Source of the DNA: an uncultured Candidatus Saccharibacteria bacterium
GTDB lineage: Bacteria > Patescibacteriota > UBA1384 > CAILIB01
Direction of reading: 5' to 3'
Assembly (NCBI GenBank): GCA_964593885.1
Contig: CAZQKK010000002.1
Location: 84,363 to 148,362 of the forward strand
Length of the DNA: 64,000 nucleotides
Under the pieces are notes generated by a model that had not been told where the DNA came from, made no database searches, and saw nothing but the letters and a program-made list of their open reading frames with translations. This document shows positions 1 to 64,000 of this stretch, one piece after another (position 1 is the stretch's first letter; each line of letters begins with the position of its first letter). The translations under genes and the position numbers were made by a program.

Positions 1-227
1 TCCACGATGAGGTTGAGAAGTACGGTGAGGCTGCTCGGATGCTCTTTACCGTGAAGCCTGGTGTTACCGGTTTGTGGCAAGTTTCAGGCAGGAACGATAC
101 CACCTTCGCCGAGAGAATTCAGCTTGATATTAGGTACATCGAGAACTGGAACCTATTCTGGGACCTCCTCATCATGATCAAAACAGTAAGCGTATTCATT
201 CCTAAGCGCGGAAAAGGAGCCTACTAG
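1..227 (+). CDS. Sugar transferase, C-terminal fragment (polyprenyl glycosylphosphotransferase, WbaP/EpsL-like). The 5' end is cut by the window edge.
   Basis: An in-frame read from nt 3 gives ...HDEVEKYGEAARMLFTVKPGVTGLWQVSGRNDTTFAERIQLDIRYIENWNLFWDLLIMIKT. The GLWQVSGR / R-x-D / IENWSL-like C-terminal motifs are those of bacterial sugar transferases. Confidence 0.6.
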   Translation, partial: HDEVEKYGEAARMLFTVKPGVTGLWQVSGRNDTTFAERIQLDIRYIENWNLFWDLLIMIKTVSVFIPKRGKGAY

Positions 228-1336
228 TGTCCAAGGAGCGTCTCAAGGTTGCCCTTGCTCACGACTACCTCAACTCATGGGGTGGAGGCGAAAGAGTTCT
301 CGCCATCTTTAGGGAGCTCTACCCAAAGAGTGACGTCTTTGCCATCACCCACGACCCTGAAAAGGTGTCTGGGCACGTTGATTTTCCAGTCAAAACATCG
401 TTCCTCCAAAAGATGCCGCTTGCGGTGAAGTTCCACAAGTGGTTCTTGGTACTGATGCCGCTAGCGGTGCACAAGCTTGATTTCAGTGGCTACCAGCTCA
501 TTCTCTCAGATAGCTCAGGGTTCATTAAGGGTCTTCGGGCGCCTAAGGGTGCACTCCACGTCTGCTACATCCATACGGCAACCCGCTACCTCACTGTAGA
601 CAAACAGTATTTCAAAGAGAGTGTTCCAAAGGTTGTCCAGTGGGCGGTGCCACCTTTCCTCAAGTGGTTAGCAAGGATTGATAGGAAAGATGCCCAGCTA
701 CCAGATGTCTACATTGCCAACTCAGAAGAAACCTCAAAAAGGGTAGAGACTTACTACGGTAGGAAGGTTGATGCTGTCATTTTCCCACCAGTTGATACCG
801 AGGCTTTCTACCGAAAGCATTCAGACAAGGTGGAGGATTTCTACCTGGTTGCTGGGAGACTCGCTCCCTACAAACGTTTCGATCTCGCCATTACCGCTTG
901 CAACAAACTAAGCAAGAAACTGGTGGTCATTGGAGCTGGCCCAGAAGAAGAGGCCCTCCGGGAAATCTCCGGAGAAACTGTTGAGTTTAGGGGAAAGGTT
1001 TCAGATGAAGAGCTTAGGAAGGCGTACGCTTCGTGCAAGGCAATGATTTTCCCGCCCCTCGAGGATGCTGGTATGACGCCGCTTGAGTGTATGGCGTGTG
1101 GCAGGCCAGTTATCGCCTACGGGAAAGGTGGAGCACTTGAATCCGTGGTTGAAGGGAAGACCGGAACATTCTTTCCGGAGCAGACGGTTGATTCACTCGT
1201 GAGTGCCATTGAAAGGTTTGAATCACGTAGGTGGGACGAACGCGAAATCATCTCCCAAGCGGATAAATTCAGTAAGGCTAGCTTCAAGGAAAAGGTCTCA
1301 GCGGTTATTGAAAACTCACTCGCCCAAAGGTTATAG
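227..1336 (+). CDS. Glycosyltransferase family 4 (GT-B fold).
   Basis: The C-terminal EDAGMTPLECMACGRPVIAYGKGGALESVVEGKTGTFF matches the GT4 E-x7-E signature region. Confidence 0.7.
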   Translation: MSKERLKVALAHDYLNSWGGGERVLAIFRELYPKSDVFAITHDPEKVSGHVDFPVKTSFLQKMPLAVKFHKWFLVLMPLAVHKLDFSGYQLILSDSSGFIKGLRAPKGALHVCYIHTATRYLTVDKQYFKESVPKVVQWAVPPFLKWLARIDRKDAQLPDVYIANSEETSKRVETYYGRKVDAVIFPPVDTEAFYRKHSDKVEDFYLVAGRLAPYKRFDLAITACNKLSKKLVVIGAGPEEEALREISGETVEFRGKVSDEELRKAYASCKAMIFPPLEDAGMTPLECMACGRPVIAYGKGGALESVVEGKTGTFFPEQTVDSLVSAIERFESRRWDEREIISQADKFSKASFKEKVSAVIENSLAQRL

Positions 1337-1384
1337 CCAAGCAGTTCTAATCTGTGGTAGACTACTTTGGTAAGGGGCCCTTAG

Positions 1385-3517
<2,133 letters not shown>

Positions 3518-3525
3518 TTCTTGCT

Positions 3526-6150
3526 ATGGCAACTGAAACCCCCAACCCAGAACTAGACGACGTTTCAAACATCATCCCTGAAGGGTCTGAAGATGCTCCT
3601 GCAGCAGCTGATCTTGAGGTGAACGAAGAGCCAAGCCTAGAGCTTGTCCAGACAGCTCTCAGTACCACAGAGCCAACCCACATTGATGGGGTAGGTTTGG
3701 TGCAGGGACGCGATATCGTGAGGGAAATGCAGAAGTCCTACCTGGACTACGCCATGTCGGTTATCGTTTCACGTGCCCTCCCAGATGCGAGAGATGGCTT
3801 AAAGCCCATTCACCGCCGTATCCTCTTCGCCATGAATGAGATGGGTCTCAGGCACAACGTGAAGTACCAGAAGTCAGCTCAGACGGTTGGACAGGTAATG
3901 GGTTACTACCACCCACACGGAGATGCTGCCATCTACGACTCACTGGTTCGTATGGCACAGCCATTCTCAATGAGTCACACCCTCATTGATGGACAGGGTA
4001 ACTTTGGCTCAATCGACGGTGACTCTGCCGCTGCCATGCGTTACACCGAGTCTCGTATGGCAAAGATTGCCTCAGAGCTCTTGGCTGACATCGATAAAGA
4101 CACCGTTCCCTTTGTAGACACCTACGACGGTTCACGCAAAGAGCCAAACGTCCTGCCTTCAAAGGTACCAAACCTCCTCCTCAACGGTGGCTTGGGAATT
4201 GCAGTAGGAATGGCAACCAACATTCCTCCTCACAACCTCACTGAGGTTTGTAACGGGGTAATTGCTCTCATTGATAAGCCAGACTCCACAGCTGAAGAGC
4301 TGATGGCGTACGTTACGGGGCCTGATTTCCCAACCGGTGCTGAGATCTACGCCGGTACTGGCCTCAAAGATGCATACACCACCGGAAGAGGCAAGTTTAC
4401 CATCAGGTCTATTGCTGAGATTGAGGAGAAGAAGAACGGCTTCAGGATCATCGTCTCCAAGATTCCATACCAGGTGAACAAAGCAGAGATGGTGGCAAAG
4501 ATTGCCGACCTGGTGAAGGACAAGAAGATTGATGGCATCACCGATATTAGGGACGAATCAAACCGTGAGGGTATCCGAGTGGTGATTGAGCTTCGTGCCA
4601 ACAGCTACCCAAAGAAGGTGCTGAACAAGCTCTACGAGATGACTCCTCTCCAGACCACCTACCACATCAATATGCTTGCCCTCGTGAACGAGGTAGAGCC
4701 ACGGGTGCTCAACCTGCAGGAAGTCTTGCAGGAGTTCATTTCACACCGCCAAGTAGTGGTAAGGCGAAGGGCTGAGTACGACCTCCTCAAGGCTAAGGAG
4801 CGCGCCCACATTCTTGAAGGCTTGCTCATTGCCCTCGACAACATTGATGAGGTAGTGAAGGTAATCCGTGCTTCAAAGAACCGTGAAGTTGCTCGTGACC
4901 AGTTGATGCTCAAGTTCAAGCTCTCTGACCTCCAGAGCAATGCTATCCTCGACATGCGTCTCTCAAGCCTCGTTGGCCTTGAGCGTCAGCGCCTCCAGGA
5001 TGAGTACGATGAGAAGATGAAGCTCATTGCCTTCCTAGAAGACCTCCTCGCCCACGAAGAAAAGATTCTCGCTGTTATCCGCAAGGAGACCGAGGAGATT
5101 AGGGATCAGTACGGGGTGGAGCGAAGAACTCGCATCATCAATGCTGATGTTAAGGGCTTCACCGCTGAAGATCTCATTCCAAACGAGGATGTGATCATTT
5201 CGCTCACCAAGACCAACTACATCAAGCGTGTAGCCAAGGACACCTACCGTAGCCAGGGCCGAGGCGGAAAAGGGGTGACTGGCATGAACACAAAGGATGA
5301 AGACGAGGTTGCCTTCCTCTTGGCTGCTAAGACCCACGATGTGGTCTACTTCTTCACCGACAGTGGTAAGCTCTACCGCACCCAGGTGTACGAGATCCCA
5401 CAGGCAAGCAGACAGGCTAAAGGCTCAAGCATTGTTAACGTCATCCAGATTGGCCAGAACGAGAAAGTTACTGCAATGCTCTGTCTACCAAAAGCCAGGG
5501 AAGCAGCTGGCGGCTACTTCATCATGGGTACCACCGATGGAACCGTGAAGAAGACAGAGATTAAGGCTTACGCCAACGTGAGGAAGAACGGTATTATCGC
5601 CATCAACCTTGCTAAGGGCAACCAGCTCCAATGGGTTGAGCCTTCAGATGGTAAGGATAGTGTGCTCATGGTTACTGCCAAAGCCCAGGCAATCCTCTTC
5701 AAGGAAGAGGAAATTAGACCTACAGGAAGATCTGCTTCAGGGGTTAGAGGTATGAAGCTACGACCAGATGACCTAGTGGTCTCTATGGATGTTCTATCAG
5801 ACACAGCATTAAAAGAAGATGAAATGCTTGTGGTCTTTGAGAACGGATTTGGTAAGCGCACCTCACTTACCGAGTTTGACCTCCAGCACCGCGCTGGTAT
5901 GGGAATAAAGGCAGCTGCAGTTACGGCAAAAGTTGGTTCTGTCGTCCACGCTTCAGTAGTGCGTGGAGCTGAAGGTGATCTAGTTCTCATCTCGAGTAAG
6001 GGAACGGTGATTAAGACTCCAATGAAGAGTGTAAAGAAACTTGGAAGGGTAACCCAGGGGGTAACCCTCATGCGTCTCAATGGCACTGAAAAGGTTGCAA
6101 GCGCCACCATCCTTCCTGAAGGTACTGAAGAAGAGGTTGAGGCAAACTAG
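3526..6150 (+). CDS. gyrA: DNA gyrase subunit A.
   Basis: [32 protein letters not shown], an active-site Tyr region, and C-terminal beta-pinwheel repeats. Confidence 0.95.
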
Positions 6151-6159
6151 AAACTTTCT

Positions 6160-6188
6160 AAAACTAGCCGTTCGTGTCGGCTAGTTTT
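6160..6188 (+). terminator. Intrinsic terminator hairpin downstream of gyrA.
   Basis: Perfect 11-bp inverted repeat aaaactagccg / cggctagtttt around loop ttcgtgt, followed by ggtttg. Confidence 0.5.
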
Positions 6189-6202
6189 GGTTTGCCCTCC
6201 AG

Positions 6203-6231
6203 TGGCAAGCTTTCCAGATTTGTGGTATACT
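6203..6231 (+). promoter_or_regulatory. Candidate sigma70-type promoter with extended -10 for infB.
   Basis: tggcaa, a 17-nt spacer, then TGgTATACT, about 20 nt upstream of the infB ATG. Confidence 0.35.
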
Positions 6232-6250
6232 CCCAAAGAAGTAAACAGCT

Positions 6251-8041
6251 ATGGCCGAAAAAACTCCCATCCAAATTCCGTCAGTCCTCACCGTAAAGCA
6301 GCTTGCCGACATCCTCGGCCAGCCGGTTACCAGTGTCATCGCAAAGTTGATGGGCTTTGGCGTACTCGCCACCATTAACGAGGATGTGGATTTTGATACG
6401 GCGGCCATTATCGCCGATGACTTTGGCGTCCAGGTTACTCGCGCAGAAAAGGTAAAGTCAGTTGTTTCAAACAAGCGCGTCCTTGAGACGGTTACCAAAG
6501 ACATCAGGCAACGCCCAGCCATCGTGACCATCATGGGACACGTAGACCACGGTAAAACCAGCCTCCTGGATACCATTAGGAAGACTAACGTTGCTGCGGG
6601 TGAGTCTGGTGGTATTACCCAACACATTAGTTCGTACCAGATTCAAATTCAGCCAAAAGCTGGTGGTGATAAACGTACCATTACGTTCCTTGATACACCT
6701 GGACACTCAGCTTTTGAGGCAATGCGTCGTCACGGTGCCCAGATTACAGACCTTGTAGTACTCGTAGTTGCTGCTGATGACGGCATCAAGCCTCAGACCG
6801 TTGAGGCAATCAACCACGCCAAGCAGATGCAGGTGCCAATCCTTGTTGCCGCCAACAAGATGGATAAGCCTGATGCAGACCTAGATCGGCTCAAAGCCCA
6901 GCTTGCCGAGTACGACCTCACCCCTGAAGATTGGGGAGGAAAGACTACCCTCGTCCCAGTATCAGCCCTCCAGGGAACAGGTGTTGAAGATCTCTTAGAG
7001 ATGATCCTTCTCTCCACAGATATCCGTGAGCTCAAAGCTAACTACGATGTTCCAGCTGTTGGAGTAGTTGTAGAGTCACAGATTAGGCCAGGTATCGGAC
7101 CTACGGCAACCGTTCTCATCCAGAACGGTGTTGCTAAAGTGGGTGACTTTGTCGCTATTGGCAGTGTCTCGGGAAGAATCAGAACCATGACCGATCACAA
7201 GGGAAAGAAAATCCTTGAGGGAACTCCGTCCATGCCAGTGCTCATTAGTGGACTCTCAGGAGTGCCACACTTTGGTGAGCAGTTTGCCATCTTCACCTCA
7301 GAGCGTGAAGCACGTGAGTCAGCACGCCAGTTCTTGCGTGGGCAGGGCGCAAAGCGTGCAGCAAGTGCTGGAAAAGCAGGGCTAAACGTAAAGGCTCAGA
7401 AAGAGGGTGAGAAGAGCATCATGAACGTGGTAGTGAAGGCAGATGCCATTGGTTCACTTGAGGCAATTAGGGCTGGTCTTGATCAGATGAGAAACGATGC
7501 CGTTGAGGTACGAATTGTTGCAGATGGAGTAGGTGACATCAGCGAAGGTGACGTCACCATGGCACGTACTGCCAGTGCACTCGTTCTAGGTTTCCATGTT
7601 CGTATTCCCGCAGCCGTTAAGACCATTTCAGATCGTGAGAAGGTAGATGTTGCACTCTACAGTGTCGTCTACGAGCTTTTTGACGCTATCCGTGAAGCAT
7701 TGGCAGAATTGATGCCGATGGTTGACGTTGAGCACCAAATTGGCCAGCTCAAGATTCTCGCCCGTTTCAGGGATAACCGAAAGAATATCGTTCTCGGTGG
7801 GCGTGTTGAAGAAGGAGTGATGGAGCCTAAGAAACTAGCTAGAGTCCTCAGGGGTGATAAGGTTGTGTCAGAAGGTAAGATTCTCACCCTCCGCCGTGGA
7901 AAAGATGAGGTAAAGAGCATTAGTACCGGTTCTGAGTGTGGCCTCGAGCTCTCTCTTGGCGAAGGTGCTGCTGATGTTGCCGTTGGTGATGTTGTACAGC
8001 TCTACCGCACCGAACAGGTCCGAGCATCGCTTGGTTTGTAA
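6251..8041 (+). CDS. infB: Translation initiation factor IF-2, short form lacking the long N-terminal domains.
   Basis: G-domain [20 protein letters not shown] and NKMD motifs, and a C-terminal beta-barrel. Confidence 0.9.
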
Positions 8042-8074
8042 GTATTCTTGGCTCTGGTTGGGGATTATAGCTAC

Positions 8075-8103
8075 TTGCAAAAGCTCGTCCCTCGTGGTAC
8101 AAT
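8075..8103 (+). promoter_or_regulatory. Candidate sigma70 promoter giving a roughly 130-nt leader for the LysM/M23 gene.
   Basis: TTGCAA, exactly 17 nt, then TACAAT. Confidence 0.45.
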
Positions 8104-8236
8104 TTGGAGGTGCAAATCTGACTTGTAAGGTGTTCTAAGGGCATTAGAGCACAGCACGGAGGAGTTTATTCTCACCACTAAGACGGAACCTCCCAGTCCA
8201 TTTGGACAGAGAGTTACCCGTTACTCCAGACGCGTC

Positions 8237-9223
8237 TTGTGTTCTGGTTACACCACAATCAGTCTTGCTGCAGCGGCTACGTACAGCCGTGTAGCTCGTA
8301 ATAAAGTACGTTTTTTCTCAACTATTACCGTAGCTACTGCACTCGTTGCAAGCCTCGGAGTTTGGGCATTTCATCGCCCAGCTGTACTTGCTAGTGGTGA
8401 TGCTGAGAGAATCAGTTTCGTTATTGGCACCTACCTCTACCCAGATACCCTCACCTCAAACCTAGACTTTGGTCTCCAAGAGGTCGCTTTTGAAGGGCAG
8501 GCCACTGGTGGAAGTAACACTGAGAATGCTCCAAGAACTGAGCCTAAAGAGCACACGGTTCAATCTGGGGAAACCCTCAGTGGGATTGCCTCTCTCTACG
8601 ATCTTTCAAGTGATACCCTCCTGGTAGCTAACCCTGTTCTTGCAAGCAACAAGCACATGATTAAACCAGGTCAGGTGCTGATCATTCCTGTCACTGAGGC
8701 AACTGATGCAGAAGTAGATAAGGTTATTGCTAAGGTTGAGAAAGAGAAGGCTGCCAAGGCAAAGACAGCAGCTGCCACAAAGAGCAAGACAACTGCAGCT
8801 GAGAAGAAGGCTCTAGGTAGCGCCCTCCTTGCAAAGGGAACCGGTGAGACCAGCCAGTCAAACTTTAGGGTGCCTATTACCTACAAGTACATTTCCCAGT
8901 ACTTTGGTGGCCACCACACCGGTGCAGACTACGTCGCTCCAGTTGGTACCCCAATTTATGCTACAGCTGATGGTTGCTTCATTCACGTAGCGCGCGGAGG
9001 TTGGAATGGAGGCTACGGAAATGTCAGTATCCAACAAATTGGCTCTGGGATAAGTGCCCTCTATGCCCACCAGTCTGATCAGTACGTGAAAACTGGTGAG
9101 TGTGTGAGCAAAGGGGATATGATTGGTAGGGTAGGTCTTACAGGAAAGACAACCGGCGCTCACCTCCACTTTGAGATTAGAATTAACGGAACTGCGGTTA
9201 ACCCGCTTAGGTACTTCAAGTAA
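8237..9223 (+). CDS. Cell-wall hydrolase: an N-terminal membrane/signal anchor, a LysM domain and a C-terminal M23 (LytM) metallopeptidase.
   Basis: LysM: TVQSGETLSGIASLYDLSSDTLLVANPVL...IKPGQVLIIP. M23: HHTGADYVAPVGTPIYATADG...GAHLHFEIRINGTAVNP. Confidence 0.8.
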   Translation: MCSGYTTISLAAAATYSRVARNKVRFFSTITVATALVASLGVWAFHRPAVLASGDAERISFVIGTYLYPDTLTSNLDFGLQEVAFEGQATGGSNTENAPRTEPKEHTVQSGETLSGIASLYDLSSDTLLVANPVLASNKHMIKPGQVLIIPVTEATDAEVDKVIAKVEKEKAAKAKTAAATKSKTTAAEKKALGSALLAKGTGETSQSNFRVPITYKYISQYFGGHHTGADYVAPVGTPIYATADGCFIHVARGGWNGGYGNVSIQQIGSGISALYAHQSDQYVKTGECVSKGDMIGRVGLTGKTTGAHLHFEIRINGTAVNPLRYFK

Positions 9224-10242
9224 TGTTTGTAGACGAAAAGCAACTGACGGTAACGGCTGGAAAGGGTGGCGATGGTGCCACCCTCTTTCGACGTGAAAAG
9301 TATGTTGCCTTTGGTGGACCCGATGGTGGGGATGGTGGCAGAGGGGGAAGCATCTACCTTGTAGGTACCGCGAACCTCCACGCCCTCAACCACCTTGCCT
9401 ACACCGATAAAATTGAGGCAGAAGCTGGGCTGATTGGTGGACACCAGAAATCATCAGGCAAATCAGGTGAACACACTAAGGTGCTCCTCCCACTTGGTAC
9501 AGTAGTTTCAGTGCAGCAAGAAGATGGTTCCTACACAGATGTTGTTGAGTTTAAGGAAGAGGGGGAAGAGTTTCTCATCGCTAAAGGTGGAAACGGCGGT
9601 TGGGGAAACTGGCACTTCAAATCTTCAATCCAGCAAACTCCAGATAGGCACAATGATGGCCTGCCTGGAGAAAAGAAGGTGCTCAAGCTTACCCTCAAAC
9701 TCATTGCAGATGTAGGGCTGATTGGTCTTCCAAACGCAGGGAAGTCTACACTTCTTTCAGTTATTTCGGCAGCAAAGCCAAAGATTGCAAACTATCCCTT
9801 CACCACCCTTGAGCCGCAGCTTGGTGTTGCTAACCTCAAACGTGGTACTGAAACTGATCAAGTAGTTGTGGCAGACGTGCCAGGACTCATTGAAGGTGCT
9901 TCAGAAGGAAAAGGACTTGGAACGAAGTTCCTCAAGCACGTGGAGCGAACAAAACTACTCGTCCACTGTATTGATGTCACTACTCCAACCGAGGACCTCA
10001 GTTCAACATACGACACCATCAGGAAAGAACTTGCAGGTTGGAGCGAAGTCCTTGCTGCCAAAGATGAGATAACTGTGCTCACCAAGTCTGAACTAGTACA
10101 TCCTGATGAACTAGAAGAAAAGCGTAAACTTCTCGCCAAGCACACCAAAAAACCGGTACTGAGTATTTCGGCGGTTACCCAGCAAGGCCTCCAAGAGCTT
10201 CTCGCCACGGTTGTAGAGGCAACTAAGAACGTCGCTCAATAG
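9223..10242 (+). CDS. obg: GTPase Obg/CgtA.
   Basis: Gly-rich Obg fold FVDEKQLTVTAGKGGDGATLFRREKYVAFGGPDGGDGGRGGSIYL, then a G domain ADVGLIGLPNAGKST. Confidence 0.9.
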   Translation: MFVDEKQLTVTAGKGGDGATLFRREKYVAFGGPDGGDGGRGGSIYLVGTANLHALNHLAYTDKIEAEAGLIGGHQKSSGKSGEHTKVLLPLGTVVSVQQEDGSYTDVVEFKEEGEEFLIAKGGNGGWGNWHFKSSIQQTPDRHNDGLPGEKKVLKLTLKLIADVGLIGLPNAGKSTLLSVISAAKPKIANYPFTTLEPQLGVANLKRGTETDQVVVADVPGLIEGASEGKGLGTKFLKHVERTKLLVHCIDVTTPTEDLSSTYDTIRKELAGWSEVLAAKDEITVLTKSELVHPDELEEKRKLLAKHTKKPVLSISAVTQQGLQELLATVVEATKNVAQ

Positions 10243-10249
10243 CTATTTG

Positions 10250-10278
10250 TTGACCCAGAGCCCTATATCTGGTAAGGT
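10250..10278 (+). promoter_or_regulatory. Candidate promoter for rpoB-rpoC.
   Basis: TTGACC, a 17-nt spacer, then TAAGGT in the 150-nt obg-rpoB gap. Confidence 0.4.
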
Positions 10279-10392
10279 TAATCTCGCATAGAAGTTCTCT
10301 TTCACAGCCACCCACGAACGCCAGGTCCCCCGGTGAAGGAGAGAATGGACTGCACTATCTAAGCAGCCCTTTTTAACGTTGGAGAAGCAGCT

Positions 10393-13300
10393 ATGGCAGC
10401 ACCTGCAGCGCAGCGTCGGCGTACTATTGGGACGGTAAGTTTTACCTACCCGCTTCCTAACCTCATCGAGGTTCAGACGAAGTCGTATCAGTGGCTTTTG
10501 AATGATGGTGTTCGTGAACTTCTGGATGAGATCTCTCCTATTGAGGACTTTACCGGGAAGAACCTAGTCCTGGAATTTAAAGACTTCACCTTTGAAGCGC
10601 CAAAGTTGAGCGCTGATGAGGCACTTGATAAGAACATGAGCTTTAGGTCACAGCTCAAGGTTCGCGCCGTTCTCACCAACCGTCAAACCGGTGAAGTGAA
10701 AGAGAACGACGTCTTTTTGGGTGAATTCCCAATGATGACCCGTAACGGTACCTTCATCATCAATGGTGTTGAGCGTGCGGTTGTTTCACAGATCGTTCGT
10801 TCGTACGGTGTACTCTTCACCGCAGAGCAAACTGCTGACAAGCAGCTCTTTGGTGCTAAGCTCATCCCATCACGTGGTGCATGGCTTGAGTTTGAAACCA
10901 GCTCACGCAACGTTATCTCAGTTAAGGTAGACCGTAAGCGTCGTATTCCGGTTACCACCCTACTTCGTGCCCTTGGGTACGGCGAGACTGAGGAAATCAG
11001 GAAGCTCTTCACCGATGTAGATGGTGAAGGCGAGAACTCATACATTGACGCAACCCTAGACAAAGACCCAGCTGAGAGCCAGGAAGAGGGTTACGTTGAA
11101 GTGTACAAGCGTATTCGCCCAGGTGACCTCGCTACCCCAGAGAACGCTCAGGCATTCCTAGAAGCCCTCTTCTACAGCCCAAAGCGCTACGACCTCGGTC
11201 ACGTTGGACGTTACAAGATCAACAAGCGTCTCGGTCTCGATGTTCCAAATGACAAGGACAACCGCGTCCTCCGTCCTCAGGACATCGTTGAGATTGTTAA
11301 GGAAATCATTAGGCTCAACACCACCAAGGGTGCTGCAGCTGATGACATGGACAGCCTCTTCAACCGTCGTGTTCGTTCCGTTGGTGAGCTCGTTCAGAAC
11401 CGCATGCGCGTTGGTATGGTTCGCCTAGAGCGAAACATTCGTGACCGTATGTCAGTTTGTGACCTCGACACCGTTACCCCAGCACAGCTGGTGAACAGCC
11501 GACCAATCGTTGCGGCTCTCCAGGAATTCTTCGCTTCGTCCCAGCTCTCACAGTTCATGAACCAGACCAACCCAATTGCCGAGCTTGAGCACAAGCGCTG
11601 TCTGACGGCTACTGGTCAGGGTGGACTCTCACGTGAGCGCGCCGGATTTGAGGTACGTGACGTTCACACCTCACACTACGGACGCATGTGTCCTATTGAG
11701 ACTCCAGAAGGTCCAAACATCGGTCTCGTACAGTACCTCGCTTCATACGCACAGGTTAACGACTACGGCTTCATTGAAACCCCATACCGCAAGGTACTGG
11801 ACAAAGATGGTAAGCGTTTCGTAACCAACGACGTTGTCTACCTAGACGCTGCCGAAGAAGAGAAGTACGTTATCGCTCCTGCATCAATCAAGGTTGATGA
11901 GAAGGGGATGATTACCGACAAGAAGACTGTGGTACGCAAGTTTGGTAAGCCAAGCATTGAGGGTATCGAGAAGATTGACTACGTTGACGTTGCTTCGCAG
12001 CAGGCGTTCTCAATCACCACCAACCTCATTCCAGGTCTTGCTAACGACGATGCAGCCCGTGCCTCCATGGGATCAAACATGCAACGTCAGGCTGTTCCTA
12101 CCATCCGCCCATCAGCTCCAGTAGTTGGTACCGGCCTTGAGGAACAGGCTGCAGCGCAGTCTGGTCACGTTATCCTTTCAGACGTTGATGGTGAGGTTGC
12201 TTCAGTAGCTTCAGACCAGGTGATCGTTAAAGACACCAAGGGTACCGACCACCTCTACAAGTTGGCAAAGTTTGTTAGATCCAACCAGGGAACCCTGATG
12301 AGTCAGCGTCCAGCCGTTGCGGTTGGCGACAAGATCAAGAAGGGTGGATTCCTCGCTGACTCAAGCGCTACCGATAAAGGAGAGCTCGCTCTCGGACAGA
12401 ACGTCCTCGTGGCGTACATGTCGTGGGGTGGCTACAACTTTGAGGACGCCATCATCATCTCTGAGCGTCTTGTACAGCAGGACAACTACACCTCAATTCA
12501 CATTGAGAAGTACACCCTTGATGTTCGTGACACCAAGCTTGGGCCTGAGCAGATTACCCGAGACATTCCAAACGTTGGTGAAGAAGCGCTGAGGAACCTT
12601 GATGCAGAGGGTGTTGTGCTCGTAGGTGCTGAGGTAGAGTCTGGCGACATCCTCGTTGGAAAGATTTCTCCAAAGGGTGAAACTGAGCTTACCGCTGAAG
12701 AGCGTCTCCTTCGTGCCGTATTCGGTGAGAAGGCAAAGGATGTTAGAGATAGCTCACTGAGGCTCCCACACGGAGAGCGTGGTAAGGTTATCGGTATCAA
12801 GATGTTCTCTAAGGAGAACGATGACGAACTCCAGACAGGTGTATTCCAGTCTGTTGAAATCACCGTTGCACAGCTTCGCAAGATCTCAGTTGGAGACAAG
12901 CTTGCTGGACGTCACGGAAACAAGGGAGTTATCTCAATCATCGTACCAGTAGAAGACATGCCGTACCTTGAGGACGGAACCCCTATCGATATGATCCTCA
13001 ACCCACTGGGTGTAGTAGGACGTATGAACCTTGGTCAAATCATGGAAACTACCCTTGGCTGGGCAGCCCAGAAACAGGGTGAGACCTTCGCAACTCCAGT
13101 CTTCGGCCACCTGACCGACGAGATGATTGCAGCAGAGCTCAAGAAAGCCGGCCTTCCTGAGGACGGTAAGGTTCAGCTCTTCGATGGACGTACTGGAAAA
13201 GCCTACGACAACCGCATTACAGTTGGAGTTAACTACATCCTGAAGCTTAGCCACCTGGTTGACGACAAGATGCACGCTCGCTCAGTTGGTCCTTACAGTA

Positions 13301-13806
13301 TGATTACCCAGCAGCCACTCGGTGGTAAGGCTCAGATGGGTGGCCAGAGGTTTGGAGAAATGGAGGTATGGGCACTTGAGGCGTACGGCGCAGCTCACAC
13401 CCTCCAAGAAATGCTGACCATCAAGTCTGATGATACCGTTGGGCGCGCTAAGGCCTACGAAGCGATCATTAGGAACGAAGAAATCCAGAAGCCTTCTATC
13501 CCAGAGTCATTCAACGTACTCGTACGTGAGCTTCAGGGTCTCGGTCTTGAGGTAAAGCTCATCACCGACGAAGGAGAGGTTGAACCTGTAGACAAGCCAA
13601 AAGTTCCTGTAGTACCTACCACATCAACTGCCCACCTCGATGACCTTGAGGATGGCGATGATGACCTCGAAGATGACATGGACGGCGAGACCGACGAGTT
13701 CGCTCCAGCTGAAGATGACATTGAAGATGAGGCACTCACCGAAATTGGCGGCAGCCTGGATGCAGATGAGCCTTCAGCTGATGAAGAAGCTCCAACCAAC
13801 CTCTAA
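10393..13806 (+). CDS. rpoB: DNA-directed RNA polymerase beta subunit, carrying an acidic C-terminal tail.
   Basis: Conserved beta motifs such as GEMEVWALEAYGAAHTLQEML. Confidence 0.97.
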   Translation: MAAPAAQRRRTIGTVSFTYPLPNLIEVQTKSYQWLLNDGVRELLDEISPIEDFTGKNLVLEFKDFTFEAPKLSADEALDKNMSFRSQLKVRAVLTNRQTGEVKENDVFLGEFPMMTRNGTFIINGVERAVVSQIVRSYGVLFTAEQTADKQLFGAKLIPSRGAWLEFETSSRNVISVKVDRKRRIPVTTLLRALGYGETEEIRKLFTDVDGEGENSYIDATLDKDPAESQEEGYVEVYKRIRPGDLATPENAQAFLEALFYSPKRYDLGHVGRYKINKRLGLDVPNDKDNRVLRPQDIVEIVKEIIRLNTTKGAAADDMDSLFNRRVRSVGELVQNRMRVGMVRLERNIRDRMSVCDLDTVTPAQLVNSRPIVAALQEFFASSQLSQFMNQTNPIAELEHKRCLTATGQGGLSRERAGFEVRDVHTSHYGRMCPIETPEGPNIGLVQYLASYAQVNDYGFIETPYRKVLDKDGKRFVTNDVVYLDAAEEEKYVIAPASIKVDEKGMITDKKTVVRKFGKPSIEGIEKIDYVDVASQQAFSITTNLIPGLANDDAARASMGSNMQRQAVPTIRPSAPVVGTGLEEQAAAQSGHVILSDVDGEVASVASDQVIVKDTKGTDHLYKLAKFVRSNQGTLMSQRPAVAVGDKIKKGGFLADSSATDKGELALGQNVLVAYMSWGGYNFEDAIIISERLVQQDNYTSIHIEKYTLDVRDTKLGPEQITRDIPNVGEEALRNLDAEGVVLVGAEVESGDILVGKISPKGETELTAEERLLRAVFGEKAKDVRDSSLRLPHGERGKVIGIKMFSKENDDELQTGVFQSVEITVAQLRKISVGDKLAGRHGNKGVISIIVPVEDMPYLEDGTPIDMILNPLGVVGRMNLGQIMETTLGWAAQKQGETFATPVFGHLTDEMIAAELKKAGLPEDGKVQLFDGRTGKAYDNRITVGVNYILKLSHLVDDKMHARSVGPYSMITQQPLGGKAQMGGQRFGEMEVWALEAYGAAHTLQEMLTIKSDDTVGRAKAYEAIIRNEEIQKPSIPESFNVLVRELQGLGLEVKLITDEGEVEPVDKPKVPVVPTTSTAHLDDLEDGDDDLEDDMDGETDEFAPAEDDIEDEALTEIGGSLDADEPSADEEAPTNL

Positions 13807-13825
13807 GTAAGCGCAAACCCTACTC

Positions 13826-16800
13826 ATGAAAACACAAGAGTACAGCGAGCAGTCTAACGACTTCAATGCCGTGCAGCTGCGGGTAGCAAGCCCAGATACC
13901 ATTCTGAGCTGGTCCCACGGTGAAACGCTGAAGCCAGAGACTATCAACTACCGCACCCAGAAGCCAGAGCGTGATGGCCTCTTCTGTGAGCGAATCTTTG
14001 GTCCTACCCAGGACTACAAGTGTTACTGTGGCAAATACAAGTCCATCCGTTACAAGGGAGTTATCTGTGACAAGTGTGGCGTTGAGGTAACAAAGTCATT
14101 TGTTCGTCGCGTCAGAATGGGTCACATTGACCTAGCCGTTCCAGTTGCTCACATCTGGTACGTCCAGGGTGTGCCTTCAGTGCTCGGTATGCTCCTCGAC
14201 ATGTCAGTTTCAGAGCTTGAGAAGATCATCTACTTCGCCGCTTACGTCATCCTTGATGTAAACGAGGACATCCGCAAGGAAGCCCTCGAGCAGCTTGAAG
14301 GTGAGTTCAAAGAGCTCCGCGCTGCCCTCCTGGACAACAAGTCAGCATCTGAGGTTACTGGCGATGCGCTCATCCGTCTCCAGCAGGTTGAGGCAGACTA
14401 CAAAGAAGCCAAGGGAGAGCTTACAAGCCTCGCAGCTTGCACGGTTATCTCTGAGGCTACCTACCACGATCTCTCACTCCGTTACGGAGCGATTATCAAG
14501 GTTGGAATTGGTGCTGAAGCAATCCGCGACCTCCTGAAGTCTGTAAAGCTTGAAGAGGGGATTGTTAGGCTCAAGGTTGAAGCAGACAACGCAAGCCCAC
14601 TGCAGCGCCGCAAGGCAATCCGTCGCCTGAAGCTCTACAACGACCTTCACAAGGCACAGATTAGTCCAGAGTGGCTGGTACTCTACCGTCTCCCTGTTAT
14701 CCCACCAGACCTTCGTCCGATGGTACAGCTTGATGGTGGTAGGTTTGCCGCTTCAGACCTCAACGACCTCTACCGTCGCGTTCTCAACCGAAACAACCGC
14801 CTCAAGAAGCTCCTCAACAGTGGTGCTCCTGAGGTAATCACCCGCAACGAGAAGCGCATGCTTCAAGAAGCGGTTGATGCCCTCGTGGACAACAACGCTC
14901 GTCGTGGAAAAGCTGCTGCAGCTGCTACTGGCCTCAAGCGAAAGCTCAAGAGCCTTTCTGACATGCTCCGCGGTAAGCAAGGACGTTTCCGTCAGAACCT
15001 CCTCGGAAAGCGCGTAGACTACTCCGGTCGTTCAGTAATTGTGGTTGGTCCTAACCTCAAGCTTCACCAGTGTGGACTTCCTAAGATGATGGCACTTGAG
15101 CTATTCAAGCCATTCCTCATTGGTCGTCTCATCAATGGTGGCTACGTCCACAACGTGAAGAACGCTACCCGTCTCATTGAGCAGGGTGAGAGCTTCATCT
15201 GGGACATCCTTGAGGACATCACCAAAGACCACTTCGTACTCCTCAACCGTGCTCCTACCCTTCACCGTCTCGGTATCCAGGCTTTCCAGCCGGTACTAAT
15301 TGAAGGTAAGTCCATCCAGATTCACCCACTCGTATGTACTGCCTACAACGCAGACTTCGATGGAGACCAGATGGCGGTTCACGTTCCTCTCTCTAAGGCT
15401 GCTCAGAAGGAAGCTGGAAGCATTATGCTTGCAAGCCACAACCTCCTGAAGCCTGCTTCTGGTGAGGTTATCGTTTCACCTACCAAGGACATGATTCTCG
15501 GCTGCTACTACATGACCCAGCTCAACGCTGATCAGAAAGGCGCCGGAAGGAGTTTCTCAAGTCAGGACGAGGCTATCATGGCCTACGACGCTGAAGTTGT
15601 TGAGTTCCTGGCTCCAATCAAGGTGCTCATCAACGGTGAGATGCTCGAGACAACAGTTGGTCGAATTATGTTCAACCAGATTGTCCCTGAAGCACTTGGC
15701 TACCAGAACACCGTTATGGATAAGAAGGGTGTTGCTAAGGTTATCGCCCGAAGCTTTGAAGAGCTTGGTACCGAGGTAACTGCCCAGTTTGTAGACGACC
15801 TCAAGAACATTGGGTTCACCTACGCTGAGCGTTCAGGTATTACCTTTGCCCTTTCAGATATCGTTATCCCAGACTCAAAGGATGCGGTGCTCGACAAGGC
15901 AGACGCTGCTGTTGACGAAATTGACAAGCAGTACCGCCGAGGTCTCATCACCAAGGAAGAGCAGTACGTGAAGACGGTTGAAATCTGGCTTGATGCCTCA
16001 AAGGTACTAGAGACAGATGTTATCAAGGGCTTCACCGAGAAGAACCCTATCATGACCATCTTCAAATCAGGTGCTCGTGGTACGATGACCAACCTCAACC
16101 AGATTGCTGGTATGAAGGGTCTCGTAGCAAACCCATCTGGAGCGATTATTGAGATTCCTCTCAAGAACAACTTCAAAGAAGGTCTCTCAGTGTTTGAGTA
16201 CTTCATTTCAACTCACGGTTCACGTAAGGGACGAGCAGACACTGCACTTCGTACATCTGATGCAGGGTACCTTACCCGTCGTCTCGTAGATGTTGCTCAA
16301 GATGTAGTGGTTGCCGAAACCGACTGTGGAAGCAACGAAGGCGTAACCCTCTACAAGTCTGATGAACTCCAGTTTGTCGACAAGTTTGAGGATTCTCTCC
16401 TCGGCCGCTTCACCGTAGGTGAGCAGGCAGGAGTTAAGGCAAACACCTTTATTGATGAAGAGGTTGCTAGGAAGCTCGCTGTTCAGGATGAGGTTATCGT
16501 AAGGTCTCCTCTCTACTGTCACAGTTCATGGGGAATCTGTCAGCACTGCTACGGAAAGAACCTCGCGAGTGGTCTCCTCGTAGAGCACGGTGAAGCAGTT
16601 GGTATCATCGCCGCGCAAGCAATTGGTGAGCCAGGAACCCAGCTGACCATGAAGACCTTCCACATGGGTGGAGTTGCTCAGACTGGTGGTGACATTACTG
16701 CAGGTCTCCCACGTGTTGAAGAGCTCTTTGAGGCTCGTTCGCCAAAGACACCTGCAATCATGGCTGAGATTGATGGAAAGGTAAGGATTGAGGAACGTCC

Positions 16801-17563
16801 AGAGGATATGCTCGTTACCATCCTTTCAGACAAGTCTGATTCACAGCTGGTGCATGTGCCAAAGGGCTACACCGTTGTGGTACAGGCTAAGGACAAGGTT
16901 GCTCCTAAGGACATCCTTGCTGAGTCAAAAGAGGGACGAAGTCTCCGCGCTACCCTCGCTGGTGTTGTCTCAATTGAAGAAGGCAAGGTAATTGTTACCG
17001 CCCACGAGACAGCCACCCGTGAGTACACCATTAGCAATAGCACCTCACTCAAGGTTGAGAACGGGGACGTTGTTACTAAGGGACAGGCGCTCACCGAAGG
17101 TCACCTTGACCTCCAGCAGCTCCTGTCACTCACCGGAAGAAAGGGTGTTGAGCGTTACATCGTCAACGAGGTACAGAGCATCTACTCTTCACAGGGTCAA
17201 ACCATTCACAACAAGCACATCGAGATTATCATCCGCCAGATGCTGTCAAAGGTGCAGGTTGTGGCTGCAGGTAACAGTGAGTACATTAGCGGTCAGACCA
17301 TCGAGCAAACAGACTTCCGTGCTGCTGACAAAGCAGGCCACACGGTTGAAGCTGACCAGCAGCTCCTCGGTATTACCCGTATCTCACTTCGCACCAAGAG
17401 CTTCCTCTCAGCCGCTTCATTCCAGGAAACTACCAGCGTTCTCATTGACGCTGCCGTCCAAGGAAAGCGTGATGAGCTAAGGGGCTTGAAAGAGAACGTG
17501 ATTATTGGTAAGCTCATTCCTGCTGGAACTGGCTACCAGCAAGAAGAAGCCAGTTCTAACTAA
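13826..17563 (+). CDS. rpoC: DNA-directed RNA polymerase beta' subunit.
   Basis: Zn-finger CYCGKYKSIRYKGVICDKCGVEV, catalytic NADFDGDQMAVH, and a trigger loop. Confidence 0.97.
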   Translation: MKTQEYSEQSNDFNAVQLRVASPDTILSWSHGETLKPETINYRTQKPERDGLFCERIFGPTQDYKCYCGKYKSIRYKGVICDKCGVEVTKSFVRRVRMGHIDLAVPVAHIWYVQGVPSVLGMLLDMSVSELEKIIYFAAYVILDVNEDIRKEALEQLEGEFKELRAALLDNKSASEVTGDALIRLQQVEADYKEAKGELTSLAACTVISEATYHDLSLRYGAIIKVGIGAEAIRDLLKSVKLEEGIVRLKVEADNASPLQRRKAIRRLKLYNDLHKAQISPEWLVLYRLPVIPPDLRPMVQLDGGRFAASDLNDLYRRVLNRNNRLKKLLNSGAPEVITRNEKRMLQEAVDALVDNNARRGKAAAAATGLKRKLKSLSDMLRGKQGRFRQNLLGKRVDYSGRSVIVVGPNLKLHQCGLPKMMALELFKPFLIGRLINGGYVHNVKNATRLIEQGESFIWDILEDITKDHFVLLNRAPTLHRLGIQAFQPVLIEGKSIQIHPLVCTAYNADFDGDQMAVHVPLSKAAQKEAGSIMLASHNLLKPASGEVIVSPTKDMILGCYYMTQLNADQKGAGRSFSSQDEAIMAYDAEVVEFLAPIKVLINGEMLETTVGRIMFNQIVPEALGYQNTVMDKKGVAKVIARSFEELGTEVTAQFVDDLKNIGFTYAERSGITFALSDIVIPDSKDAVLDKADAAVDEIDKQYRRGLITKEEQYVKTVEIWLDASKVLETDVIKGFTEKNPIMTIFKSGARGTMTNLNQIAGMKGLVANPSGAIIEIPLKNNFKEGLSVFEYFISTHGSRKGRADTALRTSDAGYLTRRLVDVAQDVVVAETDCGSNEGVTLYKSDELQFVDKFEDSLLGRFTVGEQAGVKANTFIDEEVARKLAVQDEVIVRSPLYCHSSWGICQHCYGKNLASGLLVEHGEAVGIIAAQAIGEPGTQLTMKTFHMGGVAQTGGDITAGLPRVEELFEARSPKTPAIMAEIDGKVRIEERPEDMLVTILSDKSDSQLVHVPKGYTVVVQAKDKVAPKDILAESKEGRSLRATLAGVVSIEEGKVIVTAHETATREYTISNSTSLKVENGDVVTKGQALTEGHLDLQQLLSLTGRKGVERYIVNEVQSIYSSQGQTIHNKHIEIIIRQMLSKVQVVAAGNSEYISGQTIEQTDFRAADKAGHTVEADQQLLGITRISLRTKSFLSAASFQETTSVLIDAAVQGKRDELRGLKENVIIGKLIPAGTGYQQEEASSN

Positions 17564-17569
17564 GAAACT

Positions 17570-17983
17570 ATGCCAACAATCAACCAGCTCCTCCGCCGCC
17601 CGCGGGTTACCGCTAAGAAGAAGCCTAACGCTCCGGTTTTGAAGTCAACCTTCAACACCTTCAAGAAGCGTCACGTTCCTCTTAACGCACCTCAGAAACG
17701 TGGAGTTTGCATCAAGGTTACTACCACCACACCAAAGAAGCCTAACTCGGCTCAACGTAAAGTAGCGCGCGTGAGGCTCACCAATGGTATGGAAACCTGG
17801 GCCTACATTCCAGGTGAAGGTCACAACCTCCAGGAACACTCAGTGGTTCTGGTGCGTGGCGGCCGGGTAAAGGACCTTCCAGGTGTTAAGTACCACATTG
17901 TGCGTGGCAAACTAGACGCACAAGGGGTAAAGGGCCGAAAGAAGAGCCGCAGCCTCTACGGCGTCAAGAAAGACGCAAAGTAG
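17570..17983 (+). CDS. rpsL: 30S ribosomal protein S12.
   Basis: [12 protein letters not shown]...[18 protein letters not shown]. Confidence 0.95.
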
Positions 17984-17995
17984 AGTGCTCAAAAA

Positions 17996-18024
17996 AAGCC
18001 TCGGAGAGATCCGGGGCTTTTTTG
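17996..18024. terminator. Bidirectional intrinsic terminator between rpsL (+) and the antisense coiled-coil gene (-).
   Basis: aaaaaaa-GCCTCGG-agagat-CCGGGGC-tttttt: a GC-rich stem flanked by an A-run and a T-run. Confidence 0.55.
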
Positions 18025-18375
18025 TTACACCTGAGCCAAGTGGTGAGCTGCTTTGTGGAGAGCTGTAGTGGTCTTTGCGTGCTGGGCGAGGTTCATGCTG
18101 CCTGACAGAGCAACTTGGTTAAGTTGAACCTGCATGCTTTGCACGGTGGTTTCCAAGGTATCTAGTCTGGACTCAATAGCGTCCAATCTAGCTTCCACCC
18201 TATCCAATCTAGCCTCTACTCTGTCCATCCTCGTTTCAAGGGACATCACGACAATTTCCAGGCTATCTACCTTGAGCTCTAGCGTGTCTATTCGCTTAGT
18301 AAGGGTAGCAATTGCCTGAGTGAGCGGCTCAAGAGCCGTCATTAACTCCTGAAGGGTGAGTGGTTTGTCCTGCAT
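18025..18375 (-). CDS. Hypothetical coiled-coil protein built from heptad repeats (x-L/V-E-x-R-L-D).
   Basis: ...DTLELKVDSLEIVVMSLETRMDRVEARLDRVEARLDAIESRLDTLETTVQSMQVQ. It lies on the strand opposite to rpsL and rpsG, inside the str operon. Confidence 0.55.
   Translation of the reverse strand: MQDKPLTLQELMTALEPLTQAIATLTKRIDTLELKVDSLEIVVMSLETRMDRVEARLDRVEARLDAIESRLDTLETTVQSMQVQLNQVALSGSMNLAQHAKTTTALHKAAHHLAQV
18134..18320. repeat. In-gene tandem 21-nt repeats, the DNA image of the heptad repeats.
   Basis: tccaatctagcttccaccctatccaatctagcctctactctgtcca: the unit tccaatctagcYtcYacYctR occurs twice in tandem, with degenerate copies either side. Confidence 0.5.
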
Positions 18376-18454
18376 AACCCAACCCTACAACGGGGGACAC
18401 GTGAGCGCAAGAGAACAAAACCCGGAAAATTCTTGACACCTTGCTCACACCTAA

Positions 18455-18482
18455 GTTACAAAAAACCACCCGAGGGGGGTGG
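18455..18482 (-). terminator. Intrinsic terminator for the minus-strand membrane-protein gene.
   Basis: The minus strand reads ccaccccccctcgggtgg followed by ttttttgtaac. Confidence 0.5.
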
Positions 18483-18495
18483 TAGAAACTAGTTA

Positions 18496-19167
18496 CTATC
18501 CGTATTCGCCACGCTCCTTCTCAATCTTAGCAACCCACGCTGACCATTCTCGCGACGTGGATCTGAAGACCGAAATTGCTGAGTAGGGTGACTGTGACAT
18601 GTAAGCTACGAAACCGGTGGTTGCTACCAGAAGGGGTATGAGAACCACCCACTGGTTTGGATGTTTGAGGCTCCATACCGCTGTAATGAACAGTGGAGTA
18701 AGAATACTGAAGAAAGCCAGCATTCCTACCGGGTTCAATTGTGTTGGCTCTAGTCCAAGCTTCCTCCGGAAAACCTTCTCCAGGAAGTAGCTGTGGATTC
18801 CCATCCCAATGATGTAGAGCATGAGACCAGATACCAATACGAACAGGACTGCCGTTGGCACGTAGAAGTCATGCATCCATACCCTGGAGTAAGACGTCGT
18901 AGATAGGATGTACTGGATTGGCATCCCGACAACGAAAGCTGCAAGTGAAAAGATGATCAAGTAGCAGCAGAGTACTTGGACGTCAGCCACTACCTTAAGT
19001 TGCCTCGCCAGCTGGAGGTTAGTGAAAAGATACTGTTTGCGTAACGGTGGATTGTTAATGTGACACCTTCCTTTGCGGCACATACTAGCAAAAGAGTAGG
19101 GAACCTGGTAGTATACACAGGATTTATCAATCGGTGCGCAGTACCAGACTCCCTGGGAAGTAAGCAC
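18496..19167 (-). CDS. Hypothetical integral membrane protein, about 4-5 TM helices, with a Cys-rich N-terminal segment. The true start may be an internal Met.
   Basis: N-term VWYCAPIDKSCVYY...MCRKGRCH, then hydrophobic helices (LCCYLIIFSLAAFVVG, AVLFVLVSGLMLYIIGMGI, LAFFSILTPLFITAVW, VVLIPLLVATTGFVAY). Its 5' end overlaps the region just upstream of rpsG. Confidence 0.45.
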   Translation of the reverse strand: MLTSQGVWYCAPIDKSCVYYQVPYSFASMCRKGRCHINNPPLRKQYLFTNLQLARQLKVVADVQVLCCYLIIFSLAAFVVGMPIQYILSTTSYSRVWMHDFYVPTAVLFVLVSGLMLYIIGMGIHSYFLEKVFRRKLGLEPTQLNPVGMLAFFSILTPLFITAVWSLKHPNQWVVLIPLLVATTGFVAYMSQSPYSAISVFRSTSREWSAWVAKIEKERGEYG

Positions 19168-19193
19168 ACCAAACCTAATTGTAAGGAGACACT

Positions 19194-19670
19194 ATGTCCC
19201 GAGGTACCCGTAAAATTGATCGCAAGGAGCTTGCGCCTGATCCAGTGTATGGTTCAGTTACCGTGAGCAAGATGATTAACTACATCATGAAGAACGGAAA
19301 GAAGACCGTTGCTACTAAGATTGCCTACGGCGCCATTGAGAAGGCTGCTGCTAAGCTTGAGGTAGAGGCTCTCGATATGCTTGAGACAGCAATCAAGAAC
19401 GTTACCCCAGTAGTTGAGGTACGTGGACGAAGAGTTGGTGGCGCAAACCTGCAGGTACCAGTTGAGGTTCCTCGCTCACGTCGTCTGATGCTTGCACTCC
19501 GTTGGATCCTCGATGCTGCTCGAAACGCTAAAGGTAAGCCAATGGCAGATAAGCTAGCAAACGAGCTCATTGCAGCCTACAACAACGAAGGTTCTGCTAT
19601 CCGAAAAAAGGATGAGACCCACCGTATGGCTGAGGCTAACAGAGCTTTCGCCCACTTCGCCCGTCGTTAA
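19194..19670 (+). CDS. rpsG: 30S ribosomal protein S7.
   Basis: MSRGTRKIDRKELAPDPVYGS...; an AGGAGA RBS lies 8 nt upstream. Confidence 0.95.
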   Translation: MSRGTRKIDRKELAPDPVYGSVTVSKMINYIMKNGKKTVATKIAYGAIEKAAAKLEVEALDMLETAIKNVTPVVEVRGRRVGGANLQVPVEVPRSRRLMLALRWILDAARNAKGKPMADKLANELIAAYNNEGSAIRKKDETHRMAEANRAFAHFARR

Positions 19671-19673
19671 GTT

Positions 19674-19916
19674 ATGAAGAAGGTACTCTACATTTCGTTT
19701 GCTGCCTTCTTGGTTACCCTGGGTTATCAGTTCTATTTCGCGTACGCTCCTATCAGTGGCATCGGCGTTGACCATTACTTTGATCTTCCTGCCTCAATGC
19801 AGCCTGATTCCGTGCTGTACACTCAGCTCATTCTCATTGCTTCAGTTCTGGGAATGATAATCTCATCTATTTCTATCACTATCCAAAAGCGTAAAAAGGA
19901 GAATCATGCCTCGTGA
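19674..19916 (+). CDS. Small hypothetical membrane protein, 2 TM helices, 80 aa.
   Basis: [19 protein letters not shown] and [19 protein letters not shown] followed by KRKKE. It starts 4 nt after rpsG and overlaps the fusA start by 11 nt. Confidence 0.4.
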
Positions 19917-22011
19917 ATATCCTCTAGAAAAAGTTAGGAACATTGGTATCATCGCCCACATTGATGCGGGTAAAACTACCACCACAGAGCGCGTGCTCTA
20001 CTACACCGGAAAGACCCACAAGATTGGTGAGGTGCACGATGGTGCTGCAACCATGGACTGGATGGAGCAGGAGCAGGAGCGAGGTATCACCATTACCTCA
20101 GCTGCTACTACCGCTTTCTGGACCCCTACCACCCGTGAAGGTAAGGACACCCACCGTCTCAATATCATTGATACCCCAGGACACGTAGACTTCACCGTTG
20201 AAGTACAGCGTTCACTTCGCGTACTAGACGGAGGAGTTGTCGTATTTGATGGTGTAGCTGGTGTAGAGCCACAGTCTGAGACTGTTTGGCGCCAAGCTGA
20301 TGAGTACGGAGTACCTCGCGTCTGTTTCATCAACAAGCTCGATCGCATGGGTGCTGACTTCTTCAAGGCGTACAAGTCTATCCTCGATCGCCTCAACCCA
20401 AACGCTATCCCAGTTCAGCTCCCGATTGGTTCAGAAGCTGAATTCAAGGGAATCATTGACCTCCTCACCGGCACAGCCCGCATCTACAAAGATGACATGG
20501 GCAAGGTATTTGAGGACGTTTCAGTACCTGCGGAATACCAGGAAATGTACACCGAGTGGCGCACCAAGCTCCTCGAGAAGATTGCCGAGCAAGATGATGT
20601 ACTCATGGAGAAGTTCTTTGCTGGTGAAGAGATGACCATCGCCGAGATGCGCGCTGGTATCCGTAAGGGAACCCTCGCTCGCACCCTCATCCCAGTTCTC
20701 TGTGGTTCAGCCCTCAAGAACAAGGGCGTTCAGTCAATGCTTGACGCCGTAGTTGAGTACCTCCCAAGTCCACTGGATATCCCAGCAATTAAAGGTACCA
20801 ACCCAAAAAACCCTGATGAGCAACTTGAGCGACACGCCGATGACTCAGAGCCTTTCTCAGCCCTCGCCTTCAAGATTGCTTCAGACCCATTCGTGGGGAA
20901 GCTTACCTTCTTCCGTGTTTACTCAGGCATGCTGAAAGCTGGTTCGTACGTCTACAACTCAAGTAAGGGTGAACAGGAACGAATTGGTCGTATTGTTCGT
21001 CTCCACGCAAACAGCCGTGAAGATGTGAACGAAGTGTACTCGGGTGAAATCGCAGCCGCTATCGGCCTCAAGAACACCACAACAGGGGACACCCTCACCG
21101 ACCAGAGTAAGCAGATTCTCCTCGAAACCATCAACTTTGCCGATCCTGTTATCCAACAGTCTATCGAGCCTAAGACTAAGGCTGACCAAGAGAAGATGGG
21201 TATTGCCCTCTCACGTCTCTCAGAAGAAGACCCAACCTTCAGAATCACCACCAACCACGAGACGGGTCAGACCCTTATCGCTGGAATGGGTGAGCTCCAC
21301 CTCGAGATCATCGTTGATCGTATGAAGCGCGAGTTCAAGGTTGAGGCAAACGTTGGTCAGCCACAGGTAGCTTTCAAAGAGGCTATTCGTATGGCTGTTA
21401 AGGACATTGATGGTAAGTTCGTTCGTCAGTCTGGTGGACGCGGACAGTTTGGCCACGTTGTGATCGACATGGAACCAGCAGAGCGCGGCTCCGGATTTGT
21501 CTTCGAGAACAAGATTGTGGGTGGTGCTATTCCTAAGGAGTTTATCAAGCCTGCAGAAGAAGGAATGCGTGAAGCCCTCGAGCGAGGTGTACTCGCTGGC
21601 TACCCAGTTCTCGACGTTAAGGTTACCCTCAAAGATGGTTCGTACCACGATGTAGACTCCTCAGAAATGGCATTCAAAATTGCCGGATCTATGGCAGTCC
21701 AGGTAGCGGTTAAAGCTGCAAACCCTGCCATCCTTGAGCCAATCATGAAGGTGGAGGTCCTCGTACCTGAAGATTACTTCGGTGAGGTAATGGGCGATAT
21801 CAACAGCCGTCGTGGTCAGATTCTCGGTACCACCGAGCGCGTTGGCCTCAAGGTTATCGACGCCGAGGTTCCTCTTGCAAGCATGTTTGGCTACACCACC
21901 ACCCTGCGCTCGATGAGTCAGGGACGTGGTACCTCCACCATGGAGTTTGCCCACTACGCTGAAGTTCCAAACAATGTTCAGCAACAAATTATTGACGGCA
22001 AGGTAAAGTAG
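19906..22011 (+). CDS. fusA: Elongation factor G.
   Basis: [29 protein letters not shown]. Confidence 0.97.
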
Positions 22012-22032
22012 TTGCCTACTTGCCACCAGAAG

Positions 22033-22064
22033 CAGCCACTCGAAAGGGTGGCTGTTTTCTTTTC
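22033..22064 (+). terminator. Intrinsic terminator after fusA.
   Basis: cagccac-tcgaaagg-gtggctg followed by ttttcttttc. Confidence 0.55.
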
Positions 22065-22090
22065 TCGAGTATTTGAGGTACACTCATCCC

Positions 22091-22807
22091 ATGCGACAGT
22101 ACGTCATTCCAAACCTCCAAAACTACACACTCAGAGATGCAACCTCTGACTACAATGCCTCAGACCTGCAGGTAAAGCGCGATGCTTTGGCATCAAAAGT
22201 TATTGAAGAGCTTACCTACTTCTTTGGCGAAGGTTGTCCAGCAATTGCGGTAATTAAGGAGAAAGGTCTTCTACCCTTCATGTGGGTTATGGGAGCAGAT
22301 GACAACCAGGAAGATATTAAGCGAATTTTCCACGTTGATGACCACACCGCGCAGGGGATTCGCCACATTCTCAACCTTGCAGACATTCTTGCTCCAAAGA
22401 AGGTGGGATCCCAGTACCTCCTCCGTACCGCCAGAGATGTGGTACTTGCGGTAGATGACCTCCCATACAAGGAAAGAGAGGAGGTTGTCGTGCTCCTCGT
22501 TGACGCATCACAGCTCATCATTCATAGGGAACTCATCAGTGTGGGTGGAATTGATGGTGCTACACTCAACCCTTCAGATGTTCTCGTACCGGTAATTCAA
22601 CGTGGTGCTCCTGCTTTTGTCCTCGTTCACAACCACCCATCTGGTGATCCAACTCCAAGCCAGGTTGACCTAGACTTCACTGCCAGGGTAAAAGAAGCTT
22701 CGGTACTGATGAAGAAAGCTTTTTTAGACCACGTCATTGTTAGTTCACATGGGATGAGAAGCTGCCTGGATGTCTTGGAGAGTAAATCTGTTGACAAGCA
22801 GGAGTAG
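22091..22807 (+). CDS. radC: RadC-like JAB/MPN-domain protein (UPF0758 family). The ATG is at 22091; the track's TTG start at 22073 is less likely.
   Basis: JAB signature VLVHNHPSGDPTPSQVDLDFTARVKEASVLMKKAFLDHVIVSS. Confidence 0.8.
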   Translation: MRQYVIPNLQNYTLRDATSDYNASDLQVKRDALASKVIEELTYFFGEGCPAIAVIKEKGLLPFMWVMGADDNQEDIKRIFHVDDHTAQGIRHILNLADILAPKKVGSQYLLRTARDVVLAVDDLPYKEREEVVVLLVDASQLIIHRELISVGGIDGATLNPSDVLVPVIQRGAPAFVLVHNHPSGDPTPSQVDLDFTARVKEASVLMKKAFLDHVIVSSHGMRSCLDVLESKSVDKQE

Positions 22808-22820
22808 TTTCGTCTATAAT
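22791..22820 (+). promoter_or_regulatory. Near-consensus sigma70 promoter for tuf, lying within the 3' end of the radC-like gene.
   Basis: TTGACA, an 18-nt spacer, then TATAAT. An AAAGGAG RBS sits 6 nt before the tuf ATG at 22908. Confidence 0.6.
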
Positions 22821-22907
22821 CACCTCTGATACGGTTACTGCCGCTTTTCTGTGGTTGTAGCATCAAATTACAAAATTACGTTCACGTAACAGTTGAAAGG
22901 AGTTTGC

Positions 22908-24086
22908 ATGGCAGAGATGTTCCAACGTACAAAGCCTCACGTAAATGTAGGTACCATTGGTCACGTTGACCACGGTAAGACTACCCTTACGGCAGCTATT
23001 TGTACCATTCTTGCAAAGAAGGGTCTTTCACAGGCTCGTAGCTATGCAGATATCGACAATGCCCCAGAAGAGAAGGCACGTGGTATTACCATCGCCACCT
23101 CTCACCAGGAGTACGAGTCAGCAGTTCGTCACTACGCACACGTTGACTGTCCAGGTCACGCAGACTACGTAAAGAACATGATTACGGGTGCTGCTCAGAT
23201 GGATGCTGCAATTCTTGTAGTATCTGCTGCTGACGGTCCAATGCCACAGACTCGTGAGCACATCCTGCTCGCTTCTCAGGTAGGTGTTAAGAACATTGTC
23301 GTCTTCCTGAACAAGGTAGATATGGCAGATGAAGACCTCCTTGAGCTAGTAGAGGTTGAGGTTCGTGACCTCCTTTCTAAGTACGGCTTCCCAGGAGATG
23401 ACGTTCCAGTTATCAAGGGATCAGCTCTCAAGGCTCTTGAGGGTGACGCTAAGTACGAAGAGGCTATCATGGAGCTCGTAAGCGCCCTTGATACCTACGT
23501 TCCAGATCCAGTTCGTGAAACCGACAAGCCACTCCTTATGCCTGTTGAGGATGTATTCTCAATCAAAGGCCGCGGAACAGTTGCTACCGGTCGTATCGAG
23601 CGCGGTACTGTTAAGGTAGGTGAAGAGGTAGAGATCGTTGGTATCAAGCCAACCAAGAAGGTTATTGTTACCGGAGTAGAAATGTTCCGCAAACAGCTTG
23701 AGCGCGGTGAAGCTGGTGACAACGTTGGTCTCCTCATGCGTGGTATTGAGCGCGAAGACATTGAGCGTGGTCAGGTTATCGCTAAGTCAGGTTCAATTAC
23801 TCCTCACACAGACTTTGACTCAGAAGTATACGTACTCTCTAAGGAAGAAGGCGGACGCCACACTCCATTCTCAAAGGGCTACAAACCACAGTTCTACGTT
23901 CGTACAACAGACGTAACTGGTGAGGTTGTTCTCCCAGATGGTGTAGAAATGGTTATGCCAGGAGACACCGTTAAGATGAAGGTTTCCCTTATCGTACCGG
24001 TAGCTATGGAAGATGGTATGCGTTTCGCTATCCGCGAAGGTGGACGTACCGTAGGTTCTGGTGTAGTAACCAAGATCCTCAAATAA
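22908..24086 (+). CDS. tuf: Elongation factor Tu.
   Basis: [43 protein letters not shown]. Confidence 0.97.
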
Positions 24087-24104
24087 GTTTTCAGTACACG
24101 TAGT

Positions 24105-24120
24105 CCCGCCCTTGGGCGGG
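24105..24120 (+). terminator. GC hairpin after tuf, a weak terminator or attenuator.
   Basis: cccgccc-ttg-ggcggg followed by attcgtgtgtt. Confidence 0.4.
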
Positions 24121-24171
24121 ATTCGTGTGTTGAGAACCAAACATCAACTCAACAAGTAGTAATTTCACGGA

Positions 24172-24489
24172 ATGGCCGAAGCAGCAAAGCAGAAAATTCG
24201 CATCAGACTCAAAGCTTACGATTACCGTATCATTGATAAGTCTGCAAAGCACATCATTGATACCGCCGTACGTACTGGCGCAAGCGTTGTTGGACCTATC
24301 CCACTTCCTACAGACCGCAAGATTACTACCGTTCTCAGAAGTCCTCACGTTGATAAGGACTCCCGTGAACAGTTTGAGATGCGCATCCACAAGCGCTTGA
24401 TTGACGTTCTTGACCCAACATCCTCTACAATTGACTCTCTGATGAACCTAGACCTGCCTGCAGGTGTAGACATCGAGATCAAGATGTAG
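24172..24489 (+). CDS. rpsJ: 30S ribosomal protein S10.
   Basis: [24 protein letters not shown]. Confidence 0.95.
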
Positions 24490-24551
24490 TCAACCCTATC
24501 CACCCCTAGAAAGCAGAACCTCTGGTACACCGTGCCACGTTCGGAGACACC

Positions 24552-25157
24552 ATGACACCGCTCCTCGGCTACAAACTGGGAATGACCCGCGTCTTTGATG
24601 CGAACGGTCGTGCAGTGCCTGTTACCGCCATCCAGGTACAGGATTGCTTTGTTACCCAGGTAAAAACACAAGAGAAGGATGGTTACACAGCCATTCAGGT
24701 TGGTACTGGCACCAAACGCCACCCAAACAAGCCACTGGCTGGACACACCAAGAACCTAGAGGCAACCCCTCAGTTCCTTGTAGAGTTTAGACTCGACGAT
24801 GTTGCTGATTTTGCCGTAGGTCAGAAACTTGACCTCTCATCAGTAGAAACGGGAAACCGCCTCAAGCTGGTTGGGATGAGTAAAGGTAAGGGATTTGCCG
24901 GAGTTATCAAGCGCCACAACTTTAGTCGTGGTCCAGAAACTCACGGTTCAGACCACCACCGAGCTCCGGGTTCTATTGGTTCAATGTTCCCTCAGCACGT
25001 TATGAAGGGTAAGGGAATGCCAGGACGTATGGGTTACGATCAGCAAACCCTCCGTAAAGTTGAAGTCATTGACGTGCTACCAGGGGAGCAGCTGCTCCTC
25101 GTAAAGGGACCTGTACCAGGCATCCGTGGTGCTCTCGTCCAGATTTCCCCAATGTAA
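24552..25157 (+). CDS. rplC: 50S ribosomal protein L3.
   Basis: [24 protein letters not shown]...[13 protein letters not shown]. Confidence 0.95.
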
Positions 25158-25167
25158 GGGCCTCCAT

Positions 25168-25794
25168 ATGTCTACATTCAAACTCTACACACTCGAAGGA
25201 AAGTCTGCCGGAACGGTTGCAAAACCCTCTCTCTTTGAGACTCCGGTAAATGAATCCCTCATTCACCGTTACTACATCTGGGTACGCACCATGCTGCGTA
25301 ACAACCTCGCCCACACCAAAACCCGTGGTGAGGTATCTGGAGGCGGAAAGAAGCCTTGGAAGCAAAAGGGAACCGGTCGCGCTCGAAGCGGATCAACCCG
25401 AAACCCAATCTGGCGTCACGGTGGTACCATCTTTGGACCACGTACCAGCCAAACCTTTGCAACCCGTATGCCACGTGGCGAACGTCGTAAGGCGCTCTTC
25501 TCAGCTCTCGCTAGCAAAGCTAACAGCGTTATTGTTCTTGAAACACCTCGCACAGGTGCTAAGACCAAAGAGAGTGTTGCACTCTTCAAAGCTCTCAACA
25601 TCAGTGGCAAAAAGGTTCTTGAGATCCACTCTGAGTACGAAGCTGCAGCATTCGCTGCCAGCAAGAACATCCCAGGTGTTGTTTCAAAGACTGTTTCACA
25701 CGCAAACATTATCGACATCCTCCACGCTGATGTTCTCTTGTTCACCAAGGACTCACTTGAGGCATTCGACAAGCACTTCAACCCTGCCGTATGA
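25168..25794 (+). CDS. rplD: 50S ribosomal protein L4. The ATG at 25168 was chosen; the track ORF begins earlier and overlaps rplC.
   Basis: KPWKQKGTGRARSGSTRNPIWRHGG. Confidence 0.9.
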   Translation: MSTFKLYTLEGKSAGTVAKPSLFETPVNESLIHRYYIWVRTMLRNNLAHTKTRGEVSGGGKKPWKQKGTGRARSGSTRNPIWRHGGTIFGPRTSQTFATRMPRGERRKALFSALASKANSVIVLETPRTGAKTKESVALFKALNISGKKVLEIHSEYEAAAFAASKNIPGVVSKTVSHANIIDILHADVLLFTKDSLEAFDKHFNPAV

Positions 25795-26099
25795 AGACTC
25801 CACTAGCCCCACACATCACCGAGAAGGCATACTCACTCATTTCTGAGGAAAAGGGTATCGCTAATCACTACACCTTCAAGGTTGCTAAGACCCTCCGTAA
25901 GGAGCACATCAAGGCAATGATTGAACGTGAGTTCAAGGTGCACATCACCAACATTCGTACTATCAACCTCCCAGGTAAAGTTAGGGTTTTCAAGGGTAAG
26001 GCTGGCCACACTCAGGCAACCAAGAAGGCAATTGTTCGCCTGAAGGTTGGTGAGAAGATTGCTGCCTTTGATCTGAAATCCAACGAGGAGACTAAGTAA
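25791..26099 (+). CDS. rplW: 50S ribosomal protein L23.
   Basis: Position in the operon and the [21 protein letters not shown] pattern. Confidence 0.85.
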
Positions 26100-26104
26100 G
26101 TCCT

Positions 26105-26941
26105 ATGGCACTCAAACGCTACAAACCAACTTCCGACGGTCGTCGGAACATGACCTCCCAGGACTTTGCTGGCCTCACCAAGGTTGAGCCTCAGAAGTCA
26201 CTCCTCGTGCCTCTCAAGAAGCGCGGCGGACGCAACAACGCTGGTAGAATTACCGTTCGTCACCAAGGCGGAGGTGCTGCTCGTATGTACCGTCTCATCG
26301 ACTTCAAGCGTAACAAAGATGGCATGAAGGCCACCGTTACCTCCGTTGAGTACGATCCAAACCGCTCTTCAAACATCGCCCTCCTTACCTACACTGACGG
26401 TGAGAAGCGCTACGTCCTCTCTCCAATGGAAGTTACCGTTGGTGACACCATTGAGAATGGTTCAGAGGCTCCAATTCGTCCAGGAAACTCACTTCCAATC
26501 AAGGACATTCCTATTGGTATCCAGATTCACAACATCGAGCTTCAGCCAGGCAAAGGCGGACAGCTTGCTCGTTCTGCTGGTGTATCTGTTACGCTCTTGG
26601 CGAAAGAGGGGAAATATGCTACCATCAAGCTCGCAAGTGGTGAGCTCCGCAAGGTTCTCGTAACCTGCCGGGCAACCATCGGTCAGATTGGTAACAACCT
26701 CCACTCTTCCGTGATTATCGGAAAAGCAGGTCGCCAACGCCACCTCGGTATTCGCCCAACTGTTAAGGGTAAAGGCATGAGTCCTCGCTCCCACCCACAC
26801 GGTGGTGGTGAAGGTCACAGCCCTATCGGTCTCAAGAAAGGTCCTAAGACTCCTTGGGGTGCCCTTGCACTAGGTGTGAAGACACGTCACCGAAAGAACC
26901 CAACCAACGTCTTTATCCTCGCACGTCGTAAGAAACGTTAA
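26105..26941 (+). CDS. rplB: 50S ribosomal protein L2.
   Basis: [16 protein letters not shown]...[12 protein letters not shown]. Confidence 0.95.
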
Positions 26942-26946
26942 CCGCC

Positions 26947-27222
26947 ATGTCACGATCACTCAAAAAAGGACCGTTTATTGACGCCAAGCTCGTAAAAAAG
27001 CTTGCAGACGTTAAAATTGGTGACAAAACTGTCGTAAAGACATGGAGTCGTTCTTCTACCATCTCACCAGATATGGTTGGAAAGACCATTGGTGTGCACA
27101 ACGGACGTATCCACGTTCCAGTACACGTCATTGAAGACATGGTTGGACACAAGCTTGGTGAGTTTGCGCTAACCCGCAAGTTCCTCCGTCACGGCGGCAA
27201 GAAAGCAAAGATGGGAGCCTAA
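26947..27222 (+). CDS. rpsS: 30S ribosomal protein S19.
   Basis: [12 protein letters not shown]...[24 protein letters not shown]. Confidence 0.95.
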
Positions 27223-27641
27223 TGACTACAGAAGTTACTCACCACACATACTCTATTAGAATCGCTCCTCGCAAGCTGAGGCTTGTTATTGATAAGGTTC
27301 GTCACATGAAGGCTTCACACGCCCTCCAGGTGCTTCCTCTCGTCAATAAGCGTGGTGCTCTAGATATCAAGAATGCCGTTAAGGCTGCTATGCACGCTGC
27401 TGAAGACCTCAACCTCGATCCTGCATCACTTGTTATTCAGCAGGCTTGGATTGATGAGGCTAAAGCACTCAAGCGTTCAATTCCACAGTCACGTGGTCGT
27501 TCAGCAATGATTATGAAGAAGTACAGCCACATTGGTCTCGTCCTCAAGGGTGAGCCAAAGGCAAAAGTCTCTAAGAAAGCTAAAGCTGTAAAAGCTGAAG
27601 CCCCAGAGCAGACAGAATCAGCAGCAAAGGAACAGGAGTAG
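27222..27641 (+). CDS. rplV: 50S ribosomal protein L22.
   Basis: [27 protein letters not shown]. Confidence 0.9.
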
Positions 27642-27642
27642 T

Positions 27643-28341
27643 ATGGGACAGAAAGTTAATCCTGTAGGCGTCCGTATCGGTTTCAACAAGGGTTGGGTAA
27701 GCCATTGGTTTGCTGGCAAAAACTTTGCAAGCGCACTCCAAGAAGATGCTGCCATCCGTCAGGTAATCGAGAAGCGCTACCACCACTCTGGTGTGTCAGC
27801 TGTTGAGATCTACCGCAACCGCGGCGACATCGTTATTTCAATCTACTCAAGCAAGCCTGGTATCATCATCGGCCGCAGCGGAGTAGGTGCCCAGGAGCTT
27901 CGCGCCAAGCTTGAGAAGGCTATCCAGGTTATCCGCAAGTCAACCGACAAGGTTACCATGCGTGTTAACATTGTTGAGGCCAGAACTCCAGAGCTCAACG
28001 CAAAGCTCGTAGCTGAAACCATCGCCAACCAGATTGAGCGTCGTATCTCAGTGAAACGCGCCATGAAGCAAGCTATCGAGAGAACCATGGAGAAGCGTGC
28101 TAAGGGTATCAAGATCAAGATCTCAGGTCGTCTCAACGGGGCAGAAATTGCCCGCAACGAGGCAGCTGCCGCTGGTTCAATCCCTCTCCAGACACTCCGT
28201 AGCGATATTAGCTACGCTCTTGCTCAGGCAAACACCACCTACGGTGTTATCGGAGTGAAGGTTTGGATCTACCTCGGTGACTCAGACCAGATGCCAATCG
28301 CTGGAAGCCCAGAGCAACAGCGTTCAAGTAGTAAGCGATAG
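27643..28341 (+). CDS. rpsC: 30S ribosomal protein S3.
   Basis: [13 protein letters not shown]...KH domain. Confidence 0.95.
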
Positions 28342-28343
28342 TC

Positions 28344-28760
28344 ATGCTCTCACCAAAGAAACTCAAGTATCGAAAGCCACAACGTGGCACCATGGGTGGT
28401 CCTGCTACCCGCGGTATTACCGTTGCATTTGGCGAATTCGGTCTCAAATCAATGGGTAGGGGATGGGTATCTGCTCGCGAAATCGAAGCTGCTCGTCGTG
28501 CCATGACCCGTCACATTAAGCGTGGTGGTCAGGTATGGATCCGCGTCTTCCCACAGAAACCAGTTACCAATCACGGAAGTGAAGCAGTAATGGGATCAGG
28601 TAAGGGTGCAGTAGACTTCTTCGTTGCAGTTATTAGGCCAGGACAGGTTCTCTTCGAGATGGCAGGGGTCACGGAAGAGCTCGCACGTGAGGCTATGCGC
28701 CTTGCATCACACAAGCTTTCAGTTCCCACCAAGTTCGTTGTAAAGGAGAAGAGTCTCTAG
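28344..28760 (+). CDS. rplP: 50S ribosomal protein L16.
   Basis: [15 protein letters not shown]...[24 protein letters not shown]. Confidence 0.95.
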
Positions 28761-28761
28761 T

Positions 28762-28995
28762 ATGAATACCCCAAAAACCCCAACCATGAAGGTTACCGTG
28801 GTGAAGAAGAGCAGCGCTCAGACCATCCGCGTTTCCCTAAAGATTGCAAAGGTTCACCCTATCTACAAGAAGCGATACACCATCACCCGTCACTACCTCG
28901 TGCACGATGAGGCTGGTACCGCCGAAGTAGGCCAGGAGATCACCATTGTTTCTTGCCGACCAATCAGTAAGCTCAAGCACTGGAAGGTCGCCTAA
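28762..28995 (+). CDS. rpsQ: 30S ribosomal protein S17. It follows L16 directly, with no rpmC between them.
   Basis: VHPIYKKRYTITRHYLVHDE...SCRPISKLKHWKV. Confidence 0.9.
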   Translation: MNTPKTPTMKVTVVKKSSAQTIRVSLKIAKVHPIYKKRYTITRHYLVHDEAGTAEVGQEITIVSCRPISKLKHWKVA

Positions 28996-28999
28996 CAGA

Positions 29000-29028
29000 T
29001 TGACCAATCAGGTAGCTTCAGCTACTAT
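29000..29028 (+). promoter_or_regulatory. Candidate spc-operon promoter.
   Basis: TTGACC, a 17-nt spacer, then TACTAT in the 54-nt S17-L14 gap. Confidence 0.45.
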
Positions 29029-29049
29029 AGCCAGGTACATTTTCGTCAT

Positions 29050-29421
29050 ATGATCCAACCATACTCACGCCTCAAAGTGGCAGACAATACGGGAGCCAAA
29101 GAGCTCCAAGTCATCACCGTTCTCGGTGGTGCTAAGCGCGATGGTGCTCAAATTGGAGACATCGTCTCTGCTTCTGTTAAGAGTGCGTCACCAGATGGCA
29201 CGGTTAAGAAGAAGGAAGTGGTTAAGGCAGTGATTGCTCGTACCGTCCAAATCTACCAGCGTGCCGACGGTTCAACTGTCAGATTTGACGATAATGCCGC
29301 TATCATCATCAACCCAGCTGATAAGACTCCTCGCGGAACCCGTGTCTTCGGACCAATTCCTCGTGAGCTTCGTGACCGCGGGTACATGAAGATTATTTCT
29401 CTCGCACCCGAAGTTGTCTAA
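29050..29421 (+). CDS. rplN: 50S ribosomal protein L14.
   Basis: [22 protein letters not shown]. Confidence 0.95.
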
Positions 29422-29746
29422 CATGCCACGTACCACCATCAAAAAGGGCGATAACGTCCAAATCATTTCAGGTAAAGAGCGCGGCAAGCGCGGCACCATT
29501 GAGAGGGTAATCCCTGCAACAAATCGTGTTGTGGTTGCTGGTTTGAACATGGTTAAGCGTCACCTCAAGCCAACCAGGAGCAATCCTAGGGGCGGAATTG
29601 TCGATAAGCCAGGTTCACTCCACCGTTCAAACGTTATGGTTATCTGCCCACAAACAGACAAGCCAACACGTGTGTCACACCAAACTGGCGCAAATGGCGC
29701 TAAGAACCGCACATCAAAAGCAGGTGTAAACCTGGACAGCAAGTAG
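29414..29746 (+). CDS. rplX: 50S ribosomal protein L24.
   Basis: [23 protein letters not shown] (KOW). Confidence 0.9.
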
Positions 29747-29752
29747 TACTAT

Positions 29753-30292
29753 ATGCACCCATTCGTTAAACTCTACCAAGACGTGGCAGTACCAAAGCTC
29801 AAGGAGAATTTCTCCTACGCTTCGGTGTACACCATCCCGAAAATCGAGAAGGTAGTGGTAAACGTTGGCCTCGGTGATGTCCTGACAAACTCAGGTACCG
29901 TAGATCAAGTTGCCGCTCTCATCACCAAAATCACTGGTCAGAAGCCAGTACCTACCAAAGCTCGCAAGGCTGTGGCAGGATTTAAGATTCGCCAAGGTAT
30001 GGTTGTTGGCCTCAAAACCACCCTTAGGGGCGAGAGAATGAACGACTTCCTCCAGAAGCTTTCAGTTATTGCGCTCCCTCGATCACGAGACTTCCGTGGT
30101 CTCAATCCAGGCGCAATTACCCCTAATGGCAGCTTGCACATCGGGATCAAAGATAGTATGATCTTCCCTGAAGTCGCCCAAGAGAATCTCTCTCACCCAC
30201 TTCAAGTTACTCTTGTGGCATCAACCAGCTCTCTTGCAGAAGCTCAGTCACTCTACGAGTCTCTTGGATTCGTATTTCAAGGTAAGAATTAA
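29753..30292 (+). CDS. rplE: 50S ribosomal protein L5.
   Basis: Operon position and the [16 protein letters not shown] motifs. Confidence 0.9.
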
Positions 30293-30294
30293 CC

Positions 30295-30480
30295 ATGGCA
30301 CGTACAGCACTCAAACTTAAGGCTGCCCGCACTCCAAAGTTTTCTACGCGTATTCAGCGTCGTTGCTGGAGGTGTGGCCGCATCCACAGCGTGTACCGCC
30401 ACACTGGTCTCTGCCGTCTCTGTCTGCGTGAAGCAGTACACCGCGGTGAGATTCCAGGTATGAAGAAAGCATCTTGGTAG
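30295..30480 (+). CDS. rpsZ: 30S ribosomal protein S14 type Z (zinc-binding, 61 aa).
   Basis: [20 protein letters not shown]: all four Cys retained. Confidence 0.9.
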
Positions 30481-30860
30481 CCATGGATCACATCAGCAAC
30501 CTCATCACCTCAATTAGAAACGCCGAGCTCGTAGGGCACGCGTCTCTTTCAGCTCCTTACTCAAACCTCAGTGCTTCAGTACTCAAGGTTCTCAAGGAGA
30601 ACGGCTACATTAAAGACTTCGCTACCAAGAAGGTAGAAGGCTTTGACAGACTCTCAATTACTCTTCCAGAACCAGTAACACGCCACACCTACAAGCGGAT
30701 TAGTACCCCAGGACGCAGGCTCTACACTCCAGTAGACAAGATTCCTACAGTACTTCGTGGACTTGGTATCGTTGTTATCTCAACACCTAAGGGTGTAATG
30801 ACTGGTAAGCAAGCTCGTAAAGAGAACGTGGGCGGAGAGCTCATGTTCCAAGCTTACTAG
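30474..30860 (+). CDS. rpsH: 30S ribosomal protein S8.
   Basis: [15 protein letters not shown]...GGELMFQAY. Confidence 0.9.
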
Positions 30861-30867
30861 GAGGCAC

Positions 30868-31404
30868 ATGTCTAGAATCGGAAAACAGCCAATCACCCTC
30901 CCAGCCGGCACCCAGTTTGTCGCAACAGATGCTCTCTACCAAATCACCGGTAGCAAGGGCACCCTTACTGTTCCTGCATTTGAAGGTGTAGCCGTTGCCC
31001 AAGAAGGGGATACCCTCGTGGTCACCGCTACCTCTGATGAATCAAGAAACTTCCAGGGCCTCGCTCGCACCCTCCTCGCTAATGCCGTTACTGGTGTAAG
31101 TACAGGATGGAGCCGCGTACTCGAGCTTCACGGAGTAGGTATGCGTGCCGCAATGGCAGGAAGCAGCCTCAACCTCAGCCTTGGTTTCTCACACCCAGTT
31201 GTTGTAGAACCACTTGAAGGCATTACCTTTACCATCCAGAAAAACGTCATCACCATTTCCGGAATTGATAAGCAGCTCGTAGGCGAGACTGCTGCCAAGA
31301 TCCGCAGTCTGCGTAAACCTGAGCCTTACAAGGGCAAAGGTATTCGCTACTCTGACGAACATGTTCGTCGCAAGGCTGGTAAGACTGGTAAGGCAGCTAA
31401 GTAG
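30868..31404 (+). CDS. rplF: 50S ribosomal protein L6.
   Basis: MSRIGKQPITLPAG...KGKGIRYSDEHVRRKAGK. Confidence 0.9.
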   Translation: MSRIGKQPITLPAGTQFVATDALYQITGSKGTLTVPAFEGVAVAQEGDTLVVTATSDESRNFQGLARTLLANAVTGVSTGWSRVLELHGVGMRAAMAGSSLNLSLGFSHPVVVEPLEGITFTIQKNVITISGIDKQLVGETAAKIRSLRKPEPYKGKGIRYSDEHVRRKAGKTGKAAK

Positions 31405-31409
31405 TCCAT

Positions 31410-31763
31410 ATGCCACGCACATCAAAAGAAGCCACACAGCTGATCCGTCGTCAGCTTCGCACCAGAGCTAAGCTTGCAGAGAATACCTCAACGCCTCGTT
31501 TGAGTGTCCACAGAAGCCTACGCGGAATGTACGCTCAGATTATCGATGACGTAGCTGGAAAGACCCTCGTTGCCACCTCAGACAAGACCCTCAAGCTCAC
31601 CGGAACCAAAACCTCTAGAGCTGAGTCTGTTGGTACCGAGATTGCAAAACTTGCAACCGCCAAGAAAATTACTGCCGTCCGTTTTGACCGAGGTGCCAGA
31701 AAGTACCACGGCCGAATTGCTGCGCTTGCTGAAGCTGCACGTAAAGGTGGCCTGAAGTTTTAA
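31410..31763 (+). CDS. rplR: 50S ribosomal protein L18.
   Basis: RPRLSVHRSLRGMYAQIIDD...AVRFDRGARKYHGRIAALAEAAR. Confidence 0.9.
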   Translation: MPRTSKEATQLIRRQLRTRAKLAENTSTPRLSVHRSLRGMYAQIIDDVAGKTLVATSDKTLKLTGTKTSRAESVGTEIAKLATAKKITAVRFDRGARKYHGRIAALAEAARKGGLKF

Positions 31764-31766
31764 CCT

Positions 31767-32273
31767 ATGACAGCAATGCAACAGCCACGATCAAACAGTC
31801 GCCGCCGCGACAATACCCCTCAGCAACCTAAGGAGCGTCCTGAGTTTGAGGAGGTAGTAGTTCAGATTGACCGCGTTACCCGTGTGGTAAAGGGTGGTCG
31901 TCGTCTCCGTTTCAGAGCACTTGTTGTTGTGGGCGATAAAAAAGGCCGCGTTGGTGCAGGTGTCGCTAAGGGACAAGAGGTGCAAACCGCTGTCCAGAAA
32001 GCTACCCTCGCTGCCAAGAAGAACCTTATCAAGGTTCCAGTTACCGAGAATGGTTCAATTCCTCACGAGGTTTCATTCCGTTACGGTGCCAGCCAAGTAC
32101 TCCTCATGCCAGCAGCCCAAGGTACCTCAGTTATTGCAGGTGGAGCTGTTAGGTCAGTAGTATCACTTGCCGGTATTGAAAACGTTCTTTCAAAGAGCCT
32201 TGGTTCAAACAACAAGATGAACGTAGTGCGCGCAACACTTGCAGCACTCAAGAGCTTTAAAGAGGTTAAGTAG
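31767..32273 (+). CDS. rpsE: 30S ribosomal protein S5. rplO follows directly, with no rpmD.
   Basis: [38 protein letters not shown]. Confidence 0.95.
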
Positions 32274-32278
32274 GTCAC

Positions 32279-32713
32279 ATGCAACTCCACACACTCAAAA
32301 GTACCAACCCTCGCCCAACCTCTAAACGGGTAGGTAGAGGTAATGGTTCAGGAAAAGGGAATACCTCAGGCCGAGGTAACAAGGGACAGAAGGCTAGGAC
32401 TGGTGCTAACAGCAACATTCCTCGTACCTTCATCGGTGGAAGCACCTCCCTCGTTCAGCGTCTCCCAAAGCTCAAGGGCTTTAAGTCAGCTGCGGTTAAG
32501 CCAGTATCAGTGAGCATGCGCCGCGTTGCTGCAGCTTTCACTGATGGCGAACAGGTAACTCTCCTAGCTCTCATTGAGAAAGGGATTATCTCTCCTCGTG
32601 AGGCGGTTCAGGGAGTAAAAGTTGTTGGCGGCCACGCTGCTACACCTCACACCATCACGTTTGAGGAAAACAACCCAAAGCTTACAGTTTCCAAGCAGCT
32701 TGCCTCCAAGTAG
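32279..32713 (+). CDS. rplO: 50S ribosomal protein L15.
   Basis: KRVGRGNGSGKGNTSGRGNKGQKAR. Confidence 0.9.
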   Translation: MQLHTLKSTNPRPTSKRVGRGNGSGKGNTSGRGNKGQKARTGANSNIPRTFIGGSTSLVQRLPKLKGFKSAAVKPVSVSMRRVAAAFTDGEQVTLLALIEKGIISPREAVQGVKVVGGHAATPHTITFEENNPKLTVSKQLASK

Positions 32714-32755
32714 CAATCCGCTACAATGGTTGGGAAGTAGCAGTAAAGACTCGTA

Positions 32756-34051
32756 ATGCCCTCCATTTTCAATTCAATCGCAAAGTTCTTCCGTCTTCCA
32801 GATCTTAGACGGAAGTTTTTTGTTGTACTTGCCCTCCTTGGCGCTACCAGAATTATCGCCACCATCCCAATTCCTGGGGTAGATAAGGCTCAGCTCGCTA
32901 GTTTCCTCTCAACAAACTCGGTTTTCTCACTCCTCAATGTCTTTACAGGTGGGGGATTAACCAACTTCTCCATCGCCATGATGGGTGTAGGACCTTACAT
33001 TACGTCTTCAATTATCTTCCAGCTCCTCACCATTGTGGTTCCTTCACTTGAGCAGCTCAGTAAAGACGGCGAGTTTGGCCGGAGAAAGATCACCCAGTAT
33101 ACCAGGCTTGCCACCATCCCAATGGGTTTCATCCAGGGATACGGAACCATTACCTTCCTCAAGAACCAGGGCATCATTGACCAGCTCACCCCATGGTTCT
33201 TCATCTTCATGCTCATTGTTGCAGTAGCTGGAACCATGCTCATGGTTTGGATTGGTGAGCTCATCTCAGAGCAAGGTCTCGGAAACGGTCTCTCCATGAT
33301 TATTACCGCAGGTATCGTTTCTCACTTCCCAGCTACCGTAAAGAACCTCTACGACAAGTACAACGGTGCTCCAACTGCTGAACTCCTCCAGGTAGGTGCA
33401 TTTGTTCTCGTGGGCGCCCTCGCTCTCGCCTTCATCATCTTCATGAACGAAGGACAGCGTAACCTCCCGGTTACCTATGCCAGAAGGGTACGGGGGAGTA
33501 AGGTGTATGGCGGTGTAGATACCCACCTTCCTATTAAGGTAAACGCCTCAGGTGTGGTTCCTATCATCTTTGCCATCAGTATGGTGATCTTCCCATCAAT
33601 TATCGCCCAGTTCCTCAAGCAGGCTGACAACGCTTCGGTGGTGAACTTTGCTACAGCAGTTGAGAACTTCTTCAAAAACCAGTGGTACTACTCGGCAATT
33701 TACTTCGTCCTCGTACTCTTCTTCACCTACTTCTACACCTTCATTATCTTCCAGCCTAAGCAAATTGCTGAGAACCTTCAGAAGCAGGGCGGCTACATTC
33801 CGGGTATTAGGCCAGGGGAAGACACAGAGCTCTACCTCACCAAGATCATCCAACGCCTTACCTTTGCCGGAGCCCTCTTCCTCGGTATTGTTGCGGTACT
33901 CCCAAACCTCACCCAAGCTATCACCGGTGTGTCTACCCAGACCCTCAACCTCGGTGGAACCAGCCTCCTGATCGTAGTTGCAGTTGTCCTTGAGAGCATG
34001 CGACAGATCAAGGCTCAGCTCATCACCAGAACCTACGACACCTACCTGTAA
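32756..34051 (+). CDS. secY: Preprotein translocase SecY.
   Basis: 10-TM protein in the canonical post-L15 position; MMGVGPYITSSIIFQLL. Confidence 0.95.
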   Translation: MPSIFNSIAKFFRLPDLRRKFFVVLALLGATRIIATIPIPGVDKAQLASFLSTNSVFSLLNVFTGGGLTNFSIAMMGVGPYITSSIIFQLLTIVVPSLEQLSKDGEFGRRKITQYTRLATIPMGFIQGYGTITFLKNQGIIDQLTPWFFIFMLIVAVAGTMLMVWIGELISEQGLGNGLSMIITAGIVSHFPATVKNLYDKYNGAPTAELLQVGAFVLVGALALAFIIFMNEGQRNLPVTYARRVRGSKVYGGVDTHLPIKVNASGVVPIIFAISMVIFPSIIAQFLKQADNASVVNFATAVENFFKNQWYYSAIYFVLVLFFTYFYTFIIFQPKQIAENLQKQGGYIPGIRPGEDTELYLTKIIQRLTFAGALFLGIVAVLPNLTQAITGVSTQTLNLGGTSLLIVVAVVLESMRQIKAQLITRTYDTYL

Positions 34052-34647
34052 TGCTGCTACCAAACCTACACATCCTCGGTATTCAGGGAAGTGGTAAGGG
34101 GACTCAGGTTGCAGAGTTGGTAAAGCAGTACGGATTCACCCCAATATCTACAGGGGAACTGTTCCGCCAGAGAGCAAAGGTTGAAGACGCTTATGGTGAG
34201 TACGTCAAACGTCACCTTGAAGAAGGAGAGCTTCTCACCGCAGAAGACCTCGTTCAAATCCTTGAGAACTACCTCCAGACCACCCCAATCGCTACAGGTA
34301 TTTTGGGCGATGGGGTACTGAGAACCGTAGAACAGTGGGAGAAGCTGGCAACACTCTGGCCTCAGTACAAGCTAGGTGAGCCCATGCTCATTTTCCTCAG
34401 CCTCTCAGAGGTAACTGCACGAGAGCGAATTGCCAAGCGTCACGGCCTGGAGGGACGCACCGATGACCTCCCAAAAGCAACCGAAAGGCGCCTCCAGCTC
34501 TTCCACGAGAAAACTATGCCAGTAGTTGAGCTCTTTCAGTCACACAACCGCTGCGTCACCATTGATGCTTCACAAGAAGTTGCCAAAGTTACGTCAGAAA
34601 TTACCAACGCCATTCACACCTTTTTCCCAGAGTTTGCTGCCAAATGA
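34051..34647 (+). CDS. adk: Adenylate kinase (divergent P-loop).
   Basis: ILGIQGSGKGTQ P-loop, a short LID, and the post-secY position. Confidence 0.7.
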   Translation: MLLPNLHILGIQGSGKGTQVAELVKQYGFTPISTGELFRQRAKVEDAYGEYVKRHLEEGELLTAEDLVQILENYLQTTPIATGILGDGVLRTVEQWEKLATLWPQYKLGEPMLIFLSLSEVTARERIAKRHGLEGRTDDLPKATERRLQLFHEKTMPVVELFQSHNRCVTIDASQEVAKVTSEITNAIHTFFPEFAAK

Positions 34648-35408
34648 GTTTGATCAAAACCCCCAAAGAAATCTCCAGCCTCCGAAAAGGTGGCAAGCTT
34701 CTCGGCGAAGTCCTCGCTGAAGCTGCTGCTGTGGCGAAACCTGGGGCAACCCTGCTTGAGATCGAAGCTGTCATTGCTGCGTCCATCAAAGCAAAAGGGG
34801 CTAAGCCATCTTTCCTTGGCTTTGATGACTACCCAATGACCTCATGCCTCTCGGTTAACGATGAGCTTGTGCACGGTCTTCCTCGCCCCATCGCATTGAA
34901 AGAAGGGGATATCCTCGGAATTGACGTAGGACTCTGGTACGAAGGCCTCTGCGTAGACTCTGCCATAACCGTTGCAGTAGGAAATATCGCTCCAGAGACC
35001 CAGAGGCTCCTCGATGTTACCCAGGCTGCTCTCGTAGCTGGAATTAAGGCCATCAAACCCTTCCGCAAGGTTGGTGCAATTGGCGCTGCGGTTCAGGCAG
35101 TAGGGGAGGCGGCGAACCTGGGTATTGTCAGGGTACTCACTGGTCACGGGGTAGGGCACGCGGTACATGAAGAGCCGAGCATCCCAAACCTGGCAAAACC
35201 AACCGACGGCATCCTCCTTCGTCCAGGTATGGTACTGGCAATTGAACCTATGTTTACCCTGGGTGGACCTGATGTGGTAACTGATGTAGATGGGTGGACA
35301 ATTCGTACCCGCGATGGGTCACTTTCGGCCCAATTTGAGCACACCATTGTGGTCACGAGTAGGGGTGCAGAGATTCTGACTAGCAGACCCTTGCACCAGA
35401 TAACGTAA
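34644..35408 (+). CDS. map: Methionine aminopeptidase type I.
   Basis: Pita-bread fold with metal ligands in [30 protein letters not shown] and EPMFT. Confidence 0.9.
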
Positions 35409-35472
35409 TGTGGTACTGTTGTTAGGAACCTTCTTGGCAAGGCATTTTTCTTCTGATTTACGTAAGTTTTCA

Positions 35473-35769
35473 ATGGCAAAAGACGTCATACGGCTAAACG
35501 GTGAAGTTACTGAAGCTTTGCCAAACACACTATTTCGTGTGGAGCTAGAAAACGGCCATCAGGTTCTCGCTCATCTGTCAGGTAAGATGCGCCTTCACTA
35601 CATCAAAGTTCTCCCTGGAGACTGGGTTACCGTGGAGCTCACACCTTATGACCTTGAGAAGGGTCGTATCGCTACGCGTTTGTCACCAGATGAGTCACGT
35701 GCCTTAAGTAAAGCTAAAGAAGAGCGCCTTGCAGCTGCAGCCGCCGCTAACGAAGATAGTATCCAATGA
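35473..35769 (+). CDS. infA: Translation initiation factor IF-1 with an Ala/Lys-rich C-terminal extension of about 25 aa.
   Basis: [40 protein letters not shown] (S1-like OB fold); the ATG at 35473 was confirmed by reading the sequence. Confidence 0.85.
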
Positions 35770-35879
35770 AAGTATCAGCTTCCGTCAAAAAACGCTGCCT
35801 GAAGTGCCGCATCATCAAACGCAAAGGTATCGTGCGTGTTCTCTGTGAGAACCCACGTCACAAGCAGCGTCAAGGTTAA
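35766..35879 (+). CDS. rpmJ: 50S ribosomal protein L36 (37 aa). It is absent from the ORF track and was found by reading the sequence.
   Basis: [37 protein letters not shown], a C-x2-C...C-x4-H zinc ribbon. Its ATG overlaps the infA stop, giving ATGA. Confidence 0.9.
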
Positions 35880-35888
35880 TCATCCACT

Positions 35889-36275
35889 ATGCCACGTATC
35901 GCTGGAGTCACTATTCCTTCTGAAAAGCGCATTGAGGTAAGCCTCACCTACATTTATGGTGTTGGACCAACTCGTAGTCGCAAGATGCTTGCTGATCTCA
36001 AGATCGACCCTAACACCAGGGCTCACGCTCTCACTGAAGCTCAGCTAGACGCCATCCGTGGCGCTATTGAGAAGTCAGGTACCGTTGAGGGTGATCTCCG
36101 TCGTGAGATTCAGGGTAACATCAAGCGCCTCCGTGATATCAACAGCTACGTTGGTACCCGTCACGCCAAGCGTCTCCCAGTTCACGGACAACGCACCAAA
36201 ACAAACGCCCGCACCCGTAGGGGTAAGCGCGTTACCGTTGGAAGCGGACGCAAACCTACTGCAACTAAGACATAA
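35889..36275 (+). CDS. rpsM: 30S ribosomal protein S13.
   Basis: MPRIAGVTIPSEKRIEVSLTYIYGVG. Confidence 0.95.
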   Translation: MPRIAGVTIPSEKRIEVSLTYIYGVGPTRSRKMLADLKIDPNTRAHALTEAQLDAIRGAIEKSGTVEGDLRREIQGNIKRLRDINSYVGTRHAKRLPVHGQRTKTNARTRRGKRVTVGSGRKPTATKT

Positions 36276-36283
36276 GCATTCCT

Positions 36284-36688
36284 ATGGCTGAACCGAAAGC
36301 AAAGAGTACAGCGACGCGTAAGCGTAAGGCCGTTCGCAAGAACGTTGGTCTTGGAGTGGTCTACGTACTCTCCAGCTTCAACAATACCCAGGTTTCAATG
36401 ACCGATAGTACCGGTAACGTCCTCGCATGGGGAACTGCAGGTTCTAACGGATTCAAAGGAGCTCGCAAGTCTACTCCTTACGCTGCAACCCAGGTTGCTA
36501 CCAACGTACTTGAGAAGATCAAGCCAATGGGCATTACCCACGTCGAGATTAGGGTGTCAGGTATTGGCGCCGGTCGTGATGCAGCACTCCGTGCCTTCGC
36601 AACCAGCGGACTCACCGTTCACACTGTCAGAGACATTACCCCACTACCACACAACGGCTGCAGGCCTCGTAAGGCTCGTCGCGTCTAA
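36284..36688 (+). CDS. rpsK: 30S ribosomal protein S11.
   Basis: GVVYVLSSFNNTQVSMTD...PHNGCRPRKARRV. Confidence 0.95.
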   Translation: MAEPKAKSTATRKRKAVRKNVGLGVVYVLSSFNNTQVSMTDSTGNVLAWGTAGSNGFKGARKSTPYAATQVATNVLEKIKPMGITHVEIRVSGIGAGRDAALRAFATSGLTVHTVRDITPLPHNGCRPRKARRV

Positions 36689-36696
36689 CCTCTACC

Positions 36697-37293
36697 ATGG
36701 CACGATACACCGGACCAAAAATCAAGATTTCACGACGCTTCGGCGTTAAGCTCGGTCTTCGCACAAACGAAGAGGCTTTCACACGTCGCCCCTACAAACC
36801 AGGTCAGCACGGCCCATCTGGTCGTCGCCCACGTGTCACAGAGTACGGCACCCAGCTCCAAGAGAAGCAGAAGGCTAAGTACATCTACGGCATCCTTGAG
36901 CGTCAGTTCCACAAGTACTACGTAGCTGCTGCTAAAGAGCAGAACGTTGGACTTGCCCTCATGCAGCTCCTTGAGACTCGCCTAGACACCGTTGTCTACC
37001 GCGCAGGTTACGCCCTTACCCAAAACCAGGCACGTCAGTTCGTTACTCACGGACACGTTCAGGTTGACGGCAAGAAGGTGAGCATTCCTTCATTCAAGGT
37101 TCTTCCAGGAATGAAAGTATCTCTCGATAAAGACCTCCTTGAGCTTGTTGTTTCACAGCGTGGTACTGACGCTGTCATCCCTTCATGGATCACCGTTGGC
37201 TCAAAAGCCGCCGAGGTAGCTTCGCTCCCGGTTCGTGAAGACATTACCCCCCTTATTAATGAGCAGCTAATTGTTGAGTACTACTCACGGTAG
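36697..37293 (+). CDS. rpsD: 30S ribosomal protein S4.
   Basis: MARYTGPKIKISRRFG..., S4 domain. Confidence 0.95.
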   Translation: MARYTGPKIKISRRFGVKLGLRTNEEAFTRRPYKPGQHGPSGRRPRVTEYGTQLQEKQKAKYIYGILERQFHKYYVAAAKEQNVGLALMQLLETRLDTVVYRAGYALTQNQARQFVTHGHVQVDGKKVSIPSFKVLPGMKVSLDKDLLELVVSQRGTDAVIPSWITVGSKAAEVASLPVREDITPLINEQLIVEYYSR

Positions 37294-37328
37294 TACCAAC
37301 ACAGCATAACGAAGGAGAATCTCCCCAA

Positions 37329-38264
37329 ATGGAACAGATTATCCAGCCAGCTACATCCACCATCCAAGAAACCGATGCTCGGGGCAGTTTTGCCATTGAG
37401 CCTATGTTTCCAGGGTACGGATCAACGCTCGGAAACGCACTGCGCCGTGTTCTTCTCTCATCTCTAGAAGGTGCAGCCGTTGATCACGTTGTTATCGAAG
37501 GTGTACAGCACGAGTTCAGCAACCTCCCAAACGTTACTGAAGACGTTGTACAGATTCTCCTCAACCTCAAGGGTCTCAGGTTCAAACTGAGCACCGATAC
37601 CGCCGAGCTTTCACTCAATGTTTCAGGACCTGCTACCGTTACCGGTAAGGACTTCGCAGCAAATGGTGACTGTTCTGTTGTTAACACAGACCACGTTATT
37701 GCAACCCTCGGAAAGGGTGGCAAGCTCTCAATGCGCATTGGAGTTAAGCGAGGTCAGGGTTACGAGCCTGTAGAGAAGAAGGTAGACCGCGAGAAGGTTG
37801 TTGGTGTTATCACCACAGACAGCATATTCTCACCAGTTGTTGCCGTTTCCTACAAGGTTGAGAACACCCGCGTTGGTCAGATGACCAACTTCGACAAGCT
37901 CGTTCTGGACATCCAGACCGACGGAAGCATCCTCCCAAGCGATGCTCTCAAGCAGGCTGCTGCCATCCTCACCAACCAGTACCAGGCCATCAGCGGCATG
38001 GATATTGCCCCTGTTGAAGCTGCAGTTGCTACTGAAGAGCTCACTGTTACCGATGATGCCATCCTGATCCTCCAGAACCTCGATCCAAAAACCAAGGTTG
38101 AAGATGCAGGCTTCACTGGGCGAACCGCTCACGCGCTCACCTCAGCTGGCTACAAGACCCTTTCCGGTCTCAAGCGCCTCTCAGACATCAAGCTCCAGGG
38201 CATCAAAGGCCTCGGCGCTAAGGGTGTAGAAGAGGTAAAGACCATTCTTTCCCGCGTACCGTAA
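37329..38264 (+). CDS. rpoA: RNA polymerase alpha subunit.
   Basis: FAIEPMFPGYGSTLGNALRRVLLSSLEGAAV; alpha-CTD. Confidence 0.95.
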   Translation: MEQIIQPATSTIQETDARGSFAIEPMFPGYGSTLGNALRRVLLSSLEGAAVDHVVIEGVQHEFSNLPNVTEDVVQILLNLKGLRFKLSTDTAELSLNVSGPATVTGKDFAANGDCSVVNTDHVIATLGKGGKLSMRIGVKRGQGYEPVEKKVDREKVVGVITTDSIFSPVVAVSYKVENTRVGQMTNFDKLVLDIQTDGSILPSDALKQAAAILTNQYQAISGMDIAPVEAAVATEELTVTDDAILILQNLDPKTKVEDAGFTGRTAHALTSAGYKTLSGLKRLSDIKLQGIKGLGAKGVEEVKTILSRVP

Positions 38265-38273
38265 CCAAGACCC

Positions 38274-38726
38274 ATGTCTGTCATTAAGCTTGGCCGAAAA
38301 ACTGGCCCACGAAACCGAATGCTCCGAAACTTGGCCACAAGCCTCGTTCTCTACGAGCGTGTCCTGACCACTGAGGCCAAGGCTAAGGCTGCTGCACCAA
38401 AAGTAGAGCGCCTGATCACCCATGCCCGTAAGAACACCATTGCTGGCATGCGCGAGCTGAAAGCAGTTCTCTTCGATATGAACGCTGTAAGGAAGCTCAC
38501 CGAAGACGTAGCCACTCGTCTCGGTAACCGCACCTCTGGCTTCGTAAGAATCACCAAGGCTATGCCACGAAAAGGTGATGGTTCATCTATGGCGTACATG
38601 GAACTCGCCTTCACTCCTCTTGAAGAGGTTGTTGCTGCTGAGACAGGAACTAAAACAAAGGTTCGCAAGGCATCAGCTACCAAATCAACTCCCGAAGAAA
38701 CTCCTGCCGTAGTAGCGGAAGCGTAA
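38274..38726 (+). CDS. rplQ: 50S ribosomal protein L17.
   Basis: GRKTGPRNRMLRNLATSLVLYERVLTTEAKAK. Confidence 0.9.
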   Translation: MSVIKLGRKTGPRNRMLRNLATSLVLYERVLTTEAKAKAAAPKVERLITHARKNTIAGMRELKAVLFDMNAVRKLTEDVATRLGNRTSGFVRITKAMPRKGDGSSMAYMELAFTPLEEVVAAETGTKTKVRKASATKSTPEETPAVVAEA

Positions 38727-38731
38727 ATCAT

Positions 38732-39154
38732 ATGAAGACATCAGCCATCCGAAAACACGAACCACAGTGGTTCATCCTAGATGCAGACAATGCAGTACTA
38801 GGGCGTCTCTCTACTAAGGCAGCAGGAATGCTCCGTGGTAAGCAGAAGCCAGAGTTTGTAAACCACATGGATTGTGGCGACCACGTCGTCATCATCAATG
38901 CTGGCAAAGTAGTACTTACTGGCAACAAGCTTGACCAGAAGAACTACTACCACCACTCTTGGCACCCAGGTGGGCTCAAGACTGTTGCAGCAAAAGACCT
39001 CATGGAAACCGACCCTTCAAAGATTGTTGAGTTTGCCGTGAAGGGAATGCTCCCAAAGAACAAGCTCCAGAATGAGTGGCTCAAGCGCCTCCACGTCTAC
39101 GCGGACGCCAACCACCCTCACCAGGCAAACCTGGTTAACAAGGAATCTAAGTAG
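38732..39154 (+). CDS. rplM: 50S ribosomal protein L13.
   Basis: [25 protein letters not shown]. Confidence 0.95.
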
Positions 39155-39155
39155 T

Positions 39156-39536
39156 ATGTCAGAAACAAAAACCTACCACTACGGAACTGGCCGTCGTAAG
39201 ACTGCAGTTGCGCAAGTTCGTCTCTACCCTAAGGGTAACGGTAAGGTAACCGTAAACGAGAAGGTTGTCGCCAAGGCTTCCCCTGAGTACCTTGAGCCTT
39301 TGAAGCTCGTAGGCCAGGCTGACCTTGATATTTCTGCCCACGTATCTGGTGGAGGAACTAAGGGTCAGATTGAGGCAATTCGCCACGGTGTAGCCCGTGC
39401 CCTCGTTGCCATGGACGAAGCTTACCGTACCACCCTCAAAGGTGCTGGTTTCCTCACCCGAGACCCACGTGCCAAGGAGCGAAAGAAGCCAGGTCTCCGC
39501 AGCGCTCGTCGCTCTCCTCAGTGGTCTAAGCGCTAA
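39156..39536 (+). CDS. rpsI: 30S ribosomal protein S9. The ATG at 39156 was chosen; the track ORF starts earlier, inside rplM.
   Basis: [17 protein letters not shown]...[25 protein letters not shown]. Confidence 0.95.
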
Positions 39537-39547
39537 CGCGCCAACCC

Positions 39548-39904
39548 ATGGCAGGTACCGACTACGCCCGAGCTTCTAGAGATCGAGCCGTCGGAATCAA
39601 GGCAGCTCAGCTTGCCGATGCAATCCGGGATTCCCTTGCTGGTCCAATCCAGCAGCGGTGTCCCGGTTTTATTGTATCTGTGACTGGCGTAACCCTCTCA
39701 GAAGACAAGCAGCGAGCCAATGTTTGGGTGAGAACCTACCCGGTAGAGAAGAGTACCGAGGCGCTCCAGGTACTGAAGAAAGCCCAAGGAGCATTGCAGC
39801 GAGAGCTTATCAGGAGCCTCCCCCGTAGAGCTGTGCCTCACATCGAGCTTCGGCAAGACACATCTGTGGAAGCCGAGGAAGAGCTCTCGTCACTCCTACG
39901 CTAA
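39548..39904 (+). CDS. rbfA: Ribosome-binding factor A-like.
   Basis: KH-like RbfA pattern ...FIVSVTGVTLSEDKQRANVWVRTYP...LRSLPRRAVPHIELRQDTS. Confidence 0.55.
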   Translation: MAGTDYARASRDRAVGIKAAQLADAIRDSLAGPIQQRCPGFIVSVTGVTLSEDKQRANVWVRTYPVEKSTEALQVLKKAQGALQRELIRSLPRRAVPHIELRQDTSVEAEEELSSLLR

Positions 39905-39921
39905 TCTGCTAGTGTAGAGAG

Positions 39922-40353
39922 GTGCAACGGCTGGAAACATCAGCTTCGCCTCTCATGCTCTTTACGGTTATCGCCGTAGGTATTGTTGCAGGCGCTGAGC
40001 TTGTCACCACGGTTGCCGCCGTCACACCAGCTGAAGCAAGTCAGGCAGATCTCTGGGTATTCTTCCTCAGTCTCTACGCCCTCTTATCAGCTGCCTCAAC
40101 CCTCATCTGGTACACCATACAGCGGGTGCTCTCAAAGCGCCGGGTAACCACCCCAAGTTTCTTCAGGTGTTTACGACAGGCCATGCTCTTTACGGGGCTT
40201 GCAACTTTCACCCTCTTCCTCAACAGCATCAACGTTTTTCAGGTTTGGGATATCTTTCCTCTCATAGTTGCCGGAATACTAATAGAATTCTTCTTCCAAG
40301 CCGAAAAACGTCCCCACGCACACCTCAGAAATGTCCCTCAAGAACCTCAGTGA
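39922..40353 (+). CDS. Hypothetical membrane protein, about 4 TM helices.
   Basis: Hydrophobic segments VIAVGIVAGA, WVFFLSLYALLSAASTLIWY, MLFTGLATFTLFL and IFPLIVAGILIEFFF. Overlaps the pheS start. Confidence 0.35.
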   Translation: MQRLETSASPLMLFTVIAVGIVAGAELVTTVAAVTPAEASQADLWVFFLSLYALLSAASTLIWYTIQRVLSKRRVTTPSFFRCLRQAMLFTGLATFTLFLNSINVFQVWDIFPLIVAGILIEFFFQAEKRPHAHLRNVPQEPQ

Positions 40354-41329
40354 AATTCGCCAGTACGTAGCAACATCTCTCGATAAGGGAGATAGTGCTA
40401 GCGATGTGTACGAGGCTGTTCTTGGGCGCAAGGGAATGCTCAGAGAGTTCCTCCAGAGCCTCAAAGAGCTAGACGGCAAAGAGCGCGCAGCAGCAGGGGC
40501 TTCGGCCCAGGCACTCAGGGAAGAGCTTGAAAACAAGCTTCGCCCCACAGCAACTGAAACACACCACGAAACCAAGACAAACCTAGATTGGAGCATCCCA
40601 TTCTCACCAGTTGAGCAGGGGAGCATTCACCCCGTCTCTGCCATGATCGAGGAAATGGTTGGAATCTTTTCAGAGCTCTCATTTGAGGTTGCCGAAGGCC
40701 ATGAGCTCGTCTCTGACATTGAGAACTTCCAGTACCTCAACATGGGCACCGACCACCCAGCAAGAGATGGACACGACTCTTTCTACGTCACCGATTCGCT
40801 CCTCATGCGCACCCACACCACTGCGGTACAGGTGCTTGAGATGCAGAAGCGCCACAAGCTGCAACAACTGCCAATTAGGGTAGTAGTACCTGGGAAAACC
40901 TACCGTAGAGAGTCAGACCAGACCCACTCTGCCATGTTCCACCAGTTTGACGCAGTAGTTGTGGACACCCAGACCACTTTCGCAGACCTCAAAGGTTGCT
41001 TGGACTACTTCGCCAAGCGTCTCTTTGGCGATACCGTTGAAACCAGGTTCAGACCACACCACTTCCCATTCACTGAGCCAAGCGCCGAGATGGACATCAA
41101 GCTCAAGCACGCTACAGGCGAAGGTAAGCACACCAACTGGCTGGAGTTTGGCGGCTGTGGCATGATCCACCCCGAAGTCCTCAAGCAGGCCGGCCTCAAC
41201 CCAAAGATCTACCGTGGGTGGGCTTTTGGCATGTCAGTAGAACGCCCAGTAATGCTCAGGTACCAAATCCCAGATCTCAGGCTGTTGTTTAGTAACAACC
41301 CAGAGTTCCTCAATCAGTTCAAAGCCTAA
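40331..41329 (+). CDS. pheS: Phenylalanine--tRNA ligase alpha subunit.
   Basis: Class II motifs; FPFTEPSAEMDI and GCGMIHPEVL. Confidence 0.95.
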   Translation: MSLKNLSEIRQYVATSLDKGDSASDVYEAVLGRKGMLREFLQSLKELDGKERAAAGASAQALREELENKLRPTATETHHETKTNLDWSIPFSPVEQGSIHPVSAMIEEMVGIFSELSFEVAEGHELVSDIENFQYLNMGTDHPARDGHDSFYVTDSLLMRTHTTAVQVLEMQKRHKLQQLPIRVVVPGKTYRRESDQTHSAMFHQFDAVVVDTQTTFADLKGCLDYFAKRLFGDTVETRFRPHHFPFTEPSAEMDIKLKHATGEGKHTNWLEFGGCGMIHPEVLKQAGLNPKIYRGWAFGMSVERPVMLRYQIPDLRLLFSNNPEFLNQFKA

Positions 41330-41330
41330 G

Positions 41331-43715
41331 ATGAAAGTTAGCTACGAGTGGCTCCTAGACTACGTTGACACCCACACCCCAGCGCTTGAGCTTGGGGAGA
41401 AGTTCCTCATGACCTCATCTGAGCTTGAGGGTGTCGATGCGTGGACTGAGAAGCTCTCCCAGATTGTTGTTGGCGAAGTGCTCACCTGTGAACCACACCC
41501 AAATGCCAGCAAGCTTAAACTCACCACCGTAAGCGTAGGTGGGCGAAAGAAACTCAAGATTGTTTGTGGAGCACCTAACGTAGCCGCAGGATGCAAGGTA
41601 CTGGTAGCCCTTCCAGGAGCAACCGTTACCTCTCGTGACGGCAAGACAAGCTTTACCATCGCTCCAACAACACTGAGGGGCGAAGTTTCAGAGGGGATGC
41701 TCTGCGCCGCTGAAGAACTTGGATTGCCAGCTCAGGGCGATGGGCTCCTGCTCCTCCCAAAAACCGCCAAGGTAGGCATACCTGCTGCAAAGTTCTTGAA
41801 CAGAGAAACCACCGTTCTTGACCTGGAGATCACCCCAAACAGACCTGACCTCCTGAGCTACGTTGGTCTCGCCCGTGAAGTGGCAACCTTTGATAGGAGA
41901 ACTCTCAGAGAGCCAAACCTTTTACCTCTGGAAAACCTCCAGCACCTCCCAGCAAACCAGACAGTCACCTCAAGTAATACCCATCTCTCAAGTAGGCTGA
42001 GTGTGATTCAATTTGAGGTTACTGGCAGTGGTGAAACTCCAGCTTGGATGTCCTCACGCCTCGAACTCTCTGGAATTCGCCCCATCAGCCCCGTAGTAGA
42101 CGTAGCCAACTACGTGATGCTGGAGCTAGGGCAACCACTCCACACCTACGACGCCTCAAAACTCCCGGGCACCGCCCAGGGAAAGCAAGACTTTACCGCT
42201 GGCACTCCAGCAAAACCCCTCAAGCTCAAGGTTCTGGATGGTAGCACCCGCGAGGTTACCACAGATGATATCGTCATCAGCGTCCACGGTGAGGTAGTTG
42301 GTATTGCAGGCATCATTGGGGGCGAAGCAACAGCCATCACATCAGAGAGTACCGGATTTATCCTAGAAGCAGCTTCGTTCCACGGACCAGCCATTAGGCG
42401 AACTTCCCGTAGGCTTGGCCTCCGTACAGAAGCAAGCAGCAGGTTTGAGAAGGGAGTAGACCCAGAGCTCACCATCACCGCCATCAAACGCGCCGCCTAC
42501 CTCTACCAACAGCTTGGCATTGCTAAGCCAAGCAGCCGCCTCGTTGATTTCGCCCACCATAAACGGGGGAGCGAAAGACCGCGCATCCACGTCACCTCTG
42601 AGCAAATCCAGGGAATCCTTGGTGTCCACATTTCCCTCGGCGAAGCAAAGCAAATCCTCCAGAAGCTCGGCTTCACCCTCCTCCACGTCACCAAAGCCTC
42701 TCTAGACTGCATCCCACCTAGCTGGCGCGCCGATGTGACCAGGGAAGAGGACGTCCTTGAGGAGCTGGTGCGAATTTGGGGGTACGATAGGGTCCCAAGC
42801 ACCCTCCCAAGCTCTAGTGTTAAGCCCCCACAAGAAAACCTCGAGTTCTCGAGGTTAATGAGTATGCGCCACGCTTCAGCTTCGCTTGGCTTCAGAGAAA
42901 CCATCCACCTCTCATTCTCAAACGAGAGAGAAATCACAGCCTCAGGCCTCACCATCGCTGATGCAGTACCACTCCAAAACCCTCTCTCACTAGAGCAGAG
43001 CCACCTCCTGCCATCACACCTCATCTCGTTCCTGAGAACCACATCTGAGCACCAGGTTAACCCAGAAACCCGTCTCTTTGAGATTGGCTCAATCTTTTCA
43101 CGCCCTACCACCGAAACCAGAAAGTTTAGCGCCTGCGTAAGGACAGCCTCACCTGCAGAGGAAGCGCTCCAAGAGCTCAAGCAGCTGGTAGCATCACTCA
43201 CCACAGCTTGCAGAATCACCACACCAGTCTCGTACCAGGGGAGTGGTAGTACCTGCAGTATCACCCTAGGTGACACAGTAGTTGGCATGATCCAGATTGT
43301 TCCACTTGCTACTCTAGAGAAGTACAAGATTAGGCGCTCAAAGACCTTCCTCTTCCTAGAGCTAGACCTCGCTTCGCTCTTTACCGCTCCAGCAAACTTT
43401 GTCACGTACAGAGCACTTCCTGTTTTCCCAAGTATCCAGCGAGATATTTCGCTCCAGGTAGCTGAGACCACCCAATGGGAGGCAATTGAGAAGTCCCTCA
43501 AAACCCACCTCACCCAGGTTCCAAACAGCATGCATCTGACCTACACCTTCCTTGGAGTGTACAGAGGGAAACCACTGCCTCCGGATACCAAGTCTGTCAC
43601 GGTAAGGCTTACCTACCAGGGACAGGAGCGCACCCTCACCGACCAAGAAGTGGATACCGACCTCAAGAATCTCACCAAGCGACTCACCAACCTACCAGCA
43701 ACCATCGTCACATAA
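41331..43715 (+). CDS. pheT: Phenylalanine--tRNA ligase beta subunit.
   Basis: N-terminal tRNA-binding OB fold (CEPHPNASKLKLTTV), B3/4 and B5 domains, C-terminal FDX-ACB-like domain. Confidence 0.95.
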   Translation: MKVSYEWLLDYVDTHTPALELGEKFLMTSSELEGVDAWTEKLSQIVVGEVLTCEPHPNASKLKLTTVSVGGRKKLKIVCGAPNVAAGCKVLVALPGATVTSRDGKTSFTIAPTTLRGEVSEGMLCAAEELGLPAQGDGLLLLPKTAKVGIPAAKFLNRETTVLDLEITPNRPDLLSYVGLAREVATFDRRTLREPNLLPLENLQHLPANQTVTSSNTHLSSRLSVIQFEVTGSGETPAWMSSRLELSGIRPISPVVDVANYVMLELGQPLHTYDASKLPGTAQGKQDFTAGTPAKPLKLKVLDGSTREVTTDDIVISVHGEVVGIAGIIGGEATAITSESTGFILEAASFHGPAIRRTSRRLGLRTEASSRFEKGVDPELTITAIKRAAYLYQQLGIAKPSSRLVDFAHHKRGSERPRIHVTSEQIQGILGVHISLGEAKQILQKLGFTLLHVTKASLDCIPPSWRADVTREEDVLEELVRIWGYDRVPSTLPSSSVKPPQENLEFSRLMSMRHASASLGFRETIHLSFSNEREITASGLTIADAVPLQNPLSLEQSHLLPSHLISFLRTTSEHQVNPETRLFEIGSIFSRPTTETRKFSACVRTASPAEEALQELKQLVASLTTACRITTPVSYQGSGSTCSITLGDTVVGMIQIVPLATLEKYKIRRSKTFLFLELDLASLFTAPANFVTYRALPVFPSIQRDISLQVAETTQWEAIEKSLKTHLTQVPNSMHLTYTFLGVYRGKPLPPDTKSVTVRLTYQGQERTLTDQEVDTDLKNLTKRLTNLPATIVT

Positions 43716-43718
43716 GCC

Positions 43719-45116
43719 ATGAACCAGCGAATTCCCATCAGCGAGACCCAGAACAAAGTAGGCGAGAGAGTCGTTGTTTCAGGCTGGGTGCACCGTATCC
43801 GCGACCACAGTAAGGTTCTCTTCGTAGATCTCAGAGACCGCACAGGCCTCTTGCAGGTTGTCACCGGTGGCTGGGAGCCAGAGTCTTACGAGGTCATGAA
43901 AACCCTCAGCCTAGAAGACGTCATCACCATTGAGGGAGAAGTTGTGGCAAGGCCTGAAAAGCTTATCAACCCGGAGATGATCACTGGCAAGGTTGAGCTG
44001 CAGGCAAAGACTGTCGCCATCCTTGGCAAGAGCCAGACACCTCCATTCTCAGTGAACGAGGATACCAAAGAGGTTGAGGAAGAGCTCAGGCTCAAGCACC
44101 GCTACCTAGACCTCAGGTCTACCCGGATGGCAAAAAACATCCTCAACCGATCCAAGACTATTTCTTTCCTCAGGAAGCACCTTGAGGCAAACGGCTTCAT
44201 TGAGGTTGAAACACCAATCCTCACCGCCAGCACCCCAGAGGGCGCACGCGACTACGTGGTGCCAACCAGGAGCAAGGGCAACTTCTACGCCCTCCCACAG
44301 AGCCCACAGCAGTACAAGCAGCTCCTCATGGTAGGAGGTATTGAGAGGTACTACCAGATTGCCAAGTGCATGCGGGACGAAGACAGCCGGGGAGACCGTC
44401 AGCCAGAGTTCACCCAGCTGGATATGGAGCTCTCGTTCATGAAACAGGAGGACATCCTCCAGTTCACCGAGGACATGTACACCAAGCTGGTTACCGAGCT
44501 CTACCCCGAGAAGCACATCACCCAGTCTCCGTGGCCACGTCTCTCGTACAAAGAGACCATGGATACCTATGGAAACGACAAGCCAGACCTCAGGAAAGAC
44601 AAGAACGATCCAAATGAGCTAGCTTTTGCATGGATTGTAGACTTCCCACTCTTTGAATGGGACGAAGACAACAAGCGTGTCAGCCCAATGCACCACATGT
44701 TCACCATGCCACGCGAAGAAGACCTCCCACTCCTGGATAGCGAGCCGCTCAAGGTGATTGGTCAGCTCTACGACTTCGTCTGTAACGGCTACGAGATCGC
44801 CTCTGGAAGCATCAGGATCACCAACCAAGAGATTCAGAGTAAGATCTTTGAGCTCATCGGCATGCCAAAAGAAGAAGCTGAGGCTAAGTTTGGCCACATG
44901 CTCGAGGCATTCAAGTACGGTGCTCCACCCCACGGTGGCATCGCCCCTGGTATTGATAGGTTCCAGATGATTCTAGAGAACGAGCCAAACATCAGAGAGG
45001 TTATCGCCTTCCCAAAGACAGGTGAGGGGAGAGACCCAATGATGAAGGCTCCTTCGCCAATTTCTGATGCCCAACTCAAAGACCTTGGCATTACGGTAAC
45101 CCCTGAAAAGAAGTAA
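43719..45116 (+). CDS. aspS: Aspartate--tRNA ligase, short form lacking the bacterial GAD insertion domain.
   Basis: FYALPQSPQQYKQLLMVGGIERYYQIAKCMRDEDSRGDRQPEFTQLDMELSF; YGNDKPDLR followed directly by AFAWIVDFPLFEW; GAPPHGGIAPGIDRFQMIL. Confidence 0.8.
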   Translation: MNQRIPISETQNKVGERVVVSGWVHRIRDHSKVLFVDLRDRTGLLQVVTGGWEPESYEVMKTLSLEDVITIEGEVVARPEKLINPEMITGKVELQAKTVAILGKSQTPPFSVNEDTKEVEEELRLKHRYLDLRSTRMAKNILNRSKTISFLRKHLEANGFIEVETPILTASTPEGARDYVVPTRSKGNFYALPQSPQQYKQLLMVGGIERYYQIAKCMRDEDSRGDRQPEFTQLDMELSFMKQEDILQFTEDMYTKLVTELYPEKHITQSPWPRLSYKETMDTYGNDKPDLRKDKNDPNELAFAWIVDFPLFEWDEDNKRVSPMHHMFTMPREEDLPLLDSEPLKVIGQLYDFVCNGYEIASGSIRITNQEIQSKIFELIGMPKEEAEAKFGHMLEAFKYGAPPHGGIAPGIDRFQMILENEPNIREVIAFPKTGEGRDPMMKAPSPISDAQLKDLGITVTPEKK

Positions 45117-45117
45117 C

Positions 45118-45846
45118 GTGGAAAGACTCCAAAAGATTATTGCCGAGTCTGGCATCTGCTCAAGGCGAGCGGCCGAGACGTTGATTACCTCAGGTAAGGT
45201 GAGGGTGAACGGAAAGACCATCATGGAGCTTGGGGCGAAGGCAGATAGTGCCGTTGATACCATCCTCGTAAACAATCGCCCCCTCCCAAAGCCCGAGAAG
45301 GTGATGTACCTGGTGTACAAGCCAAAGGGCTACATCTGCAGTAAAATCGCCCAGGACAATTCGCCCATTGTAACCAGCCTCGTTCCCAACTACCCGGCTG
45401 TATACCCAGTAGGAAGGCTCGATAAAGAGAGTGAAGGACTGATCCTCCTCACCAATGACGGCGAGCTCACCCAGAAGCTCACCCATCCTTCGTACAAGAG
45501 TAGTAAAACCTACCTTCTCACCCTCAGGCAGAAGCTGGGGAGCAAACCCCACACTGCCGCCGAAATTCAGGCAAAGTTTGAGAAGGGAGTGAAGCTCTCA
45601 GACGGCAAACTAGAGACTACCAATGTCTCAGTTGAACCCCTCCCAAACAAGGAGTTTAAGGTGAGGGTTACCATCCACGAGGGCCGCAACCATGTTCTCA
45701 GACGTGCTAGTTCTGTGCTAGGATTACAGGTAAAGAAACTCGTGAGAACTGAGATTTCTAACCTTACTAACACAAGGCTTAAAATTGGTGGGTTCAGAAA
45801 GCTTGCACCTCTAGAGGTGCAACAACTCTCCCAAGCAAACTCATGA
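45118..45846 (+). CDS. Pseudouridine synthase, RsuA/RluB family.
   Basis: S4 domain RLQKIIAESGICSRRAAETLITSGKVRVNGK; catalytic GRLDKESEGLILLTNDGEL. Confidence 0.85.
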   Translation: MERLQKIIAESGICSRRAAETLITSGKVRVNGKTIMELGAKADSAVDTILVNNRPLPKPEKVMYLVYKPKGYICSKIAQDNSPIVTSLVPNYPAVYPVGRLDKESEGLILLTNDGELTQKLTHPSYKSSKTYLLTLRQKLGSKPHTAAEIQAKFEKGVKLSDGKLETTNVSVEPLPNKEFKVRVTIHEGRNHVLRRASSVLGLQVKKLVRTEISNLTNTRLKIGGFRKLAPLEVQQLSQANS

Positions 45847-46907
45847 CCAGAAAAGCAGTCATTACCATCCTTGCATCGCTCTACCTCGTAGGGTTTGCTG
45901 GGTATGGCTACTGGGCTGGCAATCTCTGGGTAGCAACCCAGCCTGGACAGGCTGAGGCTGCGGCAAATCAGCAGGGCGAAGTACTGGGTGCAAGCACTAC
46001 CGTGGCATCCGAAGTGCTCCTTGGAAGTCTCCCAGTATCTACTGAAACACCTGTAGCCACGCCGGCACCTACCCCAACTCCTATCCCATACCCGGTACTC
46101 TTGCCTGAGGCAAAGAAGCCGGTTATCAACTCACGTCGCTACGTCCTCTACCATGCTGAGAGCGGTAAGGTACTCCTGGAAAAGGACGCTGATGTTGCAG
46201 TGCCTATTGCCAGTACCACCAAGCTGATGACTTCGTACATTGTTGATGAGATTGGCAACCTTACTGAGAAAGTTACCGTTTCAAAGGAAGCCGCCAGCCT
46301 TACTGGTTCGCTCATGGGACTGCGTGCAGGTGAGGTTATCACCACTGAAGCTCTCATGTACGGTATGCTCTTAAACTCAGGTAACGATGCTGCCCACGCC
46401 CTAGCTGAACACTACGGCAAGCAGCTCTTGGGAAACCAAAATTCCAGCTTTGAGCAGGCAATCACTCGCTTTGTAGAGGAAATGAATCGCTACGCAAGTA
46501 ACCTCAACCTCAATAGAACCGCTTACAAAGACCCTGCAGGTCTCAATGATGACGGTAGGAGCAGTGCACTAGATCTCGCTAAGCTCACCACAGCGGTGAA
46601 CCAGCGTGCGGACCTTAGGAAAATTACCACCACAGCTCAAATTACCGTCACCGGTAACCAACCACGGGATAAACACGAGCTACGCAACTCAAACAGGCTC
46701 GTAGCAGACTACTTCTACGATGGTGTAATTTCAGGAAAAACTGGGTACACCGAAGGAGCAGGACACTGCCTGGTTACCTCAGTAACAAGAAATGGAACTA
46801 CCCTCATTGCAGTAGTTCTCTCAACCTACCAAGAATCAAAAGAGGCTTCTGCTCAGGAAAACCGAAAGCTCCTAGACTGGGGCTTCGCTTCCTTCAGCTT
46901 TCTGTAG
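45843..46907 (+). CDS. D-alanyl-D-alanine carboxypeptidase (peptidase S11, PBP5/6-like) with an N-terminal membrane anchor.
   Basis: SxxK as ASTTKLMTSY, SGN as LNSGNDAAHALA, KTG as SGKTGYTEGAGH. Confidence 0.8.
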   Translation: MTRKAVITILASLYLVGFAGYGYWAGNLWVATQPGQAEAAANQQGEVLGASTTVASEVLLGSLPVSTETPVATPAPTPTPIPYPVLLPEAKKPVINSRRYVLYHAESGKVLLEKDADVAVPIASTTKLMTSYIVDEIGNLTEKVTVSKEAASLTGSLMGLRAGEVITTEALMYGMLLNSGNDAAHALAEHYGKQLLGNQNSSFEQAITRFVEEMNRYASNLNLNRTAYKDPAGLNDDGRSSALDLAKLTTAVNQRADLRKITTTAQITVTGNQPRDKHELRNSNRLVADYFYDGVISGKTGYTEGAGHCLVTSVTRNGTTLIAVVLSTYQESKEASAQENRKLLDWGFASFSFL

Positions 46908-47585
46908 GGCAATCTCGGCAGCGTTCACCTGAGCTGCTTGCTTGCTGCCGCCAACTCCCTGCGCCAGCTCTTCTTCGCCAACCGTAACTGCTACGGTGAA
47001 GGTTTTTTCGTGGTCTGGGCCTGTCTCGGAGACTACGGTGTAGGTAGGGGTAATGCTGTACTTCTCCTGGGTGTACTCCTGCAATCTACTCTTGGGATCG
47101 ATGAAGGTTTTGTTCTCAATAATGTTTGCCAGGTGGACGATGACATGAGCGTGGATGAGCGTCTCACAGGCTGAGTAGCCCTTATCCAGGTAGAGTGCCC
47201 CAAGGAAGGCCTCAAAGGCATTGGCCAGCAGGTAACCTTTGTCTCGGCCACCACTCTTAGCTTCGCCCCGTGAGAGGAGGAGGAGATCTGAGAAACCGAG
47301 GTTTCGCGCCACTTCTGCAAGCATTTCACCCTTCACGATGCTGCTTCTGAGGGCTGTGAGCTCACCTTCAGGGTTTGGGTAGGTCCTGTAGAGGTGATCG
47401 GTTACCACAAGCTCTAGTACTGCATCACCAAGAAACTCCAGTCTCTCATTGTGAGGGAGGGGGAATGACTTGTGCTCGTTGAGGTAGGAACGGTGGACGA
47501 AAACCTGGGTGAGGAGATCCTGGCTGGTGAAATCAACCTGTAGCCTTTTCTGGAACTCGCTGAGGGCTTCTGGGTTTGGGTGCAT
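46872..47585 (-). CDS. rnc: Ribonuclease III.
   Basis: ERLEFLGDAVLELVV and a C-terminal dsRBD. Its 3' end overlaps the convergent carboxypeptidase gene by 36 nt. Confidence 0.9.
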   Translation of the reverse strand: MHPNPEALSEFQKRLQVDFTSQDLLTQVFVHRSYLNEHKSFPLPHNERLEFLGDAVLELVVTDHLYRTYPNPEGELTALRSSIVKGEMLAEVARNLGFSDLLLLSRGEAKSGGRDKGYLLANAFEAFLGALYLDKGYSACETLIHAHVIVHLANIIENKTFIDPKSRLQEYTQEKYSITPTYTVVSETGPDHEKTFTVAVTVGEEELAQGVGGSKQAAQVNAAEIALQKAEGSEAPV

Positions 47586-47591
47586 AGTACT

Positions 47592-48035
47592 TTAGCGAGC
47601 GTCGCGTGGGGCGAGTTTACTCTCAAACTTACGGTAGACGGAACCGAGGACACCATTGATGAACTTTGGCGAACTCTCGCTTCCAAACGTTTTACCAATT
47701 TCAATGGCCTCATTTATTGAAACGCGTGGTGGCACATCCTCTTCAGCGTCGTAGAGCATTTCGTAGAGGGCAACTCTGAGGATTCCCTTATCAACCTTTG
47801 CAACCTGTTCAATTGGCCACTCTGGAGCAGCCTCAATGATGAGGGCGTTGATTTCGTCTAGGTGCTCAATGGCTCCATTAACAACTTTCCAGACGTAGGT
47901 TTCATCTACATCTTTACGAAACTCGTTAATATTCCTTTCAGTGACTTCTTTGTAATCTACTCCGTCTCCACGAAAATCTAACTCGTAGAGTGACTGCATG
48001 CACAACGTGCGTGATAGGTGGCGATTTTGTGCCAC
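47592..48035 (-). CDS. nusB: Transcription antitermination factor NusB.
   Basis: SRTLCMQSLYELDF...DRVALYEMLY...VPPRVSINEAIEIGKTFG. Confidence 0.75.
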   Translation of the reverse strand: MAQNRHLSRTLCMQSLYELDFRGDGVDYKEVTERNINEFRKDVDETYVWKVVNGAIEHLDEINALIIEAAPEWPIEQVAKVDKGILRVALYEMLYDAEEDVPPRVSINEAIEIGKTFGSESSPKFINGVLGSVYRKFESKLAPRDAR

Positions 48036-48042
48036 GAAGGAG

Positions 48043-48243
48043 CTACTTAGTAAGTTTCTTGGCTACCTTGCCAACTGCTTTGAGCAGGCGACCACGGTAG
48101 AAACCAGAAGTCTTTGACACGCGGTGGCGAATCATGAGATCTCCTGAAGCAGGATCAACGGTGACAGCAGGAAGATCGAGGCCGAGATTGCGGCGACGGT
48201 TACCTGACCTAGGGGGACTGGTGCGTTTTTTGGGAGTTGCCAT
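48043..48243 (-). CDS. rpmF: 50S ribosomal protein L32, the Cys-less (C-) form.
   Basis: MATPKKRTSPPRSGNRRRN...HRVSKTSGFYRGR aligns to L32 MAVPKKRTSK...HRVC..CGYYKGR with every Cys replaced. Confidence 0.7.
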   Translation of the reverse strand: MATPKKRTSPPRSGNRRRNLGLDLPAVTVDPASGDLMIRHRVSKTSGFYRGRLLKAVGKVAKKLTK

Positions 48244-48285
48244 AGCGTGTACTTGTGAATCTTATGTAGATTACCAGATTTGGCG

Positions 48286-51126
48286 CTACTCTGCAACCAC
48301 AAAGGAGACGAGCTTGCCTATTACCACAATGGTACGGGTAACCTGCTTGCCGGTAAGCTGCTGCTGGACTGCAGGATCAGCCTTCACAATGGCTTCAATC
48401 TTGGCTTGGTCTGTGATGCGAGCATCAACTTGTAGCTTTGCACGTACCTTGCCGTTAACCTGCACCACGTAAGTTGCCACGTCCTGCTGGAGGTAGTCCT
48501 CAACGTAGGTAGGCCACGTCTGTAGTGAGATGAGGCCGCTGCCGCCGGTGATCTGCCAGAGCTCTTCGGTAATGTGTGGGGCAAGGGGCGAAAGGAGCTT
48601 GAGGATGTTCTGGTACCCAGTGATGCTCATTGAGCTCAACTCCATCAGGGCGTTAACGCTCTCCATGAGGGTAGAAACCGCAGTATTGAAAGAGCACGCT
48701 TGGATATCTTCGCCCACCTTCTTGATGGCAGCGTGGACAACCCGGTTCTCATCAGCTGAAGCGTTTGGATCAGTTGCCTTTTCTTGGAGACGCCACACCT
48801 TTTCAAGGAACCTGCGCGATCCAATGATACCCTTGGTGTCCCATGGCTTTTCAAGCTCAAAAGGTGCCATGAAGAGCTCGTAGAGCCTTAGGGTGTCTGC
48901 GCCAAACTCAGTAATCACATCGTCTGGGTTAATCACGTTACCCTTAGACTTGGACATCTTCTGGTGGTCTGGACCCAGGATCATACCCTGGTTACGCAAC
49001 TGGGTGAAAGGCTCATCAAAGCAAATCATGCCCTCGTCAAAGAGTACCTTGGTGAAGAACCTGGCGTAGAGGAGGTGGAGAACCGCGTGCTCAGCGCCAC
49101 CAACGTAGGTATCAACCGGCAGCCAGCGCTGCACCGCTTCTCTGTTAAAAGGACCATCAGTGTACGAAGGGTCCGGGAACCTGAGGTAGTACCAGCTTGA
49201 ACAGACAAAGGTGTCCAGGGTATCAACCTCACGGGTGAGCTGCTGCTTGGTAGTTGGGTCTGTGTAACGTTGCCACTCGTGGGCTTCGGCGAGGGGAGAT
49301 GTACCCGTTGGCTTGAAGTCTACGTTCATGGGAAGCTCTACCGGCAAGTCTGCATCGTCAACCAGAACTTCGCTCCCATCCTCAGTGTAGGCAACGGGAA
49401 TTGGAGCGCCCCAAAATCTCTGGCGCGAAACCAGCCAGTCGCGGAGACGGTAGGTGGTAACCATTTCGCCTCCAGCAAGCTTGGCAATATCGCCCGCTGC
49501 TTCCATAGAAAGCTTGCCATCAAAGTCTCCTGAGTTGGTGAGAGGTCCATGCTCTGAGTACGGCTGGAAGCCGTCTTTCAACCAGGCGAGGGCAAACTTG
49601 TGGGTTTCTGGTGTAAGGAAGCTTGGTAGCTCTGCGGCACTAAGCCAGCACAAGTTGTGACGTGATGCCTCGTGATCCTCAATGGCGTCTTTTTCTTCAT
49701 CCTTAAGCTGCACCAGGTAGACGTGGCCACGTACCAGCTTGTTTGTCTGCTTTGGGAGGTGGTAGAAGAGACCATCAATCACTCCAAGCTTCTGGGAGAT
49801 CTCGGCGTTGCGGTAGCCGGTTTCCTCGTGAATTTCCTTGAGTACCGTTTCCTCTGGGGTAACTCCTGGGTCAATGGTTCCGGTTAGCAAGGTTTTTGCT
49901 CCCCAGGCACTCTCTTTCCAGTCTAGGCCGAGGTACTTCTCCTCAGTTGGGTGTTTAACAAAGACAATGACACTCTCCCCAGTAACCACTGGTTGATCGG
50001 GGCGATACTTAGCAGGCTCAGTTTCTTGAACCAAGCGAGGAGCGACAACCTGCACAACGGGCAGTGAAAACACTTTGGCAAAAGCAAAGTCTCGCTCATC
50101 GTGGGCAGGGACCGCCATGATGGCGCCGGTTCCGTAGGTTGCGATGACGTAATCTGCCGTCCAAATAGGAATCTGTTGCTTGGAGAGGGGATGCACAGCG
50201 TATGAACCAGTGAAAACGCCAGACTTTTCCTTGCTGAGGAACTGCCGCTCAAGCTCTGACTTCTTTGAGGTCTGCTCTCGGTACTGCTTCACCGCAGCAA
50301 CTTGCTCAGGAGTAGTGAGCGAATCTACCAGCGAGTGTTCTGGGGCGATCACTAGGTACGTGGCGCCGTAGAGGGTATCAGGACGGGTGGTAAAGACTTC
50401 AATCTTTTCAGAAGATCCTGCTACCTCAAACCAAATCTTTGCCCCTTCAGATTTGCCAATCCAGTTTCGCTGCATGGTCTTGATCTTCTCTGGCCAATCA
50501 ACCCTATCAAGTCCTTCAAGGAGGCGCTCTGAGTAATCGGTAATCTTGAAGTACCACTGCTTAAGTTGGCGCTGGATGACTTCAGTGCCGCATCGCTCAC
50601 ACTTCCCGGATACTACCTGCTCGTTAGCAAGCACGGTTTGGCAGCTTGGACACCAGTTCACCATACCGTCTTTGCGGTAGGCCAGGCCCTTCTTGTAGAG
50701 CAGCTTGAAGAGCCACTGGGTCCAGCGGTAGTAGCTTGGGTCTGACGACGCTAGCTCGTGCTCCCAGGCGAGGCCAATACCCGCCTGCCTAAACTGACGC
50801 TTGAACTCTTGAATGTTCTGTTTGGTGGTGATGGAAGGATGAACACCTGTTTTGATGGCATAGTTTTCCGCTGGCAAGCCAAAAGAGTCCCAACCCATGG
50901 GGTGGAGAACATTCTTGCCATCCATTCTGGCTTTACGCGATAGGACGTCGGTACCGGTGTAACCAAGGATGTGCCCCACGTGGAGACCACTACCGGAAGG
51001 GTAGGGGAACATGTCCAGAATGTAGGCCTTTTCGGCATGAGTATCGGCTGATGGCTCAAAGACACGGGAATCTTCCCATACCTGCTGCCATTTCGGCTCT
51101 ACCTCGAGGTGATCGTAGCGTTTCAT
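48286..51126 (-). CDS. leuS: Leucine--tRNA ligase carrying an internal Nudix-like domain insertion. The ATG at 51126 was chosen; the track ORF extends 63 codons upstream.
   Basis: HIGH as HVGHILGY, editing TTRPDT, AVPAHDERDFAFAK, YRLRDWLVSRQRFWG, KMSKSKGN. Confidence 0.95.
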   Translation of the reverse strand: MKRYDHLEVEPKWQQVWEDSRVFEPSADTHAEKAYILDMFPYPSGSGLHVGHILGYTGTDVLSRKARMDGKNVLHPMGWDSFGLPAENYAIKTGVHPSITTKQNIQEFKRQFRQAGIGLAWEHELASSDPSYYRWTQWLFKLLYKKGLAYRKDGMVNWCPSCQTVLANEQVVSGKCERCGTEVIQRQLKQWYFKITDYSERLLEGLDRVDWPEKIKTMQRNWIGKSEGAKIWFEVAGSSEKIEVFTTRPDTLYGATYLVIAPEHSLVDSLTTPEQVAAVKQYREQTSKKSELERQFLSKEKSGVFTGSYAVHPLSKQQIPIWTADYVIATYGTGAIMAVPAHDERDFAFAKVFSLPVVQVVAPRLVQETEPAKYRPDQPVVTGESVIVFVKHPTEEKYLGLDWKESAWGAKTLLTGTIDPGVTPEETVLKEIHEETGYRNAEISQKLGVIDGLFYHLPKQTNKLVRGHVYLVQLKDEEKDAIEDHEASRHNLCWLSAAELPSFLTPETHKFALAWLKDGFQPYSEHGPLTNSGDFDGKLSMEAAGDIAKLAGGEMVTTYRLRDWLVSRQRFWGAPIPVAYTEDGSEVLVDDADLPVELPMNVDFKPTGTSPLAEAHEWQRYTDPTTKQQLTREVDTLDTFVCSSWYYLRFPDPSYTDGPFNREAVQRWLPVDTYVGGAEHAVLHLLYARFFTKVLFDEGMICFDEPFTQLRNQGMILGPDHQKMSKSKGNVINPDDVITEFGADTLRLYELFMAPFELEKPWDTKGIIGSRRFLEKVWRLQEKATDPNASADENRVVHAAIKKVGEDIQACSFNTAVSTLMESVNALMELSSMSITGYQNILKLLSPLAPHITEELWQITGGSGLISLQTWPTYVEDYLQQDVATYVVQVNGKVRAKLQVDARITDQAKIEAIVKADPAVQQQLTGKQVTRTIVVIGKLVSFVVAE
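49543..50043 (-). other. Nudix-hydrolase-like domain, about 135 aa, inserted in LeuRS between the AVPAHDERDFAFAKV and NSGDFDGK/YRLRDW segments.
   Basis: TGTIDPGVTPEETVLKEIHEETG aligns to the MutT Nudix box GGKIEMGETPEQAVVRELQEEVG (G-x5-E-x7-REUxEE-x-GU, with R to K and the first E to V), flanked by beta-strand-like segments VIVFVKH and HVYLVQL. Verified by reverse-complementing 49813..49881. Confidence 0.6.
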
Positions 51127-51166
51127 GCTGTTAACTATAGCAGAACTCACGTATACTGACAGGCAC

Positions 51167-51445
51167 ATGAAACCGCTCAGCCACCTCCAGCACACCCTGT
51201 TAGTTGCGATATTCCGGCACCCACACGTGCACGGGTATGTGCTGCTGGAATACGGTGCGCAGAGTAGCGTGTACGATGCCCTAAGGGCGCTTGCCGCGAG
51301 GGGTCTCGTAGACACCGTTGTCGCAGGTTCAAGTAACGCACCTCAGCGTAAAACCTACCAGATCACTAAATCTGGGCGAAGCTACCTAGGTGACGGGAGT
51401 GCCCCAACGGAAGCCAGACTCACTCACTACGGAACACCTACCTGA
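51167..51445 (+). CDS. Small winged-helix transcriptional regulator, PadR-like.
   Basis: LLVAIFRHPHVHGYVLLE...YDALRALAARGLVD...QRKTYQITKSGRSYL. Divergent from leuS. Confidence 0.35.
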   Translation: MKPLSHLQHTLLVAIFRHPHVHGYVLLEYGAQSSVYDALRALAARGLVDTVVAGSSNAPQRKTYQITKSGRSYLGDGSAPTEARLTHYGTPT

Positions 51446-51486
51446 GAGCACTCCGGTTGCGTTAATAAAAAAATCCTAGAACTGGT

Positions 51487-51744
51487 CTAGGATTGAGAAT
51501 TGGATGCCGACTTTCTTGCCATCACCATTACCCTGAGTAAGGTGTAAACCAGCCAACAGAGGAAGTAGGCGAGTACCAGCGGCCAGACGAAGCAAGCAAC
51601 GACGAACACTACCCAATCAAACCGACCCAAGAGGAAGAGATAGTGATCATCGCATACGGCCGGTAAAAACAGCCAGATAAGGAAGAACACGACGGCGGCC
51701 GGAAACAGACCAACCAGGTAGATAGTTTCTTGCGCACTAGACAT
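51487..51744 (-). CDS. Small hypothetical membrane protein, 2-3 TM helices.
   Basis: Hydrophobic LVGLFPAAVVFFLIWLFL and VVFVVACFVWPLVLAYFLCWLVY. Confidence 0.3.
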   Translation of the reverse strand: MSSAQETIYLVGLFPAAVVFFLIWLFLPAVCDDHYLFLLGRFDWVVFVVACFVWPLVLAYFLCWLVYTLLRVMVMARKSASNSQS

Positions 51745-51796
51745 AAAACACCCTGAGCATTGCTCACCTCGTTTCTACGCGTTTACCCTAGAGTAG

Positions 51797-52450
51797 TCAA
51801 TTCCTAGGGAGTACCACACAGTAGCCAATGCCGTAGAGCGGCTTAATGCAGCCGCGTAGCTCAACGGGGAGACGCTGCCTAATTCTTGCGATGGCGGTAT
51901 CTATGGCTCCAAGCTGGGGAAGCTGGGCGATGGTCCAGGCAGCCTCCCAGATTTGCAGTCTACTCACCGGTGCACCATGAGCACGCAGCAGACGGTGAAA
52001 TATGTGAAACTGCCGTTTTGTGAGCAGAATACCGTTGGAGCGATAGGTAATCACCTGAGCTGCGGTATCTACGTAGAGTGGACCGTAGCGTTGCTGCACT
52101 GGCTGCTTGGGCGAGTAGTGGGAAGCGCCCAGATCATAGACTAGACGGGTGAGAGGAAAGGGTTCAATGTAGTACTCCTTTACCCCACTTTTAAGGGCAT
52201 TCACCCTATCCAGCGCTTGCTGGTGGGTAGTCACTACGTATACCGGCTTATCTGTTTTGATGAAGGAACGAATGGACGCATCTAGCTTGCTGGTGAGAAT
52301 GAGGATGGCATCCGGCTTGTCCCTGAGCACCTGGTTCTGGAGTGTATCAAGTGCCGCACAGGGAATGAGCGAAATGCCGCACGAGAGTAACGCATCCTGG
52401 ATTGGTTTAGGAGCGTGGTGGTTGGAGGTGTAGAAGAGGATACGCTGCAC
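51797..52450 (-). CDS. Atypical OmpR/PhoB-family response regulator with a degenerate receiver domain.
   Basis: C-terminal winged helix LLTKRQFHIFHRLLRAHGAPVSRLQIWEAAW...IDTAIARIRQRL...LYGIGYCV. The receiver lacks the acidic pair (ILFYTSNHH), the phospho-Asp (PDAILILTSK) and the Lys (YYIEPFP). Confidence 0.65.
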   Translation of the reverse strand: MQRILFYTSNHHAPKPIQDALLSCGISLIPCAALDTLQNQVLRDKPDAILILTSKLDASIRSFIKTDKPVYVVTTHQQALDRVNALKSGVKEYYIEPFPLTRLVYDLGASHYSPKQPVQQRYGPLYVDTAAQVITYRSNGILLTKRQFHIFHRLLRAHGAPVSRLQIWEAAWTIAQLPQLGAIDTAIARIRQRLPVELRGCIKPLYGIGYCVVLPRN

Positions 52451-52611
52451 GAGATACCTTACGGGTTAGTGAGACCATACTGGCAGGACGATGGTTAAAT
52501 GAAGGTTAAATGTTCAATGCGCGTTTGACACCACTACCACTTCCTGGAAGTCTGGGGTGGTAAGAGGGTCTCGTCACGATATGGCGCTGATCTTTGACAA
52601 CGGGACATACG

Positions 52612-53583
52612 ATGAACAAAGTAAAAACTGTTGTGATGAGCCTCCCAGGCTCGCGTCACATCGCAAAAGGAATCATGTCGGAGCTTGCGCTGCCGCCAGA
52701 GTGCTTCAAGGAAGTTGACTTCACCACCTTTAGAGGGGGTGAGCTCTACGTTCGTGCCATTCACGAAGACAAGGGCTTCCTCTGGGGAAAGGATGTGATC
52801 ATCGCCGCGAGCATCCACGACCACACAGACCTCATTTGGCTCTGTGCACTCCAAGATCTCGTAGTGAACAAGCAGGCAAAGCGACTTTTCATTGCAATGC
52901 CCTACCTGGCCTACCAAACCCAAGAGCGTGAGGTTCACCCCAACGACGCCGTAATGGCTCGGGTAGTTGCTACCATTCTCTGTGCAGGAGCCGGTGCAGC
53001 GTGGAACATTTCACGCCTCATCATGGACCCTCACACCGAAGGAGCGCCAAACTACTTCCCATCTGGTCTCGTTCCCGATGTGGTGCAGGGGCGAACGGTA
53101 CTCACTCCCATCATCAGAGAGCTCGAGGAAGACCTTGAGATGCTCGTGATGGCTTCAGCAGACCTCGGTAGGCCAAAGTGGATTGAGAACTACGCACGCG
53201 ACCTTGGTATTGGCTTTGCCCTTGCCAACAAGCACCGGACGGGTGAGCACACCGAAACCACCCACTTCGTTGGTGGTGAGTTCATGGGGAAACGAGTGGT
53301 CCTCTACGACGACCTTACCCGGAGTGGCTCTAGCGCCATCAAAGCGCTCCAGCTTTACGTTGATCACGGCGCCAGCGGCGGGTACCTCGTACTCAGCCAC
53401 CTAGCGGCTAACAGTGAAGATGCACTGAGGCTCCTTGCCGATTCGCCCTTCATCAAGATCATCGTTACTGACTCGCACCGCTGGAGTCAGCACCCAATTG
53501 TCACGGACTCCGAAAAGTTTGTGGTCGTACCACTTGCTGAAAGGATTGCCTGCAGAATTCGGGAGCAGTTCGCAACCAACTGA
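52612..53583 (+). CDS. prs: Ribose-phosphate pyrophosphokinase-like (divergent PRPP synthetase / PRTase fold). An alternative TTG start lies at 52594.
   Basis: GGELYVRAIHEDKGFLWGKDVIIAAS...LFIAMPYLAYQTQERE...MDPHTEGAPNYF...VVLYDDLTRSGSSAI. Confidence 0.55.
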   Translation: MNKVKTVVMSLPGSRHIAKGIMSELALPPECFKEVDFTTFRGGELYVRAIHEDKGFLWGKDVIIAASIHDHTDLIWLCALQDLVVNKQAKRLFIAMPYLAYQTQEREVHPNDAVMARVVATILCAGAGAAWNISRLIMDPHTEGAPNYFPSGLVPDVVQGRTVLTPIIRELEEDLEMLVMASADLGRPKWIENYARDLGIGFALANKHRTGEHTETTHFVGGEFMGKRVVLYDDLTRSGSSAIKALQLYVDHGASGGYLVLSHLAANSEDALRLLADSPFIKIIVTDSHRWSQHPIVTDSEKFVVVPLAERIACRIREQFATN

Positions 53584-53690
53584 GGCCACATTCCAAATCA
53601 CCCAACCGGGTGATTTTTTGCTGCAATCTTTACCCGGAACCAACTTTTTGCAAATATGTGCGAAACAGGAAGACCTGTTTCGGGAAACGT

Positions 53691-54035
53691 ATGGAAGAAC
53701 TGATTGGCAAAAGCCTCGAAGAGTACAGAATAGAAACCTGGTTCGAGCTCAGGCTTGCAACAGGTGAAACCGGTCACAGGGTTGCCGGCTACTTCACCGA
53801 TAGCCACCTGGCTGCGGCCTCTGGGAAAGGAAAGGGCTGGTACGGCAGCAGTGGCTCTGTTGAGAAAGCGCTCGTGCTCACCAAGGATGGGAAGACGGGA
53901 TTCCTCGTCGGTCACTCGCCTGTAGCTGGCATCAAGCTCTCTGACGAAGCCTCCCTACGTGATGCCGCAACCGCTCACGCACGTAGCAAGCTCAGTGAAC
54001 ACGAACTCGTGCTCCTCGGCCTCACCCAACCATGA
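53691..54035 (+). CDS. Hypothetical protein.
   Basis: ORF only; Gly-rich GKGKGWYGSSGSVEKALVLTKDGKTGFLVGHSPVAG. No family recognised. Confidence 0.25.
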   Translation: MEELIGKSLEEYRIETWFELRLATGETGHRVAGYFTDSHLAAASGKGKGWYGSSGSVEKALVLTKDGKTGFLVGHSPVAGIKLSDEASLRDAATAHARSKLSEHELVLLGLTQP

Positions 54036-54107
54036 AGAAGGTTTCATCTCAACTACCACGCATGTGGTAGTTTTTTCTTTCTGAACAACTGTACGAAAAA
54101 TCGCCAC

Positions 54108-54500
54108 CTAGGTAGGTAGCGATTTGAGAATCTCAGGGACGATTACCCTGAACAAGGTGATTGTCACCATCACGCACGGGATGATGGTCCCGAGGAGGAC
54201 AAATGCCTTAGCCTTGCCAGTGCTCAGGTGGTACCCGTGTTTCCAGGAGAAGAAGACGAATACATTGATGGCAATCTGGATGAGGCCAGCCAGGAGGTTT
54301 AGTCCTGTAAATAGGTGGATGACGTTTGCCAGGATGAAGAAGGTAAACCCCATCACTCCAGAGACAACCATCAAGAGACGCACAGTTTGCAGTTCTTTTT
54401 TCATGGTTTTCTGGAGCGAAGCAACCCTCACTCCCTCAAAATCGGGGGAATTGTACCACAAAAGTGCCAAAATGTCAATCTGGTACAATCCTGATGCCAT
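54108..54500 (-). CDS. Hypothetical membrane protein, 4 TM helices.
   Basis: Four hydrophobic helices. Confidence 0.35.
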   Translation of the reverse strand: MASGLYQIDILALLWYNSPDFEGVRVASLQKTMKKELQTVRLLMVVSGVMGFTFFILANVIHLFTGLNLLAGLIQIAINVFVFFSWKHGYHLSTGKAKAFVLLGTIIPCVMVTITLFRVIVPEILKSLPT

Positions 54501-54607
54501 GAAAAACCCAGAGTCATGCTCTGGTTAGGAAAGGGAAGGCAAGTAGTTCTATAGTTACCCGTTAACGTTCATTTGACATATCCCCTATGGGGGGATATTA
54601 TTTGAGC

Positions 54608-54874
54608 ATGCCATACACACCAAAAGACACCAAGGAACGCATTACCCACCGCTACAAAATCGTACGCGGGCACCTTAATAAGATTATTGAGATGCTTGAT
54701 AACGACGTTTACTGCATGGACATCCTGCACCAATCAAAGGCTGTACAGAAAGCTCTCCAGCAGGTAGATGCCCTCCTCTTGGAGCAACACCTGAAGACAT
54801 GTGTGCTCGATGCCGCAAAGGCAGGAAATGCTGAGGATTCACTGGCTGAGATACTAGAAATCTTTAAAAAGTAA
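54608..54874 (+). CDS. csoR: CsoR/RcnR-family metal-sensing repressor, copper-type ligands.
   Basis: RGHLNKIIEMLDNDVYCMDILHQSKAVQKAL...EQHLKTCV gives the C-H-C ligand pattern of CsoR. It is the first gene of the copper cluster. Confidence 0.75.
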   Translation: MPYTPKDTKERITHRYKIVRGHLNKIIEMLDNDVYCMDILHQSKAVQKALQQVDALLLEQHLKTCVLDAAKAGNAEDSLAEILEIFKK

Positions 54875-54884
54875 GGGAAGCACC

Positions 54885-55928
54885 ATGCCTACCATTTGGC
54901 TTGCGTTTATCACTGGCCTAACAACGGGTGGACTTTCTTGCCTCGCAGTCCAAGGTGGCTTACTTGCTAGCACCTTAGCTCAGGAAGTAGAGCAGCAAGT
55001 TTCACAGAAGAAAATTGTTTCCAGCCTCATTGTCTTTCTTACTAGTAAGCTAGCTGCGTACACGCTTCTTGGCTTTTTTCTCGGGTGGCTTGGGACGATG
55101 ATCCAAATTACGCCATACATGCGCGCCGGCCTCCAAATAGCAATTGGAGTATTCATGATTGGGATGGCACTACGGATGCTGAATATTCACCCAATATTCC
55201 GTTATTTCATCATCGAACCACCAAAATCTGTCACAAGATTCATCAGAAAGTTTGCAAAAAAGAGTGATGGTAATTTAGTGAGTGCAGGATTTCTCGGGGT
55301 CCTCACGGTACTCATTCCGTGTGGCATCACCCAGGCTGTAATGGTCACTGCTCTAGGTACTGGCAGTCCAATGCAGGGTGCGGCCATCCTCTTTGCCTTT
55401 GTACTGGGAACTAGTCCCATATTCTTTATTCTCGCGTACCTTGCAACACGATTGGGCGAAAAGCGTAATAGTCAGTTTACGAAAGTCGCCGCAGTGTTCG
55501 TACTCCTCTTGGGACTAGTCTCACTAGAAGGAGGTCTCAATCTTGCAGGCTCACCAGTCTCGTATGCTCAGTTTAAGAGCTCCATAGTTTCGTACAAGCC
55601 TGATATCAGACCACAGCAAAGTGAGAACGTTACAACAACTCCTACCGCAACACCAGCAGAAGGTAATACCGTAACAATTACTGCTGATGGCTACAACGGC
55701 TACCAGCCCACAAAAACGGTCGCCAAAGCAGGAGAACCCATCAAACTAATTATCACCAGTAAGGACCTCTATAGCTGTGCCTCAGCATTTGTTATCCCCA
55801 AATTGAAGATCCAAAGGAGCCTACCCCCAGACGGAACAACCACAATAGATATCCCTGCCCAACTTGCAGGCACCATTTCGTACAGCTGCACCATGGGCAT
55901 GTACCGAGGAAGTATTACCGTTCAATAG
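54885..55928 (+). CDS. Membrane protein with an N-terminal DsbD/CcdA/MerT-like permease region fused to a C-terminal cupredoxin-like domain.
   Basis: TM1 AFITGLTTGGLSCLAVQGGLLAS, compare CcdA AFLAGLLSFLSPCVLPLLP. C-term TITADGYNGYQPTKTVAKAGEPIKLIITSKDLYSCASAFVIPKL...GTISYSCTMGMYRGSITVQ is a cupredoxin-like beta-sandwich with Cys/Met ligand candidates. Confidence 0.5.
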   Translation: MPTIWLAFITGLTTGGLSCLAVQGGLLASTLAQEVEQQVSQKKIVSSLIVFLTSKLAAYTLLGFFLGWLGTMIQITPYMRAGLQIAIGVFMIGMALRMLNIHPIFRYFIIEPPKSVTRFIRKFAKKSDGNLVSAGFLGVLTVLIPCGITQAVMVTALGTGSPMQGAAILFAFVLGTSPIFFILAYLATRLGEKRNSQFTKVAAVFVLLLGLVSLEGGLNLAGSPVSYAQFKSSIVSYKPDIRPQQSENVTTTPTATPAEGNTVTITADGYNGYQPTKTVAKAGEPIKLIITSKDLYSCASAFVIPKLKIQRSLPPDGTTTIDIPAQLAGTISYSCTMGMYRGSITVQ

Positions 55929-55935
55929 CAACGCT

Positions 55936-56157
55936 ATGACTACAAAAACCTACAGAGCACCCACGATGCACTGCACCGCTTGTGTGATGGTCATCGAAGG
56001 ACTTGAAGATGACGTGCCTGGCATAGAACACGTTGAAGCAAGCTTGAAGCGACTTGAGGTGAGGGTAACTTTTGATGAATCAAAACTGCAAGAAACAGCA
56101 GTTATCGAAGCAGCCTACAGAGAAGGCTATGTACTCATCCCAATAACCAGCAACTAA
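55936..56157 (+). CDS. copZ: Copper chaperone CopZ-like (HMA domain).
   Basis: TMHCTACVMVIE carries the MxCxxC motif. The ATG at 55936 was confirmed, just after the stop of the preceding gene. Confidence 0.8.
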   Translation: MTTKTYRAPTMHCTACVMVIEGLEDDVPGIEHVEASLKRLEVRVTFDESKLQETAVIEAAYREGYVLIPITSN

Positions 56158-56169
56158 CTAGGAAACACA

Positions 56170-56544
56170 ATGAAGAGCAACCAAAGCATACTGTACGGAA
56201 TCATTGGCCTACTTGCAGGCGTAATTCTAACCGGTGCCATCATGAGCTTCAGTGGCAACACAACAAGGCATGGTTCAGGAAGCATGATGGATGAGAGTAG
56301 TGATCACATGGATATGTCGATGAATGATATGGCAAAGGAACTAAAAAATAGGACAGGCGATAACTTCGACAAGGCGTTTCTTGAAATGATGATTGACCAC
56401 CACCAAGGTGCTGTTGATATGGCCAAGGAGGCACAGAAGAACGCCAAGCACCAGGAATTGAAAGCAATGTCGAACGAAATTATTTCTGCCCAGGAAAAAG
56501 AGATTGCCCAAATGAAAGCTTGGCAAAAAGAGTGGGGATACTAA
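56170..56544 (+). CDS. DUF305-family protein (copper-resistance associated), anchored by an N-terminal TM helix.
   Basis: FDKAFLEMMIDHHQGAVDMAKEA...ELKAMSNEIISAQEKEIAQMKAW, the DUF305 HH-containing helical repeat. Confidence 0.7.
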   Translation: MKSNQSILYGIIGLLAGVILTGAIMSFSGNTTRHGSGSMMDESSDHMDMSMNDMAKELKNRTGDNFDKAFLEMMIDHHQGAVDMAKEAQKNAKHQELKAMSNEIISAQEKEIAQMKAWQKEWGY

Positions 56545-58905
56545 ATGGATACTCTACTCGTAACACTTACTGGACTTGCGAGTATCGGCTTTGTCTACTG
56601 GTTTTTCTTGATGCGCAGAGATACTACAACAACTACACATACTCATGGGGAAACCATCCCACAAGAGGGTAACGTAGCAAGCCTGCAAAAAGAGGTACTA
56701 CTCCTAAACGGAATGCACTGTGCCAGCTGCGTTAGGTTGATTGAAAAGTCACTGAGTAAACTTCCTGGAGTTACCGGGGCGACCGTTAACCTTGCAACTG
56801 AAAAGGCAATGGTGAACTACGACAGTACTACATGTTCAGTGTCAGACATGAAACGCGCCGTAGAAAGCATTGGGTATGGGGTAAGAGAAGAAGCTTCAGA
56901 GGAGAAGGAACAGGCGAAACGTACCGCCGAGCTTTCTGACTTGAGAAGTAAAGTTATTATCAGTGCAATTTCTGGGGCTCTACTACTCTGGGGAACGTTT
57001 CCAGGCCTCATGGAAACTGCACCAGCTTTCTTACGCAACTTTTACATCCAACTTCTCCTAGCTACACCTGTCCAAATCTGGGCGGGCTGGGGATTCTACC
57101 GTAGTGCCTGGATATCACTGAAGCACCGTACCGCCAATATGGACACGCTCATTGGCATTGGCACGACGGTTGCTTATGTTTACTCAGCTACGTTAACGTT
57201 TTTCCCAGGTATCGTTGAAGGCACGGGTATCAGTATGATGCCGTACTTTGATGTTGGGGTGATTGTGATCGCACTCATTTTGCTCGGACAACTCTTTGAA
57301 AAACAGGCACGTAGCCGCACCTCTGACGCAATCAAGAAACTGATTGGATTACAGGCGAAAACAGCGCGTGTGGTACGAGATGGGAGAGAAATCAATTTAC
57401 CAATTGAACAGGTAGTGATTGGTGACATTATCGTTGTACGGCCTGGTGAAAAGATTCCAGTTGATGGAGTTCTCATTGAAGGCTCCTCAAGTATTGATGA
57501 GTCTATGCTCACCGGCGAAAGCCTTCCGGTGGACAAAAAAACCGGAGACGCCGTTGTCGGAGCAACACTGAATAGAACTGGAAGTTTTCAGATGCGAGCT
57601 GAGAAAATTGGTAGCGATACCATGCTCTCGCAAATCATCTCACTGGTTGAAGCAGCACAGGGATCAAAAGCGCCAATCCAGCGCCTTGCAGACACCATTT
57701 CCTCGTACTTCGTCCCAGTAGTTATCATGGTGTCAATTGCTACGTTTGTACTCTGGTTTGACCTTGGACCAAGTCCAGTACTAACTTTTGCAATTCTGAA
57801 CATGATTGCCGTGCTCATCGTTGCCTGTCCCTGTGCAATGGGCTTGGCCACCCCAACAGCAATTATGGTAGGTACCGGAAAGGGAGCAGAGCGGGGAATC
57901 CTGATAAAAAGTGCCGAGGCCCTGGAAATTGCCCACAAAGTTACCACAATCATTTTTGACAAGACGGGCACCCTCACCCATGGTAAGCCAGTGGTCACAG
58001 ATATCCACGTAGAGGATGGTTTTAGCGAAAACGACGTACTAGGCGCAGCAACATCCATTGAGAAAGGCTCTGAACACTCTCTAGCTGAGGCAATCGTAAA
58101 GTATGGTGAGGAGAAGTATGTTGAAGCTAAGAAAGTTGAACACTTTGCCGCAATTCCAGGACACGGCGTTGAGGGGACCATTGATGGGATTCAGGTACTC
58201 CTTGGTAATCGTAAGCTTATGACGAAACGTGATATCCAAGGATTTGATACTGTAGATACCATGGCTCGAGTTGAAAAACTAGAGACTAGTGGAAAGACAG
58301 TTATGTTTGTCAGTATGGGCTCAACGTACGCAGGACTCATCGCCGTGGCAGATACGGTCAAAGAGTCCGCCGCCCTTGCCGTTGAGAAGCTACAGTCCAT
58401 GGGAATTGAAACTTACATGCTTACCGGCGACAACGAGCGCACCGCTAGAGCTATCGCCTCGCAAGTGGGAATCACACACGTCCTAGCTGAAGTACTCCCT
58501 CAGGATAAAGAACGTGAGGTGCGAAAGCTCCAAGCGAAGGGGTGCACGGTGGCAATGGTGGGCGACGGTATTAACGACGCACCCGCCTTAGCAGCAGCCG
58601 ACGTTGGGATTGCGATGGGCACTGGCACTGACGTTGCGATAGAAGCTGCTGACATCACCCTAATCTCAAAGGACATGCAGGCAGTTGCTTCAGCAATTAC
58701 GCTGAGTAAAAAGACAATGAAGACAATTAAAATGAACCTCTTCTGGGCATTTGCCTACAATGTTATTCTCATACCCGTTGCAGCAGGACTACTCTACCCA
58801 TTTCTTGGCCTACTCATGAACCCAATCTACGCCTCGGCAGCCATGGCCCTAAGCTCTCTATCAGTAGTAACCAACTCACTCCTCCTGAAACGTGCTGCGA
58901 TCTAG
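56545..58905 (+). CDS. copA: Copper-translocating P1B-type ATPase.
   Basis: HMA domain [12 protein letters not shown]; TGES; CPC as [11 protein letters not shown]; DKTGTLT; [10 protein letters not shown]. Confidence 0.95.
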
Positions 58906-59597
58906 TTTGATGCCTTACCAAACACTTCCCAGGTTGTGAGGGTTGTGGCGGGCAGCTCGGGAACTTTTTTGAGTAACTCTGCTTTCGTGAGTGCGTTATC
59001 TTCGCTCAGTGAAATAGCCTGCCTGCCGTTTGAGAGCATAGGATCCTTTGGGAAGTACGTAACCCCAGCTGTATACTTTGGTGAACCGTACCTCACGTCT
59101 TGGTCTTCAACCTTTGGCCAGTAGTTTGCGATATCTCCCTCAGCACTCTTCACCCTTACTAGAGCTGTCTCAGGTATTGCTTCGAGGTGGTACGTCACCT
59201 CTCTACCAGCTTGAGAAATCACAACGGTAGGGTACAGCTTACCATCTACCACGAGCGGTTGTGAGAAGGTAAACATCTCCCTGTATGGCATGCCGCTCAC
59301 AGCACCATGCAGATCGAATCGCTTTTTTACAACCTGAACAGGAAGAAGCTCAATAGAGAGGACATCACCCCGCACGGTAACAGTTGCCTTGTCAGCATCT
59401 GGCTGTGCTGCAGGAGGGAAGTATGTAGATTCAAGGAATAGGGTGACTTCCATTGCTGCACTACCTTCACGGTAGACGTGGCGCAGGTCAAATTTTGTTC
59501 TACCCCACTGAACCACTAGCTTTGCAGGCGGCACAAAAGAAATAACGACAAGTATGCCAACAAATAATCCTGCAATAAGTACTAATTTACTGATCAT
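58902..59597 (-). CDS. Hypothetical secreted or membrane-anchored protein.
   Basis: N-terminal signal anchor [21 protein letters not shown]. Convergent with copA, overlapping it by 4 nt. Confidence 0.4.
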
Positions 59598-59735
59598 TGG
59601 GGTGGTTATTCACTGTTAGTTACAGTATATCCGATATTGTGAGAAGTCTTGCGTTTTAGTGTCAGAATGAACTTCAACTATTTCTTTTGTTAATTTGACA
59701 GGTATACTTGCAGTATCGTAACTATAAATGTACGC

Positions 59736-60377
59736 ATGTCACACAACTTCTACCAGCGGTTTCTTGATGCTTGGCAGTCGCTCGATGCAATCCCAAACAT
59801 TGTTATCGTAAAACGTGAAATACAGCCTGGTGCAAGCGAAGAAGTGATCTCTAAAGCACTACAAGAACATCCGGAGATTAATCTCCCAGGATTAGTTGAT
59901 TTTTACCGCGAAGTTAACGGAGTTCACCTTGAGTGGTACATTCCGGGCGAAAATCCAAATGTCAGAGCATTTGAGGGCATGATCGATATTCAACCAATTG
60001 AAGACTTGGGCTACGGCGGAGAGTATGACAAAGATGAGTATATTTCCGAACTTTTTGGTGTAGAAAATCCTGTAGCATTTGAAAGGTTTGATATTTTTGG
60101 GTACGAAAACGAAACCGCATTTAATATCCGGCAGGGCGATGAGGCGGTAAGTCTGTTCATCCATCCTTCGGGCGATGATACAGTACTGTTGCCAGTGTCA
60201 GTACTCCAGTACGTTGATGCAGCTATTGAATCTAGAGGATACGGCTGGTGGCCATATAATCTACTTTCTACCTCAGAAGATAGCGAAAGCAGAAAAGAGT
60301 TTCTTGATTTTGCAGGAAAGTACTTTCCAGATTTTAACGCAAAATTATTTACTCCTGCGAAGAATCAGGTGAGTTAA
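59736..60377 (+). CDS. Hypothetical protein, possibly SMI1/KNR4 (SUKH)-like; AT-rich gene.
   Basis: W...SEEVISKALQEHPEINLPGLVDFYREVNGVHLEW resembles the SUKH alpha/beta N-terminal region. Local GC is about 38%, against about 52% elsewhere in the window. Confidence 0.3.
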   Translation: MSHNFYQRFLDAWQSLDAIPNIVIVKREIQPGASEEVISKALQEHPEINLPGLVDFYREVNGVHLEWYIPGENPNVRAFEGMIDIQPIEDLGYGGEYDKDEYISELFGVENPVAFERFDIFGYENETAFNIRQGDEAVSLFIHPSGDDTVLLPVSVLQYVDAAIESRGYGWWPYNLLSTSEDSESRKEFLDFAGKYFPDFNAKLFTPAKNQVS

Positions 60378-60511
60378 GATCTCAGAGTAAAGTTCTCAGA
60401 GAATCCTCGTCCTTTCCATACTTGCTTCATCTTCCCTTAAGCTACACTGAATGAAAAACCACCTGCGTACTTGCAAGTGGTTGGTAATTGTTGGAGTAGC
60501 GCTGGAAGGCC

Positions 60512-60778
60512 TTACTCAACGTACTCATCGAAGTTTTCCCGGTTCAGCTCTAGGAACTCGGCAGGAGCATTCTGAATGAAGTAGAGCATCTGCTCAAGAA
60601 CCCAACGCTTCGAACGGTTCTCGCTGTAGCATGGCGCTTCCCACAAAATGGTCTTCCGCCAACTGACCTCTTCCTCCTCAAGTACGGAAATGTCACTCTG
60701 GATAAGAGTCGCAACCTTCTCCCGCTCCTCCACTGTCCATTCAGGACTGACCTGTAGCTTTTCAACCTTAGCCATATC
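60512..60778 (-). CDS. Hypothetical protein. The MAKVEK start was chosen; the track extends upstream to 60871.
   Basis: ORF only; acidic. Confidence 0.3.
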   Translation of the reverse strand, partial: DMAKVEKLQVSPEWTVEEREKVATLIQSDISVLEEEEVSWRKTILWEAPCYSENRSKRWVLEQMLYFIQNAPAEFLELNRENFDEYVE

Positions 60779-60880
60779 GTTGTTTCGAATCCTCGAAGAC
60801 GCGGACACAATACACGTACATGCACAGAAAGTCAATGTGTTTACCCCTCGCGTTGCACCAATGCACACCAATTCGCACGC

Positions 60881-61207
60881 TCACTCGTGATCACGTAGGC
60901 TACGCCATGGCAGGTCATCGTCTGGTGGGAGACCCTTGGACTCGCGGTAGGCGCGGTAGATGAGCTCAGCGAGGAACTCAGTCCCTCCAGGCGCACTCAT
61001 GCGATCATGCAGGTAGCGCATCTTGATGAACGGTTCCATGAGGGAGAGGAAGCGACAGCGGAGTACGAGGAGGTCGCGATCAGCCTTGGGTGCACCCCTC
61101 GGGTACAGGATGGGTGGGTAGGGGTTTGGAGGGAGCTTCACCGCCTTGCCCTCCACCATGAGACAAAAAGCACCCTGCCAGTGGGGTTGCACTCTACGTC
61201 TAGGCAT
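60881..61207 (-). CDS. Hypothetical protein. The MPRRRV start was chosen; the track extends upstream to 61237.
   Basis: ORF only. Confidence 0.3.
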   Translation of the reverse strand: MPRRRVQPHWQGAFCLMVEGKAVKLPPNPYPPILYPRGAPKADRDLLVLRCRFLSLMEPFIKMRYLHDRMSAPGGTEFLAELIYRAYRESKGLPPDDDLPWRSLRDHE

Positions 61208-61253
61208 ACACACCTCCCGTTTGAACTTACCAACCACTAAGTAGCATCACTAT

Positions 61254-61583
61254 ATGCCAACACGTGAGGAACTCAAGGTAGGGCAGGAAGAGCGTATCCG
61301 CTCCTACTACCAAGCTATCTCAGCCAAGGGGAAAGAGGTGATGAGAGAGAAGCGAGCAAGGGGAGAGATCATGCACAAGGCTCCCTTGGGATACAAGAAT
61401 GCCCGTGACGAGCACGGACGGTCTATCCTCATTCCAGATCCTGAGACGTATCCTTTGGTGCAGAAGGCGAAGGAGCTGAGGGCTCAAGGGATGTCGATAC
61501 GGAAGATTTGTGTGGAGATGGAAAGACTTGGATTACGATCTCGGGAAGGCAGAGCTGTCGGCATAGGATCAATGCACAACTAA
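61254..61583 (+). pseudogene. Large serine recombinase fragment: only the 'recombinase' domain survives, with no catalytic resolvase domain.
   Basis: KAPLGYKNARDEHGRSILIPDPETYPLVQKAKELRAQGMSIRKICVEMERLGLRSREGRAVGIGSMHN matches the PfGY...EA.vVr.iF...G.s...ia..LN..G.....G..W....v..iL.N recombinase-domain pattern. The ORF is only 109 aa. Confidence 0.55.
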
Positions 61584-62296
61584 CTGATCTAAGGGGAGAG
61601 TTCCTGATCTAGCGAGCTTTACTCCATCAATAATGAAATCAAGAATACTTGTCATTTCCGCATGAGCCGCAAGCAAGTCGTTAAGTACATCCGTCGATAC
61701 AGACTTAATTTCTCTTAAAGGATTCTTGCCCTGCCTTACAGAAAGGGTAAACGAGCCATCAGCAGACTCCTTAACATCAAAGCCAGGTGAGGCGGAGTGA
61801 ACAAACTCATTTCTCATATTCCTCAATCTGGAAAGTGAAGAGCTCTGGCTGGATAGGCCATCCAGTGCTTTCACAAAGGCTTCGTTCTGGCGAACACGAA
61901 AAGAACCTCGAATAACCTGAATTTTTACATCGCTCTCTTTGAGATGAACGCCAGCAACAGCGTTAATAAGCTTGAGTAATTTATCCGAGAATGTAGCTGT
62001 CCTGAGCAGGGCGTTTTCTAAAGAGCGTCTAAGTTCATCTTCACCATCTTTAATTACGTAAAAACGCTCACTATCATCATAATCGTTTACCCACTCGTTC
62101 CCTTCTCTGCTCTTTAAATCCTTGGCAGTAAAATAGTGCAGCTGATTCCTCTTGAGATCTTTTCAGCCTCAGTCGCAAATTGACGCACATAGTATTCGTA
62201 ATCGTCGCAAGTTTTTTCTACCCCACCTAAGAGTGATGGGTATATAAAGAGAGATAGAAGTTCTTGGACCTTCTTTTGAAGAGTATTATTGTTCAT
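61569..62296 (-). pseudogene. Frameshifted hypothetical gene: a 60-aa ORF (62114..62296) continues in another reading frame as the ORF ending at 61569.
   Basis: Reading the minus strand, the MNNNTLQKK...EAEKISRG frame stops, and a different frame continues ...DLKRNQLHYFTAKDLKSREGNEWVNDYDDSERFYVIKDGE... into the 61569..61874 ORF. The gene is AT-rich. Confidence 0.35.
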
Positions 62297-62309
62297 TACT
62301 TAATAAAAA

Positions 62310-62340
62310 CAGAAACATTGGCAAACTGCCAATGTTTCTG
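62310..62340. terminator. Strong bidirectional intrinsic terminator.
   Basis: Perfect 14-bp inverted repeat cagaaacattggca / tgccaatgtttctg around loop aac, flanked by aaaaa and tttgtt. It lies 16 nt past the tRNA 3' end. Confidence 0.6.
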
Positions 62341-62356
62341 TTTGTTGCGTTCAAGT

Positions 62357-62432
62357 TGGTGGACCTTAGGGGACTCGAACCCCTTACCTCTTCCATGCCA
62401 TGGAAGCGCTCTACCAGATGAGCTAAAGGCCC
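62357..62432 (-). tRNA. tRNA-Ala, anticodon GGC, 76 nt with CCA encoded.
   Basis: Minus strand reads GGGCCTTTAGCTCATCTGGTAGAGCGCTTCCATGGCATGGAAGAGGTAAGGGGTTCGAGTCCCCTAAGGTCCACCA. The cloverleaf folds cleanly, with the G3:U70 Ala identity pair, a T-loop TTCGAGT and an anticodon loop AT-GGC-AT. Confidence 0.9.
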
Positions 62433-62486
62433 TCACGGATTACACAAACTCACAACACACACACGCAAGTGAGGAACGTCAGTACT

Positions 62487-63512
62487 CTACCTAAAATCCA
62501 TGGAATCGTCCAGCCGTAAACCAGGACGCCTATCAACCACCTCCAGACTAACCGGCTCCAAGCCATCGCGCACCAAAAGTTCTGCCGCCAAGCCTATCAT
62601 CGCTCCATTGTCAGTGCAGAGTTCAAGCTTTGGCGGAACCAGGAGAGGGATACCGTACTCTGAGGCCAATTGACGCATCAGCCTCCGTAGCCTGGTGTTT
62701 GCGGCAACTCCTCCTACAAGAGAAACAGCAGCAACCTCACCGTGCTTCTCCAGTGCCATCTTCACCTTCCTGAGCAGCGAAGCCTGAGCGGCCTGCTCAA
62801 AGGCGGCACAGATGTCGCGCACGTCATCTCCTGAGAGTGGTTCCTGCTCCTTAATGAGTAACCTCACCGCATTCTTGAGGCCTGAGTAGCTGAGGTTTGG
62901 CGTATCACCCCGCATCATCGGGATGGGGAGGTGGAAGCGTGAGGTATCACCGGTAGACGCCAGTTTTGAGACAACCTGACCTCCTGGGTAGCCAAGGCCG
63001 AGCATCTTTGCCACCTTGTCGTAGGCTTCACCCAGAGCATCGTCTAGGGTTTCGCCCAGCATGTTCACGTCAGTCATGCTCCTGACTAACGCAATGTCTG
63101 AGTGCCCACCTGAAACAACCACTGCCAGGAGCGGGAATACCGGTTCTCGCCCCACAAAGACGCTGGCAACGTGCCCCAACATGTGGTTGATGGCGTAGAG
63201 AGGAACATCAAACCCCTCGGCAAGCTCCTTCGCCTTGGTGATCCCAACCTGGAGGGCTGGAGCAAGCCCAGGTCCGTAGGTGACGGCAATGGCATCAATA
63301 TCCTCAGGTGAGAGTTTTGAGCGTTTGAGGGCAAGCTGCACCACCGCGTCAATTCGCTCCGTGTGGAGACGCGCTGCCAGCATGGGCACCACACCGCCAT
63401 AGGCCTTATGGTACTTCACCTGGGACGAAATGACGTTTGAGAGAACGCTCAGACCCTCGGTAACCGCTACAGAGGTCTCATCGCAGCTGGTGTCTATCGC
63501 CAGAAACCTCAC
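62487..63512 (-). CDS. tsaD: tRNA N6-adenosine threonylcarbamoyltransferase TsaD (Kae1/Gcp family).
   Basis: MRFLAIDTSCDETSVAV...INHMLGHV...SGGVAAN. Confidence 0.9.
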   Translation of the reverse strand: MRFLAIDTSCDETSVAVTEGLSVLSNVISSQVKYHKAYGGVVPMLAARLHTERIDAVVQLALKRSKLSPEDIDAIAVTYGPGLAPALQVGITKAKELAEGFDVPLYAINHMLGHVASVFVGREPVFPLLAVVVSGGHSDIALVRSMTDVNMLGETLDDALGEAYDKVAKMLGLGYPGGQVVSKLASTGDTSRFHLPIPMMRGDTPNLSYSGLKNAVRLLIKEQEPLSGDDVRDICAAFEQAAQASLLRKVKMALEKHGEVAAVSLVGGVAANTRLRRLMRQLASEYGIPLLVPPKLELCTDNGAMIGLAAELLVRDGLEPVSLEVVDRRPGLRLDDSMDFR

Positions 63513-63994
63513 AGTGAGAGGGTACGAATGGTGCGCTGATCGTGGCTACCAGAGAGGTGAACACGCACAATAACCGCCGTATCGCCGAGCGTCCTGAAGT
63601 AGGGGAGGAGCGGCTCAGGCCACTCTACCGCCGTAACTACGCGTGGCTGAATGCGGGACCGCATGCCAACCTCGTCTGCCGTTACCTGTCCGGCGCGCCA
63701 GAGATCCATATGGACGAAGAGGCCACCGTCAAAACGGTACTCTTTCGCCAAGTTGTAGGTAGGCGAACTTACCACACTGGCGATACCCAGACCCTTGGCA
63801 ATTCCCTTGGCAAATTGGGTTTTCCCGGCTCCCATATCTCCTTCTAGCAGGAAGATGAGCGGTTTCTCAGCCAGGACGTGGTGGTACTGGGCGGCAAGCT
63901 TGCCAGCAAACTGGAGGGTTTCTTCCTCGGATGCACTTGGCACAGGTGGAGCAACCTCAGCTGAAAGCTCACCAGACCTTACAATTTCCTGCAC
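63509..63994 (-). CDS. tsaE: tRNA threonylcarbamoyladenosine biosynthesis ATPase TsaE (YjeE).
   Basis: P-loop LEGDMGAGKTQFAKGIAKGLGI followed by SPTYNLAKEY; overlaps the tsaD start by 4 nt. Confidence 0.8.
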   Translation of the reverse strand: MQEIVRSGELSAEVAPPVPSASEEETLQFAGKLAAQYHHVLAEKPLIFLLEGDMGAGKTQFAKGIAKGLGIASVVSSPTYNLAKEYRFDGGLFVHMDLWRAGQVTADEVGMRSRIQPRVVTAVEWPEPLLPYFRTLGDTAVIVRVHLSGSHDQRTIRTLSL

Positions 63995-64000
63995 CGGGCC

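Follow-up and report, generated by a model that had tools for sequence, protein, structure and literature searches.

The AT-rich segment abutting a tRNA-Ala(GGC) gene in the 64,000-nucleotide stretch of DNA analysed here (the window) is best explained, with a probability of roughly two in three, as the worn remnant of a small mobile cassette belonging to an Armatimonadota family of large serine recombinase (LSR) elements that target tRNA 3' ends. The window carries one unit of this family, at about 60.49–62.36 kb, with an intact right end and without an LSR or a recognisable left att site. As an earlier note on this DNA had proposed, the copy is decayed: its cargo gene is frameshifted, it has no recombinase, and no left att repeat was found; it is probably immobile. 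The features described in that note are largely confirmed, and its interpretation is right only in part. The island itself, which that note had confined to 59600–62345, is larger and composite. It spans 53.62–62.36 kb and consists of a copper-resistance block, the ORFan B, and then the unit formed by ORFs C, D and E and a HEPN gene.

The two AT-rich blocks on which the note had relied, 59600..60500 and 61570..62340, both exist, with a GC content of 41.4% each rather than about 38%, against 51.0% for the window. Stretches of 770–900 nt fall below 44% GC at just those two places in the 64 kb (minima 40.3–41.2%). The two dips are therefore real, and lie about 4 sd out in the sliding-window distribution (mean 50.9%, sd 2.5%). 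GC3 is 0.38 in both ORF B and the frameshifted gene, compared with 0.61–0.63 in leuS, prs and tsaD; between the dips, in ORFs C, D and E, it is host-like (0.58–0.66).

Alignment with the related locus L001 delimits the variable interval. The two loci share prs (up to window position 53619), positions 61254..61543, and the sequence from 62356 on, so that the small ORF alone is common to both in the prs-to-tRNA stretch; identity reaches 92% in this ORF compared with 79–84% in the flanks. Had relatives possessed these genes intact at this locus, an ancestral region would have been indicated, and on this point the outcome is mixed: L001 keeps the small ORF, and the genes on both sides of it differ. 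The comparison supports a foreign and variable nature of the DNA to the left of the tRNA-Ala 3' end. An empty tRNA-Ala/tsaD site, which the earlier note had suggested looking for, was not found, the only syntenic relatives (L001, L003 and L004) all being occupied. No integrase, such as would mark a classical tyrosine-integrase tRNA island, is present in 53.6–62.4 kb, and the window holds no LSR and no conjugation gene.

The copper-resistance block (54587..58905, plus strand, GC3 about 0.47) is absent from L001 and encodes a CsoR-type repressor, a DsbD_2-cupredoxin protein, an HMA chaperone, a DUF305 protein and a CopA P-type ATPase. It is a separately acquired block inside the same variable interval, 53620..62356. 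ORF A (58902..59597, minus strand), which encodes 231 aa with an N-terminal hydrophobic segment, is also part of this interval. ORF B (59736..60377, plus strand), a 213-aa ORFan that forms the left AT-rich block and is possibly an older cargo unit, has itself as its sole database match, and its single-sequence AlphaFold2 model is unusable (pLDDT 39). ORF C (60512..60871, minus strand) lies 3' of ORF D in the same direction, has no homologues that we could find, and probably corresponds to 60512..60775, with the start MAKVEK. ORF D (60881..61237, minus strand, GC3 0.66), the divergent partner of the small ORF, probably has its true start at M11 (61207) and is 31% identical over 94 aa to a 100-aa gene at the same position in L040–L043; a promoter-like site lies at 61276..61249. 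Of the genes in 58902..61237, which the note had proposed as possible cargo, ORFs C and D are not AT-rich cargo, and ORF D is conserved as the partner gene of the small ORF. PADLOC, NCBIfam and PHROGs gave no match for ORFs A–D, and the HMM searches suggested earlier identified the HEPN_Cthe2314 family for the repaired frameshifted gene and nothing for these four ORFs.

The right end of the unit is built on the tRNA-Ala(GGC) gene, located by ARAGORN at 62357..62432 on the minus strand (Rfam tRNA at 62360..62432, with nothing else in the Rfam scan). The 3' end of this gene constitutes the att core on the attB side (62357..62374, plus-strand TGGTGGACCTTAGGGGAC), and 17 of its 18 nucleotides agree with the internal att core found in L014. 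The homology of L001 to the window restarts at 62356. A cassette-side att arm (…GTTGCGTTCAAGT; 62344..62356, no strand assigned) directly adjoins the core, and the arm motif GTTCA(A/C)NT followed by TTGGTGG also lies beside cores in L001 (7186), L040, L007, L013 and L010. The arm is preceded by the cassette's terminal hairpin (62307..62343, no strand assigned), which has an A-run and a T-run at its sides, a perfect stem of 17 bp rather than the 14 bp first reported, a 3-nt loop, and a folding energy of -25.4 kcal/mol (z = -7.0). It lies 13 nt from the tRNA end when CCA is counted and, as first reported, 16 nt when it is not. The complete succession of hairpin, T-rich arm (..GTTCAAGT) and TTGGTGG core is thus present at 62307..62374. 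The proposal that this hairpin ends an integrated element is borne out by the related loci, where equivalents precede all 17 of the 17 non-LSR att cores examined. On the tRNA strand the hairpin stem is followed by TTTTTATT, provided that the terminal A-T pairs stay unpaired, and the hairpin is likely a replacement terminator for the tRNA; a generic consensus terminator scan did not list it. The simpler view of hairpin and spacer as merely the native tRNA trailer (attB arm) was rejected as the sole explanation, because the orthologous tRNA in L001 bears a different, unrelated hairpin and because the hairpin-arm also precedes internal, non-tRNA cores in tandem arrays.

In the related Armatimonadota loci, all of them on metagenomic contigs, units measure 1.4–5.6 kb. 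A typical unit runs from an att core with LSR tail, through a small partner gene (minus), a small ORF (plus) and the cargo, to an A/T-flanked hairpin and a T-rich arm with the same ending as in the window, after which the next att core begins. Units are either stacked downstream of LSR genes or placed alone at tRNA 3' ends, as in the window, L001, L007, L040 and L042, where the targets are tRNA-Ala(GGC), tRNA-Ala(UGC) and tRNA-Glu(CUC). The small ORF marks almost every such cassette. In ICE-like elements, the last ~30 codons of the LSR gene hold a mimic of the tRNA-Ala 3' end (TTGGTGGACCYTAG...), and tandem units are delimited by further copies of this core and LSR tail, found downstream as direct repeats of 29–63 nt (L012, L013 with three copies, L014, L018 and L019). 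Further cores occur in L010, L017 (two identical 32-mers), L011 and L001 (three copies), and in L040, where 16 nt of the tRNA-Ala 3' end are repeated. The LSR genes lie antisense to a tRNA gene, whose 3' end they overlap or terminate in, and seven distant LSR loci show a convergent overlap of 20–53 nt with the 3' end of tRNA-Leu. Elements in which the order is LSR, partner gene, small ORF and variable cargo also have T4CP, relaxase and ArdC genes. The LSR of a full element adjoins the right-hand core and the small ORF lies near the left end, with the cargo between the small ORF and the core. This cargo is mostly devoted to defence (Shedu, CBASS, Abi_C, OLD-like, GajB-like, and HamB-like with a caspase), and also includes PDC-S06 and AAA_21-DUF4435. 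One locus, L015, also has a tyrosine integrase beside tRNA-Val.

A left end in the form of a second core plus LSR-tail-like repeat is present in L001, L012, L013, L014, L017, L018 and L040, and not in the window. The direct repeat of the tRNA 3' end that had been expected near 59600 was sought across the whole window, where no 25-nt repeat of the tRNA-Ala 3' end occurs with three or fewer mismatches. Neither a 16-mer arm plus core search nor a 17-mer LSR-tail motif search of the window revealed a left att site, the best non-tRNA matches to a PWM built from 12 cores stayed below the maxima reached in shuffled sequence, and ten core-plus-tail sequences, aligned locally with 53.6–61.26 kb, gave an equally negative result. 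One candidate lies at 60457..60495 (no strand assigned), where a hairpin (60457..60482), at which a terminator-like site was called, is followed by TTGTTGGA at 60488..60495, a 7/8 match to the core. Its layout is the same as that of the L001 junction at 7141..7193 (AATGAAAAA, hairpin, TTGGTGGA). The candidate is not outstanding in the region-wide PWM or local-alignment scans, and we take it, with low confidence, for a candidate degenerate left att belonging to the C-D-E-HEPN unit.

The gene at 61254..61583 on the plus strand, hallmark of the cassette family, encodes a small LSR-derived protein of 109 aa with an alpha-E helix, a beta-hairpin and a three-helix subdomain. The earlier note had correctly recognised it as a recombinase-like ORF without a catalytic domain. 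It matches the Pfam Recombinase domain (PF07508) below threshold (16.9 versus 21.1 bits, profile positions 1–39 of 102) and PHROG 95 'integrase' (E 1e-11, profile positions 218–298 of 651). It has no match to the catalytic resolvase domain PF00239 and thus lacks what defines a catalytic LSR, and none to PF13408 (zinc-ribbon/coiled-coil), its recombinase domain being incomplete; the L014 and L032 LSRs, by contrast, have all three domains. An in-frame stop codon lies upstream at 61242..61244, the opposite strand there is taken by ORF D, and tblastn with nine LSR queries found no LSR catalytic domain anywhere in the window.

The same note had seen in this ORF the stump of a decaying recombinase gene. 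It is instead an intact member of a conserved stand-alone small-protein family, under purifying selection (dN/dS 0.09–0.28, Nei-Gojobori, 15 pairs) and placed at the end of the unit opposite to the LSR position. The family (alignment A1), defined in this analysis as proteins of 100–150 aa without a catalytic domain, has the core YYxxISAKGK..GExMHxAPLGYKNARD..GRS..DP..Y.LV..A..L...G.SIRKI. All 27 homologues found are 100–144 aa long, with a conserved core of ~85 aa and variable tails; the window ORF is 53–90% identical to 26 members, keeps 17 of the 17 invariant columns, and has the shortest C-terminus in the family. Metagenome and genome scans separated small ORFs of 118–150 aa (at least 52% identity) from full LSRs of 505–538 aa (at most 45%). 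Small ORFs share elements with intact LSRs, and do so twice within L013. They are usually convergent with the cargo, which their 3' end overlaps, and they are mosaic, with breakpoints that vary (L012, P0021). The sequences upstream of 17 small ORFs yielded no conserved operator-like motif, and the sole k-mer that they share is the start codon region of the partner gene. In the window, the small protein gene and ORF D are both intact and of host-like codon composition.

The family is 32–37% identical to residues ~110–235 of neighbouring LSRs, and the LSR alignments extend a few codons 5' of the small ORF ATG, through the stop codon. Compared with LSRs such as Bxb1, phiC31 and A118/LI integrase, the aligned part covers the alpha-E helix, the PLGY(K) turn, the beta-hairpin and the first three-helix subdomain, whereas the catalytic Ser domain, the second half of the recombinase domain, the zinc ribbon and the coiled coil are all missing. 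The small protein cannot be a recombinase; it corresponds to helix alpha-E and the first DNA-binding subdomain of an LSR, and is predicted to bind DNA. In serine recombinases, the alpha-E helix forms the subunit interface. The AlphaFold2 model (pLDDT 82) consists of a helix and a helix-turn-helix-like subdomain. Its top Foldseek matches are the Bxb1 LSR, Sin and LI integrase, none of them significant (E 0.25–0.66); a PDB sequence search with the family profile gave no significant match, and no relatives were found in the viral contigs searched.

The cargo gene (61569..62296, minus strand, 41% GC) is split by a 1-nt frameshift, as had been noticed from the sequence. Its N-terminal frame occupies 62114..62296 and its C-terminal frame 61569..62162, so that the frameshift must fall between 62114 and 62162; the A4 run at 62160..62163 is the most likely site. 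The repaired product of 242 aa passes the gathering score of HEPN_Cthe2314 (PF18730; 34.8 versus 27.1 bits). An exhaustive HMMER search of 1.84 billion representative proteins returned only three matches, P0029–P0031, which are distant, intact proteins of 237–267 aa that align across the frameshift; a word-indexed search had returned nothing. R162, N163 and H167 are invariant among these sequences (R162-NEFV-H167). The gathering score and the R-x4-H motif are thus those expected of the HEPN_Cthe2314 family, from which the window gene differs in being frameshifted and in having no partner antitoxin or MNT gene. The source annotation contains only an 82-aa piece (P0028), and PADLOC, NCBIfam and PHROGs gave no match. 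Inverted repeats around the gene, considered as LSR-type attL/attR arms, comprised chance-level pairs only.

In the mechanism that we favour, the unit would have been delivered by LSR recombination between an element-borne att site (arm, core and tail) and the tRNA-Ala 3' end, would have brought along its own terminator hairpin for the tRNA, and would later have been immobilised through erosion of its left att site. The small protein would most likely bind DNA at or near the att arms, or at its own divergent promoter; for an LSR provided in trans, it may serve the cassette as an accessory or regulatory factor. The segment in which cargo is exchanged would lie between the att arm and the small gene's 3' end, and the variable breakpoints of the small ORFs argue here for homologous recombination rather than a fixed crossover. 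We infer mobility from architecture alone, because no excised circle, no empty tRNA-Ala site and no unit occurring identically at two places was observed. The LSR is assigned by position only, because direct repeats of 16–63 nt are more typical of tyrosine recombinases and L015 contains a tyrosine integrase.

Three other explanations have to be weighed. One is a classic decayed tRNA island, whose own integrase has been whittled down to a non-functional serine-recombinase fragment at 61254..61583 and whose other ORFs are dying cargo. The absent catalytic domain, the partial Recombinase-domain match, the frameshifted neighbour gene and the AT-rich blocks would all fit, as would LSR alignments running past the ATG upstream and over the stop codon. 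However, the same short architecture recurs in more than 27 clusters with the length and selection given above, the family is just ~35% identical to adjacent full LSRs, and the small ORF can share an element with an intact LSR, is placed near the left end whereas the LSR abuts the right-hand core, and has host-like GC3. This explanation is already largely refuted and very improbable. Only slightly less so is a model without any site-specific mechanism, in which the prs-tRNA-Ala interval is a recombination hot spot where homologous swaps occur between the small ORF, tRNA and tsaD as anchors. Mosaic small ORFs with variable breakpoints, the higher identity of the small ORF than of the flanks between the window and L001, and the lack of a left att site in the window speak for it, but it leaves unexplained why core plus tail direct repeats mark the limits of units in about ten other loci, and likewise the conserved hairpin-arm-core anatomy shared with the right end of the window, and the occurrence of the same unit at three different tRNAs and of LSR genes overlapping tRNA 3' ends.

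The third alternative, a possible though not a favoured one, leaves the movement of units to the LSR alone and makes of the small protein a helix-turn-helix transcription regulator of the adjacent defence gene without any role in recombination, comparable with the BrxR, CapW and WYL regulators found alongside diverse defence systems. The small ORF lies consistently beside diverse defence cargo, forms a divergent pair with the small partner gene, has the helix-turn-helix-like predicted fold, and is kept in solo units without a nearby LSR (window, L001, L007 and L040). Against this, its usual convergent orientation with the 3' end over the cargo would be unusual for a dedicated regulator, no conserved upstream operator motif was found, and the subunit-interface helix alpha-E is retained. 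A stronger form of the LSR-cassette reading, which we hold to be rather doubtful, is that the small protein is a cassette-encoded recombination adaptor (a directionality or recruitment factor) made from the DNA-binding and dimerisation parts of a recombinase, the LSR being borrowed in trans.

The closest analogues are the Dehalococcoides ssrA islands, the SCC elements and the CIMEs. In the ssrA islands, the att site is formed by the end of a tRNA-like gene (its 3' end), and an LSR-type integrase gene on the other strand overlaps it with its own 3' end; the islands stand in tandem arrays, delimited by short direct repeats of the tRNA-like end (TGGTGGA...), a conserved arm motif adjoins the repeat, and many islands have no integration module and are interpreted as CIMEs (PMC3146451). 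All these features are also seen in the Armatimonadota family, which differs in its host phylum, in targeting tRNA genes (Ala, Glu and Leu) rather than tmRNA, in its much smaller units, in carrying anti-phage defence instead of reductive dehalogenases, and in having the att site embedded in the coding end of the LSR itself in ICE-like hosts. The small protein without a catalytic domain is the opposite of the Dehalococcoides DsiA, which has a catalytic domain and no DNA-binding domain. Staphylococcal SCC and SCC-like cassettes, of 20–70 kb and moved by CcrAB or CcrC at rlmH, likewise combine insertion by an LSR at a conserved gene's 3' end with tandem stacking, recombinase-less cassettes moved in trans, and enrichment in anti-phage defences (PMC11470126); their target is however protein-coding, and a small LSR-derived hallmark protein is not described for them. 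CIMEs that undergo site-specific accretion with ICESt1/ICESt3 are att-flanked, have lost integration and transfer genes, and are stacked at the target gene's 3' end, beside an ICE or IME (PMC5704250), but classical CIMEs rely on tyrosine integrases and share no conserved hallmark gene. Without a demonstrable second att site, the copy in the window is a decayed CIME at best.

If the architecture is functional, a little-studied phylum would exchange single anti-phage genes between its tRNA loci and conjugative elements, in units of 1.5–5 kb. New defence genes could be traced by a simple bioinformatic handle, the small LSR-derived gene combined with the hairpin-arm-TTGGTGG junction, and uncharacterised cargo lies next to this gene, for example a 274-aa gene (L007), a MotA/Tubulin_2 cluster (L014), DUF4238 and a rare HEPN family. 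The family further supplies a natural example of an LSR gene with a tRNA-mimicking att site embedded in its own coding end, as well as an LSR paralogue devoid of the catalytic domain, and both are of interest for LSR mechanism and genome-engineering toolkits. Were the adaptor reading true, recombinase-less, single-gene defence cassettes would hop between the 3' ends of ICE LSR genes and chromosomal tRNA 3' ends, much like an integron that worked by a serine recombinase and specialised in anti-phage genes.

The tRNA-Ala(GGC) gene, which Rfam also finds, lies at 62357..62432 on the minus strand, with tsaD and tsaE to its right. The earlier note had described an AT-rich island with two GC dips abutting its 3' end, and as a whole this observation was confirmed, with corrected numbers. 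The dips (59600..60500 and 61570..62340) are real, but the 38% GC given for them was an overstatement: each measures 41.4%, against 51.0% for the window. In a scan of the 64 kb in segments of 770–900 nt (mean 50.9%, sd 2.5%), these are the only two stretches below 44% GC, with minima of 40.3–41.2%. Third-position GC (GC3) is 0.61–0.63 in host genes and host-like, 0.58–0.66, in ORF C (60512..60871, minus strand), ORF D (60881..61237, minus strand) and ORF E (61254..61583, plus strand), which lie between the dips. It is 0.38 in ORF B (59736..60377, plus strand) and in the frameshifted gene next to the tRNA, and intermediate, 0.46–0.47, in CopA and ORF A (58902..59597, minus strand). The perfect hairpin reported near the tRNA is present at 62307..62343, with a stem of 17 bp instead of 14 and a 3-nt loop (folding energy -25.4 kcal/mol, z = -7); its end is 13 nt from the CCA-inclusive end of the tRNA.

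The key result concerns the att architecture of related loci (L001 to L044, on metagenomic contigs of Armatimonadota). In these loci, the last ~30 codons of the large serine recombinase (LSR) genes hold TTGGTGGACC(Y)TAG(T)GGAC..., which, once reverse-complemented, reads as a tRNA-Ala 3' end; the internal copy of this core in L014 matches the window tRNA-Ala at 17/18 positions. The core and the end of the LSR gene, or tail, are repeated downstream as direct repeats in L012 (29 nt, 93% identity), L013 (43 nt, 95%, and 30 nt, 93%), L014 (63 nt, 87%), L018 (56 nt, 87.5%), and L019 (54 nt, 91%). Further cores are found in L010, L011, L017 (two identical 32-mers), L001 (three copies), and L040, where the unit is bounded by a 16-nt repeat of the tRNA-Ala(UGC) 3' end. 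The units delimited by these cores measure 1.4–5.6 kb. Each reads from left to right as core and tail, a partner gene on the minus strand, a small ORF on the plus strand, cargo, a hairpin, and a T-rich arm ending in GTTCA(A/C)NT before the next core. A clean, A/T-flanked hairpin precedes every core that does not follow an LSR (17/17), and the six LSR-side arms are coding sequence with no hairpin. This anatomy adjoins three tRNAs: Ala(GGC) in the window and L001, Glu(CUC) in L007, and Ala(UGC) in L040 and L042. Independent evidence comes from seven more distant full-length LSRs, whose genes overlap a tRNA-Leu 3' end by 20–53 nt on the opposite strand. In L001, the tRNA-Ala is separated from a 13-nt repeat of its 3' end by a 150-nt mini-segment that has its own hairpin (9385..9553) and looks like what is left of one more unit after near-complete deletion.

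Several loci (L010, L012, L013, L014, L018, and L019/L020) display an ICE-like gene order: relaxase and T4CP genes, Mrr_cat and an HTH gene, the LSR, a small minus-strand gene of family F1 (MWLPxPT...), the small ORF, variable cargo, and then ArdC and other backbone genes. Solo small ORFs, with no LSR within 8–10 kb, occur in the window, L001, L007, L011, L017, L023, L040, and L044. Most of the cargo directly adjoining the small ORF can be recognised as anti-phage machinery. It includes CBASS (L010), Shedu SduA (L019, E 1e-79), a GajB-like helicase (L018), a HamB-like helicase with a caspase domain (L013), PDC-S06 with a kinase and a PD-(D/E)XK/UvrD pair (L023), Abi_C (L014), AAA_21-DUF4435 (L044), and DUF4238 (L001), and Old adjoins the unit of L007. 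In most units the cargo gene and the small ORF converge and overlap at the 3' end of the small ORF, which explains the variable C-terminal tails of the small ORFs.

Other features of these loci can be noted. F1-like sequences also occur on the plus strand, where they lie immediately before the annotated LSR starts or extend across them (L010 5765..5959, L014 7920..8081, L019 1015..1164, and L015 8128..8304); each LSR, like each small ORF, may thus be preceded by an F1-like gene. Past the Abi_C unit of L014, a minus-strand cluster (11603..17454) encodes two unknown proteins, a MotA/ExbB-like protein of 526 aa, and a Tubulin_2 protein of 1022 aa with a Cys-rich C-terminal end; PADLOC did not recognise this cluster, which is a candidate new defence system. 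Finally, an island of a Fimbriimonas sp. MAG (L015/L024, 3442..10276) carries a tRNA-Val followed by a tyrosine integrase, and also an LSR of 584 aa, behind which stands a decayed copy of the small ORF, interrupted by an internal stop; this shows that two recombinase types coexist in it.

ORF E, the 109-aa small ORF of the window, had been read as the stump of a serine recombinase, and this reading did not survive. It matches PHROG 95 "integrase" at profile positions 218–298 of 651 (E 1e-11), and its Pfam Recombinase match is below threshold. All 27 homologous clusters consist of proteins of 100–144 aa, at 53–90% identity. In scans of genomes and metagenomes, every contig match of at least 52% identity lies in an ORF of 118–150 aa, and every match of 45% identity or less is a full LSR of 505–538 aa. 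The family shares just 32–37% identity with the LSRs encoded next to it, over LSR residues ~110–235, and its core has a dN/dS of 0.09–0.28. The AlphaFold2 model (pLDDT 82) combines a helix of 32 residues with a beta-hairpin and a bundle of three helices. Family size, the split in identity, dN/dS, and the predicted fold together indicate that ORF E is not a decaying integrase but a stand-alone paralogue, old and under selection, of the alpha-E helix and first recombinase subdomain of LSRs. The best Foldseek matches in the PDB (Bxb1 LSR, Sin, and a Listeria LSR-DNA complex; E-values 0.25–0.66) agree with the sequence evidence but add little weight to it. The window copy has the shortest C-terminus of the family, without the final turns of the last helix, and is otherwise complete. 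Some small ORFs are mosaics (L012 8001..8348, P0020, P0021, and P0027): their first ~55–80 codons are ~95% identical in nucleotides to the window gene, after which the sequence changes abruptly into another helix-turn-helix segment that is closer to LSRs. Their differing breakpoints suggest that cargo is also exchanged within units by homologous recombination (L012).

The gene next to the tRNA is indeed split by a frameshift, as had been claimed. In minus-strand translation of 61560..62310, the N-terminal part is read in one frame (62296..62114) and the C-terminal part in another (62162..61569); the simplest lesion is a single base within the A4 run (62160..62163). Once repaired, the 242-aa product scores above the Pfam gathering threshold of HEPN_Cthe2314 (34.8 vs 27.1 bits). 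A word-indexed search gave no homologues, and an exhaustive HMMER search covering 1.84 billion representatives gave just three. These are intact proteins of 237–267 aa that align on both sides of the frameshift, and R162, N163, and H167 of the R-x4-H motif are invariant in the alignment. The frames, the Pfam score, and these intact homologues identify a single, rare HEPN gene, disrupted in the assembly, of which only an 82-aa piece (P0028) appears in the source annotation. Its start codon (62296) is just 10 nt beyond the tRNA-side hairpin (62296..62307), which is too close for the gene to have its own promoter. It would have to be expressed by read-through from the tRNA, from a promoter that overlaps the hairpin, or as a leaderless transcript.

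The right end of the window unit is canonical: the HEPN start is followed by the hairpin, the arm GTTTGTTGCGTTCAAGT, and the tRNA core. This arm is almost identical to that at the L001 7186 core (GTGTTCAAGT, then TTGGTGGACC). ORF D is homologous (31% over 94 aa) to the 100-aa gene divergent from the small ORF in L040–L043, so that ORFs D and E form a conserved module. Other backbone genes of this element family are absent from the whole 64 kb. At the left, neither a core nor a tail could be demonstrated. The best left-att candidate is a hairpin (60457..60482) followed 5 nt later by TTGTTGGA. It is arranged like the junction at L001 7141..7193 and lies exactly at the change in GC3 between ORF B (0.38) and ORF C (0.63); it is a lead only. 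Between prs (53619) and the tRNA (62356), the window and the syntenic L001 differ in everything except the small ORF, which is 92% identical, with flanks at 79–84%; the variable interval is therefore 8.7 kb. Besides ORF A and ORF B, an ORFan, it holds a copper-resistance operon (54587..58905) encoding a CsoR-type repressor, a DsbD_2-cupredoxin membrane protein, an HMA chaperone, a DUF305 protein, and CopA. This operon is complete, has a GC3 of ~0.47, is absent from L001, and looks like a separately acquired block inside the same interval. The proposal of a decayed integrative element thus stands in part: the cargo is frameshifted and both LSR and left att are lacking, but the supposed stump is a conserved protein. 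Given these losses, the window copy is most likely fixed in place.

Two flanking genes also deserve mention. The leucyl-tRNA synthetase (48286..51315, minus strand; L001 1..2706) apparently has an inserted NUDIX hydrolase domain: precomputed Pfam lists PF00293 between the tRNA-synt_1 segments of the L001 orthologue, and the window protein has a Nudix-box-like GTIDPGVTPEETVLKEIHEETGY. In L001, 10692..11756 encodes a 354-aa fusion of TsaE to a Sua5/YciO/YrdC (TsaC-like) domain; the window tsaE ORF (63509..63994) reaches the window edge region.

A mechanism can be proposed from the observed architecture and repeats, the LSR-tRNA overlap, the conservation and purifying selection of the small protein, and the defence bias of the cargo. 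The LSR would recombine an element-borne site, made of arm, core, and tail, with a tRNA 3' end, or alternatively with the copy of a tRNA 3' end inside an LSR gene. Recombination at these sites would stack units by accretion, and units devoid of an LSR would be moved in trans. Because insertion would part the tRNA from its own terminator, the hairpin could serve as a substitute, in line with the fact that the L001 hairpin at the orthologous tRNA is unrelated. The small protein probably binds DNA and may be the accessory or regulatory factor of the unit.

The nearest described system is that of the Dehalococcoides ssrA genomic islands, where dsiB, the LSR gene, has a 3' end that in every case overlaps both attL and ssrA. 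These islands form tandem stacks bounded by 20-bp repeats of the ssrA 3' end, and some half of them, in which an integration module is missing, were interpreted as possible CIMEs (PMC3146451), a concept described together with that of accretion (PMC5704250). LSR-driven tandem stacking and defence cargo are also common to SCC elements at rlmH (PMC11470126). By contrast, the targets here are ordinary tRNAs and a tRNA mimic within the coding end of the LSR itself, the units are miniature, the host phylum is different, and the hallmark gene is a conserved LSR paralogue devoid of a catalytic domain, of which a limited literature search found no description. The locus itself is a relic, yet it exposes a coherent and apparently undescribed cassette system.
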